From positions 62,001 to 126,000 of the forward strand of contig NOWV01000108.1 of assembly GCA_003344405.1 (NCBI GenBank): a stretch of 64,000 bases of DNA, given 5' to 3'. This document shows positions 1-64,000 of this stretch, piece by piece. Source of the stretch: Trichoplax sp. H2 (Eukaryota). Position 1 is the stretch's first letter. Each line of letters begins with the position of its first letter. A program made the translations under genes and the position numbers. The notes beneath the pieces are model-generated. The model was given only the letters and a program-made list of their open reading frames with translations, was not told where the DNA came from and did no database searches.

Positions 1-725
1 CAATCTTAAATAATACGCAATTTAATTTATTTGTATAATGTTGAAAATTGGGGCTTAAATCGGCTATACGAGTATCTAAAATACCGGCGTTCACATAGAG
101 TGATCGATCTTCAATAATACGTACTTTAATTTATTTATACTGTATAATATTTTGACTCAAACCGTTATGCTTATGAACTTACACTATACGAGTATCTAAA
201 ATACCGGCGTTCACATAGAGTGATCGATCTTAATAATACGTACTTTAATTTATTTATACTGTATAATGTTGAAAATTTGACTTAAACCGTTATGCTTATG
301 AACTTACGCTATATGAGCATATAAAATACCAACGTTCACATAGAGTGATCAATCTTCAATAATACGTACTTTAATTTATTTATACTGTTTCAAATTTTGA
401 CTCAAACCGTTATGCTTATGAACTTACGCTATACGAGCATATAAAATACCAACGTTCACATCAATCTTAAATAATACATACAGTACTTTAATTTATTTAT
501 ACTATATAATGTTGAAAATTTGACTTAAACCGTTATGCTTATGAACTTACGATATACGAAAATCGAAAATACCAACGTTGACATAAAGTAATCAATCTTA
601 AATAATACGTAATTTAATTGACTTGTATATTGTTTAAATTTTGGACTCAAACCGTTATGCCATTAACTTACAATATACAAGTATATGAAAATACCAACGT
701 TCACATAGAGTGATCAATATTATTA
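1..725. repeat. Tandem array, ~120-bp unit, ~6 copies, probably continuing upstream of the window
   Basis: The motifs aaaccgttatgcttatgaacttac and cgttcacatagagtgatc recur at ~119-126 bp spacing. The array is followed by an acceptor-like ttttcttaccag at 804, so it probably lies in a PIF1 5'UTR intron. Confidence 0.9.
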
Positions 726-830
726 AATACGAGTACAGTATAGCCAAATACGTATCATTATAATAAGCAATTATTAACATAATCTATATTTATTTTCTTA
801 CCAGCTTAGTTGACTGGATAAATACTCACC

Positions 831-3420
831 ATGACTACTGATTTGGATGCTGATAACAATAGAGCTGGAGTCATCAACTGTACTACGACATTGCTATTAA
901 ATGATAAATCCGGCCAAGAAATAAGAAAACGATGCTATAAGACAGCCCAGCTAGTATTAGGTAGAGATCAACATAAAGAATTAACCCTACGATTGGAGAG
1001 TAATCGTGAAGTGCATACATTCTATCCTAGTGGCAATCACAGTATTCATTGTAAATTCATCCACCAAGGCAAAGCAACCATTACAATACCTAATAAATAC
1101 ATTCAGCTTATGATATCAAATTGTCCACCCACCAAATTAAGCCTATTTTTAAAATTGTTAAAATATAAAAGTGCGAAGAGCTCCAATATATCTATAATAG
1201 CTAGAGATAGAAGAGCATTATTTTCAGAGAAAGCAAAAACATTTCAAGACATCAGTCCAATCACAATTGATGATCGAAATAGAGCATCGAGAAAAAGAAA
1301 TCACCCTGACAAGACCCATAATGGCTATACTCCAACTAAAAATTGTATTGGCTCAAATGCATGCAAAAGGATTCGACAAGGTCAACATCGTCATCATTTA
1401 AGCTCGCTGACTTCAGAACAGAAGCAAATTGTACAGTACGTATTAGCCGGTCAAAGTATTTTTTTTACCGGTAGTGCCGGTACAGGCAAGTCCTTTCTTT
1501 TGAAAGAGATTATTAACCTCCTACCCCCAGACGTAACATTTGCTACTGCTAGCACCGGTATTGCAGCTTGCCAACTAGGTGGTACTACATTGCATAATTT
1601 TGCTGGCATTGGGCATGGGCATGCAACCATGCAGAGATGCCTTGAAATGGCATCAATACCTTCTCGCCTTAGGCGATGGCGAAAATGTCAATATCTTATT
1701 GTAGATGAAATATCAATGATTGAGGGTGATTACTTTGATAAAATTGAATATATAGCGCGTCAATTGCGTAAATCAAATTTGCCCTTTGGTGGTATTCAAC
1801 TGATCTTGTGTGGAGATTTTTTACAATTACCTCCAGTTTGTAAAGGCCAAGATGCTGACGTTAAATTTTGCTTCCAGGTAAAATACATAATAACAGAAAA
1901 TTCCTATACTGTACAGTCATCCGATTGATTTTTGATGTGATATTAATCCACAATAAAATTACTAATTTCCATTTAACAGGCACAATCATGGCAGCGTTGT
2001 ATTCCTCTTTGTATTAAATTAACAAAGATTTATCGTCAAGACGACTCTAGTTTTATCTCTATTTTACAAAATATTCGGAGCGGCAGGTGATTTTCTATTT
2101 TACACATTGATCAATTTATAATTATCACATGAATGAAAAATTACAACCAGATTCACAGAAGTTCGTTTATCCAATACTATATCTTTTGGTAATTCAATTT
2201 TTTCTATTCGTATAAAGATGTACAGAACAAGACATGGAAACACTACGCAAAACATCATTCAATGTCGTCAACAAGGACGAGATTCAAGCTACACGTTTGT
2301 GTACTCATAATGAAGATGTGAACCGATTGAATAAGTCTGAATTACAGGCCTTACCTGATAAGGAACATTACTTTAAATCGATCGATGGCGACGTCGACTT
2401 ATTAGCTGATGTGGATAGTAGTGCATTATCTTCCATTCCTAATATCCTTGTATTAAAAATGGGTGCACAAGTAGGTTTAATACAGACCTAAAATGACTAA
2501 TTTTAACTATTTTACTATATTTACTAGCAATATTGGATGCCATTTTTAAGCAAGTCAAGAAGACTATTGCATAAAATATCTGAATTATGTTATTTGTCAT
2601 TGCTAGGTGATGCTTACCAAAAATATCGATGTAGCAAAGGGATTAGTTAACGGTGCTCGTGGTATAGTAACATCTTTCGAATCTCAATTTGGAGGTACAA
2701 GTCAATCGAAAATTTTAAATGATAAACTATTGTAACTACTGTATCACCATTTTAGTAGACTATTACATGATTATAAACAAATTTTAAAGAAGTTATCGCT
2801 GTCCATGAAAAGTCACTATTAAATTAGAAATACAATAAATATCGTGATTATATTATATTTAAATTAATACACAGTAAATTTAAAATAATCCCTATCAATA
2901 TTTACAACCGCCTTCGTTGTCAATATACTGTACACACAGGTTTACCTATTATCAAATTTTCTTGTGGTACCCATGTAACCATTAAGATGGAAAAATGGTC
3001 TTTTCGAACATCAACCGGGTGTCTCTTCACACGCCAACAATTACCTTTAAAATTGGCATGGGCAGTCAGTATACATAAAAGTCAAGTATGTTTTCTAAGA
3101 TTTGCTAAAATTTATGTTTTTAGTAATTTAATTTCTTTTACGCACGATTATAGATCATACAGATAATAGGTGCTTTTGTATAGCTTTCTCATATGCCTGA
3201 TCAATTAATTTATTACTTTATATCGAATTAGGGAATGTCATTAGACTGTGTCGAGGTTTCCTTAGGGCGTGTATTTGAATATGGACAAGCATATGTTGCA
3301 CTATCGAGGGCACGGAATCTGCATGGACTGCGGATCATTGATTTTAATAAGCATAGCATCAAAGCACATCCTAAAGTGTTAGAATATTACATGCAACTAA
3401 ACAGCGACATCTGTGATTGA
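831..3420 (+). CDS. PIF1: ATP-dependent DNA helicase PIF1 (6 exons: 831-1877, 1980-2086, 2218-2470, 2607-2694, 2940-3085, 3232-3420)
   Basis: SF1B motifs FFTGSAGTGKS, IVDEISM, FGGIQLILCGDFLQLPPV, VMLTKN..GLVNGARG, QLPLKLAWAVSIHKSQGMSLD and FEYGQAYVALSRA. It has an animal PIF1-type N-terminal domain. All introns are GT-AG and preserve frame. Confidence 0.95.
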
Positions 3421-5195
3421 TTACATTTAAAAACTGACCTACTAAATTATCTGTACATATTTTTTACTATTTTTGTTATTATATATATATATATACCGTA
3501 GTTAAGGAAATCATTTTTGATAGGCAATAGATGAGTTTTTTTCATTCTTGATACTACAATTATTGAAAGGATGTAGTATTATATCTTTAAGCTATCCATT
3601 GAGTCTTTATAAGAACATACTACATCTAAAAATGTCGATCTTGTACTACACATGAAACCATTTATGGAATTTAATCAGTCTAATCAACCCTATTCTATTC
3701 TGTATATACGACATATATAGTATTAATGTATCTACAGTATGTGTTATTTTTATATGAGTATATTTATTGTAACGATCATTACAGAATTCATCCAAACCAA
3801 AGATGAAAGAATAACAATTATAGCAATAAAATTTTTATTCAAAATTAAAATATAGACTGAAAATAGAAATATGAACGGAATCTACCCAAAAATTACACAT
3901 TAGATAACACTGAAATCAGAATTGGCAAAAGTTTCAAATTAAAATCTTTGGACGAACTAATGCATTACCGTGTGAAAAATATTTTTCGGCGTAATAAAAT
4001 AAATTTTTCCAAATATTGTTAGTACTCGTAATGAAATGAGTATTATGCTATTAGTTTAATTGGCAATAGAATATTTAAGAGTCAGAATTGTAAAATCTAT
4101 GCATACCATACTGTATTCAGATCAAAAAATGCCTACATACAGTACAGTACATATATACGTATAATAATAAAAAAGCAGTATATCAATCAGTCCCTGGTCA
4201 TATCTATATCTCGTTCTCTAATTCAGATACTAACTACTGTAATGTGAAGAATAAAGATGCATCACTAAATAATTTTCGACTGAAAGTAATGGTGCTCTAA
4301 ATCACGATCGGCTGATCAGGTAACAAGTAAAATGAGATATGATTGCATTGTTAGTTCTATCATTGATTTACTTTCATTTCTCTAAGCTACTGAAGCATAA
4401 AGCCTTTATTGAATAAAGAAGTACACTTTATAGTAATATGGAAAGAAGGAATTTCAAAGCATAAATACGAGTACACAAATAATCATTATTTTCTATAATT
4501 GACGAAGATTTACTATACGCGTAGAATTCAAATGATATCATCATATCGTAGGGGAAAAGACTTTCGCTGTGAATTTTAAATGGAAAATGAGCTATTATTT
4601 CTACTCTTTCACTTGACTAAATGAAAAATTTCTAGCTTCGATTTATAAGCAGGATTAGAATAGTATTAACGAAGAATGCACTACTGTTATATCATGATAG
4701 CAAGATCAAGGAAGGATTGAGGACATTAAACACATCACATTATTATAATAGAAAAAATTGATCATTGCAAATACAAAACAAGCATATAATAATATACCTA
4801 ATGAGATAGCAGTAGGGGTTATTTTAGCAGTCATTTAAAATTAAATTAGCCATACTAATCACTCGTTGAGAATATTGGTAAGTAAAATAGTAACAATTTC
4901 TACATCCTAGGGCGAGCTTTCATCTGTACATTAATTTCATCGACTATCATAGAGTCTAGGCTCAACTGTTGAATAATAAATTGGTTATGAAAGGAAGAAA
5001 AAAATTTAGTTTGTTGTCTATTTCTTGATCATTATATAGTAATAAAAATAATAATGATGATAGTCACTTTTAATATGAATAATACAGCATCAAATTTCAC
5101 ATTTTTCAATTTTGTTTGATGATTTTCATCGCTACTGCATTGGTATTACATTGAATAAGTAATATTTCATAAAGGCCATGTAGCTTATTTAAGAT

Positions 5196-6422
5196 TTAAT
5201 CTTCAACTAAGTTGCAGACTATACGATTTAATTCATCAGCAAAGTGATCGAAAGAGAATTTACTCATGACGTGCTTTCTACCAGCATCACCATAAACTTT
5301 AGCTAGTTTAGGATGATCGACAAATACTTTCATAGCATCGGCAAAAGCTTTTGCTTCTGGATCACACCATAGTCCAGTAACTTGATATTTAATCGTCTCC
5401 AGTGGGCCTCCACTATTACACGCAATGACAGGTCTGTTCATGTACATGGCTTCGATTGGAACAATACCAAAATGTTCGTTGGTCGGCGTATACAGCAAGC
5501 AGGTGCATGAGCCTAACAATAACATTTTTTCGGTATCAGAAATGGATTTTTTAAATGTAACCTGATCAGTTAAGTCATTCCTTTGGGCAATTAATTGTAA
5601 TTCTTCATAATAGACACGATTCTCTTGCACACGATCATCATAACCGCCGGCCATAATCAGATGGACATTGGACCATTGCTCGGATGTTATCCTATCACGT
5701 AAATCAATTAGAGCATGTAATGCTAATGCTAGATTTTTTTTCTTTTCATAGCGATTAATGGATAAAAACATTATCTTTGCTTTAGGCAAAATGAGCTCCA
5801 CGGATGAATTGGATGGCGGTGTAAAAGCTTGAAAATTAACACTAGGATAAAGGACAGTTGGAGGATGATATTGTAATGTGGTGAATGTTTTTAAATAGAC
5901 TGATGCGGTAAATTTGCTATTGACTAAGACACAATCTGCTTGGCCAGTAGTACGTTCTTCAAACCAATCTATTGGAGCTCTATACATACTTTTTAAGAAT
6001 GATTTACGTTGAGTTAATAATTGATCAGGATAATGACAGTAGAAAATAACCTTGCATGGACGGCTACAATAACGAAAGATTGGTATGCATGCGGAAATTT
6101 GATCGCAAAAGATGACATCGTATTGGTAAGCAGAGAAAAATGCAAGATAAATTGCAACATAAATCATGCGTATATAGGCACATAGGGCATAGCATCGTCC
6201 CAAAAGATGGCGCGGTAACCAATCGCCGACAGCGATAATCTCTAAATCGCCATTTTGTGTCTCACGAAAGCAATGATTACCATCATGATGAGATGTATAA
6301 ATGCGAACATGATGATTTCTCTTTTTGAAAGCTAATGCAGCATCCACTACTAATCGTTCTGCACCACCAATGCCTAAATCAGGATGAATGAATGCGATAT
6401 TGAATCCACCATCAAGATGCAT
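5196..6422 (-). CDS. ALG2: Alpha-1,3/1,6-mannosyltransferase ALG2 (single coding exon; first ATG at 6422)
   Basis: FIHPDLGIGGAERLVVDAA, FYCHYPDQLL, FLSINRYEKKKN and EHFGIVPIEAM..GGPLET are ALG2/GT4 signatures. The ORF-track start at 6431 is a TTG. Confidence 0.95.
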   Translation of the reverse strand: MHLDGGFNIAFIHPDLGIGGAERLVVDAALAFKKRNHHVRIYTSHHDGNHCFRETQNGDLEIIAVGDWLPRHLLGRCYALCAYIRMIYVAIYLAFFSAYQYDVIFCDQISACIPIFRYCSRPCKVIFYCHYPDQLLTQRKSFLKSMYRAPIDWFEERTTGQADCVLVNSKFTASVYLKTFTTLQYHPPTVLYPSVNFQAFTPPSNSSVELILPKAKIMFLSINRYEKKKNLALALHALIDLRDRITSEQWSNVHLIMAGGYDDRVQENRVYYEELQLIAQRNDLTDQVTFKKSISDTEKMLLLGSCTCLLYTPTNEHFGIVPIEAMYMNRPVIACNSGGPLETIKYQVTGLWCDPEAKAFADAMKVFVDHPKLAKVYGDAGRKHVMSKFSFDHFADELNRIVCNLVED

Positions 6423-6479
6423 CTTGTTCAAGTTATCAACGATCGATTTGATCTATTCTAGGTAGCAATGCTTTAATCA

Positions 6480-7068
6480 ACAGTAGGATAAGCCTGTCGG
6501 TAGGAAAGATGCCAATCGAGAACGCAAATAAGCTTTCAAATTGGCAACGATTGAATTAGTTGGTAGACTGTCGTCTCGCCATGACAGCGTAGCGATCACA
6601 AGATAGTCCAACTACTCTAATCGCTGCTACAAGACAGTCTATTGACTGTAGTGAACGTGGCTTGGGGGGCTTTGACCGGCTTTGGATAGGGGGTAGGCGA
6701 CGGCCTCTATGACGGTACTGATATGCTACTCTGTGTATACTAGGACACTATAGAAGACGTTTATTTTACAAGATTGTGTATGCCAAAAGATGACTTTGCC
6801 CAGGGGTTACTACCACCACTTTTCTCCACCTTTCCTATACTGTATAGTCAAGACACAGTCTTACATGAGAGTCGCTACTACTCAAGTCAGTCAGCAAGGA
6901 GCTCCATGGCTGCAGGATTAATTTAGGAACTGCTTTGGTCTTCCCCTTCCCCCCTTTTCCAATTGCAGCATTGATCCAGCCAAAACGCTTGCAACGGCTT
7001 TAATTCACTCTATAACTCCACAATCTTGCCATCGAGATCGTCAAGTCGCTAGGGTTCAATCTCATAAG
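6480..7068. promoter_or_regulatory. GC-richer divergent promoter region shared by ALG2 (-) and TTC33 (+), including a probable TTC33 non-coding first exon ending at donor ag|gtaaat (7068/7069)
   Basis: Head-to-head gene arrangement, locally raised GC/CpG content and a donor-like site. Confidence 0.5.
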
Positions 7069-8115
7069 GTAAATCTTCAAAAGTTGGACTATTTTAGTAG
7101 TGAGAAGGATAAGTTCTAATTGCATCATTTAACAGACTTTAGGGTTCAATCTCATAGGGTAAATCTTCAAAAGTTGGACTGTTTTAGTAGTGAGAAGGAT
7201 AGGTTCTAATTGCATCAGTTAACAGACTCTAGGGTTCAATCTCATATAGCAGATCTGTAAAAGTTGGACTATTGATTGTAGTGAGAAGGATAAGTTCTAA
7301 TTGCATCAGTTCACAGACTCTAGGGTTCAATCTCATATAGCAGATCTGTAAAAGTTGAACTATTTTAGTAGTGAGAAGGATAAGTTCTAATTGCATCAGT
7401 TAACAGACTCTAGGGTTCAATCTCATATAGCAGATCTGTAAAAGTCGGACTATTGATTGTAGTGAGAAGGATAAGTTCTAATTGCATCAGCTCACAGACT
7501 CTAGGGTTCAATCTCATATAGCAGATCTGTAAAAGTTGGACTATTGATTGTAGTGAGAAGGACAAGTTCTAATTGCATCAGTTAACAGACTTTAGGGTTC
7601 AATCTCATATAGCAGATCTGTAAAAGTTGGACTATTTTAGTAGTGAGAAGGAGAAGTTCTAATTGCATCAGTTAACAGACTTTAGGGTTCAATCTCATAT
7701 AGCAGATCTGTAAAAGTCGGACTATTGATTGTAGTGAGAGGGATAAGTTCTAATTGCATCAGTTAACAGACTCTAGGGTTCAATCTCATATAGCAGATCT
7801 GTAAAAGTCGGACTATTGATTGTAGTGAGAAGGATAAGTTCTAATTGCATCAGTTAACAGACTCTAGGGTCAATCTCATATAGCAGATCTGTAAAAGTTG
7901 AACTATTTTAGTAGTGAGAAGGAGAAGTTCTAATTGCATCATTTAACAGACTCTAGGGTTCAATCTCATATAGCAGATCTGTAAAAGTCGGACTATTGAT
8001 TGTAGTGAGAAGGATAAGTTCTAATTGCATCATTTAACAGACTTTAGGGTTCAATCTCATATAGCAGATCTATAAAAGTTGAACTATTTTAGTAAGGAGA
8101 AGGATAACTTCTATT
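7050..8115. repeat. Tandem array, 90-91-bp unit, ~12 highly similar copies
   Basis: tagggttcaatctcata...gttctaattgcatcagttaacagac starts at ~7050, 7140, 7230, 7321, 7411, 7502, 7593, 7683, 7774, 7865, 7954 and 8045. Confidence 0.97.
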
Positions 8116-8641
8116 GTTACCTAACTAAAAGCGCTTCACTGAACGGCTCTAATTTATTCTACTACAGGAAATCTTTCGATCCAAATCATTCATAGGATTG
8201 AGGAATTAATCCTTTAGGCTTATACCAGAAAGATCCAATGGAAAGATTATTTATAGTCAGCTCTTACAGATGTTGAATAACAATCCAAGTCGCTCATACA
8301 CAAAACTGCAGTGACTGACTTTCAGCTAAGCAACTCTGGCCCAACTTAAAGCAGTAAGTTTTCGTTGATTGATGGATTACTTATCAATGATCAAGGTATC
8401 CATCAGGTTACAGCATAGGATTTGCATGATAGCGCAATGCTAATTTCACTTTTGCTATATGCATCGTTCACTACTTGTAATTATGTCTCGCACCTTAGAC
8501 TATTTGGCTATTACCTTTCGTAACTGCACAAGAAAACACTTTGGATGCCACGACAACTTGTTTACTGTAAATACGTCGTTGCTTACAAAAATAAACGACA
8601 TTTTGGGCTATGCTTGTATAGAAAATCTGGCTAATTACTAC

Positions 8642-9946
8642 ATGGAGACAAAGGCACGATTTAGCTGGAAAAGGAAACGCTCAACTGGTGTCGATAATCA
8701 TGTAGACAAATTATTCCGAAGTCAAGATAATTTACTAGCGGAACCAGATCATGATTTGGATGAAAGAGAAATTGATTGGTTACACCTCGTAAGAAGACCA
8801 AAGGATAACTCTTTGGAAAATGACCAAGCCAAAAGTAATCGATTAAAAAAAGAAGGCAATATCTTGGCCGAAAATGAAAGGTAAAGTATATAATAATCAA
8901 GTAGAATAGACGCGATTTCCATGGGTTTATGTCTACTAATTGACCATCGCATAAAGTACCCACAGAATGTGTATAATACTGTAATCATTACAAACAGTTG
9001 AAGGCAATTTTGGCTCACAATTAATCAGTATATCTACTGGAAATGCTTCAATTTGTCAATTATTAATATGCATTTGCTATCAATGATGGATCAGGTACTG
9101 GCAGGCAATTAGCAAGTGGAACGAAGCAATAGAACTGACACCCGATGATTGCTATTTATATGAATTGAAAGCGCAGGTTCTTATCATCTTATACGGTGTA
9201 CAGAGTATTGGCAGTAGTTAGTTTTACGCAGGATATAACTCAATACTACTGTAATATGTTGATAGCAATTTTAGCGGTATTTACTACCAGTTGAAGTTCT
9301 ATCACTAAATGCCCGACAACTAGATTATCCACCTTACAATTAACTAGCAATAATATGGTCTCATTTTGAGCATTATCATGACGGTATGTATCTTGCCATG
9401 CAGGCCCTTATGCAATTAGGAGAAATATTTCCTGCCGTCCAAGTTGCTGAAAAAGCTACGCACTTAAATTGTACCTGGTCGGAAGGCTTTCAGACTCTTG
9501 GCCGAAGTCAAATTGGATTAGGAGAAGTTGAGATGGTAATTGATTTTTATTATTAGTGTTCTCATGAGTGCTTAAATTATGCAAGTAATGCTTGATGCCT
9601 AATATGATCACAAATTTTACACATGAATGAATGTCCACTTGTCCATATTTTCAAAGAACTAATAACAATCTTCTTTCTGCATAGGCTATTAGAAATTTTC
9701 AAGTTGCTATACATTTGGATCCTAGCAATCTCCAAGTATGTCAAATTTGGGGAAAATATAACTACTTGTTACCTAAAAATCGTTATTGAGACTATGTTGT
9801 GCATATAAGATAAATAATTAATCGTCTATTGGTATATTTTATCTCAGCTTTGGAATGAAGATCTAGCCTGGGCATGTTCGCTACGATCTCAAATGAAATC
9901 ATCCAATCAAAAGTCGAAAGGAATCCGATATTACGTCAAATCTTAG
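8642..9946 (+). CDS. TTC33: Tetratricopeptide repeat protein 33 (5 exons: 8642-8880, 9095-9176, 9404-9535, 9685-9735, 9848-9946)
   Basis: The spliced product reads METKARFSWKRK...LKKEGNILAENERYWQAISKWNEAIELTP..LYELKAQALMQLGEIFPAVQVAE...QTLGRSQIGLGEVEMAIRNFQVAIHLDPSNLQLWNEDLAWA. This matches the TTC33 TPR pattern as I recall it. Confidence 0.88.
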
Positions 9947-10391
9947 CAGAAAACATCAGAAAAAGAGATAATGCTAAAAAATGCTATATGAAAGATGGCA
10001 TTTCATATAAATCTTGTTACTAAATTATAAAAGAAGTATTCGAACGAAAAATTTGCCATCCAGTGTCAATTAGATTATTATACTGTATATACGAATACAT
10101 ACGTATACAAATTAATGTAGATGATCAAAATTTTGAAACATCTCAATTAAGAAATTATAAATAATTTAAAAGGAAATCAACATTTCTAAATGGTAAATAT
10201 GAGTTGTACATATAATAAAAGTGAGAGATAATAAAATTACAAAGTTTGTAAAATTCTTCAACCGCGCTACAGATTGTATCGCAATATCGCTGGCGTGCCG
10301 AGGGCTAGTCGTTCGTTGATAACTAGCTTAGATTCCATTATGTCGAGACAGTGTGTGTGCTTAGCCAAGCAAATTATTACTAGCTTGATGC

Positions 10392-12006
10392 TCATTCCGA
10401 CTGAAAGTCAAGTAAAACTTACTCTTATTAATGCTATATAGATTATAAATTATAGTTGTAAAATACGTCGAGGATATTATTAGTGAACACTACCTACACA
10501 TAAATATATATATAATTCGCAAAGATTTTTATAAAATCTGAATGACTATCTATCTTATCGTTTATTGATATTATGTCATACTTTCCTTACCTTATGTTTC
10601 ATGTAGGAAAGGAAAATATCATAAAATAAAGTTAACACATTGACATATAGAACCCGCCAAGTTCCTGGTATAAATTTAAAATTGATAGCCTATAAATAAA
10701 TTGAAAACCGAAACGCTATCAATGTTATACCCATTGGCAATTTTATTGCTGCATTCTATAGCAGGCTACATCAAGAGAGGAACGGATGCTGTCATATTCA
10801 TTAAATATTATTCATGCATAATATTTATATAATAATTATTCATTAATGGAAAAGGATCTTTACGATATGCAACTGTACCTGCCCAATGGGCCAAACAATG
10901 ACATCGACCTAAATAGCAAAAAAATAGCATTGACTGTGAGTAACAATTTCGCAATAAGTAATAATAAACGTTTATACCATATGCATATATACAGCAAATT
11001 GGGAAGTCATTAATAGCTCTGAGGGGCTACTGCTAATTAGTAAACATCAATACAACCTAAGCGTTTTATAATATATATATATAACAAATTAGTAATAATT
11101 CAGAGGCGCTACTGCTGCTAAATATCAACGTTTGCATACGACATTTATGGCAGCGTACTGCGTCATGATATTTAAATTGCTGATCAAAGTCTGGCGTAAT
11201 TAACACAACTTTGCATCCTCATATCATTCATTATATTATTAGTCTAAGTCACCCATCTACTCGATAGTGCTCACCCTATAGTGTAGTATTGTACCTTATA
11301 TGTGGGCCAAAATTTACGTTGCCATTCATCTTTAGAATCATCCCAATTTTGTCCTTCCAGCATTCCCATGCCTGTAGAATAAAAGATTGAATAAAGCATG
11401 ACATTCGAACGGTCTATTCTTTCTTCATAGAGCTTGAAAAAGGAAGCATCGCATACAGTAAATAACAATAAAGTGTGCTATGATTGATGACAATCCATGA
11501 TAACTCTGCCTGTTGAAGCTCCAAGCTAAGTTGAGCTCGTTCATGGATTGATTGCAGCACAGTTCATATCTTGATAGCAAGATACACGTTGCAAATTTGG
11601 ACAAGTTGGTTTAGTTATGCTATCGTGGTGTTCATCGACTGCCTTAAGTACGTGCATTTTACTAACCTAAGTAGAAGGTGGAGATCGATATAGGAGCCAT
11701 CAGTGCTTCGTCAAGAACAACCTTCTTGCCGATCGTGGTGGCAGCCGTTCCAACCAATTTTTGATCCAAGAATGTATAAAAATAATGAGTTGGAAGACCA
11801 ACTAATAAGCCTACTGTTGCCATTCTACCAGTCCTCTTCCAATCATGTTTTTCAGAACCCTCTAAATTTTGCTGAATGATATCTCCTAAACCACAAAGAG
11901 CTCCAGCAGAGATCACATTTGCTAGCATAAGATTGCGAGACCAAAAGGTAGAAAGGATAGCTTTCAATTTCCTTGGCAGCCATACCTTGGAGATTCGCGT
12001 AGACAT
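10392..12006 (-). CDS. MPV17L2: Mpv17/PMP22 family membrane protein, MPV17L2-like (exons 12006-11667, 11371-11295, 10908-10879, 10689-10591 and a probable short last exon 10400-10392)
   Basis: GLGDIIQQNLE..DWKRTGRMATVG..HYFYTFLD..KKVVLDE..KFWPTYKVDVIVWPIGQAINFKFIPGTWRVLYVNVLTLFYDIFLSYMKHK. The last exon is the least certain. Confidence 0.85.
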
Positions 12007-12439
12007 TGATACGGTAAAGATTGATGAACTGCAATGAATGGTAACTCTTTTTTCTAGCTATCAACTCTTTCCACTTATTGAATAAGCAACAACAGTAGAG
12101 TAAGCTACATCAAAGATCAATTCTCTTCCACCTAGGTAGTGCCGGCCATAACCGGCATAGTCGATCAACAAGTAATTGATTGATCGAATGTAGATCCTCC
12201 TCCCTATTGTACATTCAGTACATTGAGTATGTGATACAAAGTTATCGTACGATATGACATGTACTAAGCACTCTATAGTACGGTAACAAGGCCAACGCCC
12301 AGGCGCGATTTCCTCTCTTTATCACTACCACTGTGCACAAATCAGACTGCACGATACAGAGTCTAATATCAAATTCCATTCCTTGCATAGCCAGCACGTG
12401 CTCTCCTTAACATATTGCAAGGCATAAATAAATTAAATT

Positions 12440-14325
12440 AGAATTATAACAGCATATTTTGCATTTCCATGCGAGCTATTAACTGAATGAATATTCTTAA
12501 TTAAAGGATTAATTATGAGATTCATTTTCCACAGCTACTTGTTAAAACTATTAGTAGTTATGGCAAAGCACATAATTATCAATTAATATGAACATATTTT
12601 TGCATTTCGATGCGAGCTAAAATAACTGAAAGAAGATTTGTAATAGACTAATTATGCGATTCATTTTCCACAGCTACTTGTTAAAACTATTAGTAGTCAT
12701 GGTAAAACACATAATTCTTAATTATGAGCATATTTTTGCATTTCCATGCGAGCTATTAACTGAATGAATATTCTTAAAGGACTAATTATGTGATTCATTT
12801 TCCATAGCTACTTGTCAAAACTATTAGTAGCTATAGCAAAGCGCATAATTAATATAAACATATTTTGTATTTCGATACGAGCTATAATAACTGAAAGAAT
12901 ATTGTTAAAGGACTAATTATGAGATTCATTTTCTACAGCTACTTATTAAAACTATTAGTAGTTATGGCAAAGCACATAATTATCAATTAATATGAACATA
13001 TTTTTGCATTTCGATGCGAGCTATAATAACTGAAAGAAGATTTGTAATAGACTAATTATGTGATTCATTTTCCACAGCTACTTGTTAAAACTATTAGTAG
13101 TCATGGTAAAACACATAATTCTTAATTATGAGCATATTTTTGCATTTCGATACGAGCTATTAACTGTATGAATATTGTTAAAGGACTAATTATGTGATTC
13201 ATTTTGCACAGCTACTTGTTAAAACTATTAGTAGCTATAGCAAAGCGCATAATTAATATGAACATATTTTGTATTTCGATACGAGCTATAATAACTGAAA
13301 GAATATTGTTAAAGGACTAATTATGTGATTCATTTTCTACAGCTACTTGTTAAAACTATTAGCAGTTACGGCAAAACACATAATTATCAATTAATATGAA
13401 CATATTTTTACATTTCGACGCGAGCTAAAATAACTGAAAGAAGATTTTTAATAGACTAATTATGCGATTCATTTTTCACAGCTACTTGTTAAAACTATTA
13501 GTAGTTATGGCAAAACACATAATTATCAATTAATATGAACATATTTTTGCATTTCGATGCGAGCTAAAATAATTGAAAGAAGATTTTTAATAGACTATTT
13601 ATGAGATTCATTTTCCACAGCTACTTGTTAAAACTATTAGTAGTTAAGGCAAAACACGCAATTATTAATATGAACATATTTTTGCATTTCGATGCGAGCT
13701 ATTAAGTGTATGAACATTGCTAAAGGACTAATTATGTGATTCATTTTGCACAGCTACTTGTTAAAACTATTAGTAATCATGGTAAAACACATAATTATTA
13801 ATTATGAGCACATTTTTGCATTTCCATACGAGCTATTAACTGTATGAATATTCTTAATTCAAGGGTTAATTATGAGATTCATTTTCTACAGCTACTTATT
13901 AAAACTATAAGTAGTTATGGCAAAGCACATAATTATTAATTAATATGAACATATTTTGCATTTCGATACAAGCTATTAACTGTATGAATATTCTTAAAGG
14001 ACTAATTATGTGATTTATTTTCCATAGCTACTTATTAAAACTATTAATAGCTATGGCAAAGCGCATAATTAATATGAACATATTTTGTATTTCGATGCGA
14101 GCTATAATAACTGAATGAATATTGTTAAAGGACTTATTATGTGATTCATTTTCATAGCTACTTCCTAAAACTATTAGTAGTCATGGTAAAGCACATAATT
14201 ATTAATTACGAGCATACTTTTACATTTCGATGCGAGCTATTAACTGAATGAATATTCTTAAAGGATTAATTATGTGATTCATTTTCCATATCTGCTTGTT
14301 AAAGCTATTTAGTTGTCATGGCAGT
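12440..14325. repeat. Tandem array, 130-139-bp unit, ~14 copies, with higher-order structure
   Basis: Spacing of the marker (c/t)agctactt is 139, 134, 131, 139, 134, 131, 139, 139, 133, 138, 136, 130 bp. Confidence 0.97.
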
Positions 14326-16511
14326 AAAATTTAGTACTGTAATCACGGTATTGATAATAGCGATGCAGGCATCATACAGGGTTTATAGGAACGGTGTCCG
14401 TAGTCATTCAATTATTATTACCCTCTAGGGTTTCTAGTAGTCATGGTATTTTAGTAGTAATAAACAGTTCCTTTCTGTAGTGATCAGGAAGGGCCGAGAA
14501 GATATGCATCACTATAAATAAATAATAAATATCATTAATTCGTTTACTAATCAATAAATGATTGAATGCGTCGCGTAGTGATTTTGCACTATTTAGCTGC
14601 CTTCTAAATTGAATAGTTTAATGTGGATTCTACCAGTTAAGGGATAGATCGTTAATGACGTTATCAGCGAATAGCATGAAGAGGAAGGGAAATATACAGT
14701 AATGTAAAAACTACTATAGTTGCCTACTAAAAGGATATCATCATTCATGGGTGCATTTACGGAACTGTTTCTCAGCTCCGAGACTAAAATTGGAGTGTGC
14801 TGTGTAGTAAATTCTCTACTGCACTTACAGTTAGTGGAAACTAACTTTTAATAAGTAATATTTCTTTAGCATTCGATTTTTATAAACTGTCCAGATCATA
14901 TACACAATAATTTCTCAGTATCAAAGACTAACATTAGTTTGCAGAATCCCGTCTAGTAGGACCTCAACATCACATAGATTCTCTTGGTAAAGACGATTGT
15001 AGTCTACTGCATTACAAGGAAAATGAAGCCCTATTCAATAATTGTAACGCAATTTTCGTATCTATAGCCCAATCTGTGCCTAATTAAACAGTTATGTTTG
15101 CGCCATAGTAGGCCACCACTAATTACGCCATAAGTCGATAAATGATTAGGAGAGAATCAGAGTGTATACACAGAAACTATTCACGCTTAAATAAAGTAGT
15201 TCATTTCAATAATCCAACCACTATTTTTAAGACTCTATTTAAAATATTGGAAGCACATTGGATCTAATCTGTTGGATGGAATTAATGCAAAAGATCAAGT
15301 ACTACTTACGTGCTTGAGGATAAGCGTATCGTATTCATGAAATTATGGCATTTACGATGGATAACTTGCTACATGAACACGATTCTGTTATAGTGTGAAA
15401 TATAAACAATACAACATACTAATATACGAGGCATAGCAATAAGTACTGTCTTTACAGTTAATAACAGTGAGAACTAGATCTGACTGTAGGTGATAAAAGT
15501 TAAGCCACGCTTCTTACTAGATATGATTGTGTTGTCCCATTGATTTTATCTTTTAGATGAAATTACCACTCACTACTCCAAAATCATCGGTTTTTCAAAT
15601 TGGCAACATCATCATAAAGTTTACTCAATTAACTTACAATCTCACTATACTATTTCTCTTAACTATTTCATAAAATTAGATCCACAACTGCCGTATAACC
15701 AGGTCTTTTCAAAATTCATACCTCTATTCATTCAATATTTATTGTACGAGTATGCGTATATTTCTAGCACAATCTTAGCCTTGAGTGTATGCAAATTTTC
15801 AATCTCATCATTCGTTGAGCTAACCAATAGTAAATTCAATTTACTGTTAAGCCAAGGTTGATGATATTTGAACAAAATATACCCAACTCTAATCATTCTA
15901 CGGAGAAAGCAACTTAAGAGCACCAAACTAGCTCTACATCACATCAAGTATAACAAACGTCATTTAATTTGCAACTCATAAACAATATGAATTTATTGTC
16001 ATCACACCGGATATTTAAAAATCGTCATTCGACTCGTACTGAATGAATATGGTTGATTACATAGTCTTAAGCATGTTATAAAGGAAAGATGCTTCTTGAA
16101 CGCTTTGAGAAAGCGTGGATACCATTGATACATTTTCATGCTAGAATCTTTCCAAGAGAAGTATTTTCTTGCTGTACAACTAACATAATATAAATTTTTT
16201 CAAAGTGCTACAACGATGTAGATTGTCATTAGTTTGAGGTTTTTCGTTATTTTTTCAACTTCTGATTGCCTTAACAACTTAATAAATTTTAGCGTTCATT
16301 TATCGCTCGTTCCACCGTCATAATAAAAATTAACTTTACAACCAATATCAAACGGTAGTAACATCTATGCTGTATTCCATTACAGAATCATCGTGAACGA
16401 TCCTGCCATCTGCAAATCTGATTAAAATAAATCAAAGGATTTTAAATTCAAATCCCATATATATTACTTAAATTATCAATTTCCAGTACTTTTCCTTTAT
16501 TCAGAGGATTA

Positions 16512-19500
16512 TTATTGGTACTCGATTTGAACAGTCAGCTGTTGAACCCCAACCTAATTGAAATTAATGCAAATGCCAGAATCGACATTACTATCACATA
16601 CGGCAATACCGAATACCGAACTTAAACCCTAATTCATCGTAATAAATAATGCTTTAAGGTAATGTAATCACGTACCCGCGTAAAAATATGACGAACTTCA
16701 TTTAAAACCATGCTATAATTCGCGTTCGGATCTATAACAACTCTCAGTGTACCTACAGTAACATTACTGTAGCACAAGAAATGTAAAAAATATGTTGTGA
16801 AGTTCACTACGTGTACAAAGGTAATAGAGAACTCAACAAACCTGCATAAAGTCCAGAAATGGGGTTCATGATAACTTAAGATGCCTTCAACGCTCAAAAC
16901 CTATTATATTTCAAATATTCATGCATGAAATTATAGACAAATATTGTATACGTATATGATCATAGTTACAGTAAGTTAGCAGCATTATACTAATGACATC
17001 GCAATCACCTGTTGGTAACAAGTAGGTAAAATATGCTCAATTTCCGCTGGTGTTCGCTGCATTAGAATGGTAATGGAATCCGAAACTAACGGATAAACGC
17101 TGTAAAGAAATAGAAATCAATCCATACCGTATCGTTGCACTACTACCTATATCAGAAGCTAGGCGTATATTTAAAAATCATTTCCAATGTAGAAAATTTT
17201 TATCGAAGGCTAATGATGGAAGTGATGCAATGCATACCTTATCACAATTAGCACAGCAATAAACATAGAACAAATAGGGTCAGCCATCATCCAGCCTAAA
17301 ACATGTTGAACCGATGTAAGAGTGCCAATTTAAAAAATCAGTTGAAGCATACATACGCTAACCGATAAACAGTATTGATGAAATAAAAACCCATTAAACT
17401 GTGTCAGCATAATTTACGCAGATATTTACTAATAAAGACATGATATGAAAGTACTGCATAGTCATCATAAATAAAAGTTAGCCAAGCTACTAGTGAGGAT
17501 TTGCAGTTTACCGTAACGAGAGAGTAAATATGACGAAATGATAACACCAACACTTCCCAAAGTATCTGCCAAGACGTGTAAAAATATTCCTACGTAGCAT
17601 TCAGAAGTTACGTCGCGTTAGGCAAATATCATTTGTTAATAAATACAGAATGCCTCCAAGAAGGAAAATATAAAAAACCATACCGTGCATAATTTTCTGT
17701 TGCGATCCTGGAATATCTGCTTTATCTTCAATACTAGTATCTAATGGATTAATTGGCAATGAAATCAAAATGTCAATGGAAGCAAGCATTAACATCCTGA
17801 GAGGTATTGCTAAAATAACAGCATGACTCATTTACCCTGAGAATGGCCAGACGCGAACGAATTATGACTTCCATTATCTAATCCATGAGCATGACCACCA
17901 TGGGAATGTCCATGACCACCATGCGAATGTCCATGACCACCGTGTGAGTGTCCATGACCATGTTGAAAGGCAAAAATTCCCACCATGTTTACTATGAATC
18001 CCATTATAGAAACGACCAATAGCCTTTCGTGTTTTACCTCAGGCGGTTGAAAAGCACGCTAGTAGTGATAGAAATATTTATAGTAAGTGGAATACACTAA
18101 CAATAAGGAAATGTTGCAGTATGCATTCAGTATTTCCGAAATTAGAAGTTGTTATAAGTTGACTTATGATTTTAAGGTCTACAACCAATACCTGGTTATT
18201 GATAAAATCAATTTGTATACTATATACCTCAATAGCTTCAGCAAAGACGAAGAAGCCAACAAATAGCAAAAAGACACCATTTAGAAAGCCAGCAATGATT
18301 TCAGATCTCAGATAACTACAATTTGAATGCAATATTGAATCGATCAGATGTTGTACTCTCTTTAGTCCATAAAACCGCAATAGACCAATCTCAACATTAA
18401 TGAGTGTATCGAAACGATTCAATTGCTAAACTACAGCGATTTCTACACTATTTGGTCAATGTAATAGCACAATCATTCAATGTTCTTTTATTGCCAAAAG
18501 GCATTAATCCTATTGAACATATTGAAAGCACGACTTTACCCATATGAGTATGTTTCGTTGTGAGGTTTTCGTGATACCACCACAGCAATTAAGCCAGCTA
18601 TCAAGGCAGTACAATCAAAAAACATATGGAAGGCATCGGATATCAAGCCAAGACTAGGGAGTGTACAAAATAGAATTGGGAACGATATTTAGACTGCCAG
18701 GTGTCGATAAGTGGATATGGAGAGTAAAAATACGGTATATATAAATAAACAAAGTAGCCAACTTTTTATAACGTTAAGTTTACGTGAACTTTACGCTCTT
18801 AGATAATATCCTATAATGTTTGCTACAAGCAGTATGCTATATGTAACAATATCAAGATGTATACGCTAACTTGATGTATAAAACTATCAATACTAGTGTA
18901 CTGTGGATAGAAAATATATTATAGAAAATTGTTACCAACCTATTGCTGTAGATACCAAATGTCAACTCTACAAAGGCAAATGAGAAATTTAAACACAAGA
19001 AGAGGAAAAGATTTCTTGAGTTTGTTTCGGATAAAATTGTTCTATCAATAGAAAAAGATTGCTATTGTAAGATTAAAGACAAGAATATATCAACATGATT
19101 GTATTTACCATTAGCGTAGGAAGTAATTGATATAATCGTAAGTCAATCAATCTCTCTACACTGTCAATTTAACATTTGGATAGTAGGTAATGTGTGTCGA
19201 AAGGCTTGATTGGTTATCAACGTATTACGAGTAACGTAGGAAGCACTTGATCCACCAGTTGTCGTATGTACTCAATATTCCTATGGTATGGAAAGTATAT
19301 CGAAATGTTTGGTTCAATGCCTGGATTGATAGTAACGTAGGAAGTAATTGATCCAATCGATCCTTTTACAGTTGTACTCAATATTCATGTGGTATGGAAA
19401 ACACATGGAAATGTTTTGGTTGATTTTAATGGATTACGTGTAACGTAGGAAGCAATTGATCCAATCGATCCCTTTACAGTTGTACTCAATATTCATGTGG

Positions 19501-21584
19501 TATGGAAAACACAAGGAAATGTTTGGTTGATTTTAAAGGATTAAGAGTTAACGTAGGAAGCAATTGATATACAAGTCAATCAATCTCTTCACAGTTGCAA
19601 TATGTACACTGGCCATTGAGTAAGGTAAAAGGCAATTGATGTTAATCTCTATACAGCCTAGAATACATGTCGAAATTGAAACGTATTACCAGAAATGGTG
19701 CAAGCAATTGTACAAGGAACTCTTTACAATTGTAAAACGTATGAAAAAAATGTCAGCCAGTATAAGATCAGAAATTCAAATTCATTTTTGGTCATATTGT
19801 ACTGTAATTTGTTGACTTTTGCTGATGGCATAAGTCCAGTGGTCCAAGTTCGTCCTGTCAAGGAGAATTTGTGTTGAAGATTGGAGTCGCTCTCGTATGA
19901 ATACGTATGAAAATATGGAGGCAGCAGGCAGCATAGAATGGGAAATTAAAAATCATTTTTGGGTAATATTGCAATTTTTGAATTTTCCTAATGGAATAAG
20001 TCAAGTGGGACAAATGTAATAACTAAGAATTTCTATTGAAGATTGGTGTATGGTCTAATGTGGAAGTAACTACGATAAAGTGGAAAAGTTGGATTGATTG
20101 TTCTTGTCTATGCGAATAGTGGATATGAAACTTGTCAGCCTAGCCATCATCATTTTGAAGGTTGATTTTTTTTGTCAGCGTCATTTGAGCCTATCCAATA
20201 CGAATCTATCAAGAGTCTATGAGTTGATGGTTTACCATTCACTCGCTATTTTAGCATGCATATTTTTGCTATGGATGGAAGAAGATTCTGTAGACTGCAT
20301 CGATTGCATCTTCACCTCAGTCATGCATCCATGGTAAACTTAAAAGAAATGATAGACTTAGGAGGAAAGAGATCGTTTCCTTCCAAGCAACAAAGTATCC
20401 ATGAGTCAAAGTGAGAGCAAATCAACGTAGATCAACGTAGAAGACGGAGAAAAAGTGAAAATGATCGCTAGGCTAAGCTATTCCATGTTCACCTCAGTGA
20501 CGCATCTATGGTAAACTTGAAGAAACGACAGACTTAGGAGGAGAAGAGATCGTTTCCTTCCAAGCAACAAAGTATCCATGAGACAAAGTGAGAGAAAATC
20601 AACGTAGACCATGGAGAAAAAGTGAATATGATCGCTAGGCTAAGCTATTCCATGTTCACCTCAGTGACGTATCTATGGTAAACTTGAAGAAATGATAGAC
20701 GAAGGAGGAAAGAGATCGTTTCCTTCCAAGCAACAAAGTATCCATGAGTCAAAGTGAGAGAAAATCAACGTAGACCATGGAGAAAAAGTGAATATGATCG
20801 CTAGGCTAAGCTATTCCATGTTCACCTCAGTGACGCATCTATGGTAAACTTGAAGAAATGACAGACTAAGGAGGAAGGAGGAAAGAGATAGATCGTTTCC
20901 TTCCAAGCAACAAAGTATCCATGGGTCAAAGTGAGAGAAAATCAACGTCGATCAACGTAGAAGACGGAGAAAAAGTGAAAATGATTGTCAGTCTAAACTA
21001 TGATAATCCCCAAAATAAAAAGTTAATTTACTGCGGGTAGTCCTTAATGAACTTTATACAATTTTATGCAGTCCATCAGTGGAAAGACTGCCATGACTAC
21101 TTGTCTAGGATAACTTCTCCTTTTCCTATCCATTCTACTGCATTAGCCATGGTTATTGGCTATAGAAATGAAGTATATCGCTGGGCATTTTTTTTTTTTT
21201 CCCCATTTCTACACCGCCATGGAGAGCTTGGTCGAGGATGGGGATTTGCCTGGTCATAAATCGACCAACGGCATCGAGCTGGTATCCACTGGTCAATTTA
21301 CTAGTGATCACAGCGGTGTTTGAGTACCGAGATTGGATCAACGAGTTGGCCATCCATCCATGGTCACCATGATAGCCTACAGTATGACATGATGATGGGG
21401 TTTGTTGGCCAAGATGGCGGTGTTGCCATCTTGTCTATGGATCGGTCCATGGCCTACTGTCAATGAAGGAAGATAGCATGGATTGATGCATGGCATAGAC
21501 TTACCTAAACCACGTTACGATAGCATTCTTGCATCGCCATGAAGATGATTTCTTTTTCTCCCCTTCATATAACGGCAACATCAT
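16512..21584 (-). CDS. SLC30A7: Golgi zinc transporter ZnT7, CDF family (12 exons: 21584-21505, 19041-18940, 18653-18540, 18315-18228, 18058-17836, ~17740-17683, ~17589-17512, ~17296-17238, 17099-17009, 16900-16842, 16766-16676, 16553-16512)
   Basis: MMLPLYE..TWFRTILSETNSRNLFLFLCLNFSFAFVEL..SLGLISDAFHMFFDCTAL..YGYLRSEIIAGFLNG, then a His-rich loop, then GIFLHVLADTLGSVGVI..ADPICS..ILMQRTP..EPHFWTLC..VGVQQLTVQIEYQ*. The short N-terminus favours ZnT7 over ZnT5. Confidence 0.93.
19110..19600. repeat. Degenerate tandem array, ~100-120-bp unit, ~5 copies, in ZnT7 intron 1
   Basis: cgtaggaag(c/t)aattgat recurs at ~19115, 19235, 19335, 19444 and 19551. Confidence 0.85.
20311..20990. repeat. Tandem array, ~166-177-bp unit, 4 copies, in ZnT7 intron 1
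   Basis: ttcacctcagt...gatcgtttccttccaagcaacaaagtatccatg starts at 20311, 20488, 20655 and 20821. Confidence 0.95.
21410..21420 (+). promoter_or_regulatory. YY1-like motif CAAGATGGCGG just inside ZnT7 intron 1
   Basis: Matches the YY1 consensus core within a GC-rich promoter-proximal region. Binding is not shown. Confidence 0.3.
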
Positions 21585-21879
21585 TCAATGGAGCGGATGA
21601 TGGCAATCAATGGAAAGCCTAGACGTCCAATCTTCTTCGATTTCTTGGTATAACGACGACCAGTCAGCAAGGCATGAATCATTCACCGATGGATCAATGA
21701 CTTCCTATCATCCACGATCAACTGAGTAATTTACTAATGACGATTAGCAAAGAAGAAGAATGATGAATTCAATCCAATCGACTGTGTAAAATGCAATCCA
21801 CTTGCTAAAAAGCCTCTCCAGCTTTCCTTCCACAGTAATGGCCGATCGCTCTTTTCAACCAACAAGAAGACGATGGTGG

Positions 21880-22480
21880 CCGGACACTGGACGGACAAGT
21901 GGACTGTTCTGGACTGTAGTTTACAGTACATTGGACAGTAAAACTCCGGTCCAGTCCTGTACGCTACCGTCCTGGCTGGAAGTCTGTCTGTATAGTCCTG
22001 GACCATCAAGACGCTTCTGTATGGTACAGTACTGTACAGTACAGTACACGCTAGTGTACAGTACAGTATTGGCTATGACAGTAGAAAGATACTGTAGGTG
22101 GTGGTTGTACTGTACAGTGTACACTGTACACTGTACCGTTTACAGACGACTGGAGTATAGGACTTACTCCAGTACGGTCCTGCACTGTATTTTACAGTAC
22201 TGTCGACAGTAAAACTCCGGTCCAGTACTGTACAACTGTACTGTACGCTACAGTCCTTGCCAGACGTCTGTCTGTATAGTACTGGAAACAGAGTGCACAG
22301 TACCATGTACTGTAAGAGTGCTTACGTTGTCAAGTTTGCTTTCTTTCCAACGCCATGCTAGACAGAGAGAAGGATGCTATCGTGGCCGGACGGGGGGAGC
22401 GGTGGACGTGGAGCATCGCGGCCGTATGGAAGGAAGGACCGCGATCATACTGTACTGTAGTGTAGATTATGCCTCTATCA
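21880..22480. promoter_or_regulatory. GC-richer region upstream of ZnT7, dense in TACAGTA/TACTGTA palindromes and containing a ~90-105-bp direct duplication
   Basis: Duplicated block gacagtaaaactccggtccagt...gtctgtctgtatagt at ~21911-22002 and ~22182-22286, plus several perfect palindromes. Confidence 0.55.
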
Positions 22481-22939
22481 TCATGGCTAGTGGCTTGAAA
22501 AGAAGAAGCAAACTCTTTCCAAGGTCCTTTTCAACCATACTCTACATTTGCAATGCTAGACTACACTCTTTATACAGTGGAATGGATCAATCAATCTCCA
22601 GTGGATAGATATACAAGTGTTCAATCTTGCATACAGTCGATCAAGTCGATGAGAAATGGACACCATGCCACAGTTCTCTACGTATTACGCGATACAATAC
22701 CATAAGCTAATAATCAATATAATTAATGGCAATATTCAATAACACTGCCTAGGAGATCAGATATATCTCATACGTTATCTATTTACAACATAGAATCTTA
22801 TCAACATATTACACATAGGTGTTCACCAAAGAGAAATTGAATAATTTACATGCAAAAGCAATAACAATCAAACTTGTTGCATTTCTCATCCAAGGTATTG
22901 ATGAGGTATCAATGCAATAACCTACATATATAACAGTAA

Positions 22940-23480
22940 TGAGAATAAAAGTCCATTTCATATCTTATTATTTTTGTACTCGTTTATATTTATGAAATAG
23001 AAATCCAATCTTTTACAGTACATATGAAAATAACAAGAATAATACTTCATTTCCTATCTTATTCTATTCGTATACATTCTTCAAATAGAAATCCAGTCTT
23101 TTACATGTCAAAATAACAAGAAGAAAACTTCATTTCCTATCTTATTCTATTCGTATACATTCCTCAAATAGAAATCCAGTCTTTTATATGTCAAAATAAC
23201 AAGAAGAAAACTTCATTTCCTATCTTATTGTATTCGTATACATTCCTCAAATAGAAATCCAGTCTTTTACATGTCAAAATAAGAAGAAGAAAACTTCATT
23301 TCCTATCTTATTCTATTCGTATATGCATTCATCAAATAGAAATCCAGTCTTTTACATGTCAAAATAATAAGAAGAAAAACTTCATTTCCTATCTTATTAT
23401 ATTCATACGTGCTGTATTCGTGAAATAGAAATCCAATCTTTTACATATGAAAATACCAAGAATAAAGATTTATTCCCTTT
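22940..23480. repeat. Tandem array, ~83-bp unit, ~6 copies
   Basis: aaatagaaatcc recurs at ~22996, 23083, 23166, 23249, 23334 and 23423. Confidence 0.93.
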
Positions 23481-25766
23481 CTTTATCATACCAGTATATA
23501 TTGATAACGTCCAAGTCCAGTCAAGCCATTGAGATGCAAGTGTAATCAAATTGGAACCTATTAAATTCACATTACACGTATTTATTAACTGCATACTCGC
23601 ATATTTCGATCAGAACGAAGCATGCTTATAATACGCTTGATATCAATTACAAAAGACTAAATATACCGAGATAGCACGTATCGCTTATTCCTTATACGCC
23701 AGCTTATCTACTGACTAAAATCCGACCATATTGATGTATAATTCTATCTATCTGTGTCAAATTTACTGCAGTATACTATCCAGCAGTCGATGCAATACTA
23801 TATTAGTCGCTTGGTCATTACTATCTAGTGATTCTTCTGGTAACTGATTTAAACTTAGATGCATACTTTAAATTCAATCATTCATATATGCCATTGCATC
23901 ATTTTCCTAAATGACTAGAATTGATACCATCTATCGGTATTGACCATTTCTACCTTTCTATTACAACCAAAAACATTAATAACGCACCTGAAAATACTAA
24001 AAAAGTACAGTATACACTTCTTAATAGTAAATACGAGCTTGCCGACTTAGTAATAGGTCTGCAATGTACTATCCAGCAGTATATATATAGTAATGTGTCT
24101 CTATTTATATACCGTCTACTGCTTACGCCAGTCACTAGGATATTACCCACGATTCCTCTAGCTATTGATATTGAGTAAGCCGCTAATCTGTCGGATTAAT
24201 TGCTAAACTGTGCAATGAGGGAATATCTAGATACGTACGGTATACTATACTGTACTAGCCGCATAAGCATATTTAGGTGTACTACAGTAAGTGTATTCGT
24301 ACATTTTCATATTGCTCTGCAATATACTGTCGTTCAGGCTTGATAATCAATAGATGAAATAATTAAACGGATCGGCAACCCTAACTGTGTTGGATTGATT
24401 GATATCTACTGTATTCTATCATAATCTACATACGATATCTATATTCTACACAAATAAAAAAACACAATTCTTAATACAAAATCATGTACCGATCTCTGAA
24501 ATCGACTAAAGCTAAAATAGATTGAGATCAAACGACTAATATTGACCAATATCAATCTAATTAATGCAACAACTGAGCTCCACAGTCACTTGTATTATAA
24601 GTTCTACAGTTAGCCCAATTATATGAATTTACAACGATATTGAAAGGAAATAAGTTGCTATGGTACTGTACATCATCCATGTTAACTCAATTTGAATCAT
24701 AATTAGATCAAGCTATAGTGACTACGGCACGTTATTTTCTTAAATGACAAGCACACAAAACTTTCATCCAAGCTTCAGAAAACAATACTGTGTTTACATA
24801 AAATTCATATTCTTTAATGTAGTATAGTTAAGTAAGATAGTTGTAGTGTTCAAGTGCTGTAGGATACATTGACTAATCATGTCGAGAGAACAATATATAT
24901 ATATAAGATACATCGAATAGCAAGATAGATATCTATACTATATAACACTCATTAAGCTTGGTGAATAATCAGTGTTCCTCTTAGCAGAAACAATATAAGC
25001 GGAATGAATTGTCTACAAAACGGACGATCATTTCCTATTTTAGCCTATTGCTACTTGCTAAATTCAATCTTTTTGTTTGCTCTGCCCTGTCTTACAAAAT
25101 TGTACATGCCTTGAGCTGATGGAATCGTATTGTAACCATTAAGACTGTACAAAGTCAACATAATCAAGATTTCATTTATTGCTAGTCACACAGCAATTAT
25201 TTACAGTTAATTAGGATGACAATAGTTGAATAATAATTGTTATGTTTATTTCTAAAGCTTTGAAAACATCATCTTTTAAGGGCAAATCTCTGTATCGCAC
25301 GTGATCACATAGCTAAATAATATTTCGCTAAGCTCTTCTTCTTGCCTAATGCATATATCTTAGTCACTGTGGACACTAAAACCCGCTCTACATGTTACTA
25401 GTACTGTAAGGGAATTTCTAATTGCAGTATAAGTACTGCGAAAGCAATTACCACCATCGATATTACTATAGACGAATCAACTGAAAATAAACTAAACTAC
25501 TTCAAAGCTAATCTGAAAGGTATGATTATCCAATTTTTTTCTCCGTATCTCCTACAATATAGCGTTTAAAAATTGATAGGAAATACTTTTATCTTAAGTG
25601 AAGATGACAATATCGAGCTGGAATAGTTAACAATAACCCTAAGTTGTCCTTTTCCCTCCCTAAATTGTTAAAAAATTCTTTTCTGCTGTATTTCTCTCCC
25701 AGTCTTACGCTCATTATCAAGTAGACGCAACCTTAAAATTATTTGGGAAAGAAACTAGACTTGACA

Positions 25767-28700
25767 ATGTCTAATGATACCCTCGAATTAAGTAAGTAAC
25801 TGTACAGAAGAGAATGGAGCTCCAAGGGTGGTAGTATTAATAAATAACCGATTAGCACTCATTAACTCACATTCAGTTTCTAATCTTGTTTAAAATGGAA
25901 TTATTCATGTTGAAAAGATTGCAACCTTAGCGATTTTATTTCTATTGCCTCTATTTTATCATCCATTGCATCTATTTTCGGTAGTAATGTACTTTTTACT
26001 TACAAAGATAATCTTGTACTACCTTAATATACTAATCTAAATAGTGATAGACGAGAGTAATGATTTCGACATACCTAATTGATAACTGGTTCTATGTAGG
26101 TATTCCACCTGAGGATGTAGAGAAATATACACAATTATTCAATCAGCATGCAGCTGATGGAAATTATATAACATGTAAGCGCTAGATACAACGATTCCTC
26201 ATTAGATGGTTACTCCTAACAATTTAGAATGCATATAGATTTTCTGTAATAATAGATCACTTTTTAATACTAAATTGATCATTGTTTAGATGACGAAATA
26301 AAGAATATCTTCCATCAATCAGAAGTATCCGATACAGATGGAGAGAATTTATGGTAAGTTAATAGTATATATCTTACAAATAGAGATGCATGTTATGTAA
26401 AATAGCATAGTCCAGATATTATTCCTCTGGCTTTAAAATTTCATAGAATCCGTAATATTATTTCACCATCTATAACGATAATCATTTTCTATCATTCAAT
26501 TTTATTTCATTGGGCAACAACAATAATTATAATTGAATAGTAATAACTATTATTGGTGAAATTTTTTAAAAGTTAGCATTATATCAATATCATTTTATAA
26601 TTTCATATGCACATTTTATAACAAGCTTACCTCATAATAAGAAATACCGTATAGTAAAGTTACCCACATAAGATAGATAGCCCTAACATAACTCTTCGTC
26701 TAAATATTGTAATTGATTATTAAATCATACGATATTTTAACGTAAATCGATACGTAAATCGATGAGAAGAATCTGCTACATCAATTCATGAAAATCCCTA
26801 TTTACAAGTTAAAATAGTTTACTAATTAATTTACATTCAACTAGAATAGTTCTTCTTTCCACATATCAATCTTTACATGGAGGGCATATTTATTTATTAA
26901 TAATCGTTCAATGTTCCGCTATTAAAGGGCTACTAGAATGGGATTAATTAAAATAACTCTTTTTCCATTTCTACCGAATATAAATCGATCACGGTGATAA
27001 TTTTAATAGATTGCAGTTCTTTCAAAAATATCAATATAAATTTCGGATTTTTTACCTCATTCCAATCGAACTAAGATTGATGAATTAATGTTACTTCTCA
27101 TCGCATTTCAGTTTGCCTATTCGCTAACGTTCTATCGAGAATTTACTATGCCACGTATAAGTATTGAATCATAGAAATCAATGTATACTCGAAAAATGAA
27201 CAGTAATCTCGTTACTTTACTCCTACCATCTTAATTATTACAGGAACATTCTATTATTACATTACAATTTACAATAATCACAATCATAGTCATGTTATTT
27301 CAATCTACTGATTGAATTCCCACGGAAAATCATTATATTATGCCCGAAAACGTTTCAATCTACGATTTTTTTCCTTGTCAACTTGGATAGCTATATACCC
27401 TATTCTTGCACATTTATGAACAAGGAATGAATTTATTACGATATTGTAACTTGATATTATCTAATTTAATATCACTTTTATTTATTTAATAATCTCGGTA
27501 AACTTTTTTATTATACAGCGCTACAATTGCTTAAGTAATATCAAGTCTTGTAATTTACATCCAGTTTCTATTTCAACATTAAAACATTAGTCGGCGGTTC
27601 ATTACTTAACTCTTGTCATAAAATATTAATGAGCGAGGAATATACACGATAGTATATACAAATGAATCATAATATTTAAATCTCAGCACTATTAACATTA
27701 TCAGCGATTCATTATAGCTCTATGTCAACATCTTTTTTTACCACAAAAAGAGATTACATGATTGCTCCCATCATAGCTACACTTGAGACATGCAATACTG
27801 TCTATTTGCAGGTCAATCTTCTTTAATTTGACAATATTCAAAAATTTAATAATATTAATCATAAGACTACATCACCTGCATCATCAATCTTTCTTAATAG
27901 ATAATTTAGTTTTGATGATAACTTAGATTACTGTATTACACTATATCTGCGGTACCTATCTGCAGACGGATTTCCTTAATTTTACAACATTAGCTCGATT
28001 ATATTATAAATCTTCCTGAATATCGCATATAATATAGTTTTGATGACGGCCTACACTATACTGACTATCCACAGACTAATCTTACTTAACATTATAACAT
28101 TCTGAAACTTAACAACGCTAATTATACGAATAAATCGATCATATTGTAATTCTTTCTAAGTACATAATCCGATATAGATAACAGTTTAAGCTATATTACC
28201 GTTCTTCAAGCGATTTTTCTTAATTTGATAGCAATCTAAAATCCAACAACGCAACATAATTCTATTCTATTATATCGTCCACATCCATATCGATATTATC
28301 GTAAATCTTTCTAAATCTACAACCTAATTTGATGACAACTTCAACACAAAGCTTCAAATACAGAATACTGCTCTGTTGTCTATCTGCAGATTGATCTTTC
28401 TTGATTCTATAACATTCTGAAACTCAACAGTGTCAATTATACGATCGCATCGACTATATTGTAAATCTTTCTTAATATACAATTTAGCTTTGACGATAGC
28501 TTCAGCTATACTGCGGCACCTATTTGTAGACAGATCTTCCTTAATTTCAGAACATTATCAAACTTTACAATATTAATTATACGACTAAATCGACCATGTT
28601 ATAAATCTTTTTTGAATCTATAACAATCTAGTGTAGATGACAGTTTCAACTTTGAGTCTATCTGTAGACTGATATAAACCTTTCTAAATCTATAATAATC

Positions 28701-31700
28701 TACTTTTGATGACATTTTAAACTATACAGTCTATCTGCCGACATATCTTTTCTCAGTTTTATAATATGGTAAAAATTCAATAACGCTAATTATACCACCA
28801 CATCGACTACATCGTAAATCTTTCTTAATAATATGGTATTGATAATAACTTCAATTATCCTAGCTATCTACCGGCTGATCTTTCTCAATTTTAAGCATTC
28901 CAATTTGAACTTTAACAAGGCTAACTAATTTTACAACTACATCAACGGTTTTATAAATCTTTCTTATGGTTAAAATATATTCTAGTCTTGATGATAACTG
29001 CAACGGTAACTAACGATCCTACTCATCAGTGGGCCAATCTTCCTTCGTTGTAGAACATTCTCATTTGAAATTGAATAACGTTCAATATACCCGTACAACG
29101 CCATCAACTCTGTCTTAAATCTGTCTCTATACTTAATCTAGTATAGATAGTTATTTCTCATGAGCGATTTAAAAAATGTCCTAGCAGAACGTCAATTGAT
29201 CCAATAGTAAAGTAGAAGCATTCTGATCGTTGACAGCCTTACCTGTATGTTGATTTACCCTATTCTATATTCCATGATCTTTTATGCATTGAAGCAACCC
29301 GAACAGTATTTAGCCAATAATTGTCATTGTAAGTAATCCGTTGCTAATTATTTCACAAGGGTATAAAGCACAAAAGAGAGATCAATTAACATGATTAGAG
29401 TTATAAAAATGTTAACGTTGTATTGTTAGATCAGTTACAGTAAAGCTATCACCATCGGCTAGAACTATAGGCCATCACTAACTGCGATCATCCTATTTGC
29501 AGAAGCTAAGTCATAGTATCATTCATGACAAAGAGTAACTTTGGATAAAATCAAATATCACTTCAATAAGATGGCTTAAACTAAAGTAAATTGACAACAG
29601 GAATAGAATGATAATCCATCTACTCGTCGTTGTATATTGCGATTTTAAATTGACTACGAAAGGCTATTTTAGCTATCGTCATTAACGCATCGATCAAAGG
29701 GTAGACTAATGTGTATTTCTATGTCTACATTTTGTATTTTATGTCTGTCGTGACTATTGTCAAATTGATCCATCTATCCTTGCCATTGCTATTGACAATC
29801 ACGTTGATCCACTAGGGGGGTGGAGGTACAATAGCTAGCCAGGACAAAAGACATTTTATTAATATATATCCAACTTTGAAAGATTAATAGAGCTCAAAGT
29901 GATTGTGTAGTGGGGATTCTAACTGCGTGTTTTCATCCGCTACCTCTGGACTATTTCATCCTGTCAAAAGCCAGAAAAATTCTTCTGGTCATCAATAGAA
30001 GGAACATTTATAATATAGCTAATCTAGATTATTATTAACCACTTTCCTAGTTTACTTTGCTAAAAATCGTTTAACTCATTACAACACCTACTTCGTAAAA
30101 GGAACATAATTTGTGTAGATCGCTAAATTTCCACACTTCGCCATTCCACAAGGTAATGTAACAGGCCTGTACGGAATTGAAATCGCTTAGCTTATAATAA
30201 CGCTTATAATTACCTATTTTTTCTTCTCTCTTCCATATTTTTTTTATAATATTAAGGTAGTCGGTTTCTTTCTTTTTTTTAATTCAATCTTCTCCTACGT
30301 GTATTGTAAGGTTTAAAGACAGTATTGAGATTTATTACGCTATCGATTTTCTCCATTTCATTTAACTACGGGGGGAACATGGATTCTCCTGACGTCTATT
30401 TTCCATGGAGTCACGTTGTTTTATCGCCATCTAGTGAGTTACTGCCTAAATTCTATCCCAATCTACACCGTAGTGAAAAGATACTGTCGTTATAAACTTA
30501 TAGTTGCATCCATTCTACATATAGTCATGTTATTTTCATCGTTGCGCGAATGATTAAATGTTCAAATTCTATGTAAATTCTGTCCTGAAGAGAAAATCTG
30601 TTTTCGTTATAGTTGTGTCCATTTTATATGTGGTAACGTTATTATTTTATCGTTATTCTAATCAATTAATGTTTAAATTCAATCCAAATCTATCCTAAAG
30701 GGGAAATGTGCTTTGTTAGAACTTATAATAGCGTCCATTTTACGTTAAATCATGTTCTCTTATCGTTATCCTTAAGATTAAATGTCTAAACTCTATCTAA
30801 ATTCATCCTAAAGAGAAAATAGACGTTTATTACAACTTAAAATTACATCCATTTTACGTGTAGTCATGTTGCTTTATCGTTATTTTACTGAATTAATGTC
30901 TCAATTTTGTCTAAATCCATCTTGACGAGAACATAGCCCCTTAAAGTCGTGATGATGAAATCATGAGCTGGACAGTAGAAGTAGCAATAAGGCGACAGAG
31001 ACATTAATATCATCGTTGAAAATCATACCCTGATTTTTCATTCTACCATTTCTGTCGTATAACTTACAGCTATTTCGCAATATGAATTCATATTGGAAAG
31101 AGAGAACCACTCTTTCACGCCGAATTTCTACAGATGATAAAATTAAAATGTAATTGAAGAATTAAAATGGCCGTAAGAACCAACGTTTAACCCCTAGTCA
31201 GTCAATATGCAGTACTGTAGTACAGGAGATTTAGAGAATAAAAATTCTTATATGTATTGATCAATATCACTACTTATTTATACATAGAAATCTCTTCACC
31301 GTTATAGAAAAGGTTTCACAATAACGTATTAGCATATCCATGTCCGTTCAAACTCTGCATATCCTTTTCAATAGAAAACCTCATTTTTACCATTTCGCAG
31401 TCTAGGAAAGGCAACGTTCTATGCTATAGTATAATATTCATTAAAAACTTAGTCCTGTCATCAAAGTTTAGAAAGAAAACAAAAAATAATTAATCCGTCT
31501 TTTCTCTTCCTCTATCAACTTTATTTTATACGCCCTTATATTGGCTATCATTACCAATTCTTAGTTCTATAAAAAATGATCGTAACCTTCTCACAGGATA
31601 TCATAGCTTGTATCAAAACATTCATATTTGCTGTACCCAATACTTATACACCTTTAGTGCTTAAAAATAATCAAGCTTAATGTTGGTAATTTATTCTATC

Positions 31701-34700
31701 AATTTGAGATAATTTCTTACTCAATTGCGATAAATTTAGTTGTACCATTACCTTATCTTAAGCTTTTTCATAATGGTAAAACAAGCAATCAGATTTAATA
31801 TTAAATTCTCGGATATGGCAAACAGTTTTAAATTATACAAACACATCGAAAAAAATGGCTCAAAGTCTAAAAATACTACAAACATACCGTCGTTTTTTTG
31901 TCAGATCCAAACATTAGATTCTTTGGTAATGTAACAGCAGGCAATCTGAATATAGTTTGGATATTCTATACGAGAGGCGAAAATAATTCAGAGTCTTATG
32001 CATATACCAAACATAGCATTTTTTTCAGACTAGAAAATTCGATTCTTTGATAATGTAAAAGCAATTTAAAAGTAGCCTGGATTTTATATAAAGAAATAAA
32101 TTCAAAATTTTAAAAGTACAGCACACATACTCTTATAGCCTAGTTTGATAACAGAAAATTTAATTTTTTGACAACGTAAAAGCGAACAATTTAAAAGTAG
32201 CATAGATATTCTATTCGGAAATAATTCAGAATCTTATCAATACGATGCCTATAGCGATTTTTACTTATTCAAATTTAAAAATTGGTTTCTTTTGATAATG
32301 TAAAAGTAAGCAATTTGCACATTATATATTGAAAATACTTCAGATTTCTATAAATACATAGTATAGAACATTTTTTTCATCAGATTGGAAAATTTATTTA
32401 TCGACAAGGTAGAAGTAACCAGTTTAAAAGTAATATTTCTATATGCAAGATCATCGAGAGTCTTAAAAACGCGACGTATATAGCGCTTTTTACTAGACAA
32501 TTACTTGATAATTTGATTTGGATAATGTAGAAACAAATAATTTGAAAGTAATCCAGATATTCTATATATAAAAGATTATTGACAGTCTTGTAAATGCGAC
32601 TCAGATAGCGTTTTTTACTAGATTTAAAAATTCGATTTTTTGACGATGTAGAAACAAGTAATTTGAAAGTAATCTGGATATTCTATATATGAAAGATTAT
32701 TGACAGTCTTATAAATGCAACGCATATAGCACTTTTACTAGATTTGATAATTCGATTTTTGAAAATGTAGAAACAAGTAATTCGAAAGTAATCTAGATAT
32801 TCCATATGAAGAGAATGGAAAGGATAATAAATACGATGCATATGGCGTTTTTTTACCAGATTTAAAAATTCGATTCTTTGATATGTAAAAGTAAGCATTT
32901 GAAACTAATCTGGATTATCTATATCCAGGAGAATTCAGGGCCTTATAAATACGATGCATAGAGCGATTTTTGCATTAAATTGGATATTTACATTCCATGA
33001 TGATCCAAACACAACTTGCAACAAACTGGACACGTTTTATAAATTAAGTTTCTTTACTAGCAGTCAGTAGTTAGGAAGAGTTCTGTAAAAGAGTCATGAT
33101 TGCTTCTATAGCTTTAATTTAGACGCTTCTATACCGGTGCTAATCACCGATGTTATGTATTCCTACAATTTCGGAAATAACTATCTTGTAATTCAATTCA
33201 CTTAGCAGCCAATGATACCGTTAAAAATTGAAATCACGAAAACTATATCTAATTACAATCTTAATTGAGTTGTTAACATATGATGAATATTGGAATACCA
33301 TCATGATACCTGCGGCTTATAGCATTTATTTCAATTTCTTGTTACGTAGGAATTTAACAGCAATAACAAACATCGAGAAGAGAAATTTGGACGAATTTTT
33401 AATCACCATGTCATTATTAGAAAAAGAAAAAAATGAAGAAGAACTACCATCGACATTACCTTCCCATATAAATATTAATAGCAAAGTTGTTGAAAAAACT
33501 GTTACTATTAGTGGCACTAACGTTCAGACCAAGACTGAAACTCATACGACAGTCAAAAGTGATCAAGTTGCTTTATCGAATGCTGAATTGTTGAAAATGA
33601 TGGAAGAAAAAATGGATGAAGAAACCGATGAGAATGGTAATACAGACGAAACAAATAACGCTAAGAAAGCTAAAACAGCACCATCCAATGCTGAATTAAT
33701 GCGTATGTTAGAAGAACAAGGCGATGATGACGGAAATGATAATCAATCTACTTCGGTGGTCGAGACAACCACTACAACTGAAATAACGACTGTAACAACG
33801 CATAAAAATGGCAATCCATCATCCAATGGACCACCAACAACAGCAGAATTAATGAAAATGATGGAAGAAAGTGAGAAAAGCAATCAAGAAAGTCACGGTG
33901 ATAATGATACTCAAGATAGTAGCACAAATCCATCAGCGGATACAGCCAATAGCAATGACAACGACGATGAAGGTGAAACTTACAAATTCGGTGAAAGAAA
34001 GCTATCTAAAGCTGTTATGGAGGAAAAAAGTAAACTAATATTTGAGAAAGATGTACGTGATGACGATGTAGATGCCATGAGGCAAGATTTAAAAGAGCGT
34101 AATGGTGAATCGAAGAAGCAATGGGAAGATAAAATGAGAACTGCACTTGAAGAACCAGAGGTAGTACCGGGAGAAGTCGATCCGTCTAAAGAAGCTGAAA
34201 GATATAAAATGGAAAGCCTAGAACAAAAACGAATTAAAGAAGAAGAAGAAAGACTGAGAAAACAATTATTACAGAAAATGAAAGAAAAAGAAGAAGAAGA
34301 TGCGGCAGCAAAAGAGTCACAATCAGACAGTGATGATGAAGACTTTCAACAAATATTAGCTAAGAGTAAATTACAGGCCAAGCAAATGTTTAGTAAGTTA
34401 GAAAAAGATAATAGTATTAGTCAAGCAGAAAAGAAACGTGAAGAAGAGCGTAAACGACGTAAGCAAGAGCAAGAAGCAATACGATTAAGGCGAGAGCAGG
34501 AAGCACGTGAGAAAATCAGAAAGCAATTAGAAGAAAAGAAAAAAGCTGAAGAAGAATTGAAGAAAAAAATGAGTGCTGATAACCAATCTCAAGATGATGT
34601 CGATTCATCATCGCAATATCACGAAGAATATGAAATCAAATCTGTTGGAAAGTTGAATATTAGCTCGTTTACCAAGTCGCAACAGAAACGTGACGATGTT

Positions 34701-36447
34701 GAAGAAGAACGCCAACGTAGAATCAAAGAACGTCTACGACAAGAAGAAGAAGAAGCTCAACGTATACGTGAAGAAGAAGAACGGATGAGGAAGCAATTAC
34801 GCCTAAAACAAGGTGCCGTCAGTGATGAAAATGCAAGTGCAGAAACAGAGTCTGAGACAACGCAACCTGCCGTCGGTAGTCGAGGTGTTGGACGATTACA
34901 ACTTAATAAATTTGGTGTATTTCAAGGTAAGCGATCGGATGAAGAAGAGCAACAGCATAAAATTGAAGTCAGAAAAAAATTAGAAGAAGAAGAAGCTAAG
35001 CGTATCGAGGAAGAAGAAGAGCGTATGCGTAAGCAAATGCTGGTAAAATTAGCCGCAGCCGGAGGAAATACAACCGGTGATTCTGCAGCCGATGGATCAG
35101 AAGGGAGTAGACGACAATCCACGGCTTCAGCAGAATCAGAATCCAGTGGATCGCGTGTTTCTTGGTCATCGAAAGAGGCAGGACCTAGTGTCTTGGAGCA
35201 ACGTAAATTGTTAGAAAATAGATGTAATATTGTTGAACAAGAGCGTCAACAACAAATAGCAAGAAACAAGGCTAAAGCTGAAAAAGATGCTATTAAAGCT
35301 AAAATGGCTGATACAGTTCAAAGAAGCGTCGATACCCCAGCTCCTGCTACAGAATCATCTCATAATGTACCAACACCAGCTAGTAATCAACAAGCAACAG
35401 CAACTAATAAAATTCATATTGATGCATCAGCTAATGATACTGCCGAAGACGAAGAGCAATTGCATGCTATTATGGCTGAGCAAAAATTCCGAGCTAAACA
35501 GTTATTCGAAGGGATAGGTCGAGATGCCGGTTCACGATCACCTAATCCTGATAGAAAAATTGAACCGATTAACTTGAATAAAATAAATCAAACATCGGAA
35601 TCTACTCTGACAGGAGCTGAAAATAAAGTTACAGAAGTGCCAAAATTAGATGATTTATCCTATCGTAAACGTCATTTGATGTTGGAAGAAGAACGATTAA
35701 GACAACAACGCAAGGAAATTGAAAAGCAGGAAAGGCTGTTGTTAGCTAAGCGAATTCAGCAATCGAGTCAGGACCAAAATCAAGATCATTCTGCCATAAT
35801 AGAGGCTAAAAAAGTGAGTAAATTAAGTAAAGAAAGATTCGCATTGAGTACAAAGAAAGAAGAAGATGATGATGACGATAAAAAACAAGAAAGAATACGT
35901 AAAGAAGCTGAAGAAGCAAGAAGGATACAAGAAGAAGAGGAAAGAATGAGGAAACAATTTGCTAAGAAGCAAGCTCAAGAAGCACAAGCCGCAAAGCCGA
36001 CAGCAGTAGCTGATGTTAGTTATAAAGACGACACTAAAGATATTAAATCGGTTGGCAAATTGGCAAGGGATAAATTTAATTTTACACCTACTCGAGATGG
36101 TGAAGGGATTGATCAAAAGAAAAAGATTGCATTGAGAATGAAGCAAGAAGCAGCAGAAGCCAAGCGAATAAAGCAAGAAGAAGAAAGATTAAGAAAGCAG
36201 CAAAAGAAGGAAATTGAGGTAATTAGACAACATTACTCTTATTCTTGCATCAGTAGGTAGATGACATCTCAGAGATCGAGAACATATATCAGCTTATGTA
36301 TTTTGATCTTACATTTTAGGAGTTTGTATCCTATTTTATCATTTATTAATTATACTCGTAGATATGAGCAACATGATACCACTTGATAATGATTATAATC
36401 TCCTAATTTATCTTTTCTAATCTTAGGATCCTACAATCGCTATCTAA
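25767..36447 (+). CDS. Uncharacterised ~1017-aa protein: N-terminal divergent EH (Eps15-homology) domain followed by repetitive E/K/R-rich helical modules (exons 25767-25791, 26100-26174, 26290-26353, 33350-36218 and probable last exon 36427-36447)
   Basis: Phase-consistent GT-AG splicing gives MSNDTLELSIPPEDVEKYTQLFNQHAADGNYITYDEIKNIFHQSEVSDTDGENLW|NLTAITNIEKRNLDEFLITMSLLEKEKNEEELPSTLPSHI. This follows the EH pattern (Y..lF...G.i....k..f..S......iW.L.......l.EF...M.L.......LP..LP). It continues into a 2.87-kb open exon. Total is 3054 nt, a multiple of 3. Confidence 0.75.
27800..29130. repeat. Old, degenerate tandem array (~110-155-bp unit) in the long intron of the EH gene
   Basis: Recurring ctatctgcaga, taaatctttct and tttgatgac-like blocks. 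Confidence 0.75.
30390..30930. repeat. Degenerate tandem array, ~115-bp unit, 4-5 copies
   Basis: tccatt(t/c)ta..gtcatgtt..ttatcgtt..ttaaatgt recurs at ~30509, 30618, 30734 and 30848. Confidence 0.8.
31880..33000. repeat. Tandem array, ~120-bp unit, ~9-10 copies, more similar toward the right end
   Basis: gataatgta(a/g)aa..aatttgaaagtaatctggatattctata recurs about every 110-125 bp. Confidence 0.88.
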
Positions 36448-37510
36448 CCATCAAGGAAATGGTTCAATGTATTATTACTATGTTTTTGGTTGTTATAACA
36501 TGGTATAACGATCTGTCTTGGAATATTTTATAAGCCGAAATTTAAATCTACATTTTCAATATTAGCCTTGATTATTCAACTTGGGGATAGAAAATTATAA
36601 TTGCTCGATAATCATACTTGCCAATATTACTGTATTTCGTTGATTTTCCATCGGTATATTGACGTTATTGTAAAAGGAAATTGCTAAAAAATTTTTTTAA
36701 GTGCAAGTACGCCTACCAAAGTATAAAGTAGAACGGAGTTATTTAAAATTTTTAAAAATTGGACAGATTCATATCTGTCATAGTGCCACTTTTTTGTAGC
36801 CAACAGTCAATAAATCTGATTCCATCTTAATTGTAATGTTTTCGTTAATTTTGGGTAACTTTTTAAGATGATTGCTATAAAAAAGGTATACAATACTCAT
36901 AAATGTAATTAATATATGATTTGTTAATTATTATCAAATCTAATCGTTTGTATCAGTCAGTATCAATCATCATATTCGTAAAATTAATTAGATTGGTGTA
37001 ATTAAGATACTGTAATGATGACAATTTGTGGTTCTAGAGATGATTAATAAATCAATTTTTACCAAAATGTCAACCTATGGTATAAAACACTCGATTGAAA
37101 AGCTATTCTAGTTCCGTGGAAAAATATCATCATTCTAGTTATGGATATAGAAACTTTTTAATATTCAGTTGAGAATCTGAACTACGAATTATTCACTGTA
37201 ACATTAGTACTTTTTAATATTCAATAGAGCGTGAAGTTGTCTGGTAATGAATCATTTGATCCGTTAGCTATATCGTTGTCTTATGCTATGTAATCGTTAA
37301 AGTTGCCGTGATGAATATAGTTTAATCATATAATCATAGGAATATCAACGATTTTTTTATCGTCAAACTTGAAATGACTATTACATCATAATAGTCATCA
37401 GATACAAACATATCGAGATTGAAATCACTTTAAGCAAGCTATAAATTTATTGTATAGATTCGGTCAACAATTTTAAAGTAAAAAATCTGAACATACACCA
37501 ATTGTATCGA

Positions 37511-39957
37511 TTATACATCCATAGATATCGCCGCTTCAAATGTAGAAAGGTCAATAGCGAATTGTTTCAACATATCATTCTCCAAGTAGTGCGTTTTACC
37601 AGCAATAATTAACGAATGAAGAGGACCACCTAAGTCGTATGAAAGCATCTCTTTCATAGTTCCAACTGCAATTTTTTGAGTTGCAGTACCAATTCGAGCT
37701 AATCCGACACATAATGTGTTTTCGTCATAAGCTAAAAAAAAAGTGCATTGGTTTTCGGATAAATAATTACGACCTATGATAAAACTAATTTTTCCCTGAT
37801 AATAATAATTCTTATTACCGACACTACTTTCGCCAAGACTTTGCTTATTCTTAACAATTTGTAACAGCTGATCAACAGCTACATTGACTGACATATAACG
37901 TGGAGGCTCAAATATCTTTCGACCCCTATCATTATCGTGATAGCAGATACTCTTATTATGAAGACATGTATCCATTATCGGTAATACAAGTATCATACAA
38001 AGCAAAAATTGATTACCTCATTAAATTTTCAACAGATTGTTCTTTGACTTTTATATCTAATAAAATGGAAAAGTAGTACTCCTATTATCAACAGTATTAC
38101 GTTGATAGTCTAACAGTAAACGTACTGCTTATATTAAATCGAGATGTTTGCTTACAGGTAAATACGAGTAGTGATAAAGTTACCACCTTACCTAGCAAGC
38201 ACAGAGTATGAAGATTTCGTTGACGATTTTCCAGAATTTTTGTGTAGAAACTATCTGGGCGCCAGTCATCATTCCAGAAAACAATGGAAACTGTTTCGCC
38301 GAATGTATATAGCTATAAATTTCAGCAAAATAATTCGATTTATATGAAGTCAACTTATTATTGCAGTACTACACATAATAGCTCTCCGCTATTACGATGC
38401 TTCAATAAATGGTAATTTTAAGTACCTGCAGTCCACAGCAGCCTACTGCATTCATAATTGATGCATTGTGGATTACATTGTAATCAATTCCAGCTTCAAT
38501 AGCTCTTAACACTAAATCGGAATGGGTAGTAGCTCTATCATATTTCACAACGTTCAAAGAGAGGTCAGAAAGATAATTTGTTACTAACATAAGCTATCGG
38601 ATCAAGTCGAATAGGCGCTTCAACGAGAGATACGTATTGCTGGCAATTTGATAGGCAGAGTACTAAACTTAGACTAAGGCTATTTGTATCTGATATTTTT
38701 ATATCTCGGACTTGATGCTAACTATCTTACTGTTATCTAAACTATTCATGATTATAAACCTAATTACTACATAATATATTGTATTTATTTAATCCTTTTA
38801 AATTACCGAGTGCTAAGTTATACTCACCCAAAAGGATCTCCAACAACTAGAAAGGCAATATCTTCCTTGTCTGCATCTGCCATAATTGTATCTAATTTTT
38901 TTAAAAATATTGCATTATTGTACGATGTATCATGTATAAGATTGTAATAAGATAATCAATGAAAGTGAGTAATAGCAGCTTTGCATCTCAATTATATAAT
39001 AATTATTTGACAAATATTTCAATATGATACGATGCGTAAAGTATAGGATTAATTATACAGTAGTTTTAAGATGATTTTACAAATGTAAGTAATAGTAATT
39101 GTACTACATCAAGTCTTATTTTTGCATTTTCAATTATTCAACCAATATTTCACTATTATGGTGCGCATAGAGTAAGTATAGTATAATTGGGATAATTTAC
39201 AAAATTGGATCATACTATATACGTACATTATTTAGTATTTTTAATTATTCAATAAACATTCCATTATTACAGTATGCATAGAGTACAGCATTATAGTTTG
39301 GATAGTTTACAAAATTAGATTATACTATACAGTACACGTACAGTATTTGACATTTTTAATTATTCTGCAGGATTTCACTATGATGGTACACATAGAGTAG
39401 AGTATTCTACGTAGTTCGGATGATTAACAGAACTAGATCATAGTAAGCATGTACAGTATTTGGCATTTTGGCTTATTCAACCAATATTGCATTACTACGG
39501 GATGCATAGACTAGAGTATTCTAGTTAGGATGATTTACAAAAGTGGATCAACGCTAGCATGTCCAATAGTTGGAGATACCATCATGCAGTTAGCATACCA
39601 GAATCTTGTTCCACCATATCTCGATCAGCTAAGATCACTTCTCTGCCATAGAATTCCTCCTATCAATATTCAAATCCAACATTACCATTAAACAATGATA
39701 TTAAACTGTATTTCGACTTTTACAGTGATAGAAATAGCTCAAAATACAGCGGTAAAAATGCTGCAGGTCAGGATCGCTGTAGCAAGTAGGTCAATCAATC
39801 AATGTAGGTCGATAGTACTTACTAACTGTTGCTTATCCACACTTAATATGGACGTATATGCCTCAAGATAGACTCTTTTAGCTCCTTTAGCTATTCTTAA
39901 GCCCTTGACGGTAATATCGTCAACATCACCTAATCCTAAACCAATTAAATAAAACAT
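37511..39957 (-). CDS. DPH5: Diphthine methyl ester synthase (8 exons: 39957-39823, 39659-39599, ~38892-38828, 38534-38426, 38312-38192, ~38056-38017, 37925-37819, 37731-37511)
   Basis: [118 protein letters not shown]. Confidence 0.96.
39110..39560. repeat. Degenerate tandem array, ~112-bp unit, 4 copies, in DPH5 intron 2
   Basis: (g/a)cataga(g/c)ta..ggat(a/g)atttacaaaa recurs at ~39166, 39277, 39390 and 39504. Confidence 0.82.
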
Positions 39958-40062
39958 GATTCCTCCAGCATATAATCAGTCGATGCAAATGTTGTTGCTT
40001 CTACTATCCCAGCAGTTTCCTAGATACAGCTTCGCTTGCAAGAGCTGCTTAGAGTGAAATTC

Positions 40063-40113
40063 CTACAGTACTTTTGACGTTTGTGTGCAATTCACTCGTT
40101 AAAAGTACTGTAG
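40063..40113. other. 17-bp inverted repeat (one G-T mismatch) with a 17-nt loop, just upstream of DPH5
   Basis: ctacagtacttttgacg ... cgttaaaagtactgtag. Confidence 0.8.
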
Positions 40114-40439
40114 TGCCGTGTTTAGGAAGGAGGGACTTGGACGGAATATTCCCGGACATGCAAATCGTCTCCAGATGAATTATTATGTTGTATAATTTAG
40201 CTTTGAATTTCTTATAAATTAATTCATTTAGTCATTATGGTTTTATGCAGACAGAGACTACTCCATCTGCCATTTTCCCCCTGTGCTGATCGATTATTTT
40301 GCTGATCAATCTATTCTACAGTAGACTGCTAAAAGCATACTGGAAGAGTTTGCACTTGATCTTCGAGTATGCTGCTCACTTGATCATTTTCTTACTGGTC
40401 ATTTTAACTATACTGTATGACTACAATCGCACACTATAC

Positions 40440-40664
40440 TAATCATAGTATCCAATGGACAAAATTAACCTAGCTGGTCCTATGGAGGACAAGTGTAGAA
40501 AGGATAGTATACTGTTATGGACATACGGAATACTTGAAATGATCAACTAATCATAATCTAATCATAGTATCCAATGGACAAAATTAAACTAGCTGGTCCT
40601 ATGGAGGACAAGTGTAGAAAGGATAGTATACCGTTATAGACATACGGTATACTTGAAATGATCA
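40440..40664. repeat. Recent direct duplication, 119-bp period
   Basis: taatcatagtatccaatggacaaaattaa...tacttgaaatgatca occurs twice, nearly identical. Confidence 0.93.
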
Positions 40665-42357
40665 GCCTCATGGCGGCCTTCATCTATGTCGATTCTGAAC
40701 GACCATTTCTCTTGCCTCTCTTTCCTTTTAACCAATTAGTGCGAGCCCTTTTTTTCTATTTATTATATAGCTTTTAATAGAGAGAAGAATGGAAAAGAAT
40801 AGTGACTGTATCCAAGAGAAAATAACCAATGACGCATTAAATATAGAAAAGCAAACAATGCTTGAAGAATGCTAATGGTGCCACCCTATTAACTATTCCA
40901 TAGATTTGCATACTAGAAGGCTAAAATACTTCCTACATTAATAGCTTTACATACATAAACAAGTGCTACAAAACATACGTAAGCTATCCTACAGTCACAG
41001 GATCAAGCAAAGTAGATCATGTCAATATTAATAAGAAGAAGAGGCAAGATGGGACAAAAACAATCTACTATACTGTACAGTATATATATATATATACAAT
41101 GTATAAGCGACTATATATATACTGTACATCAATGAATAAGATACACTAAATATTACTATAGCGACCCTATCCAATCGCTAAGGGGAAAACGGGAGAGTGC
41201 ATCTTGGTCTTTAAACTTTAAAGCTTTTGTATCAACAAGAATCTTAATCATAGTTGTACAAATGGATATATCGAGCCCATAGAGGAAGGGATAAACTGCA
41301 TATCACTCATCCTTTGAATAGACGTCCATGTCGCCAAATTTGTCATCAAACTAACCAAATTCAAGGTATCGATTCACTACAGGCAGATCTAATAAATAAA
41401 TATAATCATAATAGACTAGAGCGAATATAAATCATCAGAAACAAAAATGGATTTTCTTGAATACATAAGCCATGCAATGACTATTTCAGATTTGAAAGTT
41501 AGAGTGAGCGATCGATCGATTAAAGTAGCTTTCAACCCATGACATACCGATATTGCTCTCTAGTAACTATAATTCACTTTTTATTCGATTTTAGACGCGT
41601 ATAGAGCAATGTGTATAATCTAGAGACTACGTTATAAGGCAAAGTGTCAGGTAGGCAGTACCGTGAGAAAATAATAAATCATGCTTAAATAGTATATACT
41701 GCCGTCCTTAATAGAATGCTCAAATGCGATAATATAATTAATTAATACGTGATGCAACATTGTCTCCACGCACACTTACAGTATATTGAGTAGAAGATTT
41801 ATACCAATTGCTGATAATAGTATTAAAGCTTACAGTCGTAATTTTTATTTTTACACCCCATCGACGTAGTAAATCGAAACACCCAACAGAGTCATAATTA
41901 GTTAATTGATTAATTATGCAATAATAATTCAGTACAACTAGATCTCATCAATTCTGAAGCGGATGCAATGTTTAATTGTTTTTTTCCCACTATTTAATTA
42001 AGTACATACGGCTTTATAAAGGCTACTCTATATAGCTTAATGATTGAAATTATATACTATTACTATGGACTATTTTACCCTATAAAAATGGCGAAACCTC
42101 GTATACGTGCTAAATTGTTAGAGCATCAGATTACGGAAATACTGCAGATCAAACATCTGCAGAGATTAATTATAGAATAGATATCAGTCTGACGTGTAGA
42201 TGCTCATTGCATGATTCATCACAAATTTAGGATAGTGTATGTTTAGCGATTATTTTTATAGCCTTGATAATTTTAAACTCTTGGATATATATATCGTCAA
42301 AATAGTCCATTTATCATTTGTCTCTTATAGTATGATTAATCCTGGATAGCGAGTTAT

Positions 42358-45300
42358 ATGCCTACAACTAACATGGAAATAGCGAATGAACTGCAAGAAT
42401 CTCAATATGCTTGCCAAGATTGTCAGATGTTATTTACCACAGCGAAAAAATTACAAATCCATAAAAATAAATTTTGTATTGGTAGTGATATTGGCGATCC
42501 TTTTCAATTAAAAAAAGGAGCTATAAGAAGTGGAAAGAAACAAGAACAACAACCATTAATAGAGGTAAATAACTACTAAAAGTAGGTTACCAATAACTAT
42601 GTAAAACAGTAGTATAAGTATGATAGTATTCTTTTTATATCGGATAGTTAGGTAAATAGTCAGTTTTATGACTAGACGATATCGCACTAGTATTTTGCAA
42701 CTTTGAGGAATGTATTAATTACTTGATATTTTTTGTTTGATAATGGATTATAACTATAAAAGCATGACGTGATTTCTAGGATAAAGTAGCTATTTACGTT
42801 TGTTATACATTGTATAGCCTATAGTTTGATAAACTATTTATTTTATTATACTGTAATAAACAGGATATCGTACTAATAATACTATTCAATAGAAATGTTT
42901 ACTACCACTTCTTATACAGATATGTTACAACTGATCTAAAATAATCTTAATAATGTCTGCATTTCTTTTTATTTCTAATACAACTAACACACCCAACCCA
43001 AAAACTAGAAGTTCTCGTAGTCGTAATTTACGAAAAACTTCTCAACTTTAACTTTCCTTTGTACGCCTCTATACATTTCTAAAAGAATAACTTGATTTTG
43101 GCATTCATTAATGCCTAAATATTTTAAAAATACTACGTAAGAATTTAAAATGCGAATAGCAAGGTTGGCATTCCTATTTTTCACCTATAATTCGAAAATG
43201 ACTTTCGATATCATTATTATTTCAACTTATCTAAGTCACGAGTTATATTGATTGTAAAGTACGAATGGCTATTTTTATTGAGCTATATGATCCACCGTAG
43301 AATTCTACTACGGTACTTTAAATTAAAGTAGGATAACAAATCTTAGACCTATTACGATTGGAATATCGTGCTGGTGCATTTATCTTTTAATAGCTAATGT
43401 ACATTGATGACTTAGTAACAGTGAGAGAAAGTCATTAAAAATATGAAATTTTTATATTGATGATAGACTTGTCATCTGCAGGTGCAAACTAGAATAATCC
43501 TGACTGTATCAGTTAAATATAAAATCTGACTATGGCTTAGCAGGACGTAAAATAATTAACTCTAATTGAAGCTAATTGTGTCTATAGCAGTCGCTATGAT
43601 ACGGTAAATAATAATTCCTATCTTAGAAGTTTACCAGGTTTTGCTTACAATAGCGCCTGCATACACTCTAAATAAAGCTACAGCATAGATCTTTTGGCTT
43701 AATAGTTGATATATAGCAGTACAGATATAATTCAGCATAAGTCCATATATTAGTACATACAATTGTTATATATTAATTGTTGATGTTTTGAATTATTTTA
43801 TTTACTTCGCTAGTTTTACATCGTAACTATTACGTTTATTGATATCGATCACTTTTCCATTTTGAAAATCTTTGTGGATATTATTCCATCTTGAAATAAA
43901 TTTTGTAATAAAATAGGAATATGTGTCCTTGTTAATAATAATATATTGAAGTGTAAATTAAATTATTTGCTAGCCGAGCAAAGTGCTAATAATAAATTAG
44001 ATATTTGTTTTAAAATGATACTGTAGAGGAAGTTTATCTACTCTTTGATATAATCTAAGATGATGGCAAAAATTTCTTAAATACTTTAAATTACTTGCTG
44101 CCTATATAATGTTCCTAATTGTTATCATTTTTATTTATGAATCAGCCCAACTATAGACCAATTGACTCACCTTCCAAGAACGGCTATCTCAGTCCTGATG
44201 CTATTGTGACTCCCAGAAACGGCAGAAGAAATGGCCATCCAAATCGAAAGAAAGCAGCTATTTCACCCGATTATGTATTACAGTCTCCTAAAACTAATAA
44301 TGTTAAAACGCCTATCCATGAAGATCAAGCAAGTGCACGCTTAAGAAGGCGAAAGGTAATACAGTAGTCGATACGAGTATGTACACAAGTATTTAAAAGA
44401 CTGCCATAAAATACATGTCACCTATCGACAGAGAAATATTGTATTGAGTTATTGTTTGATTTTATAGCTTATTAATGATTAAATATTCTAAACTTCCTAA
44501 ATAGAATCAGCAACGACAGCCTCGCAGTGAGACAAAACAAGATCCGCATGAAGCTAGCTTCGATTCTGATTCAGATCTCGATCCTAGTAAATGATAGCGT
44601 TAATTAATTTTAATGCCTTGTTTATGTTGTATTGATTCAGTGAAGATTACTGTTAAAAATACTCACCTTAATCTATGGCCTACAGATGAGGAGGAAATTT
44701 GGAAAGAGAGAAAATATCCTGTATCGCCTCCGCATCGGAAATTTGGAAGAGCCTATTCAACTGAAAGTATTGTCGAAAGGCATCTAAAAAAGATAGAGGT
44801 TCGTTATTCAAAATTTTGAATTTGAAATAAATTACGCCATTTCATATAGCAATGTTATAGCAACTACTTGAATTATGATTATTTGCGACTTAATTGTACA
44901 ACTATTTTAGGAGAAATTAGAATCCAAATTAGCGAGATTCACTCAAGAAATACAAGACTTAATGGAAAGAGATAGGTAAATTGAAAATAAAATTGTAAAT
45001 TCATGATTACTAAACATCTTTTACTATGTCATTTAGTTTGATAGTGATTTTACCGTAAAGTGATGAAAAGAAGCTTATTTTCAATATTGTAAAGAAACCT
45101 AATTTCCCACTATACAAAGTGGTTGAATAGCCTAACCTTTTACTCTTAAATAGAAATATAATTATTATAGCAAATACTATCATGTCGAAGTCACAGTTTG
45201 TTGAACTGAAAATCTGTCTTAAAAATTGTAGGCATATACCGTTAGTATTCATTGCTGATATTACGCACGCATATCTATAAGGATTTTACATAGATATTAA

Positions 45301-48141
45301 ATGTCAATCTATCGACGCTACTTTCCATGTAATCATGTTTAGACGTATTATAAATTAGATATTTAATTATACGCGTATTGCTAAATTTCAATCCCATTTA
45401 CGCAGCTATGATCAACGTCAATATAACTTTAATAATTTTATAATGTAAGAAATTCATTATTGTATAGGAAACTATCAACTTCGCTTTCCGATATTCCATA
45501 TGTTCCAAAGTATCATGGTGAAGCGGATGCACCTCCTCATTATCCACGCAGAGCTAATAGTTACAACGGTTTTAATCGGCTTCCTTTGAATAAGATTCCT
45601 CCAACATTACGCGAAAATGAACGTAATGCAATATATTCATGATTAATGGCTATGAAGCAAATTATGTACTACAATATGATGTAAATACTGATTATTTTTC
45701 TAATACATAGATCCAAATCATGGACATCGTAATCGCATTGATTCGGATCCTCATGAGCCATTTGTGAATCCTGAATATAATAAATTTTATCGAGATAATA
45801 ACATGAAGGAACGAAAGCAAGTATCTCCTCTAGCCAAAGTATATGAAGCTCAGGAACAATTACGAACACGTGTAATACAAAATGAAGAAATGATGCAGAG
45901 TCTAATAAAAAATGAGGTTGGCTATAGATTAATTTGTATAATTACTATCGCATTTAGGTATAATCAGATTGTTCTAACATCATATTCATTATTTATAACT
46001 AGCGGTATCCACGTCGTCAGCAAGATAATCGAAATGGAAACTATAACTATGATCATGACGGTAAGCCCTATTATCTTTGGTTATAGAAATAGACTTGTAC
46101 GAGAATGAAATCTAATTCTATTGATATGATATGATATCCATTTAATAATAGTATTGATAGAAGGATACATGCCATTCAACATCTTTCTACGTCTTGTAAA
46201 ACTCTTATTTTTTACCCATGACAGTAAATGAAGATTTAGAAATACGTACATTAAAGAAAAAACATTCCCGAAAATTGATAGAGTTGAAAATGGAAACGGA
46301 ATTAATTCAGCAGCAAGCACAGTTAAACAGAGCTAAAAAATTAATTTACGATAGTCAAGATGATGATAAAAAGCTCCCATTCCATCAGAATAATCAATTC
46401 ACCGAAGATTACCGTAATCATCATGGCCCAAGAGGACAAGTATAATGCTATGAAATGCTGAATTTCGTTAATTACTGTATTAGTTCATCTTGTCATTTGA
46501 ATAATATAAGCGTATCCGATACTGTTATTTTTACAAGATTTACTTACCACCTGTTTTACAGCTTGTTCATCATCCTTCGCAACTATCAATGGCCGCCGGA
46601 AATCAAATTCCTGCAGATCCGTATTTAGAGCCCGGTCCATATGATCCTAGGTACAATAATTCATACTATCATTCGAACATCGTAAAGTTTAAAATATTAA
46701 AAATATTTTAAGTAATATCTACTTGTGTTGTAAAATGTTCTTACCTTGACATGGTAAGGTGGAATTGAAGATTACTTTAGTCGATATTTATGAAGTATAT
46801 CTTTTTATTCATTGATGCTTATGCAGTGCCGGTCTAGCGATTGTTTGGGACTTTGTGACCAACTTACATCATGAAACTAGCAAATTAAGAGTTATTTCTG
46901 GAATTTACCAAGGCTACAATGCCGTTAGTGATATTACGACCTTTCCTATCGTTAATTGCCGTCATGCTGGACAAAATGCTGATAACTTGGCCACGTTAAC
47001 GGTGTTGATTAATAATTATCAAGTTATTAAGGAGTAAGTTGTAGAAATGATTCATTACTTAAACTATTTAGGATTATTGTTGCAGTCATTAATACAGCAT
47101 TATTGATGTTGAAGATATTCGAAAAGATTATCCTTCGTCTTTGTACGATACAGCTTAGATTAATGTTGAAGATTCTAAACTAGACTTTACTTTTGGTTCA
47201 TGAATATGATTGTTGAGTATTACATGATAGTCTGGTAGTAGGTGAGAATTAAGGTTTCACCATTATTATAACATAGCCTAGATCCGTCAACGAAATTGTC
47301 CTTACTAGTAGAAGTACAAAGCTCAAAATTATCAACGGATAACTCTTATGAAGCGCTAACTACTATTGGATGGAGTAAAGTAGATTTATTTGATCCTACA
47401 CATCGACTATTAGCCGGAAGGTACACGGCAGGATTATCTTTTACAATTGTATACGTTTTCTGTAGTATCAATGATTTATAGAGGCCAATCGTGGTAGAAT
47501 TTTTATCAATGATGAGAAATACAAGTTTTACTTCTCTAATTTTGGTAATGTTGTATTTTCTATCAATAAATATTAGATGGAAAGTGCCAATACGTGTGTC
47601 TCCAGTGCGGTTTGATGTATCTACTGCTGAATTAAATAGCATTAAGCAAGTAAGTTCTACTTTAAATTATATTACTGTATTTCGGGGCAAAATAGCCACT
47701 TTATTGTTTCCTATGATATGTGATCGATTTCTATCATTTATTAAGTCTATGTTTTAAATGAACGAATACAGGCGAGCAATCTAGAAATTTATTTTAGGAT
47801 AGCCAATGGCCGCGATCATTCGCGATTAGTGGCAGCATCGACTAATATTAATCAAGATCATCTCTATAAATACCCTACCCCCATGATGGTAAGTCAGATG
47901 ATGATATTGTCAGACTTTGCCTGTTGTTATAAGCGTTTAAAATCCTTCCCTCGTATCCTTATAAGATTTCTTTTTCTATTTGTAGCTAAAATACATTGGG
48001 TATGGATCCTCCGGTAGAGATGAACGCCATGACAAAGAATACAATAGTAGTAATCGAAGTCGTGAACCTTCTTTATTAAATAGTAGTCCGAATCAAACTA
48101 TAGAAAATTCGTCAGTAAAGATACCCACTAAATTATTATAA
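42358..48141 (+). CDS. CCDC17: Coiled-coil domain-containing protein 17-like (~15 exons; first 42358-42564, last 47986-48141)
   Basis: N-terminal C2HC finger-like motif CQDCQMLFTTAKKLQIHKNKFCIG, a coiled coil (HSRKLIELKMETELIQQQAQL), and C-terminal PGPYDPSAGLAIVWDFV...IGWSKVDLFDPTHRLLAGRWKVPIR. All resemble CCDC17 as I recall it. Phase-consistent exons were found at ~44146, 44505, 44686, 44911, 45468, 45711, 46003, 46225, 46562, 46827, 47277, 47577 and 47772. Confidence 0.8.
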
Positions 48142-48979
48142 ATCCTAGACTGTACATGGATAATTTCACTGTTGATGTATAATGAATTATATAATTGCTA
48201 ATAGCGAATTATGTCCACATTATAAAGTGAGTAGAACTCGAAATAGATTGTGTCTTTCAATTGTAATACTCTTCAATCTTGTACTCGTGTATACCATATT
48301 ATCTTTAATTATAGATAGTACAGTTTGTAGAGGATACAGTTATTGTAGTCTTATAGTAAAATTTCAAAGATTAACTTTAGGCATATCATTTTAAATGTTG
48401 CTATTTTCATTTTTTAATATACATATATGCTCAATTTGAAGTTTATATTCCTTTTTTTACCAATATACACGTAGCATTACGACACACAATCATGATTATA
48501 GCTGATTCTATAACTGATATCTACAAAGTATGCCTAGGAATCTACCGACTAAATCATTGTGTTAATGCATAGCTGTCAAAAATTGCACCATATAAATTTT
48601 ATTCAATTGCTGTAGCAAGAAGTAGGATTATCAGGTTATTTTGTAGGTCATTTCTATCTTTATCGAAATGAAAACTAGATCATGTTGAAGTATTTTTATT
48701 AATGCACTGTCGATTTGAATAAAAACAGGAATTTGTTGTATGACGAAAGGCATTGTATGATTATCATTTCGTCATTTTGAATAAGTTGACCATTACAATG
48801 TATTATTAATCCTTTGAATGGAGTAACTGCAAAGGAAAAAATTTTCTTAGTTTTAAACATTTTCAAAAAATAGCTGGAGCCGATAGGGATCACTCAGCAT
48901 CTAATTAATGATTTTTTGACATTATCAGACACAGGATAATTTGTGTAGAATTGTGTCAAGACATAGCGTACACTACGAG

Positions 48980-50490
48980 ATATCTTTCTGCATATTTTAA
49001 AAAGTTAACGCTTCTATGGATCAGCAAGTATGATTGATGAATTTACACCTCACAGTTGCTTTATGAATAGGCTATGATCGCCGAAACCTTGAACATTGAT
49101 ATTAGCATCCATTACTAAGGCATATTCGTCATATCGGAATTGACGTGTTAATCAACAATTACTACAATCTAGTAGAACGTAGTAATTATCGTAGTCGTTG
49201 AATTCAAATCAAGCATTTTCATCTTTCCTCATAGTCGTATTTTAAAAGTTGGAATTTGTATGGATTTATAAGTATTCAATAGATAAGTTTACATTGTCGT
49301 CTACGATAGGGGAAATATTGAACATTGTCATTAGTATTTACTACGAAGGCCTACTTGTCATGCAGGAATCATTGCGTTCATCTCTAGAATTTAGAAATCC
49401 TGGTAGTGGCTAAATTTAGGTCGAGAATTTTCTGTTTTCTGACTATTTTAAAGGTCGGAGATTATATGGACCAGTAAGTACTGTGTGTGATTGATAAATT
49501 TATCCCTTGTCGTCGCTTATGATAGCCGAAGCCTGAATACTGACAGTAGCATCCATTACTAATGCATCATAGAGGAATCGTGGCGTTAATGAAGGATTAC
49601 AATAGCATTCATCTAGTAGGACGTCATAATCTTAGTAGTCGTTAAAATTAAATCAGATAGGAATTTTCACTTTTCAGAATATGTAAGTATCCGATTGGTA
49701 AATTGATACCTCGCTGTCATCTATAATAGCCAAAATTTTAAACACTGACACTAGTATCCATTACTACAGCTTACTCATTATACTGCAATGATTGCCTTAG
49801 TCAAAGACTACTTCGAATTTAGTAATTATAGTAGTGGTTGAATTTAAATCAAGAATTTCCTTCTTTCTGAATGTTTTAAAAGTCGGAGCTCATGTGCATC
49901 AGCAAATACGTATCTAATTGATGAATTTACACCTTACTGTCGCCTATGATAGCCGAAACCTGAATACTGACGCTAGCATTTTCCAATACGGTAAACTCGT
50001 TAAGCAGGAATCATCCCGTTAATTATGGATTACTCGAATCTAGTACATAGTAGTAATCCTGGTAGTCGTTGAATTCAAGTCAGATAGGAATTACATCTTT
50101 TCACATACTTTAAAAGTTGAAATTTTTATGAATCTGTCAGGATCCAATTGATCAACTTACATTCTCACCGTCGAAGCTACAATGTTGACACTGGCATCCA
50201 CTGGTAGGACCTATTCCTTATACAAGAATCGTCGCGTTCATCAAGGATTACTGGAATTTAGTGATACTAGTAGTCATTGAATCAAGTCAGGAAATTTCTT
50301 CTTCCTGAATATTTTAAAAGTTGGAATTTTTGTGGATCTGTCAGAATTCAATTGAAAAAATTACATCTCACCGTCAAAATTTGAATAGTGATACTGGCAT
50401 TCACTAGTTAGCCCGACTCGTTATGCAGGAATCGTTGTGTTGATCAAGGACTACTGGAATTTAGTAATCCTAGTTGCGTTAATCAAGGAC
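48980..50490. repeat. Degenerate tandem array, ~205-245-bp unit, ~7 copies
   Basis: The blocks ttttaaaagt(t/c)gga, ctatgatagccgaaacc, agcatccattact, gcaggaatc and gtagtcgttgaatt recur in the same order. Confidence 0.85.
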
Positions 50491-51689
50491 TATTACTAAG
50501 TACGGTAGTTGTAGAATTAATATTAGCTAATGGAAGTCATTGTTGGCTTTATGTCTCAAGCGAATATGACCACACTCATAGTTAAGCAGACTAGTCCGTT
50601 ATCATGAGAATTGGAGAAGGCATGCCTGTCTATGTAGATTCCGATTGCAATTGAACCTTGTATTTTTTACCGCATAGATGGATGATTGATTTTATTTTTT
50701 AGCTAATTTAATGGTATGATAAAAGAAAACGAATATTCAACATGAGTTTGACTCTATTTTTATTGACAATTAGTCTTGTGCCCAGTCGGTGATATTTTGC
50801 TTCCTTTTAATATTCTCTATCATTCTTATTGAACTGTAAATTTCAATTTATCCTTATTGGGCGCTATTACTACCGTAGGCTAGTATATGAAGTTTGATGG
50901 ACAAAATCATTGTCGTCAACTGGCGGTAAAGGTACATATAGTCTCTGCTTTCAGCACAATGTGAGAGAAACTACTGCAAGTAAATGCTACAATAACTCCA
51001 ACATAGAATTGCCTCTATAAATTGTAATCTATCTGAATTGCCGGGTTAGTCCCGTTATTAAATACCATGTCTACGCGTATATCGATCACTTGGGGGTGTA
51101 CTGTTACATCATCGCTTATTAAGTTTGTGCGGTAAATAGCCAGCGTTTAATTACTAAACTAGACGTGATCTGTTTATTTCTTTTATCTGCAATGCAAAAA
51201 GCTATGGGCCACTAGAAAAATTAGACCTATTCTATTTCACTCAATTTTGCTTGAACGCAGTTGTCAACCATGTTTTTGATACGAGTGGCTATAGGGTACT
51301 ATTTTTCGACATTTCCGATCTACTTTGGTCAGAGACTAACAAGGCTCCTGTCCCACTCAAAATGGAGAAGAAAACCTTTCAATTTTTTTATTTAGGATGC
51401 GAGCGATTCAGCCGTAGCAGTATTGGATCGAAAAGTCAGTTTGTCTATCCGATCAGTGATCAGTACATTACTACATTATTATATGTTTTTATGGCGACCG
51501 CGATACGGCTATCATGACATAGACTTCTATAGATCTCCATTACTAATTCATATAACACCGGCAAAATCTTCTTCAATCCACATCATCGTACGATATTAAA
51601 CTACATATCATCCATGACATATTTTACCAGTAATATTTTCACTGAGAATGAAATGGACGAAAGGATTGGGACGTCGTATTTTCTACAGT

Positions 51690-53300
51690 TTTGTACTAAA
51701 TGCGTATTTAGTATGAAAACTATGGAAAAGAAGTGGAGTAGTTGACTACTTCTATACTAACTACTTCTTTAATTTATTTCGTAACGTACTTAGTATGGCA
51801 AAGAAGTGGAGTAGTTGACTACTTCTATACTAACTACTTCTTGAATTTATTTCGTAACGTACTTAGTATGGCAAAGAAGTGGAGTAGTTGACTACTTCTA
51901 TACTAAATACGTATTTAATGGATTTAGTAACGTCTTAAGTATGGAAACTATGGAAAAGAAGTGGAGTAGTTGACTACTTCTATACTAACTACTTATTTAA
52001 TTTATTTAGTAACGTACTTAGTATGGCTAAAGAAGTGGAGTAGTTGACTACTTCTATACTAACTACTTATTTAATTTATTTAGTAACGTACTTAGTATGG
52101 CAAAGAAGTGGAGTAGTTGATTACTTCTATACTAAATACGTATTTAATGTATTTAATAACGTCTTAAGTATGGAAACTATGGACAAGAAGTGGAGTAGTT
52201 GACTACTTCTATACTAACTACTTATTTAATTTATTTAGTAACGTACTTAGTATGGCAAAGAAGTGGAGTAGTTGACTACTTCTATACTAAATACGTATTT
52301 AATGTATTTAGTAACGTCTTAAGTATGGAAACTATGGAAAAGAAGTGGAGTAGTTGACTACCTCTATACTAAATACGTATTTAATGTATTTAATAACGTC
52401 TTAAGTATGGAAACTATGGAAAAGAAGTCGAGTAGTTGACCAATTCTATACTATATACGTATTAAATACGAAAAGTGTGAAAAGAAGTTGAGTGGTTCTA
52501 CACTTTTATGCTAAATATGTATTAAGTATGAAAAGGATGGAAAAAGAAGTGGAGTAGTTGACTACTTCTATACTAACTACTTGTTTAATTTATTTCGTAA
52601 CGTACTTAGTAAGGAAAAGAAGTGGAGTAGTTGACTACTTGTATACTAAATATGTATTTAATGTATTTAATAAAACGTATTTAGTACGAAAATTATGGAC
52701 AAGAAGTGGAGTAGTTGATTATTTATTTGTATACTAAATACGTATTGAATGTATTTAGTAACGTATTTAGTATGAAAATTATGGACAAGGAGTGGAGTAG
52801 TTGACTACTTGCATACTAAATACGTATTGAATGTATTAGGTAAGGTATTTAGTATGGAAAGTAGGACAAGAAGTGGAGTAGTTGACTATTTGTATACTAA
52901 TTACGTTATTTATTAATACGTATTTCATGTATATCGTATTTAGTAGGAAAAGTATGGAATGGAAGTCGAGTAGTTGACTACTTCTACTGTGCAGTATCTA
53001 CTAGATACGTATGTAATCTATTTAGTACTAGTAACATACGCTTATTTAGTATGAAAAGTAGAAAAAAGAAGTGGGGTAATTGAATAGACGAAAGACTTGT
53101 CCTCAATACGTATAAAGTATGAAAAGGATGGAAAAGGAAGTGGAATACTTCCATACTGCTAATACTACATCGATCCTCTACAGTACTAAATGCCTATTGA
53201 GTATGAAAAAGAAGTTGAGTCATTGAATAGGCGAAAAAACAGGAGACGTTTGTATTTTCTCTACTTCTCTACTCAATACAGACGCGTATTGAGTATGAAA
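51690..53300. repeat. Tandem array of two subunit types (73 and 82 bp) sharing a dyad-symmetric core, degenerating rightward
   Basis: The core aagaagtggagtagttgactacttctatacta starts at ~51731, 51804, 51877, 51959, 52033, 52106, 52188, 52261, 52343, 52425 and onward. Confidence 0.95.
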
Positions 53301-53529
53301 AGTATGAAAAGAGCAAGTGTCGTTGTTGGATCGCTTTCAACAACGACCAGTATTAACTGATCTACTCGACATCTTGAGTATGAAAGCGATGGTAAAACAA
53401 GTGGACTCGACGAGTAAAAACTGGTCTATGGTCATAGTATCGTCTATGCTCTATCTCCTTGTAGACTGTACTTGTAAACGAACTGCATCTTGAGTACAGG
53501 GAATCAAACATAACCAAAACTGCAGTTGG

Positions 53530-53895
53530 CCATTTTTTTTTTTTTTTCCCCCCCCCCAGGCCCACACCAACCTGGTCGTTGGTTTGCCTTAGCGTTTTAG
53601 ACGACATGACGGCTGCGCACTAGGTGGCATGAGCTGGCAACAGGACCGTGTTTCTTTCTGATAGACAATACTTCTGTTGTCATGGATAATCATGCTTGAC
53701 TATAGGTGAATAGAGTGGTACGCGCGACACAACCTTCAATCCCCAACTGGGCCCAACCGGGCCCACTATAAAAGACCTGGTGACATGTTTCTCCCGCCCA
53801 AACTTCATTACGTTTAGGGTAACTGTAGGGACACCAAGGAGACCGACGAGTCCAAGGCAACAGCTCCGGTAGTCAAGGGAGATCGACGTGGATAG
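53530..53895 (+). promoter_or_regulatory. Probable RFX promoter and non-coding first exon: GC-rich, GGGCCCA x2, TATAAAAG at 53767, donor ag|gttcgt at 53895/53896
   Basis: The only GC-rich island upstream of the RFX coding exons. It has a canonical TATA sequence and a donor-like site ~130 bp downstream. Confidence 0.5.
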
Positions 53896-54161
53896 GTTCG
53901 TATTTTTTTTTTATCATCAACAATTCCCTACCAACGATCGTTACTAAGGCGATGATCGCCTTGGACACTAGGAGGGGTAGAATTTGCAGTCAATGCAAAG
54001 TGGAGTAGGGTTGTTGCAGCCTAAGGCAGTCGATTTACTTGAATTTATTGCTTTCTTGGCCTAGTTGGCCTTTGGGATTGCCATCATGTCGTATCTTTCA
54101 TCATTCCATTTTCGTCTTTTGTCTTGCTTCTTTTGACCGCTTCAAATAACTTGGTTTAAAG

Positions 54162-54184
54162 GGAGAGAGAGAGAGAGAGAGAGG
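54162..54184. repeat. (GA)n microsatellite
   Basis: About 11 consecutive GA units. Confidence 0.9.
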
Positions 54185-54676
54185 TTTCTTTCGTCTAGGA
54201 CTTGTTGTCATCACTGTCTAGTCGACTGGTTGATAGCGAGCTCATCTCCATTAGGGCACATTGCCTATCCAAGGGTCAGTTTTTTTCATGCATGGCCTCT
54301 TTTGCAATGCAAGCCGTAAATCCACGATCCAAGGGGGAAAAACATCATGACAGCGATGGCGATCTCTTGCATTGTTCTTTCTTTTCTTCATTCCTTTACC
54401 CTTGTTAGGACTCTTGTCTTCCAACTTTTTCTCTATTTTAGTATCAGCGATAGAGTACACGACAACCATGGGATAGGCCGATCGGATCAAAACGACAAAC
54501 CATGGACATCGTCTTGATCGACACAAGGCATCAATCATCTTTGCAAATTAAAACTCTTCTACCATCAAATACGGCACTAGTCCATAGTCAATTTGATCGA
54601 TACGATAGGTTTGGGGGCCACCCCTTGACCCCCTCCAATTTCCTCTTGTATGCATGAAAATACGCCAGTTGCATCA

Positions 54677-55045
54677 TCCTACTCTTACTTCTGACTCTAT
54701 CAAGTCTTATCCTACTTTACATGGACTCTCTCGTCATACCTTAGACAACATTGGCCTTCGTAGACATGTCCACATACCTTATTGTCGGTTACTACAATCG
54801 GATGGACGCGATCAAACATGCTACATCCATCTTCAATCCTTCCCCCATTCTAATACTGTCATCGTACTCTTTCTTCTGACTTGATCAAGTCTTATTCTAC
54901 TTTCAATGTACTCTCTCTCGTCATACCTTAGACAACATTGGCCGCTGTAGACTTGTCCACATACCTTATTATCGGATGGACGCGATCAAACATGCTACCA
55001 TCCATCTTCAATCCTTCCCCCATTCCAATACTGTCATCATCATTC
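54677..55045. repeat. Direct duplication, ~175-190-bp unit, 2 copies
   Basis: ctctctcgtcataccttagacaacattggcc...atcggatggacgcgatcaaacatgctac...aatactgtcatc occurs twice. Confidence 0.92.
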
Positions 55046-55775
55046 TTTCTTCTTACTCTATCCACTTTTTGATTCGACATTGGATCTCGCTTCATTCATA
55101 CTGTCCATGCTTTTCTAACGAGAGTATGCCCAACCAGGAGGAGGAGGAGGATGATGGTGAAATCAGCCCCATTATTTTCGCCTACAGCAATATCATAGAC
55201 GCGATCAACATGGTTGGTCCAAGTTGAGTCCTTTCCTTATGACCATTTTTCTTGACCACATCAAGTTTTACTATACATTGGATAAACTTTCATCTTCACT
55301 CTTTCCATTGCTTTGACTGTACTAGGCCTTATTCCCAATTTTAGTCTCTTTCTAGATGAAAAGATTTTTCATCATTGTTCTTTCTTCTCAACTATAGTAC
55401 TCTAGCCAGTTTTACTGGACATTAGATATACTTGATTCCCATAATATGTTGATATTGGTCATACTTTGTCCAATCATGATGATGAAATCAGCCATTGCAA
55501 AATACTATCATGATAATTCTTCCTAATGGACATAGGGTATACTTTCATCCATACTATTTACACTCGCTAATCATGTGGTATACCATCCATTTCTTAGACC
55601 TTTACTTTGCTGCTGACGACTGCTTTTCTTACCTCTTATAGACTATAGCTTCCAGTCGTAGCTAGTGAATCAATTTTTTCCCCCATCACTATTGTACAAA
55701 CACACAAAGATAGAAATCTCCATTTTATTTTATTACGGTACTACTGATTGGAGAGTTATTATACACACAAAGACA

Positions 55776-56018
55776 AAAGTAATCCTTTCCCAATAGATGG
55801 ATAGTCCATAGGCGACAGCACTTTATACAATATCGGTTATAATAACTATAACTTGAAGGACAACGATTTGTATTCAAACTCTAGCCAATCGTTCAAAGTA
55901 ATCCTTTCCCAATAGATGGATAGTCAATAGGCGATAACACTTTATAGAATAGGACTATATCGATTATAATAACTATAACTTTAATGGCAACGATTTGCTT
56001 TCAAACTGTAGTCAATCG
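55776..56018. repeat. Direct duplication, ~120-bp period, 2 copies
   Basis: aaagtaatcctttcccaatagatggatagtc...ttataataactataactt...caacgatttg..ttcaaact occurs twice. Confidence 0.92.
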
Positions 56019-59000
56019 GTCTCGCCATCATTACATATACTGAATACTGTATACAGAAAGCGTTCATCCATTCTTGCTACTATACGCGTATGCAAGCTTC
56101 AAGATTGCCTGTCGAGAAAGAAAGATACTATTCTCGCTGACCATTTGCCCACTGTCGTAGATTAGTCAATTTAACATGACAACATTGAGTTCTCATCTCT
56201 CTACTATTCCACTGCAGTACATACTCGTTCTTCTCTTTCGTTTTACCATATTCATGGTATTACTAAGAATGAAAAATGTCCATACATTAATCAATATTTT
56301 CTGACTGCGATACTTCTTGCAATGTTGACACATTGGGTAGTAAAATAAAAATAAAAATACTTAAATATGCATTATACATAAGCATGTAGCTTCTATTCTA
56401 TCTACTGGTATATCATTTGGTGAATTATTATCAAAAGTATTCCCTGTATAGCACATTATGACCTTCATTCTATCACCTATTAACTACATTCATGCATAGA
56501 TTGATGATAGAAATGATGTAATGGACCGCCACTGCTCATTCAACTAATTTGTCTTAACTTATTCTCAACAGAATAAACTTAAAATGGCGATGATTGTTAT
56601 TAATTGATTATTCAATTCATCTCTTTTCTCCATTTACATTAACCATTCAAAGTTAGACTGTAAATTACTTTACTCTTCTTTAATTGTACGAATATTGGTT
56701 ATGCAGGAGAATTTATTAGTAAAGCAAATTGAAAAAAAAGTTGTCATCTTGTTCTCTATACTCCCACATTAGTCTTAATACAGAATCCTGTTTCGAGATT
56801 GGATTTTAATTCAAGTATCTGATACAATGCATATGAAAAAATGGACAGTAGACTATATTGATATTAACCAACAATCTAACGATACCCAAAAATCTTAGAG
56901 ATGGATTGAATGTATGCTTAAAGTACTGGATCCATCTTTCCCTTTTGAACTATTTTGTATGTAAAAGGAAATAACGGCTTCAAATAGACAACTCAATCCC
57001 TTCCAGTACTATTTGAGGCAGCTTATTAACTTAAAATTATAAATACAATTTAATGAGTGTAACAACCAATCATAGTTTTACATTTGATTAGTATCTACTT
57101 ATTCAAGTATCAGAACCACTTTATACCATATCCACATGACTCAATTGACTTTGAGCTATAATGAATAATATAACGATCTGCCTAGATGGATCATACATAA
57201 TGATCTACACCTCGACAGAAAAATCATCAATCTTTTGAATAATGAATGATAGCTCTACGTAAACCATATCAATAACAATTTTTATTACTTAAATAAGCAC
57301 ATACGATTCATGAAAAACTTATTCTCTTCTCATACAATCTAATGATGTTGATGCCTTTGTCTTGATCCAACTTTTTTCCTACATTATCCAACTGATATAC
57401 GTAATATAGAATTACTGTATTATACGTAGAACAGCAATGTTGACGATATTTTTCCCGATAGATGTAGTCATTTTTAACAATGATGATTCTTCTTCTTGTA
57501 GTTCATTTTATATAATCCAGGAGACGGTAGAATGATCGATCCATTTTTACCCTTTATCCTTCTTTATTTTTCTATCACACACGCTATCAAACTACAGTTT
57601 ATAAATTTTGAACAATATTGTAGTCAATCTCGCACTAGAAGTAACTAGGAAAAAATAGAGTATAAACTATCAATCTTATATAGCTTTGATAGTGACCAAA
57701 GTGACTGAATGTAAATTAATTACCCAACGATACAATCTGTTTCTACGTTACGACAAAGAACAGAGTAATCATCTTTATCTTCTCTCGGATTCTCTGACTG
57801 CATTTTATACTAGTACTCTTTCCGACTGGGAAAGATGCTAGCTGTACGTCTTCACTTACTCGGGATGATTGTTTTCTGATATATCAACTTGATAGTATTA
57901 CTAATGCTAATACCAGTATTGGCGAGATTACTGATATTACCAATCTTGTTAAAAATAGATTTAGTATAGGCATTAAAAGAATTTTAATTTACTTCTCTTA
58001 ACGTCTCTATTTAAAATATCGGTAAAATTCATAATGGATAATACTTAATTTAGAACAACAATATATTTTGTTGATATAGTACTGTATCCAATATCCAATT
58101 AGAAGAAATATTGATCGACCATCATTCTACCTTATGACCTATTGCTTTTGTTGATTAGGATGTCAGAAAATAGCCACCATTAATACAAATACAGTCTTAA
58201 GAAACTACTATTCAATATGCAGAAAGGTCTTACAGTATTAATATACTCCAATGAGTTACTACTATACTGTACATACAGGTGTAAGATCGCTATCTATTTC
58301 TTGTGTTCCATTTTGTTATTACCAATGGATGAAGAGTTGTTTTAAATAAGAAGGCGACTAATACGACAGTGCAATGTTATTATCTGTAATTTCAACCAAA
58401 GTATATTAATATAATATCTCATTACTACATGTACTACAAAATTGATCGATTCTATTAATTCCTTACCTTCTACTTATTTGCTAATATATTGTGAACAACA
58501 CAGTAAAATCGATTTTAAAGGTGATGCATATTAGTTGTTGGATAACTTCTAGATATATATGACAACTTTGCATCAATTCAGTAGTGTATGTTTTATACTT
58601 GTATTCAACTGTAACTTTTTGATGATATTCTACTACATATCTTTGTAACATAAATGCGCCAATAATAGAAACATCATACTTGTAGAAAAGGATATATCTA
58701 CCATTAATTATTCTCGCAACAGTTCTATACATCGCCAAGATAAATCTGCATAGCTTTTTAAATCGTGACTGTCGCTATAACATTAATTACTAAAAATCAG
58801 ATCTTTTGAAAGCTCAGGGGTAGCAATATCACGTAAAATGACAACTATCTAACTGTTAATTCACTGGAGCAATTGTATACTGCTAGGGCTAAATCTCATT
58901 TAGATGATAGCTATTATTATAAATTTTAGCTATCAAAATTAGATAGTTTGGAGGCCAAGAGGAGCAATACTATACGAATGATAAATTTAACTTTAAATTA

Positions 59001-59808
59001 TATTTTATCATGATTCATGTATTGTCCAGATAACTTTGTAGTTAATCTACATATTTTACAATTTTATGACTATTACTGTAAATTAAATGACGTGTTACTA
59101 AAAAATCGTGTTAGCTTGAAAATTGAGGAGGAACTGACTGAATGAAATGGTTTATTCAAGTGTTGGTCATTCTCTCATATTTCTTCGCTATGTATAGATT
59201 TAATGTTACAGGTGTATTTATATATTAATTACCGGAAATTTACCCGCTACTAATCACTTCATTAGATGAATTTGTTAATCAAATTATTTAGTTATCCTGG
59301 TCAATTGGGAAACAGCCATGTATAACAGTGTAAACACTTTACGGCATTGCTAAACACGTATAAAAATTACGATGAGAATCCTCAACCTTAATGTTCTGTG
59401 CTTTTGACGATCATCAACTTTTCTATATACTCTAATTATAAATGTATATGTTATTTATGATACAATAATGATGATACACGAAGCTACACTAGTTCATTAC
59501 CATGTGTAAGATCTAAAATGTAGTATGAGCTACACTGTAAATTACAACAGCCAAAATAGTACTGTCGAGATTGAGATTTATATTTTAAGTTTTAATTCGC
59601 TCATATCTAGAAAATATTTTTTTAATTATTTATTTATCTTTTCTATTATAGATAAGTACCAGTATTAGATCATCTCATTGATATCATCAACCAAACTATT
59701 AATGTCAGATTAATAAACCGAAAAAGGAAAATAGCAAATATAAAATATCGACAAACGATTTAAAACTTCCTTATCAAATATTTTTGTCAATTACTACACT
59801 CAACCCAG

Positions 59809-62800
59809 AAAGTTACCGTGGCGCAACAACAACCACCACAACAGAGCGCTTTCATGCAAGGGCAGCCACAAAATAGAGGTATGGCTTATCCACCACCACC
59901 ACCACCACCACCTGGGACTGATGTTCAATATTCGGTTGATCCGAATACAGGAGACAGCATGTATCCTAATGGTGCTGTGTAAGTAAATATATACGCAGTA
60001 ATTATGTTTCGTAAGTTTAAAAAATTTGTTTAATTAGATTTTAAGTCAATCTTTTATTTATACTGACTATTTATCGAGATAAATTTATAATTTCATTTTA
60101 TATTAGCATGTCGAATAATATAATGATATTAAAGTATTAATTGATGACACTATAGTTGTATGGTATTGTATATGTATACTAATTGGCGTTACTTGTAGTA
60201 GGGGAGTCAACTATGGCTATGCCGATGGTAATACTATTTATGCTCATCATCCGCCAGCCGTCTCATCGTCTTATTACGAAGCCGGTCAAGCTAATGTAGT
60301 AACAAGTGGTGCTCAAATGATGGGTCAGGTATCCACTGGACCTGGGACTTACGTTGTCCCACAAAGTGGGGGAATCAAGGAAAATTATCCAGTCCCTCAT
60401 ACTACTCGTGCACCACCTGCTACGGTATTAAATTTTATCCTTATACGAAATATATAGCATTTACATTCGTTTACGATGCAATACTATAGCTGTAAATAGT
60501 TGGCGATTGTTAAAGGTGAAAATCAATTTGCATAAATCTGTATATTGGCAGTGTACAGTACTACGTAGAAATCATTTTAGCTATAACAAGTAACCTTGAT
60601 GATAACTTTCAACAAGTTCAACTCTCTTATTTATTAGAGTCCAAGATCAGATTTTTAGTAGCTAACAAGTAGCGCATAAACAGAATTTCAAAGTCTTACA
60701 GCATCTGCTATAGCTTAATAAATATTATTTAGCAGCAATGTGCTATATTGTAACACCTTTGCACTATTAACTAATAAGTAGATCTAAGGTGCTAATCAAT
60801 TAATTAAGTACTTGAAAGACAACTTGCCATAAGCCTTTTAACTCCTAAGTGGACATGCACATATACAGTATATATACATACTAATATGAAATACTCCATT
60901 TCTTATATAATTAATATATTCACATGGACAGGTTCAGTGGCTATTGGACAACTATGAAACAGCAGATGGTGTTAGTCTACCGCGGAGTTTGTTATACAGC
61001 CACTATTTACGTCATTGTGAGGCTAACAAATTAGATCCCGTGAACGCTGCCAGTTTTGGCAAGTTAATTCGTTCTGTTTTTATCGGATTAAAAACTAGAA
61101 GATTAGGCACTAGGTAATTCCAAAATCTAAAGAATGTTTTTTAGTTTATTGCTATGCATACCAAAATTCTTAGCGAATGCTAATAATTGCTCATTCATAT
61201 CGATGGTGTAATATAGGGGTAATTCGAAATACCATTATTATGGTATTAGGATAAAACCGACTTCTCCATTAAACAATTTACAAGAAGATTGGCAAATGGC
61301 AATGAGACAGCAGCCAACACAGCAAATAAAAAGGTTAGTGCTATTTATGGAACCTTACGAAAGAAAACCTTTTCGAAAGTAAAATCATATAGTAATCTCA
61401 AGATCTACGAATATGTAATAATATGGTAATATTAATGTGGTAGTAAAAGTAAAGCATACTGTTGATAGCATACGTGTATGCTTACTTACTATTTGCTATT
61501 ATGATAAACTGTACTCTGAAATACTTAAATTTAAATTTGCTTACGGTAGTAAAACCGATGGTAGTGATCAAGATGGTCAAGGTGAACAAGAAGATGAAAA
61601 TGAAGTAGATTCTGAACATGAAACAAATCAACAACATCAACATCAACAATTTCTTGGTGATGCTAGTACCGCTTTACCTAATTTTGAAACTCTAGAACTA
61701 GCTGATAATGAAATCCCTGATGGCATTAAAGCTGCTGATGTAGTCACGTTTGCACAGATGTACCGTGAACATTGTGAAGTAAATAAATTGAAGTGATACT
61801 GTAGACATTTTACTACAGATATTTGATTGTTAAGAATTAAATACTGTGAGAGATCGATCTGATACATTGCTTATAGTCGATTTTACTAAATATTCTTACA
61901 TTATATTTAGGGCATCCTAAATGTTATTGTCAACTTGCAATTTGAAACGGTGCTAACGCTATGGAAAAATTTTTGGAGGTGTCCTGTTGGTTCAGAAGAA
62001 CCAGAAGCTATGGAAACCGATGCCCCTATGCCTGAAATTTCTGACAAAGATCGGTTGGTGATTTACGCTAAAACAGTTAAAATAATAATTTATACAATAA
62101 AACATCCTCTTTGCTTACATTATAATGATATTTTTGTACCTTGTAACGGCAGTCAAGAAGCCTTGGATAAAATGGAACAACGATTACCAAAACAAAAATT
62201 GGTTATATTGTGTAGCATTGAAAATGTAACATTTTATATGAAAAAATGCGACTACTGCCTATACCAAGCTTTAGTTGACGTTTTAGTTCCCGATGTTTTA
62301 CGGCCAATACCTCGTTAGTTCATATCTGTAAAAATATATTTTTATGTATTAACGCCGAAATATGTTAAGGTGATATATGATTTCTTATGAATGTTGTTCG
62401 ATGCTTACCTATACTAGCTGCTCTTACCCAAGCTATTCGTAACTTTGCGAAGAATCTTGAAAGTCAGTTGATAGCTAGCATGGTTGGAATTCCTCAAGCT
62501 ATCCAATCTGCAAAGGTAAATTAAAATATGATCCTACAATTTAGAAGTTTAATTGCTATAATGCGCCTAAGATTCATTGTAGGGTATAAAGCTAACTTAA
62601 TCATGCTACATGTTCACGTTTAGATGATAGCCGTAAATGCTTTTTCGCAAACATTACGAAGATATACATCATTGAATCATTTGGCTCAAGCAACACGAGC
62701 AGTCCTCCAGAATTCAAATCAAATTAGCCAGATGTTGAGCGATCTCAACCGAGTTGACTTCTCAAATGTCCATGTGAGTACTAAATACGCCGTATATATT

Positions 62801-63815
62801 CATATTTATATATCTAATTAAACGCAAATGGTAGCAATCAATCAATCTCAACATTACTTTAGGAGCAAGCATCGTGGGTTTGCCAATGCGATGAAAATAT
62901 AGTTCATCGTTTAGAGTCAGACTTTAAGACTACGTTGCAACAACAGGTAAAAATTAGTATACAATCTTGCTATAAATTTGCAGCTGGTATACAATATAAC
63001 ATAGCAAATCGACTATTAAATGGATAGAAATCCTTAGAGCAATGGTCAGAATGGTTAAAGAATGTTGTAGATTCATGCCTGGAATCTTTTAAAGAAGGCC
63101 ATAATTTTGCTAAAGCAGCCCGTGAATTTTTATTAAAGTGGTCATTTTACAGGTACGAATATACTTCTACAGTTAAATGGTTACTTCATTTGCAATAACA
63201 ATGAATCAGTTAAATTTGCCACTAAGTTTTCCACTAGCGTTAAATTCAATAACTGTAGCCATAATAATATGAAATTCTTTAAATGGCCCTTTCAGCTCCA
63301 TGGTTATCCGCGATCTTACTCTGCGTAGTGCAGCAAGTTTTGGCTCCTTTCATTTAATAAGGCTCTTATATGACGAATATATGTTTTATATCATCGAGCA
63401 TAAAGTTGCTGCAGCTGTTGGTCAGACACCGATTAAAGTTATGGCAGAGGTACTTTCACAGATATAACAGATCTAATCGTAAAACAACTATAATATTGAA
63501 ATATTCTCACAATAACAAATAATAATATCTTTTTTCTGGTAAAGCAATTGGCCTCCTTAGCACGTTCAAGCTCTGTTATCGAAGATTCTAGCATACTCGC
63601 GATGCAAACTTGTACGAATAATGTTATATAGTAATATTATACTCTTTGGCTACACTTGTCAGACATTTGATAACTTTGATTCCTTACTCATCATAGCTAA
63701 TTTAGAAAGTGGTGAAGATAATATATCTATTGCAAAATGTGATGAAGCGAACGTTGCTGGAGCTCCATTGGATGATATTGATGATAGCGCTAATGCAGAA
63801 GCTAAGATGGAATAG
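59809..63815 (+). CDS. RFX3: RFX1/2/3-type winged-helix transcription factor (at least 14 exons from 59809; start exon uncertain, possibly ATG at 58251)
   Basis: DNA-binding domain [79 protein letters not shown]. Also [39 protein letters not shown], and dimerisation domain [40 protein letters not shown]. The symbol is nominal; this is probably a co-orthologue of RFX1/2/3. Confidence 0.93.
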
Positions 63816-64000
63816 TTAAAACTGTATTTGCTAGAGTTACCTGTAATAATAACGATATGGCTTGAACTTTCAGTCTCATCGATGTAAAAGTGGCTAGCTG
63901 TAAATTAATGATATGAACCATTATCTTTAGACAAGTGTAAATGTGGTCATCTAGTTCAACTTATTACTCTTTGTACGTTTAAATATTTTAAAAATTGGAT

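Follow-up and report, generated by a model that had tools for sequence, protein, structure and literature searches.

A divergent EH domain split by a 7-kb intron, and a probable EH-less isoform, in a charged-tail gene of Trichoplax sp. H2

The window, a stretch of 64,000 nucleotides from Trichoplax sp. H2 (contig NOWV01000108.1), carries on its forward strand the gene TrispH2_007699, whose five-exon CDS of 3054 nt translates into exactly the public protein of that locus (RDD40207.1, hereafter P0001; 1017 aa), deposited as a 'hypothetical protein' (Table 1). GT..AG borders are found in the sequence at every exon. The original prediction, made from the letters alone, had placed these exons and spliced them in phase, and its coordinates are exact: the spliced CDS equals P0001 letter for letter, and the Trp codon said to be split TG/G across intron 26354-33349 is Trp55, lying between 26353 and 33350. 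It was wrong, however, to regard the gene as hidden, given that the exact model was already public; likewise, the small exons are indeed missed by an ORF list but not by the public annotation, which holds them all. The available part of the 2023 cell-atlas table already gives TrispH2_007699 with EF-hand_4 (PMC10580291). No mention of the locus tag was found in paper main texts, and Rfam gave no family across positions 25000-37000. Other introns seen here span 87-707 nt, against 6,996 nt for intron 3.

Table 1. Features of the TrispH2_007699 locus, numbered from the first letter of the window.
Feature	Position	Strand	Details
Exon 1	25703..25791	+	5' UTR start probably ~25703, from depth arithmetic
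Exon 1, CDS part	25 nt, ATG 25767-25769	+	MSNDTLEL and first base of Ser9
EH domain, residues 12-100	25800..33485	+	Split by introns 1-3; Pfam, PDB matches, AF2 and Foldseek, half-domain scores
Exon 2	26100..26174, 75 nt	+	Encodes helix 1 and the first (pseudo) EF loop of EH; X1 joints, translation
Exon 3	26290..26353, 64 nt	+	Last bases TG are bases 1-2 of the Trp55 codon; joint 26174>26290 (X1), side 63
Intron 3	26354..33349, 6,996 nt	+	GT..AG; contains putative internal promoter, leader exon and three tandem arrays
Degenerate tandem arrays in intron 3	~27800-28970, 30419-30939, 31900-32971		From sequence
TATA-like box TATATAT	29863..29869	+	Precedes the 5' end of the longest leader contig by ~27 nt
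Alternative first exon (non-coding leader)	29890..30152, at least 263 nt	+	Donor GT at 30153
Exon 4	33350..36218, 2,869 nt	+	First G completes Trp55; residues 55-1011; RNA contigs X1, X2, X10
Met75 ATG	33408..33410	+	First ATG of the leader transcript, in frame, offset 58 into exon 4
Acidic Ser/Thr-rich region	33582..33869	+	Three AEL(L/M)xM(L/M)EE motifs; regex
Module copy 1, residues 480-542	34623..34811	+	KSVGKL..F, then charged helix ending EEEERMRKQ
Module copy 2, residues 561-622	34866..35051	+	Motif RGVGRLQLNKFGVFQGKRS almost unchanged in P0002
Ser-rich block, residues 641-665	35106..35180	+	SRRQS...SGSRVSWSSKEA, conserved in P0002
Module copy 3, residues 870-929	35793..35972	+	
Module copy 4, residues 949-1010	36030..36215	+	
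Intron 4	36219..36426, 208 nt	+	GT..AG, phase 0; joint 36216>36425 (cut +2) in X1, X2, X10
Exon 5	36427..36962	+	CDS 36427-36447 (DPTIAI, stop TAA)

The exons, the leader exon and four of the five junctions are observed in assembled RNA contigs, which inform on joints and on neither transcript starts nor abundance. Joint 36218>36427 is present in all three RNA-like runs (X1, X2 and X10), and acceptor 33350 is used in the same three, the donor in those listed joints being 30152. Joints 25791>26100 (GT..AG) and 26174>26290 each come from X1 only, one of the three RNA-like runs; that EH-exon contigs are missing from X2 and X10 does not mean that the isoform is missing there. The DNA-like run X4 contains none of the joints of introns 1, 2 and 4, nor the leader>33350 joint, and the 3' UTR of exon 5 is covered in X1 to at least 36962. 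The fifth junction, from 26353 to 33350, through which the original prediction linked the EH exons to the tail, stands in part: it is not among the joints listed for the RNA contigs, but the contig geometry and depths of one run, X1, point to it. In X1, the piece that follows 26290 measures 63 letters, the exon-4 contig breaks at 33349, and two bins with observed depths of 6.13 and 57.9 are modelled at 6.13 and 57.86 when the contig of depth 84.5 is also placed on 33349-33378, against 3.53 and 56.57 when it is not. From the exon-3 piece length, the contig break and the bin depths, we infer that the junction is used in X1; the EH-to-tail model agrees with contig geometry and depths in six of the six bins modelled, with the reservation that X1 depths do not sum (84.5 and 56.4 feed an exon at 55.7-78).

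Residues 12-100 form a genuine but divergent EH domain, as judged from Pfam, the predicted fold and matches to solved structures. Pfam PF12763 matches P0001 with 34.6 bits (cut-off, 22 bits; E 1.9e-8; profile positions 3-93 of 101) and EH is the sole Pfam family in the protein. At E<=10, neither the product of exon 4 by itself nor exons 2 and 3 by themselves give any Pfam family, showing that the domain becomes visible only once the exons are joined. Against an HMM made from 19 other EH proteins, the half encoded by exons 1-3 obtains 31.7 bits and that encoded by exon 4 33.8 bits, and none of 200 shuffles of each half reached the real score (highest, 5.6). Among PDB sequences, phmmer retrieves intersectin-1 EH2 (3.6e-6), AtEH1 EH2 (5.6e-6) and Eps15 EH2 (4e-3); the REPS1 EH domain is a weak phmmer match (E 0.93), and identity to the intersectin EH domains is ~30%. 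AF2 folds the domain (pLDDT 81, pTM 0.72) into four helices (12-25, 34-43, 48-57 and 68-82), and with this model PDB ranks 1-11 in Foldseek are all EH domains. A single EH cluster is returned for the whole protein in the ESM Atlas, and its 0.81 falls short of a countable match. An EH-like domain rebuilt from the small exons and exon 4, for which structure prediction had been proposed as a check, is thus borne out by both profile and fold.

A canonical calcium-binding EF loop directly after the Trp is common in the EH family, if not universal. In P0001 the second EF loop has A59, T61, I63 and E64 at the ligand places of D-x-D-x-D-G, which the original prediction had correctly described as lost, and Pfam EF-hand_1, EF-hand_6 and EF-hand_7 do not match at E<=1; EF-hand_1 is present in all 14 of the 14 EH-bearing matches scanned. 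Judging from these residues, the domain is predicted not to bind calcium. The conserved Trp and the LPxxLP tail are kept, again as proposed: by alignment, Trp55 corresponds to Trp169 in the peptide pocket of Eps15, and it is invariant in 20/20 rows of alignment A1. Relative to Eps15, Trp55, Lys38, Ile37 and Phe41 are kept or conservative; at the places of the pocket partners Val151, Leu155 and Leu165, Ile37 and Phe41 are conservative and Gly51 replaces Leu165, while all three edge residues of the pocket differ (G148>Y34, V162>D48, G166>E52). According to the available part of a study on Eps15, mutation of Leu165 in EH2 abolishes NPF binding, and EH1, reported to be functional, has Ala at this position (PMC2238750).

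The tail that follows is, in the AF2 model and the sequence, made of isolated long charged helices, disordered linkers and a 62-aa module present four times, its copies sharing 16 invariant columns, which agrees with the repetitive tail of the original prediction. K, L, E, R and Q are abundant in it, and the AF2 model contains three isolated helices (block-mean pLDDT ~87-97) that remain unpacked (overall pTM 0.23) and whose a/d heptad positions are hydrophobic at only 0.33-0.44. Helix 492-545, in module copy 1, has high pLDDT; the three AEL(L/M)xM(L/M)EE motifs (residues 133-141, 169-177 and 220-228) are short helices; the Ser-rich block precedes the third predicted helix (669-709), and a phosphoregulatory role for it would be a guess. 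A score for single charged helices, too strict for this purpose, flagged no segment of the tail. Regex searches of P0001 for clathrin-box, NPF, DPF, DP[FW] and FxDxF-type motifs gave none, the tail has no match to caldesmon, MAP or other cytoskeletal families at E<=1, and searching the ESM Atlas with the tail alone gave no usable match.

A second transcript, which the original prediction missed, joins the leader exon of intron 3 directly to exon 4. The leader lacks an ATG and has stop codons in each of the three frames; its joint (30150>33348, cut +2, skipping 3197 with GT..AG) is found in three of three RNA-like runs, X1, X2 and X10, from three studies. The leader contigs have ragged 5' ends (29890, ~29906 and 30040), the longest being that of X2, which begins at 29890; X2 and X10 contigs cross the leader-33350 junction unbranched. 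The TATATAT motif further upstream may act as a promoter element. Met75, with A at -3, is the first codon of a 943-aa ORF and could be the start codon of a 943-aa isoform that lacks the EH fold. The EH exons are skipped in the commonest assembled transcript, whose start would lie inside the 7-kb intron. The leader was also considered as an internal 'poison' exon, which was rejected because there is no AG before 29890, contig 5' ends are ragged and the X1 exon-3 contig continues into exon 4.

An exhaustive phmmer search with P0001 returned 73 matches, 70 of them through the EH domain only and one being P0001 itself, in a library where relatives >50% identical are folded into one representative and close placozoan orthologues cannot show. 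P0002, a 242-aa fragment, is the only tail relative found (70% identical; motifs conserved, linkers divergent), and P0069 matches only at the low-complexity stretch 182-249. The best library match, P0003, carries a charged region after its three EH domains. Homologous-protein searches, one of which scored the 8000 candidates sharing most words, returned P0001 itself or nothing, and no shorter protein covering residues 1-300 was found. In the available part of the published table, orthogroup OG_1159 includes genes of H2, H23 and Hoilungia, no Pfam domain is given for the H23 orthologue and no T. adhaerens member appears (PMC10580291); the evidence for the EH-to-tail fusion is therefore confined to H2. 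The same part of the table gives canonical intersectin, Eps15, REPS1 and EHD genes separately in placozoans, including an intersectin of canonical architecture (HoiH23_PlH23_003146), a three-EH Eps15 gene in Trichoplax adhaerens (Tadh_TriadG58856) and a separate REPS1-named gene in H2; its name for TrispH2_007699, 'intersectin_1', is an automatic best-human-hit label, and it assigns the gene, with a weak membership score of 0.574, to module TrH2.brown, 'epithelia_dorsal', led by beta-spectrin (PMC10580291). This shared module is the single hint at the link to the cytoskeleton that the original prediction had suggested. Since SH3, DPF, End3 and dynamin parts are lacking and the canonical placozoan copies are separate, the sequence comparison speaks against orthology of the gene to Eps15, intersectin, REPS, EHD or End3, and the scaffold falls outside the Eps15, intersectin and EHD families and probably outside REPS, as had been proposed.

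Taken together, these data are best explained by one placozoan-restricted gene with two promoters, which we consider probable; that it encodes an EH adaptor confined to this lineage, together with an EH-less isoform of the Eps15b type, seems just as plausible. Promoter 1 (start ~25703) would produce exons 1-2-3-4-5 and the 1017-aa protein, the first 100 residues of which would be the divergent EH domain, assembled across the 7-kb intron. Promoter 2, within intron 3 (TATA-like box at 29863, start ~29890), would place the non-coding leader onto acceptor 33350, and translation from Met75 would then yield a 943-aa protein without the EH fold, following the same promoter logic as human Eps15 and Eps15b. 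The common tail may be a beads-on-a-string scaffold, its helices parted by disordered linkers with conserved short motifs, perhaps a long, multivalent adaptor or spacer used by cells of the upper epithelium. Where present, the EH domain could dock this scaffold to NPF-type or related peptides on membrane-traffic proteins, in which case promoter choice would decide its EH-based recruitment.

Alternatively, the EH domain might be a decayed relic that binds no peptide, with the protein working through its tail as a caldesmon- or MAP-like cortical spacer or binder and the EH-less isoform being the norm. We find this rather unlikely even though several observations suggest it: the Leu165 equivalent is Gly, none of the three edge residues is kept, the calcium loop has been lost, the Pfam score of 34.6 bits compares with 116-126 for P0020 and P0026 (single best-matching domain scored), leader transcripts are found in 3/3 runs versus 1/3 for the EH exons, the H23 orthologue bears no EH label and the gene shares its module with beta-spectrin. 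Yet both halves still score ~32-34 bits, the AF2 fold is confident, the reading frame is still open and the splice sites perfect, and Trp55, Lys38, Ile37 and Phe41 are kept or conservative; moreover, a small residue at the Leu165 position also occurs in the functional EH1 of Eps15, and neither a cytoskeletal family (caldesmon, MAP or other, at E<=1) nor a usable Atlas match speaks for a cytoskeletal tail. A stripped-down paralogue of intersectin or Eps15, acting as an endocytic coat scaffold that oligomerises by a coiled-coil (KLERQ-like) region, appears improbable. Its best EH matches in sequence and fold are indeed intersectin-1 EH2 and EH1, P0003 combines three EH domains with a charged region, the published automatic name is intersectin_1 and K, L, E, R and Q abound in the tail; this reading nevertheless meets a protein with no SH3, DH, PH or C2, no UIM family match and no DPF/NPF motifs, a separate canonical intersectin in a placozoan (HoiH23_PlH23_003146), EH identity of ~30% and weak heptad cores (0.33-0.44) in helices left unpacked in the model (pTM 0.23). 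That the 1017-aa protein is the only one made, the leader contigs being non-productive, regulatory or incompletely assembled at their 5' ends, is highly improbable: contigs cannot prove a transcript start, the X1 EH-exon contig is the deeper (84.5 vs 56.4) and the public model is the 1017-aa form only, but the leader-33350 joint with canonical GT..AG comes from three runs and three studies, the ATG-free leader has a TATA-like box at ~-27 and the next ATG is in frame (A at -3) with a 943-aa ORF, and X2 and X10 contigs run unbranched through the junction.

The two-promoter adaptor can be taken further, if only as a long shot, to a placozoan-only family of upper-epithelium scaffolds, in which a promoter-switched, calcium-blind EH domain with a re-shaped pocket for a non-NPF ligand would sit on a single-helix ruler with cortex-tethering motifs; the ruler, an equally speculative element, would consist of charged single helices with four copies of a conserved basic-hydrophobic motif. 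If true, the contractile dorsal epithelium would contain a membrane-cortex linker of a new kind.

In all eukaryotes, endocytosis and the coupling of membrane and cytoskeleton are organised by EH-domain adaptors, and placozoans matter greatly for reconstructing the cell biology of early animals. TrispH2_007699 would add a lineage-restricted EH protein beside the canonical placozoan set. EH loss via an intronic promoter, as in human Eps15b, would also occur in a very simple animal, in an EH gene unrelated to Eps15. 'intersectin_1', assigned automatically, is a misleading name; only one of two likely isoforms is present in the public models, and orthologue models in other placozoans may miss the small EH exons.

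Among known EH proteins, Eps15 has three EH domains, DPF repeats and UIMs; intersectin has two EH domains, a coiled coil and five SH3, with or without DH-PH-C2; EHD ATPases join a dynamin-like G domain to a C-terminal EH domain; and REPS / POB1 combine a central EH domain with a C-terminal RalBP1-binding coiled coil. ER/K single alpha-helix spacers, for their part, occur in caldesmon and myosin VI/X. Unlike EHD ATPases, TrispH2_007699 has no dynamin-like Pfam match and its EH domain is N-terminal. Fungal End3 is similar in having a small N-terminal EH region and then a helical C-terminal part with internal repeats, and the second EH domains of End3-type proteins (P0020, P0035) also have degenerate calcium loops; however, the End3 C-terminal family PF12761, found in P0020, does not match P0001 at E<=1, the tail of TrispH2_007699 is far longer, and P0001 is 18% identical to the End3-type P0020 in alignment A1. 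The closest EH domains are intersectin-1 EH2 and EH1 (PDB 2kgr, 3fia), by sequence (E 3.6e-6) and by fold (Foldseek E 4.3e-5, TM 0.66), with Asn after the conserved Trp, and intersectin has its own charged K/L/E/R/Q-rich helical region after the EH domains; in contrast, TrispH2_007699 lacks a second EH, SH3, DH, PH and C2, and its calcium loop is degenerate. In the model, the long Glu/Arg/Lys-rich helices, unpacked and with weak heptad cores, are candidate ER/K single alpha-helices, although there is no sequence family match and the strict charged-helix score flagged nothing. With one EH domain rather than three, no DPF repeats and no UIM match, TrispH2_007699 differs from Eps15. Human Eps15b, as described in the available part of its report, arises from a promoter in intron 12, lacks the EH domains and has a 32-aa unique N-terminus (PMC2373575), whereas the leader of TrispH2_007699 is non-coding. 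What Eps15 and Eps15b share with TrispH2_007699 is an N-terminal EH region on a long helical scaffold and an intronic alternative promoter or first exon that would, in the placozoan gene as well, give rise to an EH-less isoform.

New for TrispH2_007699 are an intronic promoter and, with it, a likely EH-less isoform of a 1017-aa protein whose exon model, EH label and expression module are already public. The gene lies in AT-rich eukaryotic DNA and has five coding exons, with GT..AG borders throughout and pyrimidine-rich acceptors. Their joined translation, made by script, is identical to the public 'hypothetical protein TrispH2_007699 [Trichoplax sp. H2]' (RDD40207.1, 1017 aa), which the 2.87-kb exon product also matches at 100% identity. 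The five-exon model of the original prediction is thus exact, and the division of the Trp55 codon across the intron (TG/G, 26353 and 33350) is seen in the sequence as described. The gene is not hidden, since public annotation holds the same model with a precomputed EH-domain label; the ORF track skipped the small exons because of their small size only. Among the main texts searched, none named the locus tag.

RNA contigs were mapped from four coded runs: X1, X2 and X10, which come from three studies (X10 being recorded as RNA) and contain spliced contigs, and X4, whose depth of ~90 is even over exons and introns and which has none of these intron joints, and therefore behaves as DNA. Acceptor 33350 is confirmed by a joint found in all three RNA-like runs, but the donor paired with it among the joints listed is 30152, inside the long intron, and not 26353; a 26353>33350 joint is absent among those listed for the X1, X2 and X10 contigs. 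Hence the predicted junction stands directly at its acceptor, while its donor is taken as present indirectly, in one run of three (X1), from contig geometry and depths. The X1 piece downstream of 26290 has 63 letters rather than 64 or 65, as would follow if the aligner assigned the ambiguous G to 33349. The X1 exon-4 contig begins at 33349 and the X1 leader contig shares exactly 31 letters with exon 4, which is how a branch shows in an assembly graph with k=31; of the paths into this branch, the second shares only its final G with the leader (...TATG versus ...ACAAG). Placing the depth-84.5 contig on 33349-33378 gives modelled bin means of 6.13 and 57.86, against 6.13 and 57.9 observed, and omitting it gives 3.53 and 56.57; for X2 this calculation matches every one of the six bins with no such contig. 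The X1 depths are non-additive, 84.5 and 56.4 leading into an exon at 55.7-78.

The leader exon contains no ATG and has stop codons in all three frames, no AG precedes it upstream of 29890, and TATATAT stands at 29863-29869. These features suggest an alternative first exon that is non-coding and apparently driven by a promoter within the long intron. The first ATG of the leader transcript (33408) is in frame, has A at -3 and corresponds to Met75 of the annotated protein, opening an ORF of 943 aa in which, of the EH domain, just the final helix is left. We hold the gene and isoform structure with high confidence, and initiation at Met75 is probable. The rival reading, that a single protein is made and the leader transcripts are unproductive, has on its side the higher depth of the EH-exon contig in X1 (84.5 against 56.4) and a public model with this form only, and against it the leader joint in three runs, the ATG-less leader and the in-frame Met75 with its A at -3.

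Features in and around TrispH2_007699 (nucleotide positions within the window, unless residues are stated)
Feature	Position	Strand	Details
Coding exons	25767-25791, 26100-26174, 26290-26353, 33350-36218, 36427-36447	+	3054 nt joined
Splice joint	25791>26100	+	GT..AG; X1 only, depth 84.5
Splice joint	26174>26290	+	GT..AG; X1 only, depth 84.5
Splice joint	30152>33350	+	GT..AG; X1, X2, X10; given as 30150>33348, cut +2, skips 3197
Splice joint	36218>36427	+	GT..AG; X1, X2, X10
Leader exon	5' ends 29890 (X2), ~29906 (X1), 30040 (X10); 3' end 30152	+	RNA contigs
AEL(L/M)xM(L/M)EE motifs	residues 133, 169, 220
62-aa module, four copies	residues 480-542, 561-622, 870-929, 949-1010
Ser-rich block	35106-35180		residues 641-665
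Degenerate tandem arrays, long intron	27800-28970, 30419-30939, 31900-32971		units ~140-315, 114, 119 nt; 60-90% identity
Dense ACAGT/GTAC arrays	21900-22460
Neighbour gene	37507-39822	-	short introns: seven, of 87-707 nt; X1, X2 and X10 have the CT..AC joints
168-aa ORF of neighbour gene	37511-38017	-	no Pfam match
ORF, PIF1-like helicase domain and LRR1-type PH domain	822-1928	+	Pfam
ORF, GT4 glycosyltransferase	5196-6452	-	418 aa, without introns; Pfam
ORF, RFX BCD domain	61911-62318	+	Pfam

The three tandem arrays take up much of the long intron (6,996 nt) and are largely responsible for its unusual length; a search of it for Rfam families found none. Elsewhere in the window, the ACAGT-type arrays carry many chimeric RNA-contig joints, with joints and loose ends concentrated at 22024-22140, and ACAGTACAGT, allowing at most one mismatch, is found at 31 places across the window versus 4.25 expected, 14 of them inside the arrays.

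That the joined exons rebuild an EH domain, as predicted, is supported at several levels. Pfam EH (PF12763) matches residues 12-100 (34.6 bits, cut-off 22, E 1.9e-8), and the exons scanned separately give no Pfam match. An HMM built from 19 other EH proteins, the query excluded but those 19 having been picked as its matches, scores residues 1-114 at 74.8 bits, the exon 1-3 part at 31.7 and the exon-4 part at 33.8, with no shuffled control (200 per part) above 5.6 bits. The halves of one domain therefore flank the 7-kb intron, which is an independent argument for a functional splice. The closest solved structures by sequence are intersectin-1 EH2 (3.6e-6), AtEH1/Pan1 EH2 (5.6e-6), intersectin-1 EH1 and Eps15 EH2; AlphaFold2 models residues 1-114 from a 20-row alignment as four helices (pLDDT 81, pTM 0.72), and each of the top 11 Foldseek matches of this model in the PDB is an EH domain.

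The calcium loop is lost, again as predicted: A59, T61, I63 and E64 stand in place of the D-x-D-x-D-G that follows the Trp in aligned EH domains, and of the ligands the last alone, Glu70, is kept. No EF-hand family matches it at E<=1 in Pfam, and EF-hand_1 is found in 14/14 EH-bearing matches scanned. The pocket substitutions, reported here for the first time, come from an ungapped alignment with Eps15 EH2, using residue roles from PMC2238750. Pocket residues Trp169, Val151, Leu155 and Leu165 correspond to Trp55 (kept), Ile37 (conservative), Phe41 (the same as in POB1) and Gly51; gate residues Lys152 and Glu170 to Lys38 (kept) and Asn56; and edge residues Gly148, Val162 and Gly166 to Tyr34, Asp48 and Glu52. 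Mutation of Leu165 abolishes NPF binding by Eps15 EH2, and Eps15 EH1 has Ala at the equivalent position (PMC2238750). Judged from these residues, a changed ligand specificity and plain NPF binding would have even chances. The domain could instead be a relic on a purely cytoskeletal tail, a reading that the lost loop and Gly51 would suit, and the kept Trp55 and Lys38 would not.

Searched exhaustively with phmmer, 1.84 billion representatives yielded 73 matches: the protein itself (P0001), 70 through the EH domain only, P0069 through the low-complexity stretch 182-249, and a 242-aa ENA contig fragment, P0002, with 70% identity to residues 503-702. The fragment retains the motif, the helices and the Ser-rich block SRRQS...SGSRVSWSSKEA, and its linkers diverge. 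The block is nearly unchanged between diverged flanks and looks like a regulated, perhaps phosphorylated, linear motif.

In the rows retrieved from the supplementary tables of Najle et al. 2023 (PMC10580291), TrispH2_007699 belongs to module TrH2.brown, 'epithelia_dorsal' (membership 0.574), is automatically named intersectin_1 and carries the Pfam label EF-hand_4. Its orthogroup OG_1159 also includes Hhon_g04241.t1 and HoiH23_PlH23_004133, for which no Pfam domain is given, and no T. adhaerens member (PMC10580291): either the EH fusion is H2-specific, or models elsewhere lack the small EH exons or the gene altogether. Placozoans separately have a canonical intersectin (EH-EH-SH3x5-RhoGEF-PH-C2), a three-EH Eps15, REPS1-named genes and several EHDs (PMC10580291). 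With the canonical intersectin listed separately, TrispH2_007699 is an extra EH protein and not the intersectin orthologue; on this source it is placozoan-restricted, and intersectin_1 is a misnomer, a point new here.

The anatomy of the tail is also new; Pfam found no family in it and the ESM Atlas nothing usable. Residues 100-300 are acidic and Ser/Thr/Asn-rich, and Glu, Lys, Arg and Gln are abundant beyond ~residue 330. The 62-aa module reads (K/R)xV(G/S)(K/R)L....F, a spacer, then a helix ending EEAxRIxEEEER(M/L)RKQ; its copies are 37-50% identical to copy 1 and share 16 invariant columns. AlphaFold2 predicts three long helices in residues 470-710 (492-545, 585-625, 669-709; block-mean pLDDT ~87-97), unpacked (pTM 0.23), with low-confidence linkers and a non-helical VGRLQLNKF motif. 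Because hydrophobic occupancy at a/d heptad positions is 0.33-0.44, single charged helices or weak coiled coils would fit better than a classical coiled coil. A stripped intersectin- or Eps15-like coiled-coil scaffold, suggested by the closest EH structures, fits poorly with this occupancy and with the separate placozoan intersectin. The C-terminus, DPTIAI, sits on a separate 21-nt exon and could be a hydrophobic C-terminal PDZ-type ligand.

Two promoters would yield EH-plus (1017 aa) and EH-minus (943 aa) forms of one scaffold. We tentatively propose, at somewhat less than even confidence, that TrispH2_007699 is an EH-domain adaptor: the EH domain would dock the scaffold onto short peptide ligands of trafficking proteins, the tail would provide reach and multivalent motif sites, and promoter choice would set recruitment. 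The closest worked example of such promoter-dependent EH loss is human Eps15, where a promoter in intron 12 produces Eps15b, a form without EH domains and with a different localisation (PMC2373575).
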